Source of the DNA: Lingula anatina | Taxonomy: Eukaryota > Animalia > Brachiopoda | Direction: 5' to 3' | Assembly (NCBI GenBank): GCA_051362555.1 | Contig: CM120646.1 | Coordinates: forward strand, 8,184,001-8,248,000 | DNA: 64,000 nt | In this document: one piece after another, positions 1-64,000 of the stretch | Position numbering within the stretch: position 1 is the first letter of the stretch | Layout: each line of letters starts with the position of its first letter | The notes under the pieces: generated by a model | Databases searched by the model: none | Told to the model about the DNA's origin: nothing | What the model saw: only the letters and a program-made list of their open reading frames with translations | Translations under genes and position numbers: made by a program

Positions 1-1512
1 GAAGTTATTCTGAAAGGAAAATGTAATAAAAAGTAAATATATTGCATCAAAAGCCTCTAGATTGGTGGTAATTAAGAGCAGGAAAAAAGAAACTAAAAAT
101 TGGAAAACAGCCTGACTGACTGGTGGGTACAGGTAATCTTGAAGGCATCCAATAACATGACATGTATACATCAGGGATAAAAGAACTCAACATCTCTACC
201 AAAATTTGCCAAAACAAAGTATACTGTGACACCTACTCAGGCTTTACACTCATGTGCATGTTCCAATACAGCAAATTAAACGAGTGGATGTCACATATAC
301 ATCTTTGCTGGCATACTTGACTCATATTACAACTATGTATATAAAATTATTTTTCTTGAAAGTCAGGCAATGTTTTATGCATATTTACTAAGTAATACAT
401 CTGATATAAAATCACTCCTTCATCCTAATATTTGTCTAAGTACCTCTTAATGAGTAAAACAAATTTTAATAAAATAATTACTAAGAAAAAACAATGTTAA
501 GAAGAAAGAAAAATGATGCTTTGACCTATACTGACGAAATCAATAAAAGACAATAAAACCAATACAACTTCTTAAAGTTTGAAGAACATTTGACAAAAAA
601 CCAATTTGTCTCTGTTAAAATTCTTTAAAGCCAAACAAGTAACACACTTTAGTGAATGAAACAAATACTGCAGAACAGACATTTTTATTTTTATCAGTAT
701 GTTACATTAACACTAAAGTCCTAAGTGAAGTACCAGTAAAATTGAAGAAAAACTTTTTTTGTGATTTTTGTGGATTTTTGTGAATTTGCCACAGTCACTG
801 TCAGTTAGTCACTAGTGTTAGTACAGTGTTAGATCATAGTTATGAAGGGCCACTCAGCTAAACAGTTTTACAATTAGGTACTGACTGTGACATATGATGA
901 GAAGGGAGGATTGGAGTGTTCAGTGGTCACAGGGAAAAATCAAGGGAAAGAGACGCAGAGGAAGACTAAATGTCAAGAGTTTAGGTTTATGGATGGGCAT
1001 GTCCAGTGTAACAATTCTGAGATCATGCAAAAAGAGTTGTTGAGGTCTATGACAGTCAATGTCCTGCAAGTGGAATATACTTAAAAAGAGGGAGACTGGC
1101 TCTTTCATGATAGTTCATTAACAGCAATTGGGAAAAAGCATGTCATATGAATTATGATATTTGTTCATTAAATTTATAAAATATATACCTGTATTGAAAA
1201 AAAGTTTTGATTTTCATGTTTCAAGTCAAAATATCTTACTGCACTCTATTTTCTTAAAAAAGCTAAGCCTAGTGAAAATTAAGCAGTATTTACTATGTAT
1301 GTAATTGTACCTGCTGAAAGTATTTTGGTATGCAAAAACAAGGTATACATTATTTTGACATTTTATTTACAAACATTGGAAAAGAGCGCATACCACATTA
1401 ATTATTCATTTCATTTATATATTTCTTTGCCAGCTCCAAGTCTAATTTTCTGTCTAAATATAATAAATATATTAATCTATTCAGTATATATAGCCAAAAG
1501 CCCCAGGCAAAA

Positions 1513-3075
1513 TTATGCAGTTTTTGATTTATCCTGCTGAAAATATTTCACTACACTTTTTATTAGTTTCCATGACAATACTGCAAGAAGTGCATAAGCA
1601 GAAATGAGCAAACATTTAACTGCCACTTTGTAAGCAATGACATCCAGTAGAAAATACTGATACCAGTTTAAACTATAAGCTGCTTGGGAATGAAAGTGAA
1701 GAGGTCCATTGTGACGCATGGTGTAGTTGAGCCAAAATAAGAGTTCTTCTTGTCCTGACATAGGAGTGTCTTGCAAAATTAGTGAAATCTTCTCTGCATT
1801 TTCTTTGAAAGATTTTTCATTCATGACCTTTACAATGGCATTTTCTAACTTAGTTTCAGTAAGGGTTAGATAATCCAGGGAAACCCCAACTTTAACACGA
1901 TCTGTTAATTTTCTGGCATTTTGGGGCTGATCCCAAAAGAGAGGAATGGCCACCACAGGCACTGCATGGTACAGGGTCTCCCACATGCTGCTTACTCCAC
2001 AGTGGGTGATGAACAGTTTAGTGGCTGGGTGGGCAAGAAGATCATTCTGTGGAAACCACTTTACCAGATGTGTGTTACTACCCAGTGACTTTGGAGCTTT
2101 TCCATCATGGCGCCAAATTACCTTCTGGGGAAGCTGAGCAAAAACTCTTGCAAGCACTTCTGCTTTTTCCTCTTCCAAATGTGGCACAATAGTTCCAAAG
2201 CTTAGTAGAATAACCCCATGAGTAGCAGTTGTAACAATATCATTGTAAAACTTGGGCAGAGGTTTTGCTGGCGTCCACAGGAGTCCAGAGATAGGTTTGA
2301 CATGGGGCATGACTGGTCTGGGGTAATCTAAGGCAAAATGGGCATTTGCAGCAATCATAAGAGAAACCCTCTCAAATGCATGCTTCATGTGTGGAATATT
2401 TTCCTCTGGAAGATACTTTAATCTGAGCCCTTCTATATAGTCCATCTTTTCATCCAGCCAGCCTTGAATACTTTGGTCCACCTCATAATTGTGTAACCTT
2501 TCCCAAAAGTCCATATGGTCAGAGAGTCCAGTGGGAATGTTAGGCATGAATGAGTAAAAAATGGGTTGATGAAAAATGTACCAAGGGTTCCAAAAGCCGT
2601 GGTTCCAGTAACCAACTGATGGCACTTTCAAATACTCATTAAGAAGAGTACCTGCTGCTATATTAAAAGGATCAAAGAAATAAAGTGAGAAGTTGGAGTT
2701 TTTCAAGTGTATCAAAGTATCCTTATCACTGAACAATGCATGGCAAAGGAAGTAATCAAGTTGGTCTGATTGTTTAAGAGAAATAACTGGATCATCTTCG
2801 AGAGCAGTCTGAAGATCCAACACTCCACCTTTGTTGACTTCAATTTCAATGATATGAAATCTGATCAGTTTCACATCAGCTAGGTCAAGCTTTGGTTTAT
2901 AATGGTCTGCAACCAGCATGGTAATCTCGTGGCCCTGGTCTCGCAGCAAGATGGCAATCTTTTCCATATTGAATGTTCTTGAATTGAATACATGGGTGAG
3001 TGGAAAAACAAATATCTTTGCACCCTCACAAACGCTTGTCAAAATAGGCATCCACAGTAAATGAAATGCAAGCAT
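1513..3075 (-). CDS. UDP-glycosyltransferase (UGT, GT1 family), paralogue 1; single coding exon, 520 aa
   Basis: Signal peptide, GHEIT motif, UGT signature WFPQNDLLAHPATKLFITHCGVSSMWETLYHAVPVVAIPLFWDQ, C-terminal TM segment and KSKTA (KxKxx) tail. Possible 67-nt 5'UTR intron 3112-3178 (AG|GTATGA ... TTTCTAG). Confidence 0.95.
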   Translation of the reverse strand: MLAFHLLWMPILTSVCEGAKIFVFPLTHVFNSRTFNMEKIAILLRDQGHEITMLVADHYKPKLDLADVKLIRFHIIEIEVNKGGVLDLQTALEDDPVISLKQSDQLDYFLCHALFSDKDTLIHLKNSNFSLYFFDPFNIAAGTLLNEYLKVPSVGYWNHGFWNPWYIFHQPIFYSFMPNIPTGLSDHMDFWERLHNYEVDQSIQGWLDEKMDYIEGLRLKYLPEENIPHMKHAFERVSLMIAANAHFALDYPRPVMPHVKPISGLLWTPAKPLPKFYNDIVTTATHGVILLSFGTIVPHLEEEKAEVLARVFAQLPQKVIWRHDGKAPKSLGSNTHLVKWFPQNDLLAHPATKLFITHCGVSSMWETLYHAVPVVAIPLFWDQPQNARKLTDRVKVGVSLDYLTLTETKLENAIVKVMNEKSFKENAEKISLILQDTPMSGQEELLFWLNYTMRHNGPLHFHSQAAYSLNWYQYFLLDVIAYKVAVKCLLISAYALLAVLSWKLIKSVVKYFQQDKSKTA

Positions 3076-3371
3076 TTTAAAAGTTGTCTCGCTTATGGAA
3101 CAGTGTATAACCTAGAAAAGCTTACAGCTTAAGATTAAGGCCACAGGCTGATAAGAATGTTTTGGGTCAGACTCATACCTAGTTACTATGCAGTGTTACC
3201 TCTGGGCTGTGCCATTGCACCATTCACACAATGAAGACAGTGATGTCCCTTATTTTGAGGCATGCAGTGCCACTAAGGGCACAGAATAACAAAAATACTC
3301 ACAATAGCACTCAACATATGCCCCAAATGGAGCTCTATTGTTTACTTGGCATGTGTAGTTCTATGTTCTAA

Positions 3372-3585
3372 GGGCGCATTCCCATAGATTTTAGATTGAT
3401 CTATCCCCGTGGGGAGTCTCACTAAATTATTGTCAGATTATCCGGCTTAAATGTCCATCACGCCTACTACAAGCGGTAAGGGGATAATTAACTTTCGTGC
3501 CCGCTTGGCTGACAGCTATTTAGTGTGAACCCCCAGGGAGTTAGGTCGAACTAGTTGGATTGATCTTATCTCTGGGAATGGGGTC
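3372..3585. mobile_element. PIF/Harbinger-type MITE (family 1)
   Basis: TIRs ...CATTCCCATAGAT / ATCTCTGGGAATG..., TAA TSD. Confidence 0.8.
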
Positions 3586-5272
3586 TAAGAGGTTTGTGGG
3601 GGTACATGCAGCCCGTTGTGGCCAGTACTGAATGGCCCGTTTTGCACAGATCACTATAAATGATTGATACTAGCATTCTTTCAAATACACTATCTGATAC
3701 AATTAGTTACTCTAAGTTTTTTTTTACATCAAGTCTTGGCAAAATGTCAGATTTGTATCAACAACTATTTTAAAAGTACAAGGAAGCCGCCAAAAGTTTG
3801 ACTTTGCCCAATACCAGTGCTGGTTCAGACATGCATATACATGGAACATAGTAGTTTTGATATTTGCTTTTTTGTGTTTAAAGAACTCATATAACTCCTT
3901 CTTAAGGAATATGTGTAACTTGTAGCTTTTGTTGTTTTTAATGAATAAACTAGATTGAAAAATTCAGTATCAAAAGTTTCGAATAAAAATGTTTTTATCA
4001 GTTTCACAATAACTAACTAATACTAATTTGGCCATTTTGCTAAAATAAAAGTATTTGACTACAAATCAACTTATTTTTAAAATTCTAAATCTTTGAAATG
4101 AATTTATGACCAAATATTAACTATAAGCATGTTAGTACCCACCACTAAAAATGGCGAGCATCCTGGGGAGGGAGGGTGAGGTGCTGAAGGTTTCTGTATC
4201 CCTAAAACTTCTAAACAGAGAGCCCAGTTTCTCCCAGTTTTCAGAACCCAGAAGTACACCGAACAATGACAGTAAATTCAAAATGGCACCTCTTAAAACT
4301 CTTGTCGGTCCTCTGGACCGACCAAGTCCAATTTTTTACCGGTCCAGACAAATTTTGCCGGTCATGACCAATCGGACCGACAGTTTCAGCATGTCTGTAA
4401 AGTCCACACCAAATTTGTTTTGTTCTGGACAATCAGCAGGGTATTCTAGTAGCGCATCTTACTTCACCACTAACAAAAGTTCATTTATCTTTTTGAAAGG
4501 AAAAATCCTACCCAAGTTTGACGGCATGAGAACTAAGGTGTGCCTCTTAGAAACACAAAAACAAAGAACTCAATTGAGCAGAAGCTACAGTTGATGGAAG
4601 ATAAATATTAATATATGAAAGAGAAAAGTTCTTTAAAATTTGCTACCTTTTATAAATTACAACATTACTTTCATCATAACTAAACAGCTTTTAATTCACA
4701 GACTAGCTTTTTATTCATTAACAATGTTGAATGGCTATTATTCACCTGCTCTTTCATTTAAACTTGCTTTTTTCAATCACTTTGAACATGTTAAATCACT
4801 AAAAATGTCAAAATTTGATAAATGTCATTAAGGTAAAAGATGAAACTATGCAAAGGCATATACTCTATAGAAATTTTATAAAAGCAACAAGAAAAAGCAT
4901 TTGTCTCTTTTGAAGAATGAAAAGTTATTTAACTAGAAACCAATTAACCTCTAAGTCACAATGTAGGCTCTGTTAAAATTCTTTGTGGCCAAACAAGAAA
5001 CATTACCAAAATAAAATTAAACAAATATTGCTGACCCAAAAGAAAGGAAGGGTGCAGGTAAGGTTAGTTGATTAACACATTTCTGGCACTGACTATATTT
5101 TGTGACTCTCATAAACAACTATAGGAAAAGACAATATACCTCATGAACAACATTATTATTAGTTTTTTATATGATATTTCCCAGTCATAAAAGTTCCAAA
5201 TGTAATTTTTCTGCCAAAATATCTTCAAAACAATATTACTCTATTTTGAGAATGAAGACAAAAAAACCTAAA

Positions 5273-6850
5273 TTAGGCTGCTTTTGATTTAACATGCTTA
5301 CTAGTAAAATATTTCAGCATGCTTCTCATTAGTTTCCACAAAAGTGCTACAAGAAAAATATAAGCAGTAATGAGCAAACAACAAACTACCATTTTGTAAG
5401 CAATAACATCCAGCTGAAAGTACTGATACCAGTTTAAACTATAAGCTGCTTGGGAATGAAAGTGAAGAGGTCCATTGTGGCGCATGGTGTAGTTGAGCCA
5501 AAATAAGAGTTCTTCCTGTCCTGACATAGGAGTGTCTTGCAAAATTCTTGAAATCTTCTCTGCATTTTCTTTGAAAGATTTTTCATTCATAACCTCCACA
5601 ATGGCATTTTTTAACTTAGTTTCAGTAAGGGTTAGATAATCAAGGGACACCCCGACTTTAACACGATCTGTTAATTTTCTGGCATTTTGGGGCTGATCCC
5701 AAAAGAGAGGAATTGCCACCACAGGCACTGCATGGTACAGAGTCTCCCACATGCTGCTTACTCCACAGTGGGTGATGAACAGTTTAGTGGCTGGGTGGGC
5801 AAGAAGATCATTCTGTGGAAACCACTTTACAAGATGTGTGTTACTACCTAGTGACTTTGGAGCTTTTCCATCATGGCGCCAAATTACCTTCTGGGGAAGC
5901 TTAGCAAAAACTCTGGCAAACGTTTCTGCTTTTTCCTCTTCCAAATGTGGCACAATAGTTCCAAAGCTTAGTAGAATAACCCCATGAGTAGCAGTTGTAA
6001 CAATATTATTGAAAAACTTGGGCAGAGGTTTTGCTGGCGTCCACAGGAGTCCAGAGATAGGTTTGACATGGGGCATGACTGGCCTGGGGTAATCTAAGGC
6101 AAAATGGGCATTTGCAGCAATCATAAGAGAAACCCTCTCATATGCATGCTTCATGTGTGGAATATTTTCCTCTCGCAGATATTTTAATCTTAGGCCTTCT
6201 ACATAATCCATCTTATCATCCAGCCAACTTTTAATACTTTGGACTACTTCATAATTGTGCAACCGTTCCCAAAAGTCCATATGGTCAGAGAATCCAGTAG
6301 GAATGTTAGGCATGAATGAATAAAATATGGGTTGATGAAAAACATACCAAAGGTTCCAAAAGCCGTGGTTCCAGTAACCAACTGATGGCACTTTCAAATA
6401 CTCATTAAGAAGAGTACCTGCTGCTATATTAATTGGATCAAAGAAAAACAGGGAAAAGTTAGAATTTCTGAACTGCATTAAAGTATCTTTATCACTGAAC
6501 AGTTTGTGGCAAAGTAGGTTATCAAGTTCGTCCAATTGTTTTAGAGCAATAACTGGGTCACGTTCAATGATGTCAAAAGCAGTCTGAAGATCCATCACAC
6601 CACCTTTGTTAAATTCTGTATCATCAATGTGAAATCTGATCAGTTTCACATCATCTAAGTCAAGCTTTGGTTTGTAATGGTCTGCAACCAGCATGGTAAT
6701 CTTGTGCCCATGGTCTCGCAGCAAGATGGCAATCTTTTCCATATTGAATGTTCTTGAATTGAATATGTGGGTTAGTGGAAAAACTAATATTTCTGCACCC
6801 TCAGAAACATTTGCCAAAATAGGCAACCACAGTAAGTAAAATGCAAGCAT
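5273..6850 (-). CDS. UDP-glycosyltransferase paralogue 2; single coding exon
   Basis: Same motifs as paralogue 1. Start placed at the MLAFY ATG (6850) by alignment with paralogues; the ORF is open further upstream to 6964. Ends KSKAA. Confidence 0.95.
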   Translation of the reverse strand: MLAFYLLWLPILANVSEGAEILVFPLTHIFNSRTFNMEKIAILLRDHGHKITMLVADHYKPKLDLDDVKLIRFHIDDTEFNKGGVMDLQTAFDIIERDPVIALKQLDELDNLLCHKLFSDKDTLMQFRNSNFSLFFFDPINIAAGTLLNEYLKVPSVGYWNHGFWNLWYVFHQPIFYSFMPNIPTGFSDHMDFWERLHNYEVVQSIKSWLDDKMDYVEGLRLKYLREENIPHMKHAYERVSLMIAANAHFALDYPRPVMPHVKPISGLLWTPAKPLPKFFNNIVTTATHGVILLSFGTIVPHLEEEKAETFARVFAKLPQKVIWRHDGKAPKSLGSNTHLVKWFPQNDLLAHPATKLFITHCGVSSMWETLYHAVPVVAIPLFWDQPQNARKLTDRVKVGVSLDYLTLTETKLKNAIVEVMNEKSFKENAEKISRILQDTPMSGQEELLFWLNYTMRHNGPLHFHSQAAYSLNWYQYFQLDVIAYKMVVCCLLITAYIFLVALLWKLMRSMLKYFTSKHVKSKAA

Positions 6851-7195
6851 TTTAAAAGTTGTCTTGCTCGGCAGAGAACCCCTTATCAAACAGTACATAA
6901 TCTCGAAAAGTTTATAGCTTTGTATTGAAATAACAACTTTATCTATTATACGGTAATGTCCCATGACTTCTATGCAGAAGAAATTTACTGTTTTGGTTGA
7001 AATGCCTGAAAGGGAGGTGCTCAGAACTTCCAGACATTCAAATCTGTGTCAGTTACCATACTGTACAAAAGGTGAGTGTAGCTTATTTCGAGAACTATAC
7101 ATACTTTTACACGAGCACTTGGAGTGTGGCCCAAGGTGTGAGGTAATGACTGGTGGAGTTGGCTAGCAACACAACACAGCATCATCACTTTTAGG

Positions 7196-7553
7196 CAGAC
7201 ATGCTGGAAACTTTTCAGAATGGCCAGACATTTGGACCGGCAGTAATGAAAAATTTGCCAGACCGAATGGATTTTTGTTGGACCGAAAATCGCCCCATTC
7301 GTTTGAGACAGATACTACCAGTAGGATTAGGTAGCTTACTTTGTTTGTGAATGTGATAGATTTCAAATGGAGGGGGAAACACTTTGGGTTTTATATAATT
7401 TTATTAGTGAAGTATGTCAAATGGCAACTGTAAATTCAAAATTGTGGTTCTTAAAATTTGTCGGCCCTTTGGACTGACCAAGTTCAATTTTTTACTTGTC
7501 CACACCAATTTTCCCGGTCATGACCGATCAGACCAACAGTTTCAGCATGTCTG
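7196..7553. mobile_element. hAT-like MITE
   Basis: TIRs CAGACATGCTG(G)AAACT / AGTTTCAGCATGTCTG. A second copy of the right end is at about 4270-4397. No clean TSD. Confidence 0.6.
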
Positions 7554-8729
7554 ATTAGGGGGGTTTCATTAAGATAACAGGGCTGCACTGCCCGCTGGCG
7601 TACTTTGCCTAAGCATTCAATTTGAGATAATAGCAGCCCTGAAGTTGGTGTCTAGTGTATTGTTTCCAAGTTTGTTTTTAAAAAGCAAACTTGGCAACCA
7701 GAAACTAGTAACCTCCACTATGGAAGATGAGCTCGGTGTTATTAGCTCTCCTCACTCTCCTGCACTGAGACCAAGATGACTGCCAATGAATGTCTATGGT
7801 GCATACAAAGCCTTCCCTGCAGAAGCTCAGCAGGGTATTTTGGTTTCTCTCTGATGTGCGGGGAGGTAAAAACAATACCCAGTCGGTGTCTATGGGGCAC
7901 AGGTAGCCTTTACTGCAGAAGCCAGGCTGGATATTACGGTTTCTTTCTGCCATATGGGGAAGCTGAAACAACTCCATATCAGTGTCTTCAGCCCACAGGC
8001 AGTCCTTATCTCAGAAGCCTAAAGTTTGGTATTATGGCTGGTTATTATGGTCCCTCCTCTGCATTCGCTGAGATGACCAACTGTTGTTATCTACATTCAA
8101 ATATAATAGGCCAGTGGGGGAATTTATTGCCCCTGATTGCCTCACCTTACTGTAGGGTGAAGCAAGTTTGATTTTATTTATTTATTAAGAACTATGCAAG
8201 CAATTAAAAAACTAGTGTCATTTTTTCAAAAAACAATTCTGATACATTCTGGTGGCAGCAGTGGTGAAACAACCAGCAGATCAGTATTCACGGTGTATAG
8301 GTTGCCTTCACCATGGAAGTTGGCCTGGGTATAACAGTCCCTCTGCGCCATACATAGTTTATGAGACAAGTTTCCACAAAATCATGTTTTTCTCACTCTA
8401 CCTACAGCTCAACTTTCTCTAAAATAGCAAGAATAAGAGACAAGCAACATCCCCAGACGTTCAATTTGGACTTTTTTTCATAATTCACCACTCAAAACAC
8501 AAGAAAACACCAATATTTCTGAGATACCAATATATGCAGTTCTGGCCCTTTGGGGTAATTAAGAATTGCACTGCATATATGCAGTCCCGGTCCCTATATC
8601 AGGTTAAAGAAGCCCCCATAATGGTGATGATGATGCTGTACTGTTTTGTGTACCAACAGTTATCTTGCACCTTGGGCTGCACAGGCAGTGCTAAAGAAAG
8701 ATATGCTTGGGCAACATAGATGACTGTTA

Positions 8730-8944
8730 GACTGCATTCCCAGAGATTTAGATCGATCCATCTGGATCGACCTAACTCCTTGGGGGTTCACGCTAAATTG
8801 CTGTCAGCCGAGCATGCACTGTAGTTAATTACCCCCTTACAGCTTTTAGTAGGCGGGACAGACTTTAAGCCTCTTAAGCTGACACCCATCTAGTGAGACT
8901 CCCCTGTGGGATACAACGATCTAAAAATCTATGGGAATGCAGTC
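8730..8944. mobile_element. PIF/Harbinger-type MITE (family 1)
   Basis: GACTGCATTCCCA...TGGGAATGCAGTC. TTA TSD confirmed by the empty paralogous site GACTGTTAGATT at about 12744. Confidence 0.88.
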
Positions 8945-9726
8945 TTAGATTATTATAAACTCGAAAATAGCCCAATGGCCGACTTATCAAAATCCTTGAA
9001 AATCACAATTGTGCAAAAAATGTTACTGGTTGAAATTCATGTGCCCAAAAGAAAACCTTCAGACAAATGATTTTAAGATCATTTGAAGTTTACAAACTGT
9101 TCAAAATTTTTCACACATTACCACAGGTTGTATGGGGTGAGTAAGTGTGTCTATGACCTTTATGTCAAATTTTACCACATGTGGAAAAGATAAAGGTCAC
9201 TGACCGAAGCTAGAATTGATGAGAGATAAAATATGTACAGTCTGAGTCTTAAGCACAAGCCTGTGGCTATTGCCCACCTAAAGTGTCACCAGGCTAGTAA
9301 AAAAAGGTTGCATTTTACAAAGCACTAACCCAAATGGGCTAGTTAGTAGTAATTTTTTGCCTATTTTAACACACAGCAAAATGTCAAAAATATTAATCGC
9401 CAATATTCTTTGTCCCCAACACTTAGTTGACTCACTGGTCACACATGGCGTGTTTATATTGCATAGTATAACTGTGATGCACTATATTGTTGTGATATAC
9501 AAGTGCCTGTTTACATGTTTGTGTGAAATTTTGCATCTTCTGTTTCCATTATATTAACGTAAGCACATGGAGCACTTGCTTACAATATGTCTGGCTTCTT
9601 GAAATGGTATAAGGGTTTCCTTCCCGGAAAAAAGAAAAGAAAAAGAAACACCCTTGCGCTTAACTTCAAGTCTTTTCTTACTTTTGAGGCCCCTATTCTT
9701 CAATTTTTTCTTCAGATCTTTATAAT

Positions 9727-9761
<35 letters not shown>

Positions 9762-10323
9762 AGTTCTATTTGCTGATACTTCGTTAGATCCATTGATTAA
9801 CTTTTCTGGTTTTTATTTAATACCGTTGATCTTGTAATATTATAGGTTTTTTCCCCACCTTTGTAAGTTCGGCGCAAATGCGGTGTTCTGCTTTTGATCC
9901 AAACCTGCTAAATTTTCCTTTCTTTCTACCATATCTTTCATTCTAATGGGTTTGTTGGGAACTTATTAAAACTATAGTGTTGATCTCGCTCACTGTTATT
10001 GTATCAGCGGGACACAAAGCACGTAAACCCAGGCATGGTTTTGAGCACCGCTGTAAGTGTTTCGACATAGCAAGGACTCACTTTCCCACAATGCAATTTC
10101 CATTTCCGGAAAAGTTAAAAAGGTCTATAGGAAAAGAATACCATAGGCATTAAGAAATTTATTAATTTCACTTATATCATATTTTTTTATCAGAAAAAAA
10201 TGACAAAATTTCAAAGTTCCTAGTTAAAATTTTCTGCCAAAATATCTTTAAAATATGATAACACTATTTTTAAAAATATATAACACCATTTTTCAAATTT
10301 TTACAAAAAAAATCTTGTCATAA

Positions 10324-10470
10324 TTATGCCATATGTGATTTAACATGCTGACAATATTTCAGTATGCTTCTCATAAGTTTCCACAAAACTGCTGAAAGAA
10401 GAAAGTAACGGTAACAAGCAACTAACTGCCACTTTGTGGGCAATGACATCCACAAAAAAGTATCAAACCA
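10324..10470 (-). pseudogene. Degraded extra copy of a UGT 3' end (TM segment and tail)
   Basis: Aligns to the WYQYFLLDVIAYKV...LWKLMRS..KY..HVKS..* coding end of the paralogues but is frameshifted. Lies just downstream of the paralogue 3 stop codon. Confidence 0.75.
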
Positions 10471-10533
10471 TACAGATGGAATGCCAATATCACTCTGTTC
10501 TGTAAATATAAACAAAACCTTTATCAAAACTAA

Positions 10534-12105
10534 TTATGCCGTTTTTGATTTAACCTGCCGAAAATATTTTGGTACTGATCTCATTAGTTTCCACAAAACT
10601 ACCGCAAGAAGAATATAAGCAGTAATGAGCAAACATCTAACTGCCACTTTGTAAGCAATGACATCCAGTAGAAAATACTGATACCAGTTTAATCTATAAG
10701 CTGCTTGGGAATGAAAGTGAAGAGGTCCATTGTGACGCATGGTGTAGTTGAGCCAAAATAAAAGTTCTTCCTGTCCTGACATAGGAGTGTCTTGCAAAAT
10801 TAGTGAAATCTTCTCTGCATTTTCTTTGTAAGATTTCTCATTCAACACTTTCCAAATGGCATTTTCTAACTTAGTTTCAGAAAGGGTTAGATAATCAAGG
10901 GACACCCCAACTTTAACACGATCTGTTAATTTTCTGGCATTTTGGGGCTGATCCCAAAAGAGAGGAATGGCCACCACGGGCACTGCATGGTACAGGGTCT
11001 CCCACATGCTGCTTACTCCACAGTGGGTGATGAACAGTTTAGTGGCTGGGTGAGCAAGAAGATCATTCTGTGGAAACCACTTTACCAGATATGTATTACT
11101 GCCTAGTGACTTTGGAGCTTTTCCATCATGGCGCCAAATTACCTTCTGGGGAAGCTTAGCAAAAACTCTGGCAAACACTTCTGCTTCTTGCTCTTCCAAA
11201 TGTGGCACAATAGTTCCAAAGCTTAGTAGAATAACCCCATGAGTAGCAGTTGTAACAATATCACTGTAAAACTTGGGCAGAGGTTTTGCTGGAGTCCACA
11301 GGAGTCCAGAGATAGGTTTGACATGGGGCATGACTGGTCTGGGGTAATCTAAGGCAAAATGGACATTTGCAGCAATCATAAGAGAAACCCTTTCATATGC
11401 ATGCTTCATGTGGGGAATATTTTCCTCTGGAAGATACTTTAATCTTAGGCCTTCTACATAATCCATCTTATCATCCAGCCAACTTTGAAGACCTTGGTGC
11501 ACCTCATAATTGTGCAACCGTTCCCAAAAGTCCATATGGTCAGAGAATCCAGTAGGAATGTTAGGCATGAATGAATAAAACATTGGTTGAAGAAAAACAT
11601 ACCAAAGGTTCCAAAAGCCGTGGTTCCAGTAACCAACTGATGGCACTTTCAAATACTCATTCAGAAGAGTACCTGTTGCTATATTAAAAGAATCAAAGAA
11701 AAAAAGGGAAAAGTTCAAGTTCCTGAACTCCATCAAAGTATCATTATCACTGAACAGTTTGTGGCAAAATAGGTTATCAAGATCCTGCCATTTTTTTAGA
11801 ACAAGGAATGGGTCATGTTCAATGATGTCAAAAGCAGTCTGAAGATCCATCACACCACCTTTGTTAAATTCTGTATCATCAATGTGAAATCTGATCAGTT
11901 TCACATCATGTAGGTCAAGCTTTGGTTTGTAATGGTCTGCAACCAGCATGGTAATCTCGTGGCCCTGGTCTCTCAGCAAGATGGCAATCTTTTCCATATT
12001 CAATGTTCTTGAATTGAATACCTGGGTAGATGGAAAAACTAATATCTTTGCACCCTCAGAGACATTTGCCAAAATAGGCAACCACAGTAAGTAAAATGCA
12101 AGCAT
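10534..12105 (-). CDS. UDP-glycosyltransferase paralogue 3; single coding exon
   Basis: Same motifs. Start at the MLAFY ATG (12105), with an alternative upstream ATG at 12153. TATAAAAG on the minus strand at about 12198-12205. Ends KSKTA. Confidence 0.95.
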   Translation of the reverse strand: MLAFYLLWLPILANVSEGAKILVFPSTQVFNSRTLNMEKIAILLRDQGHEITMLVADHYKPKLDLHDVKLIRFHIDDTEFNKGGVMDLQTAFDIIEHDPFLVLKKWQDLDNLFCHKLFSDNDTLMEFRNLNFSLFFFDSFNIATGTLLNEYLKVPSVGYWNHGFWNLWYVFLQPMFYSFMPNIPTGFSDHMDFWERLHNYEVHQGLQSWLDDKMDYVEGLRLKYLPEENIPHMKHAYERVSLMIAANVHFALDYPRPVMPHVKPISGLLWTPAKPLPKFYSDIVTTATHGVILLSFGTIVPHLEEQEAEVFARVFAKLPQKVIWRHDGKAPKSLGSNTYLVKWFPQNDLLAHPATKLFITHCGVSSMWETLYHAVPVVAIPLFWDQPQNARKLTDRVKVGVSLDYLTLSETKLENAIWKVLNEKSYKENAEKISLILQDTPMSGQEELLFWLNYTMRHNGPLHFHSQAAYRLNWYQYFLLDVIAYKVAVRCLLITAYILLAVVLWKLMRSVPKYFRQVKSKTA

Positions 12106-13530
12106 TTTAAAAGTTGTCTTGCTCGGCAGAGAACCCCTTATCAAACAGTACATAAACTCGAAAAGTTTATAGCTTTGTATTGAAATAACAACTTTATCTT
12201 TTATACGGTAATGTCAGATATGACTTCCATACAGAGTCTACAGCCTACAGGTAGTCCTTATCTCAGAAGTAGCAGATCAGTATTTACGGTGTATAGGTCG
12301 ACTTCACCATGGAAGTTGGCCTGGGTATAACAGTCCCTCTGCTCCATACATAGTTTTTGAGACAAACTTCCATAAAATCATGTTTTCCTCACTCTACCTA
12401 CATCTCAACTTTCTCTAAAATAGCAAGAATGAGAGACAAGAAACATGTACCCAGATGTACATTATGGTCTCTTTTTCATAATTCACCACTCAAAACACAA
12501 GAAAACACCAATATTTCTGAGATACCAATATATGCAGTTCTGGCCCTTTGGGGTAATTAAGAATTGCACTGCATATATGCTGTCCCAGTCCCTATATCAG
12601 GTTAATGAAACCTCCATAATGGTAATGATGATGATGATGATGATGCACTGCTTTGCATACCAAGCCAACTGCACCGACAGTTTCCTTGCACCTTGGGCTG
12701 CACAGGCAGTGCTCAGGTAAAGCTATGCTAGGGCAACATAGCTGACTGTTAGATTATTATGAACCCGTAAATAGCCCAATGGCCGACTTATCAAAATTCA
12801 TGAAAATCACAATTGTGCAAAAAATTGTTACTGGTTGAAATTCACGTGCCAAAAGAAAACTATGATGGTCCGGGGGAAGGTCTCCGACCATATGCTGGGG
12901 ATATGATGTCTCCACTCAACAAACTCACAACTTTGATTCTATACAGGTTTATTTCTGTTAGCGTAAATGTACATAAGAGCCTTTAACCTTACAATGTGAA
13001 CAACAACCTTCCTGCTCCAGAGCTAACCCTGTACTGACTTCTTCAGAACATTGTTAATTTTTAAATCTCTTGGGAGGGCGGTGACTGCCTGGTTCCTATT
13101 GGCCAGGTTGTCTGTCACTCAGCAGCATCTATTTAATTTTACAGCTAATATGTACAATTTACATAATACAGAAACATAGGCAGGATCTATACCATAAAAT
13201 GCAGACGAAGGCGGCTACATAGTAATTTATCGTTTCCATAAAACAAAGGTAAGGTAGATATAAAGTGATTTACATAGTCTCAATTAAACACAGGTATGGT
13301 AGGTAGTAATTATTTTCTAAAACTGGTTTCATCCACAACATTAAAGAAAGTCTCACTGGGCTATTTAGATAACTTTTCTTAAATCAGATAAATCACAGGA
13401 TATACTGTCCATTGTCAAGGTAAAGTAAATGCACTTAATTAAAGACTCCCATGGTATCTCCCTTCCACATGAGCAAGACCATAATAATTTGAATAGATAT
13501 ATATAGGAAGGAAGGTTCAGCTGTAACTAA

Positions 13531-13725
13531 AGATTAATTTTTAGATTGACCTAACTCCCTGGGGGTTCACCCTAAATTGCAGTCAGCCGAGCAGGCACCA
13601 TAGTTAATTACCCCCTTACAGCTTTTAGTAGGCGAGACAGACGCATAAGCCGGCCAAGCTGACAGTAATCTAGTGAGACTCCCCACAGGGATAGATCGAT
13701 CTAAAAATCTATGGAAATGGGGTGT
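13531..13725. mobile_element. PIF/Harbinger-type MITE (family 1) inserted in the 3' LTR
   Basis: Same internal sequence as the other copies. TAA TSD; absent from the sister LTR (GTAACTAAGTGGCC at about 18134). Confidence 0.82.
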
Positions 13726-14291
13726 AAGTGGCCCACTGGCTGTAATGTTGTTTTATTTCTCTCTTTTTTTTTTTGTAATATAATGTTAAATAATCATGAA
13801 ATAAATAATGCTAAATAACTGTCATACATCTCCCTTGCCCAATAAAATTTGTGCCTCCAATTTTCTACAAATAAATAATGCTATTTATAATACAATTTTG
13901 TGCCATAATATTTTAAGGTATGCAAACAGACTTCAACTTATTCTAAACTAACAATTAGAAAAAAATGGCAATCTGCTTCCTAGGCCTATGTCAAAAGCTC
14001 AATTAATATCCTTCACCGGCGTATGTGGTGAGTGGACTTGTCATGCTTTGAATTCAGTCTTGCATGTAATTTAAAAAAATATAAATTTTTTTAACACTGC
14101 TGCACAATATGACTTTATTTTGGGTAGAATATCCTATTGTGGTTCATTATCACCATATTCACATCAAAATCCCCTTTTGTCAATTTATTCAGTTTCCAGT
14201 ATTTTGGCCAAGAAATATTTCTAGTGATTGGTAACAATATCTGCACATCAGTTTGGGCGTGTCCCAAATACAACCTGATGTTTCCCCATTC

Positions 14292-16622
14292 AACTAGAGG
14301 ATCAGAGAGGCGATACCGCCTCCGAATATTGTACCACCAGCTGGAGCAAGCGCATTCGTATAGACCCCCACATACACAAAATAAGGGACACAGCCACCAC
14401 TTTTGTGCTTGACAAGCTGTAAAAATGCAATCAACAAGAATTTTTTAACTATTGCAAAAAATATATATGGTACAATCAAATTTAAGTTCTTCGTAAGGTA
14501 GGTCAAGGGTCAATTTCAAGGTCACAGTAAATTGCCAGTATATGACTTCCTATTCAAGTTCAAGAGTAACTATGGACCTATCTCTGTCAAGTTTGAAGTT
14601 AAAAGAGAAAGAAATTAGCAGAGTTCAGTTCATGATAAAAAGTAGGTCAAAGGTCAATTTCAAGGTCACATTTAGATTGCCAGTATATGACTTTCTATTC
14701 AAGTTCAATAGTAACTATGGACCTATCTCTGCCAGTTTTGGAGATAAAAGGGAAGCAAAATTTGCAAAGTTCAGTTTATGGTGAAAAGTAGGACAAAGGT
14801 CAATTTTAATGTCACATTTATAATGCCAGTATATGACTTCCTATTTAAGTTCAATAGTAACTACGGACCTATCTCAGCCAGTTTTGGAGATAAAAGGAAA
14901 GCAAAATTTGCAAAATTCAGTTTATGGTGTAAAGTAGGTCAAAGGTCAATTTTAAGGTCACATTTAGATTGCCAGTATATGACTTCCTTTTCAAGTTCAA
15001 TAGTAACTATGGACCTATCTCTGCCAGTTTTGGAGTAAAAAGAGAAAGAAATTAGCAGAGTTCAGTTCATGGTGTAAAGTAGGTCAAAGGTCAATTTTAA
15101 GGTCACATTTAGATTGCCAGTATATGACTTCCTATTCAAGTTCAATAGTAACTATGAACCTATCTCTGCCAGTTTTGGAGATAAAAGGGAAGCAAATTTT
15201 GCAAAGTTCAGTTTATGGTGAAAAGTAGGTCAAAGGTCAATTTTAAGGTCACATTTAGATTGCCAGTATATGACTTCCTATTCAAGTTCAATAGTAACTA
15301 TGGACCTATCTCTGCCAGTTTTGGAGATAAAAGGGAAGAAAAATTTGCAAAGTTCAGTTCATGGTGAAAAGTAGGTCAAAGGTCACTTTCAAGGTCATAG
15401 TAAGATTGCCAGTATATGACTTCCTATTCAACTTCAATAGTAACTATGGACCTATCTCTGCCAGTTTTGGAGATAAAAGGGAAGAAAAATTTGCAAAGTT
15501 CAGTTCATGGTGAAAAGTAGGTCAAAGGTCACTTTCAAGGTCATAGTAAGATTGCCAGTATATGACTTCCTATTCAACTTCAATAGTAACTATGGACCTA
15601 TCTCTGCCAGTTTTGGAGATATAAGGGACTAAATGTTATAATTTTGGAGTTACCATAATGTGCCTTAAATTTCGTACAGAAAAAATTAATTAAAATAAAG
15701 AAAATGTCATTTTGGTAAAAATTCTTGAAATAGGAGGTGCTCTGAAGTTTCAGAAGTTCAAATTTGATGAAATAATGTCATTTTTGAACACAAGTTGTCT
15801 GCTTTGCCAAGCCTTATGTTTTATTTTTCCAGAGTTCAAAATTTATTATCCATTACCGTACTGCACATTTTGCTTTTACCACCAATATGTACTTTTTGAT
15901 ACAGCGTAACTCGAAAACCGTATGGAATACAAAAAAACCGAGATCACCTCCAGTGTTGGGCTTTACATGCTCTACAAAATGCAAAAAAGAATGGGTCTCT
16001 AGCATTAACGGTTCCCGAATTAGAGACAGTTTTCAGTTTCGGTATCTTATGGCCGCGTCTCCCGTGAAAATGCACTGATTGACCCCAAATTCATGGAGAT
16101 GAAAGATGACCTGAAGGGTAACACCTTCCAATAATATTATTGGTTAAGTCTGTGTGGTGTCTGAATAACAGGACAAAAAAAAAATTTTTCGTAAAAAATT
16201 TCATTTTTTTGAAAATTTTGGCCCATTTGACCTTGAAGTAAAGGTCAAAGGTCAAATCCAAGGGTATATTTGAAATCTACACATATGACTTTTGGAAAGC
16301 CGTCTATAGAAATTTTTCCCATAACACCTTCCGTAGGGTAGATAATTAGCATTTAATTTTGCCATTTTTAGACAAGGGTGCATTGCAATGAGTGCCACAC
16401 CCAGACCCCAATACCGACAAAGCCCAAATTTTACGTGGAACGAGTTGAGATTATAGGTGACCTAAATCCATGAGATGGGTATGGGGGCCCTTACCGTCTA
16501 GGAGGAGAAGCGGTAACGGTAGCCGTCCGGCGGAGCCGGCGGAGCCGGCGGAGCCGGCGGAACGATCCGGACGGGACCGAAACCATGTGTACCGCCAGCG
16601 CTAACGCTGGTGGTACAATAAT
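14292..16622 (-). mobile_element. Helentron-associated non-autonomous element (HINE/DINE-1 type) nested in the LTR element
   Basis: Subterminal inverted repeats TATTGTACCACCAGC (14327) and GCTGGTGGTACAATA (16606-16620). 5' hairpin TGTACCGCCAGCG-CTAA-CGCTGGTGGTACA, (CGGAGCCGG)n microsatellite, central tandem array, 3' hairpin GAGGCG-GTAT-CGCCTC and a CTAGTT end. Confidence 0.85.
14495..15625. repeat. Tandem array of about 8 units of 146 bp (HINE central repeats)
   Basis: The AGGTCAAAGGTCA anchor (or a variant) recurs at 14644, 14790, 14936, 15081, 15227, 15373 and 15519. Confidence 0.95.
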
Positions 16623-19600
16623 GATCTTTGGCATTAGACCGGTAACAAAGGTGATGTTTTTCACCAACGGTGACCCTTCTATAGTTAGTTCGTTAGGACA
16701 GGATTTAATTTTTGTCATTGGGACCATGACACTCTCAGTATTACCTGTTATCTCCAAGGCAAGGTAGTTTGGGGCTTTCTTTCTGCATTTGACACATATT
16801 GCGACAAAAATTAACAGTAAAAAGATGAACAGAAAATAAACTGGAGTGGCATTTTCATGTGTTAGTGCTTTGTACAAATCAAAATATTCTGTTGTTGGTG
16901 ATGTGGTGGTGATGTATGTTGTGTATCTGAAGAGGGGTGCTGGATTCGCTTAAGCTATGACCAATGTCTAGTAGAGTGGTGGACAGGACTTTTAGTTTAT
17001 ATGCTAGACCAAATGAGAACACTAGACCAAAACTTGCAATAACCAAAGCAGCATATGACAGTATTTCTCTAAGGTTGAATTCTGTATCTGGTAACTTTAG
17101 CTCTCCAGATAGCAGAGGTTCTGCTAATGATTGAAAATTGTTGCCTCCATGGCCTTGTCTAGTTTTATTTTAATTTGATTATCTTTGGTCAAAAATTTTG
17201 AAAAGTTGGTTGTGTATAATTTTAGTTCTGGGATATCTATAGTTGGGGGTTCTGAAAATAGGGAATGGCCTAAAATTGAAAAATGTTTTGGGAATCGGAA
17301 AAATGTTGCAAGAATGCAAGATTAATGGGATGTAGGATTTCTATTTTGTCACTTTCTGTGCAAATTTGTTCTGGAGGTAAGTAGATAGTGGAATATTGGA
17401 CTGCACAGTTGCATGGAACTTTCATCACCCAAAAGTCACAGCCTGTTTGGTGGAGTTTTCCTCGCATTTAAAGGTGAGGTTGTAAATTTTGTATACTAAA
17501 ATGTTGTTTTCACCTAGTCTTTTAATTGACGGCTTGATACTATTGGGCAAAATGTGAATTCACAAAACTTTTTGATGTTATGTTTGTTGTCAAGTATTAT
17601 CGCTTGGAGGCACTTTTGGTCACTTGTAGGTCTTAAATTAGAGACTTCACATAATTAACTTTTCATTTCCACCCACACACTCACTGAGGAAGTTTTCATC
17701 GAAATTGATTGGTGTTTTGTCTGAATTTGGTTTGCCGAAATATCTTGGGATGCTTGTTAATATTGATGAGTGGTTGCTGGTTGTGTTTACTGGGATCTCA
17801 AATGTTTCTGTTTTTAGAATTTGAAGCTGATGATGAAAGTGTTATTATGATGGAATTCTTGATTCTGTTGGTTGCAAATTTAGCATGTTTGTAACAGAAT
17901 TTAAAATCTGTGTGAATCTCAAAATTTTTCATGTATGTTTGCAATATCTGCTGGTAAGATATTTTGTCTCCCAAGTCTTTCCATTTTCGTTGTGAAAGGC
18001 ATTGGGATCATTGCCCAGGTTCTCCAACACTATGATGGAAATAAATAACTGGTATCTCCCTTCCACATGAGCAAGACCATAATAATTTGAATAGATATAT
18101 ATATATATATATATATAGGAAGGAAGGTTCAGCTGTAACTAAGTGGCCCACTGGCTGTAATGTTGTTTTATTTCTTTTTTTAATATAATGTTAAAAAATC
18201 ATGAAATAAATAATGCTAATTAAATTACTGTCATAAAACCTTCAGACAAATGATTTTAAGATCGTTTGAAGTTTACAAACTGTTCAAAATTTTTCACACA
18301 TTACCACAGGTTGTATGGGGTGAGTAAGTGTGTCTATGACCTTTATGTCAAACTTTACCACATGTGGAAAAGATAAAGTTCACTGACAGAAGCTAGAACC
18401 GATGAGATATAAAATATGTAGTCTGAGTCTTAAAGCACAAGCCTGTGGCTGTTGCCCACCTCAAGTGGCACCAGGCTAGTAAAAAAGGTTTACAGTTTAC
18501 AAAGCACTAGCCCAAATGGGCTAGTCAGTAGTAATTTTTTGCCTATTTTAACACACAGCAAAATGTCAAAAATATTAATCGCCAATATTCTTTGTCCCCA
18601 ACACTTAGTTGACTCACTGGTCACACGTGGCATGTTTAAATTGCATGGTATAACTGTGATGCACTATATTGTTGTGATATACAAGTGTTTGATTACATGT
18701 TTGTGTGAAATTTTGCATCTTCTGTTTCCATTATATATTAATGTAGGCACATGAAACACATGCTTACAATATGTCTGACTTCTTAAAACGGTGTAAGGGT
18801 TCAATCCCCAGAAAAAAAAGACACCCTCAGGACTTACTAAAAGTTTGTAGGAAGAGAAGAAGAAACAGGTCTAAATATGACTCTACAAAATTGCATTTTT
18901 ATACCTGAATCTGAGTGTCATATGATTCCAAGCACATGACTGCCACAGTTCAACATCAAAATAAGGCCGTCATAGTATGGTACATCTTAGCTTTGCTTCA
19001 AAATTGAGGTTAGTCACTAACTTTTTTTGAAAGTCTTGAATAAATATAATTTTTAATTTGGAAAATGTATGAGATGTTTATTTTTTAGAGACACCTTAGC
19101 AGAGCAATTTTGCATCATTTTTCACATCTTTTCAGATTTTCTACTGCAACAGCTTAATTAAGCAAAGAGAGAGCAGGAAATTTCCTTTTAAATTTGAAAG
19201 CCTGAATATATATATGGTCTTTTTTTTAATTTTAAAACAATTTCATATTTTGAAACCGTCAAAATGAATTAATTATATTTGGGCTAGTGTTTTTTGGTTT
19301 GGCCTAACAAATTTTTAGACCTTGCTTACCCTAAGGGTTAGTAGTCTAAAAAGGTTTTGGCACACACTATGTATATATCACAAAAAAAGTTCTTTCAAAT
19401 TTGTTACCCTTTATAAATTACAATGTTACTTTTATCAAAATAAAATACCTTTTCATTCTTTTATTATTTTAAAAAGCCACTTTTCAACTGCTTCTTAATG
19501 TTTACTTTCTATCTTTACTTACTTTAAGCAAATTAAACCACTAAAAATGGCAAAGTTTGATAAAAGAAGGGTCATAAACATGAAAGAAATTATGCAATGA

Positions 19601-20032
19601 CATATGCTGCACAGAAACTTTCTTTAAAAAAAAAGGAAAAAATCTTTCCTCTCTCTTGAAGAATTAAAAATCATTGGACTGAAAACCAATATAAATCACG
19701 ATTTAGTCTCTTTTAAAATTCTTTGAAGACAAATAACATTCATTACCCTCCAATACTGTTGACCCCCAAGTAAGGAGAATGCAAGAAGGGTAACCAGTAA
19801 TTGGCTAAAACATTTTTGGCATTGACTACTTTATGACACCTTAACAAATGTAGAAAAAAGAGAGCATAACCACATGAATTATGACATTTATTCTTTTATA
19901 TTATATATCCCTAATAGAAAGAACATTTCAGACTTTAATTTTTGTGTCAAAATATCTTAGTAATAATAATAAAATTATACGCTATTCTGTAAACACAGAC
20001 ATAAACCCTTGTTAAAGTAAGGATTTATTTTT

Positions 20033-21592
20033 TTAATTAACCTGCTGAAAATATTTCAGTATGCTTCTCATTAATTTCCACAAAACTACTGAAGGAAGAA
20101 CATAAGCAGTAATGAGCAAACAACTAACCACCACTTTGTAAGCAATGACATCCAGCAGAAAGTACTGATACCAGTTTAAACTATAAGCTGCTTGGGAATG
20201 AAAGTGAAGAGATCCATTGTGACGCATGGTGTAGTTGAGCCAAAATAAGAGTTCTTCCTGTCCTGACATAGGAGTGTCTTGCAAAATTAGTGAAATCTTC
20301 TCTGCATTTTCTTTGTAAGATTTCTCATTCAAGACCTTCCTAATGGCATTTTCTAACTTAGTTTCAGTAAGGGTTAGATAGTCAAGGGACACCCCAACTT
20401 TAACACGATCTGTTAATTTTCTAGCATTTTGGGGCTGATCCCAAAAGAGAGGAATGGCCACCACGGGCACTGCATGGTACAGGGTCTCCCACATGCTGCT
20501 TACTCCACAGTGGGTGATGAACAGTTTAGTGGCTGGGTGAGCAAGAAGATCATTCTGTGGAAACCACTTTACCAGATATGTATTACTGTTTAGTGACTTT
20601 GGAGCTTTTCCATCATGGCGCCAAATTACCTTCTGGGGAAGCTTAGCAAAAACTCTGGCAAACATCTCTGCTTTTTCCTCTTCCAAATGTGGCACAATAG
20701 TCCCAAAGCTAAGTAGAATAACCCCATGAGTAGCAGTTGTAACAATATCATTGAAAAACTTGGGCAGAGGTTTTGCTGGTGTCCACAGGAGTCCAGAGAT
20801 AGGTTTGACATGGGGCATGACTGGTCTGGGGTAATCTAAGGCAAAATGAGCATTTGCAGCAATCATAAGAGAAACCCTCTCAAATGCATGCTTCATGTGG
20901 GGAATATTTTCCTCTGGAAGATACTTTAATCTAAGGCCTTCTATATAGTCCATCTTTTCATCCAGCCAGCCTTGAATACTTTGGTCCACCTCATAATTGT
21001 GTAACCTTTCCCAAAAGTCCATATGGTCAGAGAGTCCAGTAGGAATGTTAGGAATGAATGAATAAAACATTGGTTGACGAAAAACATACCAAGGGTTCCA
21101 GATGCCATGATTCCAGTAACCAACTGATGGCACTTTCAAATACTCATTCAGAAGAGTACTGGCTCCAAAGTTAAAGGGATCAAAGAAATAAAGCGAGAAG
21201 TTGGAGTTTTTTAACTGCATCAAAGTTTCCTTATCACTAAACAATGAATGACTGAGTAAGTAATCACTGTCATCCATTTGTCTAAGAGCAATAACTGGAT
21301 CATGTTCAATGATGGCAAAAGCAGTCTGGAGATCAAACACACCACCTTTGTTGACTTCAGTTTCATCAATATGAAATCTGATCAGTTTCACATCATCTAA
21401 GTCAAGCTTTGGTTTATAATGGTCTGCAACCAGCATGGTAATCTCATGCCCATGGTCTCGCAGCAAGATGGCAATCTTTTCCATATTGAATGTTCTTGAA
21501 TTGAATATGTGGGTATATGGGAAAACAAATATCTTTGCACCCTCACAATGATTTGCCAAAACAAGCATCCACAGTATATAAAATGCAAGCAT
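20033..21592 (-). CDS. UDP-glycosyltransferase paralogue 4; single coding exon; lacks the C-terminal dilysine tail
   Basis: Same motifs. ATG at 21592 (alternative 21622). TATATAAAG on the minus strand at about 21679-21687. Ends KYFQQVN*. Confidence 0.93.
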   Translation of the reverse strand: MLAFYILWMLVLANHCEGAKIFVFPYTHIFNSRTFNMEKIAILLRDHGHEITMLVADHYKPKLDLDDVKLIRFHIDETEVNKGGVFDLQTAFAIIEHDPVIALRQMDDSDYLLSHSLFSDKETLMQLKNSNFSLYFFDPFNFGASTLLNEYLKVPSVGYWNHGIWNPWYVFRQPMFYSFIPNIPTGLSDHMDFWERLHNYEVDQSIQGWLDEKMDYIEGLRLKYLPEENIPHMKHAFERVSLMIAANAHFALDYPRPVMPHVKPISGLLWTPAKPLPKFFNDIVTTATHGVILLSFGTIVPHLEEEKAEMFARVFAKLPQKVIWRHDGKAPKSLNSNTYLVKWFPQNDLLAHPATKLFITHCGVSSMWETLYHAVPVVAIPLFWDQPQNARKLTDRVKVGVSLDYLTLTETKLENAIRKVLNEKSYKENAEKISLILQDTPMSGQEELLFWLNYTMRHNGSLHFHSQAAYSLNWYQYFLLDVIAYKVVVSCLLITAYVLPSVVLWKLMRSILKYFQQVN

Positions 21593-22160
21593 TTTAAATG
21601 TTGACCTGCTTGGCTGGAACATGTGACTGAACAGTGCGAGTCTGAAGACTCAGACTTACTGGTACAAATATTGACTCAACTTTATATATCACTCTAGAGA
21701 GGGCATATGGGGTAAATTGTAGCATGTCTCTGACCTTGCGGTCATTTCTTTCAACATGCAATAGATAAAGGTCACTAGCTGATAAGCGTGTTTCAGAACC
21801 ATACCCTGATATGCCCATGGCCAACACATACACACACGTGGGCACACACATATGGGCTGATATGTGATATTGAAAATTCTTAGAGAATAATGCATATGAA
21901 TTAAACATTTTATATGTACACTTAACCCATTAGCTGCATAATTACACAGTGCGTATCAATTGCTGTTATGTTAGAATAGTATCCATTCAAATGTATAAAA
22001 CTCTTAGTTTAGTTTAGTTTAGTTTGTGAATTTTTTGTACTGATCATATTAAGGTAATCAAGTGTCAATGAAAATCCATCCTCCCATTTTAACGTCTGCA
22101 CTATTGAATGTTTCAGGTAAAGACATACAGTTTCTTACAGAAGGTCATGACAGAGATTAA

Positions 22161-22375
22161 GACCCCATTCCCACAGATTTTAGATCGATTTATCCCTGTG
22201 GGAAGTCTCACTAGATTACCGTCAGCTTAGCCGGCTTAAATGTTTATCCCACTTACTAAAATCTGTAAGGGGGTAATTAACTATCGTGCACGCTCGGCTG
22301 ACAGCAATTTAGCGTGAACCCCCAGGGAGTTAGGTCGATATAGATGGATTGATCTAAATCTATGGGAATGCACTC
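22161..22375. mobile_element. PIF/Harbinger-type MITE (family 1)
   Basis: GACCCCATTCCCACAGAT...ATCTATGGGAATGCACTC with TAA TSD. A related copy lies at 41392-41637 and a truncated copy at about 53050-53132. Confidence 0.82.
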
Positions 22376-23265
22376 TAAGATATAGTTTCCTGGGGGATAA
22401 TCTTATTTTACAATCTGGCTGGCATACAGCTGCCAATACTCAGAAACAGGGATAACCCCTGCCCATTTCTGGTAAGACAGGATTGCTCTGTATCCAACTA
22501 CAAAGTGTGAAGGGATGCTCAGAATGAGTTACGTTGCAATAGCAACAGTACACTAACTCTTTGGTGACTCTCACTGAATGCAATCAGACTAACAGACTAA
22601 CATGCTTTCTCTTGTTTCCAGCCTACTTGTACATGTATAATCTCCATATTCTACTGTTAATTAACCCCAACAGACCCTTAACACGGCAAGAATTACCCCA
22701 TGATCAGGAAAACATGCTATCAACCTAAGAATAAAAACAATCCATGTGTGGCAAAAACTGTTCTGGTTACTGGACCAGTTTGCCACCAGGGTCTGCCCAT
22801 AGCAGAACCAGTAGCCAGTAACTGTACTTATTCACAAACTTTAACTGGCCTGGTTTTAATGTTACTGGCTTGGAGTCAGTGTCCAAACCCCAGACTACCA
22901 TTCTTTGGGGCTAGTCAAGAGTGTAGGAAAACTTATATCAAACCTATGCATAGAAACACATACACAGTAAATGTCTCAAACACCTTAAGGGTACAGTGAT
23001 TACCCAAAATATGCAAATGTTCATCCATCCCAATGCTCTATATTTTCAAGTTTTATCATTTTCAGCTACTTGCAACAATGTCTTTTCTGACATCAGGTGT
23101 ACTCACATTTCATTTTTTTGTAATAGCATCTATGTATTATTGATAATACAATATTTTATGGAATGTTATTGATTGATTTTGATAAATTTAATTAGTAATC
23201 ACTGTATGACACCTAGTACCTATCTCCACCTCCAACTCACACATCTACATGTTAAAACATCTCAC

Positions 23266-24708
23266 CTGTACAATAGCATTACATGTCTGTATATAATTAT
23301 CCACCTTGCCAGCAACATAATCCACTTCTTTACTTAAATAATCCCCTGCACTCTCTAGCATACCTAAAATGCCCTGAAACCAAGCAAGCAAGGAAGCATT
23401 ATAACCCACCGCTGCCACCAATGTAACATTAAAATTCTTACCATCATTGGATAATTGCCAGTTTGAACATAACTGTCCACTTTGTTGGCAACATAGTCAA
23501 CCTCTTTGCTTATGTAGTTGCCAGCATCCTCCAACATCCCAAAAAGACCCTGAAGTTACAGGTGTACATACATCTTTTAAAAAATAAAAATATATAGTCA
23601 CTAATCAGTCTATTAGTTTAAAAATAAATTGATTATTGCATTGCTATTTACTGGTAACGATGTAGGTAGATAAGTACACTTCAAGACAATAAGATGGAAT
23701 TAAACTACCACAACATCTTAAAAATATTATAAGTACACCATAAAGCATTGTAATCAGTTTTCATTTTAATGATAAACAGAGCATTATCCACTGTTGATAA
23801 ATGACTTTTGAGATATATATCTAATACCAGAATTATATAAATCAGTACATTTAAAAGGCAAAATATTATTATAGAGCAGTTGTATAAGAATAACTATGAA
23901 ATCAATTAGTGGGACTACAATAATCAAAGTTATGGTGAATGTTTACTTATACAAATTATTTGAAGCAGCGAACAATATTATGTTTTTCAAACAGCATGAT
24001 CATTTCTGAATTATAACAAAATTGTGAACGAAGCAACAGTCATCAATGCTTAGATGCACAAGCACACAAAAAAGTTTTGCTTACTCCTTTCTTCTGCTTG
24101 ACTTTCACAACCTTAGGCTGAGAGCCACCTCCCTGGGCCACAGTTACTGTGCTCTGAAAGAACCAAAATGGACTCTAGTAAAAACAAAGTTTCTCTGTAT
24201 TTTCATCATCTGATTTGATAAAAGACTAGCTTTCTACCTAACCAACATACACAAGCATAATAAAAGTTTTCAAGCTTATTGATAACATTACTGTTAAGCA
24301 CATTTTCATATTGCAAACAAATAATCATATATACAAACTTAATTGGTCAATTGGAAATCTACTCGAGTCCAAAAACAGCTGTGTGTACTACACTTGTCAG
24401 CAAGGTAAATGTGACATCCCTTTGTGCTCTACACATACAGGGGGTTAAGAGAGTGGTCCTCCCCCACACCCCCCACCCACCCCCCACCCCACCCGTGATA
24501 CAAAATTTTAGATTCTCCAGATTTCAGCTTTCCAGCACCTCTGTGGTATATGTATAACCTACATTGTACCTACCCCTGGAGGTGCATACACTGTATAAGG
24601 CTGAGGTGGGGCAGCAGTATAAGGAGGGGGTGGCTCAGAGTAGCCTGATGCCCCCTGGGGATAACCCCCCTGTTGAGGATAGCCAGGTGGTGCTGGTGCT
24701 TTAGACAT
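23266..24708 (-). CDS. 5' coding exons of an uncharacterised Pro/Gly/Tyr-rich PPxY protein; 3' exons not found in the window
   Basis: Exon 24717-24574 (ATG 24708): MSKAPAPPGYPQQGGYPQGASGYSEPPPPYTAAPPQPYTVYAPPG. Exon 24153-24085: STVTVAQGGGSQPKVVKVKQKKG. Exon 23549-23442: GLFGMLEDAGNYISKEVDYVANKVDSYVQTGNYPMM. Exon 23373-23266: GILGMLESAGDYLSKEVDYVAGKVDNYIQTCNAIVQ. All have canonical TTTCAG/CTTCAG acceptors and GTRRG donors, end in phase 0 and contain no stops. A probable non-coding exon 1 ends at 25185 (AAG|GTAAGA). Confidence 0.8.
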
Positions 24709-25184
24709 AACTGTGATCTGAAACATAAATATTTACAATGTTTAAGCTTTAAAGGTGACCTGCAAAAACTAGACTGTCAGCATTTACTTAAAAAGGCATG
24801 TCTCATTTAACCCCCCCCCCCCCCCCCCCCACCAAAAAAAAAAATGTAGTTATTTTGGCAGAGACACCCATTGTGATTATGATATTTTAATAATAGTATT
24901 AAAATACTAAACTGCGTAATATCTCACGCACATTTTGCAATGATACCATTCTAGAAATAGCCATGATGATTAACACAGGTTTTGTCCACCCATACTTATT
25001 ATTCAGGATACCACTACCAGCACGTCAAATCAGGATCCAAGTTTTAGAATTAGACTATATTTTTAAAAGCAATTTTCATTTTGACAAAACAACGTAACAA
25101 TTCGCATTAATTTATTAAATATTAAAGAATATCAGGGGCGTGTTACTAGGAATGTAAAACGAAAACCGCATCAAAACATCTTAC

Positions 25185-25453
25185 CTTTTCCTTCGTATAA
25201 TAACTAACGAATAATTTTGAGTGATATCACTTCCGGATTATTTTGGCCTTGACCTTGTTAGTGCAATAGTCTCAATTCTCCCTGCATTTATGATCATTAT
25301 TTCTCTCAAAAACAGCGTCAAAACAAAATACCATTAATATCGATTTCCAAAAAGGACACTAGTAATATTTTATTTATGCCTCACTCATATATTCGATAAA
25401 TACTATAATGTTCACTACCTGTGATGTTCAAGGCTAATTTGAGAAATTACAAG
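25185..25453. promoter_or_regulatory. Probable bidirectional promoter between the PPxY gene (-) and OAF (+)
   Basis: Minus-strand first-exon donor at 25184 and the OAF ATG at 25454 are about 270 bp apart. ETS-type ACTTCCGG at 25229-25236, local CpG enrichment, YY1-like AAGATGG at the OAF start. Confidence 0.6.
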
Positions 25454-28400
25454 ATGGTGGAGAGGGATGGATGCGATCGGAAACTCAGCAAAAAAAGTCG
25501 CCGCTCCTTCCCTTGTTCATCTTCAATCATTATTGCGTGTCTTCAGTCCGTATTCCTTATCTTTCTTATAACCCCTGGATGTGCTCAACTGGTTGTCAAC
25601 GTGAAAGAGAAGGGAGGAGATGTTTATAAAGAAGCGATAAACGCCAACACCACAGCCGAGACAGTGACACTCGAATTTAAGAGAAGCGATGGAACGTTTA
25701 TAACACAGTTTATTGACTTCAAAAATGTATGTTTTAAATGCAGAGCACGCTTTTAATAAGAATCGATTACTAGTATGTCTATGCATCGTATTTGTCTTAT
25801 ATTAGGGTGGGGTAAATAATAACTTTTATTTTGGAAATTTCTCGAGGAACAGGCGATTTCTGAAGCAAAGTTTATTTCTGATTAGTAATTTGAGCTACGA
25901 CCATTCTTTAGGTCGATAATTTCACTATTTGTTGAAACTCATATGTGCTATAGTATACCTTTATTGAATAGGGTTGTAATTTAGAGGAGCCAATATGATA
26001 TAGGAATGGAAGGAATGTTTATTGATCATAAAGAACCTTAACATACAAGGTACAGATCATCGATAGCGTACAAGCAAATATAAAATGGTCACAGAAATAC
26101 AATACTAGATATAATAGATTAAAAAAAAAAAAAAAACTACATGGAACATACAAATTAAACTTACACCTAAGAATGGATATTTTACTGACCGACATCCAAC
26201 TATAACAAGGCACCATAACACTACTAGCAATAATGACGCACAATTACAATGAGAAATAAATAAATAATTATATAGGTTATATATCCAGCTACAGTAGTTT
26301 TTTTGTGTGTAGCATTTCGTTAACCCATACTATCTATCCATCCCGACTTTGCTAATGACACACAGGGATTATGTTAACTAGTGTTCTGTATAGTGAGCAA
26401 CTTATCCCTAAGTTTTAAACAGCTACCTAAATATTGTACTACAACATATATAATGTCCATCTCAACAGACCCCATTAGAAAGTTGAATATTTCTTTTTCA
26501 CTAAACCCTTCAAATGATACAAAAGACTAGCTTAGTACTCATTTGGTTCCGCTGCTCTGTATATACTGGGCATTCCCTAACTAGATGAAATTCATCTTCT
26601 ATTCTCTGAAGATCGCACAATTTACATAACCTCTGCTCCAGCGGTGTCTTAGGTCGGGTAAATCTCCCCCGCTCCACCTGTAGGGTATGTGCACTTAATC
26701 TTATTTTACAGAAGGTGGCTCTTAGACTCTTATTCATAATTGTAGTGTAATTCTCACATGAGAATCTGTTTTTGAAGCCTACATATGTTCTAAGTTTTTT
26801 ACTACTATCTACTGCCTTAATCATCTCTTCCCATTCCTCACTGTAGGCCTGCTTCATGTGTTGGTTTACTATGGCCTGTGTGTTGCTGTTGGATATTTTA
26901 ATGGGATTAGCCCATAATTCCTCGGCATGGCCTACTAAGAGTGCCGCTTTAATACCTGAAGACCAGGTTGTGATACCAGCTTCTGACATTGCCCTGTTTT
27001 CAATAAGGGCATCGAGTACAATGTCATTTTCACCTTTATATAGTCTATAGTTCAGGTAACTCCAATATTTGACCGCCAGTGCCGTGAGGTGAATTAGTAT
27101 GGGGTAACTTCCCAATTCACCCCTTGCAGCGTGGTTACTGGCTCTCTTGTGGATTCCCAGAATGGTCTTACAGGCTTTAATGTGGAGCTGCTCTGCTGAG
27201 GGCTTGTCACATGTGGAGAGAATATTATTTTTTTGCATTTTGTGTATCAGATATGGAATCCACACTTCACTACCGTAACCCATAACTGGTACCACTAGGG
27301 ATTGGAAAAGTTTTTTTGCGACATCCGTGGGGGCGGCAAACAGCTGGTTACGAATTTTGAAGAACACTTTAGCTGCCTTGTCTCTCAGTGTGTCCATACC
27401 TTTGGTAAATTTGCCGGAGGGGGTGAACGTAATTCCCAAGTAGTTATATTCAGTAGCAGATAACCACCTTAGTCTTATCTGTGTTCACTCTAAGTTTCCA
27501 TCTGTCACAATAACTAGCTAGTTGGTTCAAGGAAAACTGGAGACCTTGTGCACTTTCTGATAGTATGACTAAATCATCAGCATAAAGTAGGCATGTGAGT
27601 GGTCTGTTATTCAAAAGCGGTGGCTTGCTTTGAGAGGTATCCACAAATAGGTCTGGTATGTCCTTTATGAAAATATTGAAAAGGGTGGGGCTTAGCACAC
27701 ATCCTTGTTTGACTCCCACGCTCGTACTGAAGGGGTTGGTGATCCCCCCCTCACACTTAATAGAAAACATTACTGAATTATACATACTTCTGAGTATGTT
27801 TACGAATTTAGAGCTAAAATTTGCCTTAATTAATTTATAAAGCAGTCCATTCCTCCAAACAGTGTCATATGCCTGTGAAAAGTCTACAAATGCTGCATAA
27901 AGTTTGGACCTAGAGATCTTGTGAATGTATTTATCTACCACACTCTTCAGTGTTAGGATATGGTCACTGGTCCTGGCACCTTTCCTAAATCCGATTTGGT
28001 TGTCAGGGATGATTTTCTCTTTCTTGACATGGTTATTTAGCCTTTTGTTAAGTACTTTACAGAACAGTTTGGATAAGTTGCTTGAGATAGCTATTCCCCT
28101 ATAGTTGCCTGGACATCTGCGATCTCCTTTCTTGTGGAGCACGCTAAGGCGGTCGGGAATTCTCCTGAGGAGTAGATTACATTGAAGACCTTAGATATTG
28201 CCGGTGCTAATGAAGTTATCCCTTCCTTTATCATCTCGTTAGGAATACTGTCTAGACCTGGGGCTTTATTTCTTTTCAGACTAGTTGCCGCCAAACGAAC
28301 CTCTTTTTCCGTAATACGAAAATCCATTTCATTGAATACCCTATGGTCGTGTTGCAAGTGGTATTTGTTTATTTCATCCTCAAAAGATGTGTCATCATAC

Positions 28401-30622
28401 GGAATTTTCCTATTCATTAATTGATTGAAATGACTCCACCACTCGCTTGGTGGGATAGGGTTTCCAGAAGACTGCTTTTTAGGGCAGAGTTTATCATACA
28501 TCTCCCAGAATGCCTGCGGGTCTTCATTCTCCAGCTTGTTTATACGCTGATATATAATCTCCCTGAATGAATTGCTTTTGCTATTGAGTAGACTTTTGTA
28601 TCTTTTTTTCATGGCATAGTAATCTTGGACTATCTTTCGATTCTCCGGGTTTTTACGTATTTGTCTAGCCAAGGACCGGAGTTTTCTGCTCATATCTTTA
28701 CAGTCACCATCAAACCAGGGCTTTTTGCCCACACCTTTTCTTACTTTAGGTTTTCTTTTTGTGATGCCTGCATTGGCAGCTATTCTGGTCACTAGTCTGT
28801 AGAAATCCTCAAGACAGTTTTCAACTCCTGCTGTTTCCATGAATGTTGCAGATGTGAATTTCCTTATTTCTTCTGCATTATGGGGTAGAGCGAGAGCTCT
28901 AAGCCATCTATCTCGTGAACCAGTATTCCAGAAAAATTTCTCTGGGATCTTAAGTAGAGCCTCTGATGAGCCCATAGGAGTAATGTACTGGCACGTATTC
29001 ATACTTAAATTGCAGGAAAGCAGGCAGTGGATCGAGTACGGTGATAAATCGTGTACCCTGAAGAACTCAATCTGACTAAACATCTCCACATGGCAAAGCA
29101 TATAGTCAATCGTGCTGGGCTGCCCGTTATGACTAAAACATGTCTGATTACCAACAAAATCCCCTACTACTCTACCATTCACTATCCTAAGACCGCTGCT
29201 CTTACAAAGTTCTAATAGTCTCCTACCATTGCTATCTACACTGTGACAATCTAAGTTCCTTCTGACCATTGGGACATCTGACACATAACCTTCTCCTGTC
29301 CCAACCTGTGTATCACTGTCATGTTGTACAAAGTCCTTCTCTGTGTAAGTTTTTTCTAGATAAGATATATTTTTCTTCTAAAACATCAACCATATTTCCT
29401 TTCTAATTTAGGAAATTCAGATCTTTAAAGCTCTGGTGCTAGGTGAGGAGGAAAGGGGACAGAATCAATTTCAAGTCATGTGTTACATCACCAGGTTTAT
29501 CAAAAATGAGTTCATCTCAGCAGATGCAATGTCCAAGTTAAGACAGGTAAGCTGATAAAAAAAAGACAGTAAAGAAAAGATTTAGATTTTATATAATTAA
29601 GAAATAATGACTTCAAAATAATCAGAATGTTAAATTCTCTTTTAAATCACATGGACAGTTTAAATTCTGCCACAAGGTCCTTTTAACGAAGTACTTGATT
29701 AAAAAGAGGTAGAGAATATAAGTAAAATAACAGAAAACTTTTGGAATATTATATTCCAAAAGAAAATCTATAAATAAAATCAAAACCGCATTTAAAAAAT
29801 AATAATTTCAGAAAAATCCTGGTGCTCTTCGTACCCCAGAGGATGACAAGGGTCAAGAGAAACACCAAAAGGACCTGTTGGTTGATGTGGAGAGAGCAGA
29901 GGCCATCACCCCCCATACCTCAGACATCTGTGGGGACGCCAAGGACACCACATATGCCAGAGATGCTGATCTCAAGTATATTGCTAAATGTAAGGCAAAA
30001 TTTCTTTATAAAAGGGTCACTTCTCAGGATTTTCCCTGTCAAAATGAATTTTATGAGGCTTTTCACATGTTTGTAAATTCCCCAGATTCATATTTACTTC
30101 CGCCAAGGAGGTTATGTTTTCACCCCTGTTTGTTTGTCTGTTTGTCCGTCTGCCATCAACATAACTCAAAAAGCTATGGACGGATTTTGATGAAATTTCC
30201 AGGAACCGTCAGAAGTGGGCCAAGGAACAGATGATGAGTTTTTGGTGGTGATCCGGATCAATAATCAATCAATAATCAAAAATATCGAAAATTTAGGGGT
30301 GAAACGGCATTGGATAGAGACTTTACTGCCTAGGCGGAGGTCTGCGCTCTCTGAGTGCTTTTCTAGTTATGTCCTGGAAAGCTTCTTATATTCCGCAATT
30401 CAGACTCTAAGACAATAAAACCCTTCAGATAAAAGTTTTTTCTGAGTGTACTTATTATCTCCTCTGCCTCCTCTGGTAGCCATTGCCAGATTGGCACTGA
30501 ATTATACACGGCACAGGACCGAGATACAAAACATCAAGCCATTTTCTTGTGTAAAAACAAGGTAACATGCCTTTAATACTCTTAGTTAAAGCAGTCTTTC
30601 GCTTCTTTCATTTAATAGTGCA

Positions 30623-30655
<33 letters not shown>

Positions 30656-31206
30656 AGTAATTTACCATAACTGCTGAGGAAGTCAACAGATTATTATTTG
30701 CATTTTCACACAGTCACGCACCTCAACCCTTCTCAGAAACTAAAAGGTTTCATGTCTGCTTCTCATTGGTGCACAAATGTTCACCTTGAAGATTTTTTTC
30801 TTTGAGTGATACTGAAATTGTAGGGACCTGTAAGATTCATCTTTTTTTTCTGTGAGTATTAAAAAAATACATCCACTTTTAAATTTCCTTTCTGCTTTCA
30901 GCACTTAACAAAGACTATGCCAAGATGCTAACAGCCACAAGTCGACCCGCTGGTTCAGTTTATCACTCTCCTCGCTGCACTTTAGTCCAGGACTTATTCA
31001 AATCCTGTGTATGTCGGTATGAACTCTGTATAGGCTGGTACCCCTGTGGACTGAAATACTGTCGTGGAAAAGACAACTCAGGAAAAGTGATCAGTTACCG
31101 CTGTGGCATTAAGACTTGTAAGAAGTGCCGAATGTTTGAGTATTATGTCAAGGCTAAGCAGATGTGTCTGTGGGATGAGGAGGAAAAGCCAGTACAAATG
31201 CTGTGA
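25454..31206 (+). CDS. OAF: Out at first protein homologue (OAF), 4 coding exons
   Basis: Exons 25454-25726, 29412-29546, 29812-29989 and 30902-31206 join in frame through GT-AG introns. Family motifs: FIDFKNEIQIFKALVLGEEERGQNQFQVMC, MSKLRQKNP, CVCRYELCIGWYPCGLKYC...YRCGIKTCKKC...CLWDE. Confidence 0.93.
26002..29345 (-). mobile_element. 5'-truncated non-LTR retrotransposon (RTEX-like LINE), frameshifted ORF2, in OAF intron 1
   Basis: Three consecutive ORF fragments: 28091-29284 (endonuclease C-terminus, STIDYML), 27450-28142 (RT: NYRGIA, GVKQGCVLSPTLFN, YADDLV) and 26510-27439 (SAHTLQVERGR...CKLC...EDEFH...CPVY zinc finger). The 3' end is AATAAA followed by (ATTCC)-like repeats near 26002-26023. 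Confidence 0.88.
30094..30368 (+). mobile_element. Short HINE (Helentron-type) in OAF intron 3
   Basis: TTACTTCCGCCAAGGAGGTTATG start, (GTTT/GTCT)n microsatellite, inverted CCTAGGCGGAGG, hairpin GCGCTC-TCT-GAGTGC and a CTAGTT end. Confidence 0.8.
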
Positions 31207-32668
31207 ATGCATCCCTGTTAACCTGCCATCAGCAGTATCTGTGTCAAAATAAGGTTTAGCCTTCCAGACCTTGAGACACCAGGGTTTAAGTATCCAATGG
31301 TCTATGGAGGGAACACGTGCCAATAACCTAACCAATTAAGAAATTAAAACTGGCCTGGTTCTAATTTTACTTGCATATGTTGTGGGCCCAGTGCTAATGT
31401 GACAGACTCCCAATGTTTTTTTTTAAATTGTTGCAGTTAGAGGCACCAATATCATAAAAAGCTAGCATACATTTCTGCAGTATATTTACCCAGGACTCAT
31501 TTGAAAAAGGACATGAAGTCTTCCCTTGACAGGTGCACCTCAGTTACAGCTTGAATTCAGCTTCTTTTCAAAGGATCTTTTTAAAACATGAACATTATTG
31601 CATTTATTTCCATTGCTCCTCAATTCATAAATTTGTTCACTAATTCGCTAATAAAACCTGTTCAATAATTAGTCTTTACAAACTGATGGTGTTAGTCCAC
31701 AAGTTATGTAGTGTGCTAAGACCAAGGGTCAATAGGTTGACTTTCGTCCTTCTGTGAAACCCAAGTGTTTCTGCATTGCACAAATTTCATTTTGTTCATA
31801 TCAACTCTCAAGTCACTTGCTGTATTTAGTAACAATTTTCTTAATCACTTCAAAGTCTGTTTTTATAAGGTATCTGTATATCATGTATAACAATACACAA
31901 ATTAGGACTTAATAAATTATTTATTTCTTTAGTTATGCATCCATGATAATAATACTGACACTGTAACAAGCACATATTTTTTTTACACTATTATCAAAAT
32001 GTACACATTATACATGGTCATTTATTTCTTATAGCCATATTGTCATATTTCCATTGTAATCACATTTCATATTTGCTTCTATTGTACTTATAATAAAGGT
32101 ATAGTTTTTGTAACTTTTCTTGTTTCGCAATCAATACTCAAGATCAACAGTTGAAGTATCAAACGCCCCTTGGTGGTGAGAAGGGTTGTCTTCTTGGAAC
32201 TTTCCAAAAATGAAAAAATATATTCTCAAAACTTTTTTAATTTATTAAAAATATAGTATAACACAGCTCTGGTATTTGCATAGTATTGTATTATGCAATA
32301 ATACAAAATTTAAAAGTATTATATATGAATGACAAAATGTGTTGAAAAGAAATTCTAGAATAAGGTTCAATTTTAACCATATGAAAGTAGTTTTAATTCG
32401 AGATTCTTAACAGGATTGAGAGAGTATTTCTTTGATCTTTTAAAGCTACAGAGAGTGTAAAAGTGAGCAATATGCTACAGTTGAACTAGAGTAGGAAACA
32501 ATTTGGTCTGAAGGTAGAACTAGGGGTCACACTTGCATTTCAACAAAATACTCTTAGAGACTATTTTGACAAAAAGAAAGATGGACAGACCGACAGACAT
32601 AAGTTAATTAGTTTTACACATGATAAATATATAAAAAGAAGCCAGTTTGCACCTAAAGAAGCACTACA

Positions 32669-35600
32669 TCAGCACCACCCAGGAGACCAGACCCCGGCCC
32701 AGTATTTTGGGTTTGACCTGGGGTTAGGTGGGGGATCTAGAGCTGGGACCAGAGTCCTGTTGTAAGCCTGAAGTTTCTGGTACAGCTGTTCTACCATGGC
32801 AGGCATGGAGGCTGACAGGTCCTGGTGCTCAGTTGGATCATCTAAAATGACATATGACTGATTATAATTCATTACTGTTTAATATATAAATTGGATGTTA
32901 TAAGAAAAAAGGTTTTTTTTTCTTCAATCAACAGCTAAATATTGAAATTGTTTACTTCCAATACTCGGATGTCTTTCATCAGGGAATGAGGCAATCCAGG
33001 TGAATAGCCTCTATTCAGGAGATATACTATATTTCAATATTTAGCTGTTGATTTACAAAAAAAAAATAATTTATTCTTACAACATAACACATTTAATGAA
33101 TTTCTTCTTTGAAATTGGATGTTAAGTTTTTATTCAGATCTCAAAACACTGCATGCTCAAACAGTCAACTCTTGTTGCAACCTTTTAGAACTACATATGT
33201 AATATATGATATGCAATGTTAAGATAATGTCTCCAAGCAATCCTACCCCTAATATTGAAAAGTTGCCTTTTTAAAGGACGCTCAAAATCTTCTATCTCGT
33301 TGTCTTCATCTTCTGAATATATCCAATCAATATTTCTGAAATATTCTCCTCCTGTCACGGTATTGTTGACATTGCCTGTAGATGATGGGGCAGGGTACCA
33401 ATCACTAAATTTACCAGGATTGCCCACAATGAGTTTATAATCACCCACCCTGAAAATGGAACAAAAAAATATCTGCATATAATACCAAACATTCTGACAG
33501 TCACATGATTCGCAAGGTGTGTCTATATGTAATGGATGAACATACCAAGGCTAGCAGACTATATTGTCTTGCCGTGCAACATGAATAATCATAGTTTCTC
33601 CCAAACTTCTTTGGCAATTGCTGAAAATTGTCTTGGTGGGAATGGGCAAAAACCAAAACAAACTTTCCAATCCAAAAGCATCCAGGTTATAAACAGTCTA
33701 CTGTTACATGAGAAACTACATAGCATGATTTTTATTATGTATTATTTTGCATGGAACATGCTTCTATGCCTTTTCGTCTTTCCAAAAGGACAAAATGGGC
33801 TGAATCTGACATTTTGTTATGGAAATAAAATGGACAAAAGTGCCTCAGAAATATTTATGATATTTATCATTTTTTCACTCATCCAACTTATAACCAAAAT
33901 ATAGTACCTTATTGCACCATTTCTGTTAACATCATCTATGTTGTATACAAATTCATTCCTGGCAGAAGGGGAGCCTGTATTCACAGTGGGCCACTGGTTC
34001 ACTCCATCCAAATCTGAGTCTGAAAGTAAAAGTTTACTTCTTTAATTTACAATGTCTGTTATAGAAATGATGCTAATTTTAAAGCAAAACTCATTAACTT
34101 GCATTTACATCAATCTAATCCAAAAAAAAAACATATAGTATTTGAAGTGAAACATATCATAACAAGTAATCAACACCTTTCCTCTCAACTGTATTTGTGG
34201 AATTACAAAATAATTTCAAAGAAAAAATCGATGAAAAGGGCTATATAAAACAATAAACATTGACAGAGAGGAAAACTTTCCATCTACATAAATAAAAGGT
34301 CTCACCTAACTTGGCTGCTGTGCCTCCTGCTATGGCCACAATGGTTGGCAGCCAGTCCACAGCATGGATCATTCTGAAAATGGAAAGATAGAGACACAAT
34401 GAAAAAAATACAAAAAATACAAGGGGTCTATGTTACATCTCGCAGGAATTACTAAGCTATCCCTGTATTGACATCTGGCATTTACTACGTAAATATCACT
34501 TCAAACAGGGAAATCTTTTCTGTCCAAGTTTAAGTTTTGAGGTCATATGTCACAGAGTGTGTCTCATGTCCCACTCCTAGATTATGACTGTAATATCAAA
34601 TAACACATTCCACAAAGTAAAATGTCAACTGCAATTGACCAGATTGTTTAAGAAAGATTTTGCTTTCATCTAAGAGATTTATCATTGGGATATCAATGGT
34701 TTTAGTATACTTATTTTTGTACAATTTTGTTACAGAAATGGTATGACATTGTTCAGTAACATGTGTGCCCTCCCTTGGCTGTAATACAGGCTAGTACCCT
34801 CCTCCTCATAGACCATACCAGACCTCAAATGTTGATACATGTACTAGAGAGTTTAGTTTCCACTGAACTATGACACTCAGGGTGCTGTAGCCCAGCCATC
34901 ACACACACACACAGTACTTACTCATTGTTGATATACTGGGTTTTCTTCAGTCTCTGACCATGAATGAAAGCACTGCCCCTGGTGCCTCCTTCCCATATAG
35001 TGGTCTTAGCCCCCCTCAGTGGCCAGTTGTTAGCTCCATGGATGACTGGACCACCATTCTGGAATCATTTCAGAAACAGTTATGAAATTGCTGTCAGGCT
35101 TTTCTTCCATCAGGCAATGAACTACTACTTACAAAGGTCATAGTTAAAAATGAGCATTAATAATACAGAGACACTTATTAATGCACCTGTAGACATTAAT
35201 TAGAAAAATTAAGTTTAGTTTATAATAAATTATTAAAAGAGCTATAACTTTACTTAACCAGCACATCTTAAAAATTTACTCTTTTTGGTATTGTAACTTG
35301 ATTCAAATTTTAATGAAAAAAAAATGCATTTTATAGCCAATTAAAAGTCATTGATCATTCAATTCATGCTTTATCTTCTTTCTTTCTGTCTCTCTCTCTC
35401 AGCACACATGTCTCAATTAAAATATTTACATCTGTTGTGAATATAATGATTGTGTCATTCATCATTCCAGATTTCTCTAAAGCTGCAGTTATATTGCCAA
35501 TGGTGTCATCCATTGCTGTTGCCATACCTAAGACAAAAACATGAAACACATCACAAAGATTAATATACCTATCACAAAACTCCCAGTTTATTTTTTGAAA

Positions 35601-38600
35601 CACTAAATATTTCCGTGAGCAATTATGGTACTCCAGTGAAGTGATGCAGAAGGTAAAATTCAATCACTGACGATAAAATTCTGCACTGTTTTAAATCCTA
35701 AAGCCATCACAAACAACTACTTAACTCTGGCATATTTCTATAAACTTATTCTATTAAAATCAATGATAAATATTAAATGCAAGTCCTTCAGATTTTATTA
35801 ATCCTAACGAAATCATCTATGTGTAACATTCATTATGCTGAGATCATGCTTAGCATTTTGCCAAGTATGATCTCAGCATGATGAATGTTCCACATTTTGT
35901 TTTGATGACTGTGATAATACAGTGGGCCATTTCAATATTTTAGACTGTATAACACAAAACTGATTACTCACCAGAAAATATCCTTCTGGATTGATTGTTG
36001 ATGTTTCTGTACATGTTTTCATAAACTTTTGGCACCTTAACAAAATAAAATTGAGGAAAATTAATAGACTGCACATAACTCATCAGTTTATAACTCCAAT
36101 AACTGTTTATATCATTCATGGACTGGGTTTTCTTTCGCATCAGCTGAATTAAACATAAATATTGCCAAACTCAAAACTCTGTGTAACTCACACAAATTTT
36201 CTGATTTCAAATTTATTTCAAATCATGCAAATTCTACTGAAACTTCTTTTCATCAAAGTCAACAAAATGATAATTATGATGTCCCTAAACTTCTTTAATC
36301 AAAGTACTTTGTCTGAAAATTTGATCAGCTATTTAGAAATAAACTCAAGAAGAAGTGTGCCATTAGAATGTTCCTACCTGTAGAGGAGAATGTGTGGACT
36401 GGAATGCCATGTACAGAAACAGAGGGTGGGACTGATTGTGCTTTGTGATCACCTCAGTAACTCTTTTACTATAGGAATACTGAAATAGAAACATGGCTGA
36501 TAAATAACTTTCACACTCTTTATTTTGTTAAATAATCACATGGATAACCATATTTCGAGGCCTTTGTATCTTTTACAGTGATAAGTGGTATTTATAGGTA
36601 CACACATAACTATACTTATGATTAAAAAAACAGAAAATCTTGAACCAAGCATCAAGAACCAATGGTCCAATGTTGTCTTATAATTATATAATAACATAAA
36701 ATATATAATTCTTTGAGAATGCAACTTGTAAAATCTTGAATGTATACTAACAGTTGAATAAATTCCTTGTTGGTCCCATACTGCATCTCTGTCGTCTCTG
36801 AAATCTAAGCCATGGACATGTCCTTCACGGCCTGGAAAGTAACCAGGAATATAAACTGACATGTACATGTATACATACAGTGTACCTTCTCCTTTGATAA
36901 CAGGAATGAGGGATGGAGGAGGCGGGAGGGAGAAGAGAGCTTTCTCTTTCTGTTATGAGTAACCACCAAGGTTCCTTAATCCTTTCACATGCAGCAATGT
37001 AGGTCACATTGTGGGGGATAACACTTTGTATTTATAAAAAGAAAATAAACAAATTTAATAATCTTAAGGGGTCTAGGATATTAAAAATACGTCTAAAACT
37101 CGATTTTTAGTTTTTTATACGTTAGAAATAATCAATTTTGTATCTAATACTCAATTAAGTTATATTTGTGAAACACGGACTAAAAATTTACATTTGGACG
37201 AGTTTTTCTACCTGTCCTGACTGGTACGGGTGGCAGGCTTTAGGCTCCGCCTCCGTTGTCAAGCACCGTTACTATGGGGGGCGGGGCAAGAATGGTTGTC
37301 TAACTTCTTAAGCTGTTACGCGTGCCCTGGCAGCTCATAAGTCTTACGTCAGCTAAGCAGAACACAGTAGTCATGGGAAGAAAGAAAGTCGTGAGAAAAC
37401 GGATGAGCGAGGAAAGCAAGAGAATTTTGAAAGAGAGTGTACGATATATTAAATTTTCTACTATAGCGTCTAAATCACGTCTAGGTAAAGACTCGAGATC
37501 ACACTTGAACTGCTGAGTATTCGTACAACGTCTGGGGTTGTCAGAAAAAAATCGTTAGGCAATCATTTTATGCACAATAAAGATTGTAATAGCAAGCAAG
37601 TTTTTAAGTAATATTGCCACCCAAAACATTTTCAAATTCGCATATTACGATCTTGGCACTCTGTGGCATCATGGCATATGCGTACCCACATTCGGCCATT
37701 TCTCGGAGTAAATCTTGCTTTGCTTTCTCAATTTTCGTGTCTTGGTGTGTAGAGCGGCGTCCACGCACGACGGGTGGCAAATTTCCTCTGCTGGCACACC
37801 AAGTAATCCTCTTTTTGTTTGTAAGCGCTTCCTTAGACACTTCCTAGACAGTGCACAGACTCCTACTGCGTCAGGCACAATTATGATTAATTACGTCAGT
37901 GAAACGAGAGAAGGTAGACCTACTCAGCTGTCAATCATTTCTCAGGGAAGAGCGGCTTTCGTGGTACGAATAAGTTTGCGTACAAAAGTAAGATTTTCTG
38001 GCATCTAGATAGAAACAAACAACCCAATTTTAACACGTAATGGTGTATAGACCTTCCCGATCAACAAGATGATAACAGGTAAGGTGGAGGTGCAATTATT
38101 TTGCTTAAATAGCCCAATTACCTGAGCAAAATGGTTTAGGAGCGATTTCTCAGCTTTGAAGATTGATAAAATAGTCTAAACTTCAATACCCATATCTCAT
38201 TCTGTAACTGTCAGATTGACATGAAATTTGATGTGTCTCTGTTTCAGTATAATATCTAGTCGACTGAGTCTTGGTTTTTGGATTGACCTTTTATTTTTGA
38301 AGTTATTAATACTGAAATTGGAAGGTCCATATATATTTCGTAAAATTCAAGTTTTATCAAAATAAAATCAAAAGCAAAAATAAAAAGAGAAAATCCTGAC
38401 AGAGATCACTGGAGTTTGTGCTAACTTTTAGATAGCTATTTCAATCGTATTAATAGGGCTTTTTGTTTAAGAGAAATTCTTGATTAAAAAAAAGACAATT
38501 TTAGCCTCAAAACGCTGATATTACGTCACTCGTGTTACACTGTGACTACAAACTTTGAAAAATTGTTTGGCTTGCTAGACCTTATCTTTAAGTTAATAGG

Positions 38601-41600
38601 ATATTTCATTAGCTGCATTAGTTTTGGAGTTTTTCGTTAATATCCAAGATCCCTTAATTTAACAAGGCAGCAAAGCTGTCAAATGTACAGACAAAAAGCA
38701 GGAAATAACAAAAAAAGGCTACTGTCAATTCTGATGCAAAAGTACATTATGTTAAACTGCAAATTCAACATCAAATTTTAATTATGCTCAACAGGTAAAA
38801 TACATCTGTGTCTGTACATAAAAACGGCATTTCTTTAAAATAATGGCCCGATTATGCTGATTTTTGAACTCAACCTGCGATTTAGCAGGAATGACCACTC
38901 CTGTGAGTTTAATGACAATTGGCCTATCTGTTTTTCTTATATTGTGTTTACAGTGTTGCATATATGCTGAAAAGTGAAAAAAAAAGCATAACTACTAAAA
39001 TAGTGGCCCGATAATGCCGATTTTTGAACTTGACCTGCGTTTTAGTAAGATCAATTACTCTGCATTTTAGTCCTGTATTTCTTTTTTGAAAGTTTGACAA
39101 TCATAAGTAACATGGTTTTCCCATAATGGTCATCTTAGCAGCAGCACCCAAAATTGTGTTTTCTTCTATTCTGATGCAATATTACATAATGGTTAACAGC
39201 AAAATGACCGTTAATTTTTAATAATTAAATACACATATCATGGATTTTCAGAAAATGTTACTAGCATGGGTCTTCAAGCCCGTGGAACATGCCGATTTTC
39301 GAACTTGACCTGTGTTATAGTAAGATCAATTACTCCTGTGATTTTCATGACAACAGGCCTATCGGTTTTCCTTAAAATGTGTTTACAGTGTTGCATATAT
39401 GCTGAAAAGTGAAAAAACAGCATAACTTCTACAATAATGGCCCGATCATGCTGATTTTTTAACTTGACCTGCGTTTTATGAATATTCATCAGCTCTGTAA
39501 ATATACAGCCAAAAAGTAAAACTGCCTTCCACTTATCATGTTTACAATGAAAGTGCACGGCATCGGCACCGGCGACAACGGCGACGACAGACGCAGGTGA
39601 TGGCAATATGTACAGACACATCTGTACATATTTACTGTACTGTTTGAGAACAGTAAGTGACATGGTTTTTCTTAAATGGTCATCATGGGAGCAGTGCCCA
39701 AAATAGGTTTTTATCAAATTTTGATGCAATATTACATAATGTTTAACAGCATAATGACCATCAATTTTTAATAATAAAATATTAGTATCATGGATATTCA
39801 GAAAATGTGACTAGCAAAGGTCTTCAGGCCCATGGAACTTCCAAGTCACAACTTGAAAATGCCAAAATGTAAACAAGACAGCACTGTTCTGAAATGTTTT
39901 TTTTCCATTTTTAACACTTTTTTTAACATAAAACAAAATTAACAGGTTACTGCCATTTTTATACGATCAACTAAGAAAATTGATGAGATGGGAAAAATAT
40001 CAATACAACAGTGTTAAATGTCCAATTTCCTCCATTCTGAGATTCTGAACATAGTGAATGATTGAATCTGACAAACTGCAATGATATGAGTTTATTTCCA
40101 TTTTTGAAACTTTATTACACAATACACGCTAAAAAGTTTACCATCATTTTTACATAATCAACTAACAATGTTGTAAAGATGCAGGAAATGTCAAACAAAC
40201 ACTTTTACGTATCTTATTAGTTCAATAATGAGACTGTTAACATGCCTAAGAGTTGAATCTGAGGAAATTTGAAAAAACAGCATAACTTCTAAAATAATGG
40301 CCCGATTATGCTGATTTTCGAACTCAACCTGTGTTTTAGTAAGATTGACCACTCCTGTGAGTTAAATGACAATTGGCCTATCTGTTTTTCTTATATTGTG
40401 TTTACAGTGTTGCATATATGCTGAAAAATGAAAAAACAGCATAACAACTAAAATAGTGGCCCGATCATGCCTATTTTCGATCTTGACCTGCGTTTTAGTA
40501 AGATTGATTACTCCTGTGAGTTTCATGACAACAGGCCTAACGGTTTTCCTTAAAATGTGTTTACAGGGTTGCATATATGCTGAAAAGTGAAAAAACAGCA
40601 TAACTTCTACAATAATGGCCTGATCATGCTGGTTTTCGAACTTGACCTGCGTTTTATGAATATTCATCAGCTTTGTAAATATTAAGCCAAAAAGTAAAAC
40701 TGCCCTCCACTTATTGTGTTTACAAGGAAAGTGCACGGCGCCGGCATCGGCATCGGCGACGGCGACGGCGACGACAGACGCAGGTGATGGCAATATGTAC
40801 AGACACATCTGTGTCTGTACATAATAAAACATAAAAACCTAAAATCATAAATACAAATCAAGGTAAATGATTAAGTTGGTTCTCAGTTTGGTAAATATAT
40901 AACTTGCAATTGAAAGTCTCAGAAAAGTTCAGAGCATATTACCTTGAACATGAGTGAAATAATCCTCTGCTCCACTGTAGTAACCGTAGAAATGGTCAAA
41001 CCCCCTGGATGTAGGAGTATAGCTCCAGTTACAAAAACCAAGATGCCACCTAGACAAATGAAACATGAAAGACAATTTCAGCTTTAAAAAATTTTGAGTG
41101 CGACCTTCAAACAATTATATCATACAACATTTTTAACTGTCATTATAACACCTTGGCATTTGACAACATTAATTCATTCCATTTCTTCTGGAAAAGCATG
41201 CCACCAAAAATAAAAATTGAATGGTAAAGCAAGCACACCTGCACTGTCTACTTTTAAATATATGTATGATGTAAAATGAATTAATCTTACAATCAAAATT
41301 AAACAAGTGGCAAAGCAGTATATAATTCTCCATTCATCATGCTACAAAATGGCAGTCCCACTGTCACAATATGCTCAGCACTCGCAGCTTAGACCCTATT
41401 CCCATACCTAAATTGACCTAGCAGTATTTAGCCATCTCTGAGGGGTTTCTTGGTAAATTGGATTCAGCTTAAGTGCCTTAGATGTCTGGCATGCCTACTG
41501 AAGCTGCTAAACAATAGGTTATTACCCCTAAACAGCTTCAGTAGGCATCAGAGCTGTTAAAGCTGTATGTAATTTAGCAAGAAACCCCTCGAGATGGGTC

Positions 41601-43354
41601 CATCCTGCTTGATCGATCTAGGTACGGAAACAGGGTCAAAGACCACCCATGACACATTCAATCTTTTGACAGCTAAAAAAATTTCAAAATCCTTAAAAGG
41701 AGCTAGAACTACTAGTAATTAAAACAAGATACACCCTGTACAAAAACTGCTGTTGCATTGGCTATTTGGGTTAACAATGAAACAGAAACAGTAGCCAGCA
41801 AATGAACAAACTTACGGCATTTTTATGGCCTGGCCTCATCTTTACTGGCCGTGGAGCCAGGTTTAATGTCTGAGACTCAGGCTTAGAGAATGTTCACAAT
41901 TAATTTTGTTGAACTAGCTGATGCCCACTAATTCTATGCGGACCCAATGAAGAAAATCCGTTTAACTGACTAATATGCCTCCTCCTGGCATATACATGTT
42001 GAATATAGAAAAGATTGTGATGGTATGAGTGCATTGGAAACAAATGGTGTGTTAATCAGTAAATCTGATTGGATTCAGTGAGAATCCCTGTAGCATTAGT
42101 GTCCATTAGCTAGGTCGCCAATATTCATTGTATACAGTCCCTTACTTTCCAATCATACTTGTCCTGTATCCCAGTGCCTGCAGGTGCTGTGGCAGTGTGG
42201 TTCTGTTCAGAGGAAGACCATAGGGCTGTGTATCATGTATCACACCATGCTGGAAAAGAAAGAATTTCTTCAAGTTATTAGTTCAAGCTTTAAAATGATT
42301 GCTCTTTTATGTGGTAGGATATATGTATCCTTCAAGCTGTCTGATATTCCTAGGTTAGATAAAGAAAAAAATTCAGGTAAATGTCTTTTAAATTAATTCT
42401 TAATGTCTTTCTTAACTGTCATTTTATTTCAAAGGAAAGCTTATCCATGTTACACTTTTTTTAGGTAGTATGTACTAATAAATGTGAAAATGCACGTAAT
42501 TCTTTCAAAGTGGTAAAAGTGATAAAATTACTGCCTCTATTCAAAAAATCCCATTCTTATGCAAATTGGCCAGGGTCCGCTTGGGCCAAACCAAGGAAAA
42601 AATGTGGTACAAAATCAGAGATTTTTAAAAATATTTCTGAGCTTTTCATTTAACAGATTGATGGTTGGCAAGTAATAGTACTAAAAATTCACTGAGGATC
42701 CCTAGAAAGTGTAAGTTTAAAGGAAAACACCTGCAGCTTATATGCATGTTATGTATACAGGTCATCTTATTACTACCTGAAGTCCATTGTGAAATGGGTA
42801 ATATCCAGTTAGAAATGCACTTCTTGATCTGAAAATGTTCAAACAAACTTTCTTAATTATGCTCTAACCATTACAAACATTTCGTCAACTTATGCAGGGT
42901 ATATAATTTAGCAATACCTAGCTAACAGACACACATATAATTATACACATGTAAACACACAGATATCAGTCACAGGACATCATATTCAAACCAATATACC
43001 AATGGTTATCAAAGCTACCGTAAAGCAGTGAAGATATTACTACTAGCAGTACATACGGACTACACCATGGCTGCACATAAGACTGGTTGAGAACCACTCC
43101 ATTATTTGCCAAGCGATTAATGTTTGGGGTTTTTACAGCTGGGTTTCGGAAACCAACATCATTCCAACCTGCAAAAATGAAATAGTGAATATGCTTGAGA
43201 GATGCCAGTGCTGAAGGTTTATATTGGCAGGTTCACACCTGCTGAGGGATTAACACCAATAAATAGAAATAATCTGAAATGGCTAATTAGTTTTTTTATT
43301 TTTATGATTTATTTATCTATTTATTTATTATTATTCTTTATATATTTATTTTAA

Positions 43355-43393
<39 letters not shown>

Positions 43394-43451
43394 GTTATTT
43401 TATTTATTTATTTATTTATTTATTTATTTTAATTAATTAATTAATTAATTA

Positions 43452-43499
<48 letters not shown>

Positions 43500-44447
43500 T
43501 GTGCAAGAAAACTGGGCACATAGACTCGCCCTTCAAGAAATCGACGCCTTCAAGAAATCGACGAAAACCGGAAGTGCGTGTTTTTTGCACTGTTTTTCCT
43601 GTCATGTTCATCGTAAACACAGTGTTGTCAAGTGAAATGAAGCGTCTGATACAAAGTACCAAACGCGGCATTCACGTGCTTGCTTGCGATGCGTTCAGTA
43701 CACTTTGTTTACACTGACAAGTCGAGGTCAGAAATGCACAATGTTTTTCTATGTAATTACGTAGTTTCAGTTTTGATTAGTGAATTTTCTTTTATCAGCA
43801 TGGTCATTTTCCGAACATTTGTATAAGCCACGAAATATTTCTCATCGGAAAATCACCCAGCAGCTTTCCAAGTACAAGCGAGTGACGTCATGACGCACTT
43901 CCGGTTTTCGTCGAGATCTTGAAGGGATTAGCGTTACGGTTTGCTGCACATTTAAAGTGTTCTGTCTCAAAATGTACTTAACTGCTTGGATTGAAATTTA
44001 CGGAACTTATTCTTCACATGATATCACACCTATGTGCCTAATTTGAGAGCTTTAGCTGTTATATGTTTTCTACAGTGCCCATTCAAATTTGAAAAAGAGC
44101 TATTTTCCGTCGATTTCTTGAAGGGCAAGTCTACATTGTAAATCATAGTTAACACACACTAGTATTAGGGAATGAATTTAGAAAAACCCTAAACCACAGA
44201 CTTCATTAACTAGTTTTGGAAAGATAACACACGCAAATAATGCATGTAAGAAAACGAAAATATGAGAGCTAATGCTAAGACTTTCGTGCTAGGTGGGAAG
44301 AATCTAAATTTTGTTTTGAACGTCGTTTTATAATAATATAGGGAACTTACCAAGATCGTCCGCGACTATAAAAACTATGTGTGGACTCTGACTGGCATAA
44401 ACACCTAACTGTAAAATAGTTAAAATGTATAGCTGAAAACAATACAT
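32669..44447 (-). CDS. Arylsulfatase B/I/J-like sulfatase, 14 coding exons
   Basis: Exons 44447-44351, 43168-43057, 42828-42777, 42249-42146, 41049-40943, 36831-36752, 36479-36378, 36035-35972, 35527-35430, 35058-34922, 34373-34306, 34019-33908, 33449-33247 and 32841-32669 join in frame. Signal peptide, PHIVFIVADDLGWND, formylglycine motif CSPSR (split by intron 2), GKWHLG, TTDNGG, NNWPLRGAK.WEGG, C-terminal GVWSPGWC. Confidence 0.93.
32896..33085. repeat. Hairpin/inverted-repeat element in the last arylsulfatase intron
   Basis: AATCAACAGCTAAATATTGAAAT ... ATTTCAATATTTAGCTGTTGATT. Confidence 0.7.
37068..38653. mobile_element. Non-autonomous Kolobok-like DNA transposon
   Basis: TTAA TSDs. 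Imperfect TIRs GGGGTCTAGGATATTAA / TTAATATCCAAGATCCC with purine-start termini (not the CCC start of piggyBac). CpG-richer interior with convergent ORF stubs. Confidence 0.75.
38661..40824 (-). mobile_element. HINE-type element with internal tandem repeats (about 123 bp) and internal duplications, in arylsulfatase intron 5
   Basis: Hairpin ATGTACAGACAC-ATCT-GTGTCTGTACAT at about 40795-40822, (GGCGAC)n microsatellite, matching subTIR ATGTACAGACA at about 38683 next to a GCAGC-AAA-GCTG hairpin and a CTTGTT end. Repeated blocks at 38.84-39.06, 39.29-39.63 and 40.27-40.82 kb. Confidence 0.72.
43295..43502. repeat. Compound low-complexity tract: (ATT)n, (TTTA)n, (TTAA)n, poly-T, (GT)n
   Basis: Directly visible in the sequence. 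Confidence 0.9.
43521..44133. mobile_element. MITE with 26-bp TIRs in arylsulfatase intron 1
   Basis: TAGACTCGCCCTTCAAGAAATCGACG / CGTCGATTTCTTGAAGGGCAAGTCTA, plus an internal inverted pair AAACCGGAAGTGCGT / ACGCACTTCCGGTTT. Confidence 0.78.
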
Positions 44448-45355
44448 CCCGCACTAACTTAGCCCACCGAATACACATTCATATTTCCTCTACCGTCCTG
44501 AAACGGAGGCACCGTTTCAAATCTCTAAATATTGAAGACCAAGATAGGGTGTATTATAAGTCTATAAACTATAGTCTGTAAACTAGCGATAGATGAAGTT
44601 TGAAATGTTGATTTACAAATGAAAAGTATATTGTACGTGTGTAAAAATTCTGCAAAGCTTCTGTTTCCAATTCACACCCTTTAAAACGACAAAACACCTT
44701 GAATAAAAATGATGACAGGAGACAGGCAAATGTTTTACATAATGATGAAAACACGACAAAACTGCATTCTTATTGCAAGTAATTGTCATGTTTGAAAGTC
44801 TATGGATTATGTCTACGAACGATTTCGATTATGTCAGACACACTAAGATAGAAAGAAAGATGATATAAAATAGGCCTATGAGGATTTTTGTTTGTAGGCC
44901 CTATTTCAATTATCTGTGGAAGTAGGCTAATACAATTAAATTGTCATGTATCACTACCCTCTGATGTCAGGGGCCACTAAAATATTATACAAAAACACTG
45001 TGAGCCTTTTAACATTTTTATCACTACTGCTAGGGAACCCTGTGGTCAGAGAGTAATGTTCCACCACGTACGGTGCTTTGACACACGCTTGCAGCTTCCT
45101 TGTTGCCCGGCCCCTCCCCCAAGCATGTCCCATTAGCCTACCCTCTACCAGGGCGACAGATTCATTTTCCACAGATATTCACAGATATGTCTCTAGATAA
45201 ATAGACAGTCATTTTGGTCTGATGTCGATTTAGCCAAAAATGTCCACAATAATAACTGCGGCTCTGGTAGAGGGTAATGTCCCCTACTCTTGGTCGTAAG
45301 AAACGGTAGGCCTAGGCCTATGGATTTCACATCTAAGCTGCTGAGATTTTAAATC

Positions 45356-45529
45356 GGGGGCGTCTCGATAGTCCGAAGGTTCATTGGTCCGAAGGTTCAT
45401 TGGTCCGAAAAGTGGTAACATTTTTATCTATTTTTTAATCAAGGGTTCATTGGTCCGAAGGTTCTATAGTGAACATTCGGACCAATGAACCTTCGGACTA
45501 TTGAACCTTCGGACTATCGCTACGGCCCC
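45356..45529. mobile_element. Short foldback-type MITE with 16-bp subterminal repeats
   Basis: GGGG...CCCC ends, with AAGGTTCATTGGTCCG repeats on the left and their reverse complement on the right. Confidence 0.7.
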
Positions 45530-45666
45530 ATATATATCACGTGTGTGAGCACTGGTCAGCGCTCGAACGCTATATAAAGCTGACCGAGGCAGAGGGTGTG
45601 GTCAGAAATCGCCAGAGACACCCGCTTTCACCATCTAGTGTTGCTGAGACGCCGACGACTGAAGAG

Positions 45667-48646
45667 ATGAAGGTTATCTTACTTCTGGTATGTTTAAAAC
45701 TAGTGCAGGGTTTCTTTCAGTCACATTTTTAACACGATACTCATTCAACTCAAAGAAATAAGATATATGTATATCTAAGTTTTCGTTTCTTATGTCAGCA
45801 CGCTGTGTAAGCAGAGCAGCTGTTGCATGTTGTCAGGTAGGCGTTCGGTGCGTCAGCTGCGTGCATTAAGGCATATACAGAAACTTTCAGTAAGGTTTCA
45901 CCCGGTCGGATACAAAAATGTCGAATGGCCCGATATTTATCAATCGTGGCTAAGCAAAGAAGTGAGCAATCGGCCACATGTTCAGCATGACCATGTCCTT
46001 CTGAACATTCAGATGGAAATATCGGATAATTTTTCCTTGGGGGAGGGGGTATTTTTAAGTCTTGACAGGGAAAGATAAGTTGCGGGATACAGTGTATGTA
46101 GATATAGAAATAAAGACTTAAGTTATTTCAAAACACTGATATTATACCTTTATACCTTAATTTATACCTTATGTAAAAGTTGAATATTTTGCTTAATCTT
46201 CTGACTCCTTGCTATTATTTTCAGTCAATTGTTTTGAGTACTGGTTTAGCAAAGAAGGCTCACAAACGGTTAGGAGGCGACAAATACGACGCTGTTGCTC
46301 CATATGTCGAGGTATGTGTTTGTGTATTTTTCAGTTAAATTAGAGGAATACATGTACTAGCTGCTGTATAATAATGACGGTTCCTGCACATAGTAACCCA
46401 CATGATCCCTATCCTGGCCCTTCTTTTCGCAGGTAGGCTACCCCTTCTAAACCTATCCCTTATAAATAGTGCATGTAGGCCTACATATAACAAACGAAAC
46501 GAGACACAGCCAAGCGACTTTTCTATTCTCGAGCCCCATAAGTTACTGTGAAGTCGTCATTATCTCCTTTTGGCTTGGCATAAAAATATTTGTGCACCCG
46601 CCCCCCCCCCCCCGCCCCCCCCCCCCCCCCCGCCCCCCTTGACGAATTGCTTGACCTGCCCGTGTTGAGGTATATTGTAGTAGAGTAGTCGGGGCACGGG
46701 CCGTGTTTCAGACGACATGCTAACAGGAAAAAAAAAATTGGGAAATGTTTTTAATTCGACGGGACACGCATCTGGTATTTAACGTATATGCTTTAATCTT
46801 ATTCACTCCAGAAGCAAAACAATTCCTGATCAAACATATATGGTTCTTTTACAAAGGTCCTGACTATCAGGTTTATTTTTTACTTACTCGACTGAAGAGT
46901 TGTAAACTTTTTATTCAGTAGCAATATACAAACTTAGTTTTTGGCTTATGAATCACACACAAAAACACACACGCGCGCGCGCACACACATTTACATATAC
47001 TTGGTCTCTCGTTCTCTCTCAGTAAAAAAGGTTGTACAATTACAGTAATGCATAAACGGGTAGAAAGTAGAGATTGACAATTCATGTTGTTAACCTTACA
47101 ATTGAAATTCTAAGAGGTATATCATAAGCTTGTTGCTTGTCAATTAATTTGTAATATGCGATCAATATTTTCTCATTTTCTTTTAACATGTTTTTTTTGT
47201 CGGTATACATATATAAAAAATATAAACAAATATTTCTGTAATAATTAATATATTGTCTTGTTCCTTCCCATGTTGGGATTTGTTTTCGTTCTACATAAAC
47301 TAATATATTTCTTAATTATTAAGATCAGTAGATAAAAACCTTTTAAGTCATATGATTGCACAAGCCCGAGTATAAAAATCTCGGGAGATCTGTCAATTGC
47401 AGTACCTAAATTATCTTTTACGGAACAAATGACACACGTTCAAACATTCTGTACATGAGGGCAATCCCAGAAAACGTGAAGAATAGTTTCCCTGGCAGCA
47501 TTGCAAAATTCACACTGTTCTGATTCTTATTAAAAAATTTTCATAAGATAAACATTTGTACTTAATATTCTGTGCAATCATTTCTTTCTTTGCGGAAATT
47601 CCGTTCAGAACTGTTCACTGAGTGATCAAGGCCTCGTATGAATTAAATTATGATTATTCATATTTCAGCACGACAGATATACTGAAGGTAAATATTTTCT
47701 TTTTCCATTTACACTCCCTGCTCTCACTTTATTGCTAACTTCCTACTGTGGATTGATGGTCTCTTCTTTTATTTCTCTTAGATCTCTGTCGACATTATAA
47801 CGGTCACACTGTCACGTTCAGAGTATTGATTAAATAAAACCAATAAATTGTTTATTTAAAAGTATAAAAGTATGAGGTAGTCAAACTCTCTTAAAATTGC
47901 TGCATTTATTAAAAGCTGAACTAGAACGGATGGCTTCAAGTTTGACCTTGTTGTAATTATTTCTATTTATCTTTCTGTTCATCTTACTTGACTAATCTTT
48001 CCTAAATGGTATATATGCATTCCGGTAAATATAAAATTGCATGAAGTTTCATTGTATTTAGTTATAGGCCTTTTGTTATTAAAACCATAGTTGATCCGCG
48101 GACTAACAGATCCGAGGACCAAATATGGCCGACCCACTTGAAAGCTTGTTGCCCAATCCCCCAACAGACACTGAATAAGTTATTAGGGGGTAAGCTATCA
48201 AATGGGTCGGCCATATTTGATCCGCGGATCAACTTTAGGTTGTATATGCGGCATTGGTATTTCTACGTGAATAATATCGCCTTTTATTATCTGTGTATAT
48301 ATATATAGACTCGTCATATAATCCACAGTGCAAAACGAACACGATTTAAAAATTTTAATCAAGATTCATTTTTATGTCCTTTCTACAGGCTTGGATCGCC
48401 GTGTATTGGCCGCCTTGCCTGCTTTGGTTATTAGCTCGTATGCTAAATTGAAAGCGGAATGTGCTGCCGGTGTCGCTCTCAACAAGGGAATCGGACTTTT
48501 GTGCGCATGTAATTTGGTAAGTACGAAAGTAATCTCGACTTAAACTTGATTTATCTTTGGCAAATTTACATCGTGATAACAATGGCGAAGAAGAATTAAT
48601 GATTCATTGCATGTTATTAAAACAATATGGAGTGTGAAAGAAATTA

Positions 48647-48716
<70 letters not shown>

Positions 48717-49324
48717 AATGGCGTAGTTTCGTTCAAGTATTGTATAAGTCTTTTATCTAACAATAACAATGTACAGGAAAAGAAAAAAATGATCATCAAT
48801 ATACCAGTATGTCCGAACCAAAACTGTTGAGAAAAATCACTGTCTACTACTTGGCACCTCATCATGTATACAAAAAGTATTTGGCTCTCTAATCCATTCT
48901 TCATTCATTTCATGCTTCACAACTGTAAAACTAAATACATGTTTAAGAAAACAGATGGCATATTTTATGAAACTTTATCGAAAGAATTTACAGGTACACA
49001 ATAAACGCAGCAAGACAGTATTTACTGCAGCAACACCGCAGTAGCAAATAGAAATGAAGTACTGTCCCTTCACCTATCGTTCTAAAAAAGTAAATTTACC
49101 TTTTTAACCCTCACCAGGTATGTGAAAGTGGCACTTGTACCGGATTCCGCTGCGGTTCATGCTCTGTCAATTCGTGTGCATCAGGCCAGTATTGTGCATA
49201 TGTACCCTTGCTAAAAAGTTCTCGATGTCAGACGAAGAAGGAATGTCAAGAAGGGTGTATCAGGAGCCGTGAGTGTGCCAGCAAACGCTGCAGATTCTTC
49301 CGGTGCAGATGTGATGAAAGCTAA
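45667..49324 (+). CDS. Secreted 16-Cys prepropeptide, copy A (about 153 aa; antimicrobial/toxin-like)
   Basis: TATATAAAG at 45571. Exons: 45667-45687 (MKVILLL), 46225-46311 (SIVLSTGLAKKAHKRLGGDKYDAVAPYVE), 47669-47687 (HDRYTE), optional 47782-47802, 48389-48516 (GLDRRVLAALPALVISSYAKLKAECAAGVALNKGIGLLCACNL), 49118-49324 (VCESGTCTGFRCGSCSVNSCASGQYCAYVPLLKSSRCQTKKECQEGCIRSRECASKRCRFFRCRCDES*). AATAAA at about 49479. Confidence 0.85.
48649..48713. repeat. (TA)n microsatellite
   Basis: Pure TA run in the last intron of Cys-rich gene A. Confidence 0.95.
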
Positions 49325-50968
49325 TATTGCCCAGTGCGGTGTAATGTGTTATGCCTGTAATTCAGTGTAAATTCGTTAGATGTAAACGAGGACATCTGAA
49401 AATATTATCTTTCCATGCTTACGAGGCAAAGGCATCATAAAGAGGCTGTTGTAATTGAATAATATTAAGATCTAATGAAATAAAAAAAGGAGTATAAATG
49501 CAAATCGTACTTTTGTTCTTTGTCATTGCATGTGTACATCATATCTTTTAACTAGAATATCGAAAGGATAGAATGTCAGTAAATGAAAAATAACGTACCG
49601 TGCAGGGGATGAATACAAATATCATCAAAGCGTGAATCGCAGAACTACACCTCTCCCCCCCCCCCCCCCCTCCAAAAACAAAAACGCTACCGGTTTGACA
49701 AGAATAATTATGGTAAAACCATGTTGTAGTTTTAAGGTAATAAAATCGGATGTTAATCGTATATATTCCAGGGTAAAAAGATTTTATTTTAATGCATAGA
49801 TGAAATGCACAAATATTGACGGCTTTAGTCGGTCTAGTCTTTTAAAAACCGCAGAAAGTGCTAGACAAGAAGAATGGACACATAATGAGAGGAGTCTATT
49901 TGATTGACTCCAGTGCACTAAACTGTGCAGAAAGGAAGGTTGGAGGCTGTGGGAGATCATGTTGCACATTCTGTCACTTTCCTGTCATTTACCGTGTTTG
50001 TCCTAAGTTGTCACGCCCTCCAAGAGTTTACTGGAAGCTGGCGTGTGTCATAAACTTCCCCTCACCTTTGAATCTGTTTAATCATGGAACTGTTCATTGT
50101 TAGGTAATCATTTGAAACGAAAGGAGAACACTTCGTGGGTTTGAAAATCCCCAAAATGCTTTTTTGTCATCCACAACTTTTTTTAGAAGCCTTACACCTT
50201 TAATTGGTGTAACCCCTTGAGTATTTTTCTGGAGCATACATATTGTTGATATTTCCATCAGAGCTTAAGAAGTTGGTCGCAGGTTATTAAGACTAGTCAG
50301 TCATTTTAAACTAAATCAACCTTTATGAATTTAAGTAAAGGTCGAATCCAAGTGCAGAGAGGGATAAGTAAGTACGAGAAAATCCAATTTGGCAGGTAAA
50401 GCCCATGGAGTTGCCCTTTGCCGATTCAGAGCAGATTCCCTATCAATTGCTGCTCATAATGGTGACTTTTTTTGCTTTCCGTAAGGGAAAAAGTTCTTTT
50501 TCGTTTTCAGAGTCAAGTACTTGACTTATGCAGTGCTTTGTCTCAGAGAGAACTCGACCCCTCGCAGTACCGTGGGCAGAAATCGTGCAGTGACTAGAGC
50601 ATTTTATAAACAATACCTGGGAGATAAAAACCCAGCTGTTGATTTGATTTCATTTTATTTAATCAAGTATTTAATTTTTTTGTAAATTTTCCTGGAGTAG
50701 AATTTTACTTGGCAGACAGATAAACATTCCCTCGCCAGCAATGAATATTATCATAATCAGACAGTTCTTATTATCTCTAAATATAACCGTTTAAATTTAT
50801 ATATAGACAGGCGACGTGGTGACAAGTTATCAGAAACCTTTTTCTGTGGGAAGGTTTATTGTGAGGAAAATGTATAAATGCTAATGATGCGACAAGTACC
50901 AACAAACGCCTTGGGGACGCCAACGTGGTCATTTATCTCTGCGTAGACGACATTCCTCCCGTTCCAAG

Positions 50969-53377
50969 ATGAAGTATTTGCTGTTTGTGGTAGGTTCAAA
51001 TATTGTAATATCGTATGGGGTCTCCCCCTCTATTTGTTAACTTAAATTTAAAACAGTATTGGAGCACTCGTCTACGCTTTCTTTCTAACAAATTTCAAAA
51101 ACATTAATCCTTTAGTTTAAATATATCCCTTTCAGTTACTTCTGCTTGGCGCTTGCCTAGCAGCCAGCGCTGTCGAAGAGGCTGAAGGTGAAAATAGCGA
51201 TCAGTTCGTCGACGATGGTGGAGAGGAGGTTCTGGGGGATCAGCTGGAGGGCCAGGAGGTCGAAAATGATCTTTATGACAAGGTATTATTTGATGTTTTA
51301 TCTTTTAGGTAGTTATTGATACTTTGCTATACATATTTTTCTCATTTGAAGGCCCATGACTAAGAGACTAGAAAGGCAGTTTGAAATAAATATTTTTGGA
51401 TTTGGTGCTTTCTGTTTTAGAGAAAGCGTATGGGGTATTTTATTGTATTCAGAAGAGTCTTTTTTCTTTGATAACCAGCATGAATATCATTCATGTTATA
51501 TACCTGTTGAGCAATGTCATGGTTACGTTAATGTTGATACTTGCCTTGTTACCGATGCCAGAGGTGCTGCTTATATACATTTGAGTTTTGGTGACCAAAA
51601 GAGTAAAAGTCTACATGACTACAGGAGAATTAATTGTATTGTTAAATTTGTTTTGTTTGTTTCCTTTCTAATAAAAAAATATTTAACGTATATGCTTTAA
51701 TCTTATTCACTCCAGAAGCATAACAATTCTTCCTTATCAATGATTCTTTTACAAAGGTCCTGACAAACAAGTTTATTTTGTACTAACTCGACACTTGAAG
51801 AGCTGCAAATATTTCTTTCTTTGCAGAAATTCTGTTCAGCATACTGTTCGGTGAATGATCAAGGCTTCGTATGTACTAAATTATAATTATTTATATTTCA
51901 GCACGACAGATATTCTGAAGGTAACATTTTCTATTTCCTTTTACACTCTCTACTTTCACTCTATTCCTAACCCCCTGCTATTGATCTGTGGTTTCTTCTT
52001 TTATTTCTTTTAGATCCCTGTCGATATTATAACGGTCAAATTGTCACGTTCAGAGTGTTGATTAAATAAAACAAATAATTAAATTGTTTAATAAAAGTAT
52101 TATAGTATAAAGTAGTCAAAATACCTATTTTAAATTGCTGTATTTATTGAAAATTGAACTACAACGGATGGCTTCAAGATTTTTGACCTTCTTGTAGTTA
52201 TGTCTATTTATCTTTCTGTTCATCATACTTGACTTCTCTTTCCTTAATGGTGTATATGCATACATATAAAATTGCTTGAAGTTTATTTGTATTCAATTTA
52301 AGGGGTATTGTTATTAAAACCATATGATATACTCTTGGAGCGTATTCAGAACAAATTGATCCGCGAACTAAAAGATCCGACCAAATTGAAAGCTTGCCGC
52401 CTAATCCGTCGTAGGGTATTAGGGGGTAAGCTTTCATGTGCAGCCACAGGCCTATTTGATCTTCGGGTCAACTTTAGGTTGCGTATGCGGCCTAGGTATT
52501 TGTACGTGAATAATATCGCCTTTCATTATTTAATCTATGTATACATATAGACTCGTCATATCAGCAGTGCAAAACGAATAGGATTTAAAACTTTAAGATT
52601 CATTTTCATGTTCTTTCTTCAGGCTTGGATCGCCGTGGATTGGGCGACTTGCCTGCTATTGTTATTGGTAAAATTAGGCAGTTGGTAGAGGAATGTGACG
52701 CCGGTGTCGCTCTCAACAAGGGAATCGGACTTTTGTGCGCATGTGATTTGGTAAGTACGAGTATAATCTCGGCTTTTACTTGATTTATCTTAGGCAAAAT
52801 TACATTGTGATGCCAATAGCGAATAAGAATTAATGGTTCATTGCATGTTATGTAAACATTGTGGAGTAAAGGTAAAGCATGTATAAACGGCTAGTTTTGT
52901 TGAGTATTGTTACATTTTGCGTTAGACTTTTATATAACAATAAAAAAGTACAGGGAATTTTTAAAAAATCATCAATGTACCAATATGTCCGAACCAAAAC
53001 TGGTGATAAAAATTACGGTTTACTACTCGGCACCTCATCACGTGTTTAAGGGACCATTCCCACAGATATTTGGATCGATCTATCTCCTTGGGGAGTCTCA
53101 CTAAATTGCTGTCAACATGGCCGGCTTAAATGTCTAAACTCAGATTTGCCTCACATTATTTGTTTGTCTACTTGACCAGGTCTGTGAAAGCAACAGCTGC
53201 AGAAACTTCCAATGTGGTCAGTGTACGATCGGATCCTGCAGTTCAGGCCATTACTGCGCTGCTTTCCCCTTGCTCAAAACCTCTCGATGCGAACCGAAAA
53301 AAGACTGTGGAAGGGGATGCACCAGCAAACGCCAGTGTAAAAGTGGGCGTTGTCGCTTGTTTAAATGCAAATGTTAG
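50969..53377 (+). CDS. Secreted 16-Cys prepropeptide, copy B (about 170 aa; acidic propeptide)
   Basis: TATAAA at about 50873. Exons: 50969-50989 (MKYLLFV), 51136-51282 (LLLLGACLAASAVEEAEGENSDQFVDDGGEEVLGDQLEGQEVENDLYDK), 51902-51920 (HDRYSE), optional 52014-52034, 52623-52750 (GLDRRGLGDLPAIVIGKIRQLVEECDAGVALNKGIGLLCACDL), 53180-53377 (VCESNSCRNFQCGQCTIGSCSSGHYCAAFPLLKTSRCEPKKDCGRGCTSKRQCKSGRCRLFKCKC*). Intron phases and all 16 mature-region Cys match copy A. Confidence 0.85.
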
Positions 53378-53873
53378 AGAATTCGACTCACGGGACAAAA
53401 GAAAAATCCTTGAGAACCGCATAAACGGATCCCGTGATAAATTATGATACAAAAAAAGCTGATGCAGAATTATGAACTTTACTTCAATAATGTATTGTTT
53501 CACGAATTTACAGTCTAACAGCTGGATTACTTTCAATGTTCCGCTACGATGAGAACTTAATGAGAATTGTGCAAACATACCTGGACATTCTAATAAAATC
53601 TCAATCAGCAAGAGCGTTTTTCCCTGTCGTTCGCTTTACATAACTTTGCTTCATATTTCAATAGCTCTACAAACCGAACAATTTTCATACTAGTGTAGCA
53701 CACTGAATATTTTGGTATTTTTACAAACTAATAATATCTGCTGAAGTCTACCTGGACTTTACCTTTACCATAATTGTTTGAGATGTTATCACATAGCCAT
53801 TATGTAAGTTCTACATACCTCCCCCCAGAACATTGAAAACATTTACTAAAATTAAATTAATAAAGTCAATTGT

Positions 53874-55170
53874 TCAAAATCTTTCCGGCTTTTTAACTAT
53901 TCTACCGGAACGTGTTTTAATTAAAGAAGGTGAAAGACATGTCTCTGGTTTTGTTTGTGGATTCACTGTCTGATTGTGCACTGAAACCGGATTGCTATAA
54001 GCTGGTTTAAGTCTGTCAACCGAGACACGAATTGTTTGTCCATTCCTTAAAATATCAAAATATTTGTCTGAACGTGTTATGACAAGGTAAGGACCATCAT
54101 ATGGTCTAATCAATGTGCCTCGATGAGCATCATGTCTTACATATACATGTTCAGCTTGTTGTAAGTCAACCGGTACATATGTACAAATCTGCCCATGTCT
54201 AGATGGAGGAGCAGGAGCCAATTTCTGCATTGTTTGTTGAAGTTCTTGCACAAATTCATTGTTAGGAAAAAATTTGTCATCAGTTGTGTTCGGAATAAAG
54301 TCACCAGGTACTCTTAAATTTGTACCATAGGTAAGAAGTGCTGGTGATGCATCAATGTCCTCTTTCCATGTTGACCGGATACCAAGTAATACAATTGGTA
54401 ACTGGTCCATCCATCTTGCATTGTCTAAACGTGTTTTGAGGGCTTCTTTCAATCTGCGATGAAATCTTTCAACCATGCCATTGGATTGTGGATGATAGGC
54501 TGTTGTTGTGTTAGGTTGAATGCCAAGCACCTTGTTAAGCTCACGCCAAAGTTCACTTGTAAATTGTCTACCTTGGTCTGATGTGATGGAGTCTGGAACA
54601 CCAAACCTCGATATCCATGAGCATAAAAGAGCTTTGGCACAAGTAACTGCTTCTGCATTCGGTAAAGGTACAGCTTCTGGCCACCTTGTAAACCTGTCAA
54701 CAATTGTCAAAAGATATTTATTATTTTCTGAAGGAGGAAGAGGTCCAACCAAATCAACATGAATATCACCAAATCGTCTATCTGGTGGATCAAAGGTGGT
54801 TAACGGTGCTCTAGTGTGACGTCCAATTTTACTTGTTTGACAGGCATGACAAGATTTGACCCAATTACGAATGTCTTTTTTGAGTCCAGGCCACACATAA
54901 CGACTTGAAATGGCACGGATTGTTGGTTTTGTTCCAGGATGACAAAGATTGTGTATTGCCTCAAAAATGATCTTTGTCATTGAAGGTGGAACTACTGGCC
55001 GAGGTCGACTGGTAGTTGTATCACAGAGAAGCTTAACCTCACCAAAGTTGACTTCCTTTAACTTCAAAGATCCTGGATTGGTACACAGTTCAATCATCTT
55101 AGTGTCAGACTTTTGTGATGCTGCTAACTGTGTAAGGTCAATTGTCGGCATCGTATGTCCTCTGGACAGC
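53874..55170 (-). CDS. Gypsy integrase, out of frame with the upstream pol
   Basis: HHCC (H.LCHPG...CHAC), DDE core (HVDLVGP, TSDQGRQF, NGMVERFHR) and GPY motif. Confidence 0.88.
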
Positions 55171-57006
55171 TGTGGAGGCAATAAGTGGCTCATCAGTTTC
55201 CACTGGGGCTCTGGACAGAGTGTCTGGAACAATGTTATCAGTTCCACTGATATGTCGTATATCAGTTGTAAATTCAGCAATAAATGATAATTGTCTCTCT
55301 TGACGTGGTGATCTGTCAGATGTACTCTTGAACGCAAAAGTGAGAGGTTTATGATCAGTGAAAATGGTGAATGGTCTTCCCTCCAAAAAATATCTGAAAT
55401 GGCGGATGGTACTGTAAATTGCCAAAAGCTCACGGTCAAAAGTGGAGTATCGTTTCTGGGTAGGTGTGAGTTTTCTAGAAAAGAAAGCAATAGGTTTCCA
55501 CATCCCTGATTGAAACTGAGAAAGTTCTGCTCCTATTGCGGTGTCAGAAGCGTCCACTGATATCTTGGTTGCTGCCTGTGGTTCAGGGTGATGAAGCATA
55601 GTTGCAGAAGCAAGAGCCATTTTAGCATCCTGAAATGCTAATTGGCATTCAGGGGTCCACTGCAAAGTCTTGGCTCTGCCCTTGGTAGCTTCAGTAAGAG
55701 GTATTATTCGATGTGCGATTCCAGGAAGAAAACGATGGTAGAAATTCAGCATTCCCAGAAATCTTTGAAGGCCTTTTTTGTCCTTGGGTGGTGGAAAATC
55801 CGCTACTGCTTTCACTTTTTCTGCAAGTGGTTGAACTCCAGCTGCAGACACTGAATGACCTAGAAATTCAACGTCAGATTGTCCAAATACACACTTTTTC
55901 TTGTTAATAACAAGTCCATTTGTCCTTAACAGGTTGAAAACTGCTTTAAGATCCTCCTCATGTTGTTCAGGTGTGGAACTTGCTATTAGAATGTCATCAA
56001 GATACACAAAACAACAGTTAAGTTCCTGTAGGATGCCATCCATTAATCTTTGGAACGCCTGTGCTGCATTTTTAAGCCCAAAAGGCATTTTGAGGAACTC
56101 ATAAAGTCCAAAAGGTGTGATGACTGCAGTCTTAGGAATATCATGTTTGGCAACTGGTATCTGGTGATATCCCCGAATCAAATCGATCTTAGAGAATATT
56201 GTCTTGCCATTGAGTGATGAATTGAGATCTTGTATATGAGGTAGAGGATAACGATCGTCTATGGTGATGTCATTAAGCCGACGATAATCTCCACAAGGTC
56301 TCCAGCCACCATTGTTTTTCTTCACTATATGTAGAGGAGATGACCATGGTGAAGAGGAACGACGCACTATCCCCAGATTCTCCATTTCCTTGAATTCCAT
56401 TTTTGCTGCAGTGAGCTTTTCTTGGTCAAGACGACGTACTCTGGCTTTAACTGGAGATCCAACGGTTGGGATGTGATGTTCTACTCCGTGTTTATTTTCC
56501 TTAAAGGATGACACTAAGAGCTCCGGGTAGTGTTCTAATACTGCTTCGTATCTTGTGTGAACTTTGTGAATCCCTTGTTGCTGAGATCTAGTGAGGTGAG
56601 CATGAATGACTGTTTTTCCATCCAATGAGATTAACTTTCTGTTGGAAAGGTCAATGGCCAAACGATGAGTAGTGAAAAAGTCAGCACCTAGAATGGGTTG
56701 TGTGACGTCAGCTACCCAGAATTCTTGAGTGAATTTTGTTCCTTTCCCTAGTTTTAAAATCATCTTCCTTTTTCCGTAAGTAGGTATTTTTGTTCCATTT
56801 GCTGCAATAAGACTTGGGCCATTGGTTCGTTGTCGGTCAAATCGGTTAGCAGGAAAAACGGATTCTTCTGCTCCTGTATCTACAAGGAAAGTGCGCCCAG
56901 TGACAATATCAGAAACGGTGATTGTCCCCATATTGATCATAGAAATTTGTGGAGCATCAGATAGACCAGCAGTGCTCACTAATTTCTGCTGGCTTTGTCG
57001 TTTCCC
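55138..57006 (-). CDS. Gypsy Pol: aspartic protease, reverse transcriptase and RNase H
   Basis: FLVDTGA, RPCGDYRRLN, MPFGLKNA, YLDDIL, DASD...RELLA...TDHKPL. Entered from gag by a predicted -1 frameshift at G-GGA-AAC (57000-57006). Confidence 0.92.
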   Translation of the reverse strand, partial: GKRQSQQKLVSTAGLSDAPQISMINMGTITVSDIVTGRTFLVDTGAEESVFPANRFDRQRTNGPSLIAANGTKIPTYGKRKMILKLGKGTKFTQEFWVADVTQPILGADFFTTHRLAIDLSNRKLISLDGKTVIHAHLTRSQQQGIHKVHTRYEAVLEHYPELLVSSFKENKHGVEHHIPTVGSPVKARVRRLDQEKLTAAKMEFKEMENLGIVRRSSSPWSSPLHIVKKNNGGWRPCGDYRRLNDITIDDRYPLPHIQDLNSSLNGKTIFSKIDLIRGYHQIPVAKHDIPKTAVITPFGLYEFLKMPFGLKNAAQAFQRLMDGILQELNCCFVYLDDILIASSTPEQHEEDLKAVFNLLRTNGLVINKKKCVFGQSDVEFLGHSVSAAGVQPLAEKVKAVADFPPPKDKKGLQRFLGMLNFYHRFLPGIAHRIIPLTEATKGRAKTLQWTPECQLAFQDAKMALASATMLHHPEPQAATKISVDASDTAIGAELSQFQSGMWKPIAFFSRKLTPTQKRYSTFDRELLAIYSTIRHFRYFLEGRPFTIFTDHKPLTFAFKSTSDRSPRQERQLSFIAEFTTDIRHISGTDNIVPDTLSRAPVETDEPLIASTAVQRTYDADN

Positions 57007-57785
57007 TGTTGTCTTCGTGTAGACATTGGACAAGGACAACCATCGATGATTTGTTCACATTTCCTGGCTTTATGTCCGAACCATGAATGATATTTACATA
57101 ATTTGAACTTGATAGTGCCAGTGCGTTGCTGTTGAGATTTCATGGCGTTTATTTCTGTATCAGTTACTGTTGTAAGATTTTCTTCAGGCACTGTGGTAGT
57201 CACAGAAATTGAAGAAGGGGTAAGAGGGTCTACTTCTAAAATCCGATCAGCCATTTTAGCTAAGGTGTCGAGATCAACTTCTGGTGATTGTGCAAGAATC
57301 CGTCTCACTTCTGTTGGCATCTGATTGATGAATAATGTGCGAAAAAGTGTGCTTGGATCTGCATTTAAAGAGCGCATATGCATCAATAGTTCCGTAGGTC
57401 GTTTGTCTCCTAGACCATTTATATTGAGTAATGCTGTATCCTTTTGGTATTGTGTGGCTTCATAGGCTTCTAACAGTGCATGCTTTAGTGTTTCATACTT
57501 TCCTGTCTGAGGTGGTCTCTCAATTACTGACTGAACACGTCTAGAGGTTGATGAGTCCAGGAGTTGCACTACATGATGAAATTTAGTCAAGTCATTTGTA
57601 ATGGCTGGCTGGTGTGTTGCAAAGGATGATTCCAGACGTAAAAACCAAGCAGATGCGTTTGTGTTCCAAAATGGTGGTGCTTTAAATGAAACAGCTGATA
57701 TTGTTTGCACTGTAGAACCTTGATATATGTCCAGGGTTTGTTGTCTGATAGCATCTGCCAGCTGTTTAATTCCATCTGAATCCAT
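56979..57785 (-). CDS. Gypsy Gag (268 aa)
   Basis: Starts just after the PBS. KAPPFW...AWF..LE motif, LGDKRPTELL, C-terminal CKYHSWFG...C...C knuckle. Confidence 0.85.
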   Translation of the reverse strand: MDSDGIKQLADAIRQQTLDIYQGSTVQTISAVSFKAPPFWNTNASAWFLRLESSFATHQPAITNDLTKFHHVVQLLDSSTSRRVQSVIERPPQTGKYETLKHALLEAYEATQYQKDTALLNINGLGDKRPTELLMHMRSLNADPSTLFRTLFINQMPTEVRRILAQSPEVDLDTLAKMADRILEVDPLTPSSISVTTTVPEENLTTVTDTEINAMKSQQQRTGTIKFKLCKYHSWFGHKARKCEQIIDGCPCPMSTRRQQGNDKASRN

Positions 57786-58968
57786 TGATCACGTCGGGGT
57801 CACCAATGTAGCACACTGAATATTTTGGTATTTTTACAAACTAATAATATCTGCTGAAGTCTACCTGGACACCTGAAGTAAGTAACTCAAACACAAGTGA
57901 ACAATAACTAACCACTGCACTACCTGTGCAGCTCTTTATTATAGTACCAGTTATGCAAATGACCCAATGCTACAAGTCAAATAAATATGATTGGCTAGTT
58001 TACCACTGCATAACCACTGCAATGCAACACTTTACCATAATTGTTTGAGATGTTATCACATAGCCATTATGTAAGTTCTACACTAGCATTAAAATAAAAA
58101 AAACATTCAGCTAAATAATTTATTCCCCATTAAAAAGACGGAAAAAATCATGAAATGAAACGCAATTCAATTTTGATTAGATTTTTAATATGCCCCACTT
58201 TCTTTTCTTTGCTCTGCTACTTTTGTAATAAAAGAGATACGATCTCGCCTGGGTGTTAAAAATATGAGAACATAACAAAATTACTATTTGATTTACGAGT
58301 TACCCCCATTTACTAGATCTAGCAATAGACCCATGATGATAAAGCAATGATGATGACCACACTGACCACCATCACAAATGCATTAATAATTTTTGGGAAA
58401 AAATGTCACAAAATCTGCTTCAACAAATGCCAGCGACTTCCCATAAGCTGCTAACCATTCATTGATTTACAATGACAATTTAATGATGACAATTTAAGGA
58501 AGAAATGTGATACAACATCATTACATTCACTTGAAGGTCGAAGGCCCACTGATATTTATATGGCAATTTGTTTGGGGGGGGGGGGGGGGAGGTATGCAAT
58601 TTTGTGTGGTCAGTTGGTTTGCCTCCAGAACAAGTGATCATCAAAGCTTTTTATATTCACAATTTTGATGTAATTAAATTAAAAAAAAAAAGAAATTATA
58701 TCTGATCCCCAATTATGTTTGACATAAACTTTTATCCAATAAGGAGACACATAATGTACTGACTACTGTATAGTTTGTTTTAAGCAATAAGCATAAACTG
58801 AAATAAGTTAAAATTTTGCATGAAATAAATGCTAAATTTTCACCTTAGCTTTTGTCGAGTGATACTGTATCAAACAATAAATTTGAAGTTAATATGTAAG
58901 CAAGCTCAATCCTAGTTCCAAAATAAAAAGGATTCTAAGGAATAGTTTTATCAATTTCACTCAGCAAG

Positions 58969-61011
58969 TCAGGCAAGTGCACTGCTCTCATTTGAAACTT
59001 CTGGATGCCTTCTAAAATGCTGATAGTGAGCCCCACGGGTGACAAACCCCTTGCCACAAATAGCACAAGTGTATCTGACTTCTGTGTTATGAATGTGCAT
59101 GTGCTCTTTCATGATGGACTTTCTGTAAAAACACTTTCCACACTGGGGGCACTCGAACAGCGGAGCCTCACTGTGGGTGGTCACATGATCATCAAAACGA
59201 GACTTGATGGCAAACGACTTTCCGCAGGAGTTGCATACATAAGGGCGTGGGCCTTTACTATGACATTCCTTCTGGTGGCGTTTTAAACTTGCGACGCCAG
59301 GGTATATCTTTCCACACTCATCACACTGAAGATTCCTTGGCACTTCCGTGTGCGTCTTCATATGTTCTTTCAGTCCGTGAAGACGCAAGTATGATTTCTT
59401 GCAAAATTCACAACTGAAAGTGGTTTGCTGGGAGTTGTGAATCTTCAGATGAACTTTGAGATCTTTTTGAAGAGCAAATTTTGCATCACAAGTTGGACAG
59501 GAGATAGTTTTAACCACATGCTTTCGATTTATGTGAGCCATAAAGCTACCAGTATACTCAGTAGCATATTCACAGTAATTGCAGTGATATCTACTTTGTT
59601 TCAATGCACCATGTTCATGTATTTCTGCCCTTTTCACAGTAACAGAAAGCTTTGAGAGGGGGCCAAGCTGACTCTGGCCTAGATGTGTGTTACCTTTGTG
59701 CAGAGCTAATTTATCCTGAGTATCAAAGGCAAAATCACACTGGTCACACCTAAATGGAAGTTTAGTTTCTTGAAGATTTTTTTCAACATCACAGTCCATC
59801 TTATGCCGTATGAGCTTCGTCATAGTGCTCATTGTCTTTTCACATTGGTTACACTGGTATTTACTGCTGTTGTGGGTAAACTTGATATGTGTTTTCATAT
59901 CTTTTTGGTCTCCAAATCTGAATGTACACTTGGGGCATTGGATTTGCCTCTCAACATGTTTCCGACTCATGTGGCGCTGAAACTGCTTCTGATCTTTAGC
60001 AGTAAATTTGCAATGGTTACAACTGATTTCATCATTTTTTTCTGTGCAGTGGGGAGTGAAATTTTCCCAAGGTAACAGAGTGGCATCAACACAGTCTTTA
60101 TCTAATCCTTTCACCCTGATGTATTCAGAAGCAGTAATACACTGGTGTCTCCTATGAGATCTGAGTGTCTTCATGCATTTGCCACATTTTACACATTGAA
60201 TTTTCATCCTCCAGTGTGTATTTTCTACATGGTTCCGCAGTTTGAATCTACTCCTGAAAGTGGCCAAGCAGACTGGACATGTCAAATTATCCCCCGGGGT
60301 CACCGGATGTGCTGTGATGACATGTCTTATGTAGTCAAAACGCTGGGCAAAAAGTTCTGGGCAAAAGTCACATCTTTGTCTGTACTTGTCTAGATTTTCA
60401 ACATGCAAGATCACAGACAGAGAGTTTATGTTATTGACTATGTTGTTACTGTCATTATCAGCACTGGAGTCCAGGTTGATTTCTGGTTTATCTGGAGAAG
60501 CACCTGTGGCTTTGGTAACTTCACACGCCACTGTCGAATGTTGAATTTGGCTTTGGTTACTGTGCTCTGCCGGATCGATTCTTTCAATGAAAAATTTACA
60601 GCTCTGTTTAATTAATGTTTCCTGAATTTCGTCTGGACTCTCACTCTTCTGCACATTGTTTTGATCACATGTCGAAGGCTGTGGGCGGGGGGACTCTTGC
60701 ATCTTGACAACGCCGTCGGAGTTTTGATCGTCGATATTTCCAGCACTCTTTTTATGGGAAATATGACGTTTCTTATCTTCATTTTTCTTTTGTCTTTTGG
60801 TAAGCATATTAACCTCTTTTGTCAAGTCTCTGTGAAGAGTTTGGACAGCTTTCCATTCGCCATGCACCCAACACGTCGTAACCCCTTTTACAACCTGCCA
60901 TGTACAATTTAATCCACTCCTTTTTATCTTTGCCGAAACTTTTTGAGCACTTGGAAACACCCGGAGAACCTCGGGAGCAATAACTGCACACACAGAGAGG
61001 AAAACCACCAT
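58969..61011 (-). CDS. C2H2 zinc-finger protein (680 aa, 14 fingers including two C2HC), single ORF
   Basis: Repeated CxxC...HxxxH motifs with a tandem C-terminal array; ATG in GAAGATGG context. Confidence 0.92.
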   Translation of the reverse strand: MVVFLSVCAVIAPEVLRVFPSAQKVSAKIKRSGLNCTWQVVKGVTTCWVHGEWKAVQTLHRDLTKEVNMLTKRQKKNEDKKRHISHKKSAGNIDDQNSDGVVKMQESPRPQPSTCDQNNVQKSESPDEIQETLIKQSCKFFIERIDPAEHSNQSQIQHSTVACEVTKATGASPDKPEINLDSSADNDSNNIVNNINSLSVILHVENLDKYRQRCDFCPELFAQRFDYIRHVITAHPVTPGDNLTCPVCLATFRSRFKLRNHVENTHWRMKIQCVKCGKCMKTLRSHRRHQCITASEYIRVKGLDKDCVDATLLPWENFTPHCTEKNDEISCNHCKFTAKDQKQFQRHMSRKHVERQIQCPKCTFRFGDQKDMKTHIKFTHNSSKYQCNQCEKTMSTMTKLIRHKMDCDVEKNLQETKLPFRCDQCDFAFDTQDKLALHKGNTHLGQSQLGPLSKLSVTVKRAEIHEHGALKQSRYHCNYCEYATEYTGSFMAHINRKHVVKTISCPTCDAKFALQKDLKVHLKIHNSQQTTFSCEFCKKSYLRLHGLKEHMKTHTEVPRNLQCDECGKIYPGVASLKRHQKECHSKGPRPYVCNSCGKSFAIKSRFDDHVTTHSEAPLFECPQCGKCFYRKSIMKEHMHIHNTEVRYTCAICGKGFVTRGAHYQHFRRHPEVSNESSALA

Positions 61012-61164
61012 CTTCGGTATTTATAACGGGAAACGCTCTTTCTTGCGTTAAAAAAAGACAAAAACAAACTAACACACACGAAACACGAACCCCCTTAACC
61101 AGCTTGCAACGTTCAGTTATTTTCTCTGAAAGATAAACTGATCTCCTTGAAAGAAGAGCTCCGA

Positions 61165-61234
61165 TAATAACCCAATAGAAGCCAAAACCAATGGTGCGAG
61201 TTCATTTCCCTAAGTGCTCTTAGGGCATTACGTC

Positions 61235-61236
<2 letters not shown>
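61165..61236. promoter_or_regulatory. Probable promoter of the zinc-finger gene
   Basis: Two CCAAT boxes (about 61172 and 61188) and a CRE-like TTACGTCA (61228-61235), about 160-220 bp upstream of the ATG. Confidence 0.5.
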
Positions 61237-61265
<29 letters not shown>

Positions 61266-61921
61266 CTAGCTATATTTCTGTGTTGTCTAACTCTTCCAAT
61301 AGTTCTCACAAAATAAAAAGATAAATAAAATAACAGATAAAAAAATAAAGAAAGAAAGATGAAAAGGAAGACAACCAGGATAGTCAGTGATAAAGGAGAG
61401 AAAGAAAAGATTGCAATTTTACCAAAATACTAGTCTCCACCAATTAAAAATATTGAAAATTTTCATCGCAATTTGCCTTGACACGGGCCTTTACCCTCTA
61501 GTTTATATCATGTTTAAATACTGTATAACACACCTCACAAATCATGAAGCAAAACTTCACAACTCTTCATGTTCTGGAGCAGGTATTTGTTTTGTCCTGG
61601 CATGTGACACAGTACGAAAAATATGGCATTATCTTTAAGGTATACTATTTGGGATTTCCCCATAAAATCAAATTACTCTTTGAAAAAAAAATTTAAGTAA
61701 CTCGATCACAGATTGATTGCTTGACCCATCTCTGCACTAGGATTCAGTTTTGCTTCAGACTGTTTAGACAATCAAAATTGACCAGATTAACTGGTGCTGT
61801 GGCTTTGTTTAAAGGACAAGACTTCTTCACAACACCAGGTGAGTTAATTATTAATCATGTTTAATTGGCACTCGCTCAAAACTTTGTAATACAGACAAGT
61901 ATATATTCCATATACTGTGAA

Positions 61922-62704
61922 GGGGGTCCGCCATATAGATAAACGTCCCAATAAAATATTCGCCCCGATAGATACGTCTCTATACATACACGTCTCAATA
62001 GATTTACGTCTCGTTAAATTTACGTTCCGATAGATCCACCAACAGATTCCTATAAACCCACGTATCTTTAGATCCAGGTACCGCTAGATCCATCTATCTG
62101 ACATCGTAATCGGCTAAAAGGCCCATATCAACTTGCGTTGTGAAATTTAGAACACATTTTTATGTTCTTTTTTGTTTTGTTTTGTTAAGAACACATTTAC
62201 ATGTAAATTCAGAATACTTTTTACGTGTTCGAATGTTGCATTTTGAGAACGCTTTAAACAGTGTTCTGACGCTAGAACAGTAATTAAGCGTTGTGAAATA
62301 TAGAACACACTTTTGTTCTTTTTATGTTCTTTCACTGAGTATTGTGTGAAAACGATCTAGTAGAATAATATATTGCTGACTGCGTACTGCCGTTTTAAAG
62401 AAGTGCATTTTATGTACTGAGTAGTATACCAACCATTTCGAGCAATAGTGTACCTGTAATGGATCTATCGGTATTTGGATCTAAAAATACGTGGATCTAT
62501 AGGTATGCGGATTTAAAGGACGTGGGTTTATGAGGACGTCATATCTATAGGAACGCAAATATATATGACAGCAGAAAAAAATCGGATCTATCGGTATTTA
62601 AATCTAAAAAGACGTTTTTTCCGTTTTTCCTTTATGTATCTATCGGTAACGGGAGTATAGGGACGTGTAATATTTTGGGACTAAATTTTATCCGTACGTA
62701 CCCC
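61922..62704. mobile_element. Foldback-type non-autonomous DNA transposon
   Basis: 6-bp TSD TGTGAA (61916-61921 and 62705-62710), GGGG/CCCC termini, degenerate 16-bp AGATxxACGT repeats on the left and inverted copies on the right. Confidence 0.7.
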
Positions 62705-64000
62705 TGTGAAGAGGGCCATGGTCATCATACCATACCATATCTAATTGAGAAGGTATGTTCTATAAAACAATGACCAAACTTGACTGGAAATGCTTCTTTG
62801 ATGACATTTTTTATTATCTGACTATTGAAGCAAACTTTGTAATTTTTGTTTATTACAGTAACAGTTGCCAGCAAACATTGCATTACATTGTACTTCTGTA
62901 AACAAGTAAACAAATAATACATAATTAATAAATATTCATTTTTCTTATTATGTATAGTCTCCCATGTTTTTTTCTTTCCATCACTGAATGGTGAACGGTA
63001 TGACAAATACCAACAAAAATTTTAAACAGTCAGCAAGAATATCTCACAGCCATTTCACCAGGTTTATGTTCAAAATGTTTTATGCGTGCCACTCTACAAT
63101 TTTACATATAAAAAAATCACTTTGAAAAAGAACCAGTTTTAGACATAAATCCATGAGATTTCCATTCTTAGTATTTCTTAATTGTATATTAATTATTTTT
63201 TCTGTATTCACTTTAACAAAGCTCCTGTATTGCTTTTGTGTGCATGTGGAATAAAAGTTTCCTTTTGTTTTTCAAGATTGTTTTGTATAAGTTTTATAAT
63301 ACATTACATCAGATCATCCATTCCACAATACAGCATTTATCTTAATTAGCACCTGTAGCACTGAGAGCTACACACCACAGTAAAACACACTGGTAGATAT
63401 AAACTGTTTACCATCTATATACTATCAGTCATGTAAAGACTATATGATGATCCTTCGTAGCATAGTCAGAATTTAAAATTATGTTCACCCAAGAGCCAAC
63501 TAAAAAATGAAATACTTAAGATAATGCCTAAGACTTCATAACTCCGATGTTAAACAATCAGGGGCCTAGTCTAAAAAGTTCAAATTTGTTGACAAATTTT
63601 CCATTTTCAGGAAAAGTCTCTTGGAACCAGACTCTGATCACCTGGTGATGTCAACTGGTCTCTGCTCAGTCTAAGTTGGTCCTGAGGTGAACAAATAATG
63701 CATTAAACAACTGACAGCTCAGAATGATCATTTCAGCTATGATGACACATTTCTCTATAAATGAATTAACAACCTACAACTTTAAAACAATCAAACTGAT
63801 AACATTTGTTGTTCTGCTGTTGCCGTATTGATATTTCTTAGCTTGCAAAAATCAGTTTCAGAAAACTACCATGGATACCATGAACAATGGTAATTCTATC
63901 ACTTATGTTGCTTTAAATCCAATTTATCAACTTGAAATAAAAAAAATAAATAAAAATATGTGTGCACTTTTACCCTCACCCTCTTCTTCCAACAATTTCA

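What the first reader, a model, noticed from the sequence alone, without database searches (positions are those of the whole stretch)
45571..53377. Hidden tandem pair of micro-exon genes encoding 16-Cys secreted prepropeptides (candidate new antimicrobial/toxin family)
Seen: neither gene appears as a whole in the ORF track. Both have a TATA box, a 21-nt first coding exon, a 19-nt micro-exon, a 128-nt exon and a terminal Cys-rich exon, with identical intron phases. The products are signal peptide, propeptide (strongly acidic in B), GLDRR, a hydrophobic/amphipathic segment (VLAALPALVISSYAKLKAE or GLGDLPAIVIGKIRQLVEE) and 16 perfectly aligned Cys. The scaffold has two C-x5-C-x4-C-x4-C modules (each paired with extra Cys) flanking a C-x4-C-x5-C-x10-C module, and the last module is Lys/Arg-rich. 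Established: C-x5-C-x4-C-x4-C is the LEAP-2 spacing; an acidic propiece, dibasic cleavage and a hydrophobic N-domain followed by a disulfide domain is the architecture of big defensins and many invertebrate toxins. Inference: a defence or venom/mucus effector family that I cannot assign to any named family.
Basis: partly seen in the sequence, partly recalled or inferred. Interest (0 to 1): 0.9.

Follow-up and report, generated by a model that had tools for sequence, protein, structure and literature searches.

The report
Brachiopod triple-hairpin secreted peptide family
Two neighbouring five-exon genes, likely of the lamp shell Lingula, are spliced and switched on in different RNA samples and encode 16-cysteine precursors predicted to be secreted and to fold as three small Dickkopf/colipase-type hairpins; they likely act as antimicrobial defence peptides of an unnamed family, but no activity has been tested.

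Summary
Both five-exon genes are intact, and RNA reads support the junctions. Gene A is expressed in 3 of 8 runs, gene B in 1 other run, and neither in 4. The only close protein found is an uncharacterised Lingula anatina relative (XP_013399821.1).

The cysteine core is not a defensin. It consists of three predicted two-disulfide hairpins. The last two model confidently and resemble Dkk4 CRD1 and the colipase fold (Z 4.8, modest). Fifteen of 16 cysteines, including a C-terminal cap, align with the end of a Sycon sponge protein built of Dickkopf_N repeats; similar repeats occur in bacteria. The proteins fail membership tests for big defensin, LEAP-2, Dickkopf and prokineticin.

Gene B is a mosaic: exons 1, 2 and 5 match the RefSeq relative, while exons 3-4 match gene A, likely through gene conversion. 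The segment after the RR site is the most variable part.

Best reading: secreted cationic host-defence peptides (0.45). A signalling ligand, an animal-directed toxin or an enzyme cofactor remain open. This is a new lineage-restricted variant on a known scaffold, untested functionally. The scan had not reported it on other DNA.

The parts
45571..45578 (+). Gene A TATA box
   Evidence: Sequence; read 5' ends at 45611-45621
45611..45687 (+). Gene A exon 1: 5' UTR plus 21 coding nt from ATG at 45667 (start of predicted signal peptide)
   Evidence: joint to exon 2 in 74/65/60 reads of X1/X2/X3
46225..46311 (+). Gene A exon 2: end of predicted signal peptide and a short, near-neutral propeptide (net +2)
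   Evidence: joints on both sides
47669..47687 (+). Gene A exon 3: 19-nt micro-exon (propeptide), phase 0 in, phase 1 out
   Evidence: joint into it in 74/70/65 reads
48389..48516 (+). Gene A exon 4 (128 nt): dibasic RR site, 19-residue hydrophobic N-segment, first 3 Cys
   Evidence: joint to exon 5 in 36/30/33 reads
49118..49500 (+). Gene A exon 5: 13 Cys, stop at 49322-49324, 3' UTR with AATAAA at 49479 (3' end approximate)
   Evidence: coverage to at least 49446
50873..50879 (+). Gene B TATA box
   Evidence: Sequence; read 5' ends at 50915-50922
50915..50989 (+). Gene B exon 1: 5' UTR plus 21 coding nt from ATG at 50969
   Evidence: joint to exon 2 in 191 X6 reads, plus variant forms in 120 and 35 reads
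51136..51282 (+). Gene B exon 2: end of predicted signal peptide and acidic propeptide (net -14)
   Evidence: joint to exon 3 in 128 X6 reads
51902..51920 (+). Gene B exon 3: 19-nt micro-exon
   Evidence: tables 5 and 5c
52623..52750 (+). Gene B exon 4 (128 nt): RR site, 19-residue N-segment, first 3 Cys
   Evidence: joint to exon 5 in 78 X6 reads
53180..53610 (+). Gene B exon 5: 13 Cys, net +10, stop at 53375-53377, AATAAA at 53592 (3' end approximate)
   Evidence: coverage
51680..53043 (+). Tract of gene B that is about 80-90% identical to gene A 46776-48867 (mid-intron 2 to mid-intron 4); likely gene-conversion or crossover tract
46776..48867 (+). Matching tract in gene A

Best explanation
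These two expressed paralogs encode precursors that are predicted to be secreted and likely cut at the RR site, releasing cationic 103-106-residue peptides that likely act as antimicrobial host-defence effectors. SHOWN: gene structure, splicing, expression in different samples, Cys pattern, net charge, and the mosaic sequence of gene B. PREDICTED: residues ~105-158 of the RefSeq relative fold like Dkk CRD1/colipase, i.e. two disulfide-directed hairpins; a third hairpin precedes them by spacing. INFERRED disulfides (P0001 numbering, from Dkk4 CRD1 and LEAP-2 pairings): 89-100, 95-105, 108-119, 113-130, 140-151, 146-156, plus a 136-158 cap and a Lingula-specific 75-91 staple that ties the N-segment to hairpin 1. 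INFERRED mechanism: the acidic propiece (B, P0001) masks the basic mature part until a convertase removes it; the Lys/Arg-rich last hairpin then binds anionic microbial surfaces and the hydrophobic N-segment engages the membrane or target, as in LEAP-2 and big defensins. The N-segment is the variable part, and recombination between neighbours likely reshuffles it on the constant scaffold.
For: Layout of signal, propeptide, RR and Cys core in all 3 members. Mature net charge +8, +8 and +14 against propeptide -14 (B exon 2) and -18 (P0001). The N-segment differs in all three members; A vs B it has pN 0.38 against pS 0.26 and intron-3 distance 0.17, while the adjoining Cys part has pN 0.05. X6 reads differ from B at 6 listed exon-4 codons, 5 of them non-synonymous. 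Tandem duplication with several B-like transcripts in X6. Lineage restriction: no small relative outside Lingula. On/off expression between samples. In LEAP-2, which has the same hairpin spacing, the hydrophobic N-terminus carries membrane and receptor binding (PMC8428150 passages). The big-defensin precursor has the same order of parts (PMC7203481 passages).
Against: No activity, induction, tissue or peptide (MS) data. The closest folds are signalling or cofactor proteins and toxins (Dkk4, MIT1, Dkk1, Bv8, colipase, draxin), and LEAP-2 ranks low (Z 2.4). The N-segments are not significantly amphipathic and are neutral (+1, -1). The propeptide of A is not acidic (exon 2 net +2). The pN>pS excess rests on 19 codons and was not tested for significance; exon 5 shows pN 0.29 < pS 0.78. 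None of four kappaB-like patterns was found within about 650 nt upstream of either gene. The site is LDRR/LERR and lacks the P4 Arg of the furin consensus (consensus recalled).
Confidence: 0.45

Rival explanations
1. They are endogenous signalling ligands (prokineticin-, LEAP-2- or Dkk-like): the N-segment exposed by RR cleavage binds a receptor and the hairpin core stabilises it.
For: Top fold matches are Dkk4 CRD1 (Z 4.8), Dkk1 CRD2 (4.3), Bv8 (3.9) and draxin (3.1). The N-terminus of LEAP-2 binds the ghrelin receptor (PMC8428150). Dibasic processing and sample-specific expression also fit hormones.
Against: The N-segments share no motif among the three members, and no orthologue was found outside Lingula, whereas ligands are usually conserved at the receptor-binding end (general knowledge). 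There is no CRD2, which carries LRP6/Kremen binding in Dkk (PMC6078440 passages).
Confidence: 0.2
2. They are deterrent toxins against predators, parasites or fouling animals, secreted into mucus and acting on ion channels or receptors.
For: An acidic propeptide with D/E before RR resembles venom precursors (recalled). The last hairpin superposes on nemertide alpha-1 (rmsd 0.8 over 27, Z 3.0) and on U3-scytotoxin-Sth1a (rmsd 1.2 over 31, Z 4.0); MIT1 gives Z 4.6. The Atlas nearest cluster by features is a putative spider neurotoxin (score 0.81, a lead only).
Against: These Z values are low and reflect a generic hairpin. No sequence match to any toxin. Alpha-nemertides were reported only from Heteronemertea (PMC5864730 passages). 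Lingula is a filter feeder with no venom apparatus that I know of (recalled).
Confidence: 0.15
3. They are extracellular binding modules: enzyme cofactors or inhibitors (colipase- or protease-inhibitor-like) or matrix/shell-associated proteins, keeping the role the repeat has when fused to secreted peptidases.
For: The nearest sequence relatives carry these repeats behind secreted enzyme-like domains: an M19 peptidase in P0005, and an HExGH-bearing domain in the sponge-type proteins P0003/P0006 (seen; not confirmed by Pfam). Colipase (Z 3.7) and the fungal protease inhibitor AmFPI-1 (Z 2.0) are among the fold matches.
Against: A long acidic propiece, a dibasic site and a hypervariable N-segment are not needed for such a role. 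The matches are weak.
Confidence: 0.15
4. The gene models are chance ORF fragments or pseudogenes.
For: No Pfam match; no peptide evidence.
Against: Stranded spliced reads at the predicted junctions, an independent RefSeq relative, and 16 of 16 Cys kept while 8 of their 16 codons differ.
Confidence: 0.01

Closest known systems
Lingula anatina LOC106165975 (XP_013399821.1), uncharacterised
   Same: Same layout and same 16-Cys spacing; B matches it at 43/45 residues in exon 2 and 56/65 in exon 5
   Different: Shorter N-segment (9 vs 19 residues) and a different micro-exon region; it may be a paralog or an unconverted allele of B
Sycon ciliatum scpid25875 (P0006) and similar unnamed proteins (P0002, P0003, P0009): secreted proteins of 564-1151 aa with tandem Pfam Dickkopf_N repeats
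   Same: 15 of 16 Cys align, and the C-terminal cap (C-x3-C ... C-x-C stop) is shared; phmmer E 1.5e-32 and 1.4e-26, summed over 10 stretches
   Different: They have many repeats (8 Pfam stretches) behind enzyme-like domains, and no short propeptide-RR-N-segment; the Lingula proteins keep only 1.5 repeats
Dickkopf CRD1 (Dkk4, 5o57) and the colipase/prokineticin fold (Dkk1 CRD2, MIT1, Bv8, colipase)
   Same: Head-to-tail disulfide-directed hairpins; best structural match Z 4.8, rmsd 2.8, 58 aligned
   Different: Three hairpins rather than two; no CC pair; no second CRD; no AVIT start; 16% identity
LEAP-2
   Same: C-x5-C-x4-C-x4-C spacing; prepropeptide with a hydrophobic N-segment before a cationic disulfide core
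   Different: LEAP-2 is one 4-Cys module of 40 residues in vertebrates; no sequence match; Z only 2.4
Big defensins
   Same: Signal, prodomain, RR/KR, hydrophobic N-region, then a cationic disulfide domain
   Different: 6-Cys beta-defensin domain and a phase-1 intron just before it; neither is present here

Membership tests
Big defensin | Prepropeptide with prodomain ending in RR/KR, then a hydrophobic N-region | tested here: met
   definition from PMC7203481 passages. Signal peptide judged by eye.
Big defensin | C-terminal six-Cys beta-defensin domain | tested here: not met
   16 Cys with hairpin-repeat spacing; no Pfam family at E<=10
Big defensin | Phase-1 intron at the 5' end of the Cys-rich region | tested here: not met
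   The phase-1 intron lies before the RR site; N-segment and first Cys share exon 4; a phase-0 intron follows the third Cys
LEAP-2 | C-x5-C-x4-C-x4-C spacing | tested here: met
   Modules 1 (with an extra Cys inside) and 3; spacing from PMC8428150
LEAP-2 | Single 4-Cys module in a ~40-residue mature peptide | tested here: not met
   93-106 residues and 16 Cys
LEAP-2 | Detectable sequence or close structural kinship | tested here: inconclusive
   No Pfam or PDB sequence match; VIA Z 2.4, rmsd 2.8 over 29
Dickkopf | CRD1-like Cys-rich domain | tested here: inconclusive
   Fold match Z 4.8 and relatives carry Pfam Dickkopf_N, but the Lingula proteins do not reach the Pfam model
Dickkopf | Second, ten-Cys colipase domain (CRD2) that binds LRP6/Kremen | tested here: not met
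   The protein ends after the CRD1-like unit; definition from PMC6425005 and PMC6078440 passages
Prokineticin/AVIT (MIT1, Bv8) | AVIT N-terminus and ten-Cys core (recalled) | tested here: not met
   Predicted mature starts are VLAA, GLGD and GLFK; 16 Cys
Alpha-nemertides / ICK toxins | About 31 residues, three disulfides forming a cystine knot | tested here: inconclusive
   Backbone superposes (Z 3.0), but length and Cys number differ; disulfide geometry could not be read from the model
Sponge/bacterial Dickkopf_N-repeat proteins | Eight-Cys two-hairpin repeat unit | tested here: met
   11 invariant Cys; repeat HMMs score the Lingula peptides 31-46 bits
Sponge/bacterial Dickkopf_N-repeat proteins | Long tandem array, often behind an enzyme domain | tested here: not met
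   Only 1.5 repeats and no enzyme domain
Antimicrobial peptide (functional class) | Kills or traps microbes; induced by infection | not testable with these tools
   No assay or tissue labels available

The most novel reading that the evidence does not exclude
A new brachiopod effector family that was made by trimming an ancient sponge/bacterial-type Dickkopf_N repeat protein to its last three hairpins, stapling on a cleavable variable N-terminal warhead, and diversifying it by gene conversion that swaps the processing-site/N-segment exons between neighbours. It would be a triple-hairpin, colipase-fold antimicrobial or toxin class not described in the literature searched.
Probability: 0.3. Interest if true: 0.75.

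Novelty: new variant of a known kind. Interest (0 to 1): 0.5.

Why it matters
Few brachiopod defence peptides have been characterised, as far as the papers searched show. If active, this would be a new disulfide-rich antimicrobial or toxin scaffold, small enough to express and test directly. It also links the disulfide-directed hairpin of LEAP-2, nemertides, Dickkopf and colipase to a repeat found in sponges and bacteria, and shows a three-hairpin arrangement where colipase-fold proteins have two. Gene B offers a natural case of exon exchange between paralogs changing the presumed active end of a peptide.

Tried and rejected
No whole genome is held, so paralog number and synteny could not be counted. 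Within the window, tblastn finds only A and B.

Sequence searches: Pfam gave no family for the exon peptides or P0001. PDB sequence searches gave 0 hits at E<=10. Exact look-up of the two exon-5 peptides was negative. Metagenome contigs: 95 pattern matches, none confirmed. Atlas searches gave only scores under 0.9 and TM under 0.5. P0004 (CCCH zinc fingers) was a spurious phmmer hit and was used as a control.

Structure: the single-sequence model was unusable (pLDDT 50) and was not searched. Foldseek gave no match at E<=0.001 (best: Dkk1 CRD2, E 0.29). Beta-defensin folds were not listed, which does not exclude them.

The Cys-fixed shuffle test gave z 4.5-7.5 for sponge-type targets, but the CCCH control reached z 2.7-6.2 (at lower raw scores, 55-80 vs 120-163). 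The hits were also pre-selected from 1.8 billion proteins, so that test is weak.

Sponge versus bacterial origin is unresolved: BLAST bits favour the sponge type (56-67 vs 20-53) and only that type shares the cap, but the repeat HMMs do not separate them.

No RNA holder was listed by index; the runs came by species label.

Literature: LOC106165975 0 papers; Lingula + LEAP-2 0 papers; two core motifs absent from 6 supplements of PMC6425005, one of them cut when stored; searches listed nothing on this family (listings only). Gerdol et al. 2018 on Lingula immune genes (doi 10.1016/j.dci.2017.12.021) is not held and may mention these genes; bioRxiv supplements are closed. Earlier scan notes: nothing by sequence, words or place.
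Full report
1. The observation. Reading the exons by coordinate gives two intact five-exon genes on the + strand. A is 45667-45687, 46225-46311, 47669-47687, 48389-48516, 49118-49324 (153 aa). B is 50969-50989, 51136-51282, 51902-51920, 52623-52750, 53180-53377 (170 aa). All eight introns are GT..AG with phases 0,0,1,0. Both genes have 16 Cys after the RR site, with identical spacing in each exon, and 8 of the 16 Cys codons differ while the residue is kept.

2. Expression. Nine RNA runs were offered by species label and eight were laid. Gene A is expressed in X1, X2 and X3 (one study), stranded in the expected sense, with three junctions in 30-74 reads each. Gene B is expressed in X6 only, with junctions in 191, 128 and 78 reads. 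X4, X5, X7 and X9 show neither gene. A is essentially absent from X6 and B from X1-X3. The micro-exon>exon 4 junction is too short to be listed as a joint, but 29 X6 reads of a B variant carry micro-exon letters between exon 2 and exon 4. X6 also holds several B-like forms, including 101 reads whose exon-4 end reads like the RefSeq relative. Whether these are alleles or paralogs cannot be told, and tissues are not given.

3. Organism and relatives. The one close hit among 5.8 billion proteins is Lingula anatina XP_013399821.1 (P0001, 158 aa, uncharacterised; E 2e-27, 86% to B exon 5). The window is therefore likely from Lingula; unchecked scan notes on the same genome say the same. A phmmer scan of 1.84 billion representatives returned 5 proteins: P0001; two large proteins of a type named as Sycon ciliatum in one cluster; a bacterial-type M19 peptidase with repeats; and a spurious CCCH protein. 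Three of the four non-Lingula proteins carry tandem Pfam Dickkopf_N repeats. A profile search added two more repeat proteins. One of them is encoded in an alphaproteobacterial MAG, with relatives in 5 other bacterial MAGs. In the alignment with one stretch from each of five relatives, 11 Cys are invariant and 15 of the 16 align with the end of the sponge-type proteins. A terminal cap pattern is present in 3 of 3 Lingula peptides tested, 4 of 4 sponge-type proteins, and 0 of 9 other entries (6 bacterial loci plus P0005, P0015, P0016; L001 and P0015 are the same gene). Whether the origin is animal or bacterial is not settled, and the shuffle control is weak.

4. Fold. AlphaFold2 with the 8-row alignment models the C-terminal part well (block pLDDT 84, 72, 93, 92, 94 from residue 111) and residues 11-84 poorly. 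VIA-align against 48,161 chains ranks Dkk4 CRD1 first (Z 4.8, rmsd 2.8, 58 aligned), then Dkk1 CRD2 4.3, U3-scytotoxin 4.0, Bv8 3.9, colipase 3.7 and draxin 3.1; LEAP-2 scores 2.4. The second look adds MIT1 4.6 and nemertide alpha-1 3.0. These Z values are modest and within 1 of each other at the top, and Foldseek found nothing significant. They do agree with the sequence route. Dkk4 CRD1 has two similar subdomains with 1-3/2-4 disulfides (PMC6078440, passages). The prokineticin/colipase fold is described as a head-to-tail pair of disulfide-directed hairpins (bioRxiv 10.1101/485722, passages). LEAP-2 is the closest structural match of nemertide alpha-1 (PMC5864730, passages). I infer three hairpins, a first-to-last cap on hairpin 3, and one extra staple (Cys75-Cys91 of P0001) that has no sponge counterpart. 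Hairpin 1 and all pairings are inferred, not shown.

5. Gene B is a mosaic. A and B are alike in DNA only from mid-intron 2 to mid-intron 4 (46776-48867 vs 51680-53043). Intron 3 differs by 0.17 and the Cys part of exon 4 by pS 0.07, whereas exon 5 is near saturation (pS 0.78). Per exon, B matches P0001 in exon 2 (43/45 vs 7/26 with A) and exon 5 (56/65 vs 37/65), but matches A in exon 3 (5/6 vs 3/6) and the Cys part of exon 4 (17/19 vs 13/19). The simplest reading is gene conversion or a double crossover that moved the micro-exon, the RR site and the N-segment between old paralogs. Inside that recent tract the N-segment has already diverged most (pN 0.38 over 19 codons; pS 0.26). X6 reads differ from B at 6 exon-4 codons among the 40 rows shown (147 rows not shown), 5 of them non-synonymous. 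This suggests diversifying selection, but the sample is small and no significance test was run.

6. How it most likely works. The signal peptide (judged by eye) would send the precursor into secretion. The propiece is strongly acidic in B and P0001 (-14, -18) but not in A, and the predicted mature peptides are cationic (+8, +8, +14). A convertase likely cuts after RR. I favour a host-defence role (0.45): the basic last hairpin binds anionic microbial surfaces and the variable hydrophobic N-segment supplies membrane or target contact, as described for LEAP-2 (PMC8428150, passages) and big defensins (PMC7203481, passages). Against this stand the absence of any activity data, N-segments that are no more amphipathic than shuffles, no kappaB-like sites upstream, and nearest folds that are mostly signalling proteins and toxins. 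Rivals: endogenous ligand 0.2, animal-directed toxin 0.15, enzyme cofactor/inhibitor or matrix binder 0.15.

7. Membership and novelty. The proteins are not big defensins (Cys array and intron position not met), not LEAP-2 (three modules), not Dickkopf (no CRD2; protostome Dkk have both domains, PMC6425005 passages; a brachiopod dkk5 is described in PMC11414264 passages) and not prokineticins. They work, most likely, like a LEAP-2/big-defensin-style peptide built on a Dickkopf_N-type repeat. Searches for a prior description found none, but the main paper on Lingula immune genes could not be read. Verdict: a real, expressed, lineage-restricted family; a new variant of a known scaffold; function untested; interest 0.5.

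Noticed in passing
window 1513-21649 (- strand): Four near-identical single-ORF UDP-glucuronosyltransferase genes in tandem (1513-3111, 5273-7048, 10534-12213, 20033-21649; about 89-92% DNA identity); the first was confirmed as Pfam UDPGT.
   Followed up: partly
window 25409-31206 (+) and 26510-29377 (-): An out-at-first (OAF) gene (Pfam OAF_N and OAF_C) with a LINE-like reverse-transcriptase element in several frames on the opposite strand between these two exons.
   Followed up: partly
window about 33191-43232 (- strand): Exon fragments that look like an arylsulfatase B-type gene (recognised from memory; the two fragments scanned gave no Pfam hit).
   Followed up: no
window 53689-58082 (- strand): An LTR retrotransposon with gag-like, RT/RNase H and integrase ORFs in different frames, just past gene B's poly(A) signal; its two LTR-like ends are 97-100% alike but differ by about 150 nt in length.
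   Followed up: partly
window 58969-61020 (- strand): A 683-codon C2H2 zinc-finger ORF.
   Followed up: no
window 16491-17169 (- strand): Two short ORFs with hydrophobic stretches, one with an RRLRRLRRLRR run; no Pfam hit. Possibly a remnant of a mobile-element gene; unexplained.
   Followed up: no
window 45356-45529, 48097-48230, 53043-53136: Small palindromic MITE-like repeats next to and inside the two genes; they attract many reads from elsewhere in the genome.
   Followed up: no
window 14477-15628 and 38820-40733: Tandem arrays with units of about 146 nt and about 159 nt.
   Followed up: no
P0003, P0006, P0009: Sponge-type secreted proteins of 1035-1151 aa join Kunitz-like Cys domains (by eye), an HExGH-bearing domain and a long Dickkopf_N repeat tail; only the repeats have a Pfam match. 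The architecture looks unstudied.
   Followed up: partly
L001-L006; P0005, P0016: Predicted secreted bacterial proteins (Alphaproteobacteria, Gammaproteobacteria, Thiobacillus, Myxococcota MAGs) carry the same Dickkopf_N-like repeats, which raises the question of where this animal-like module arose.
   Followed up: partly
window 48515>53179, run X6: 30 reads join an A-like exon-4 end to B exon 5 while A exons 1-2 have no coverage in that run; most likely a B allele or paralog with an A-like codon rather than read-through splicing.
   Followed up: partly
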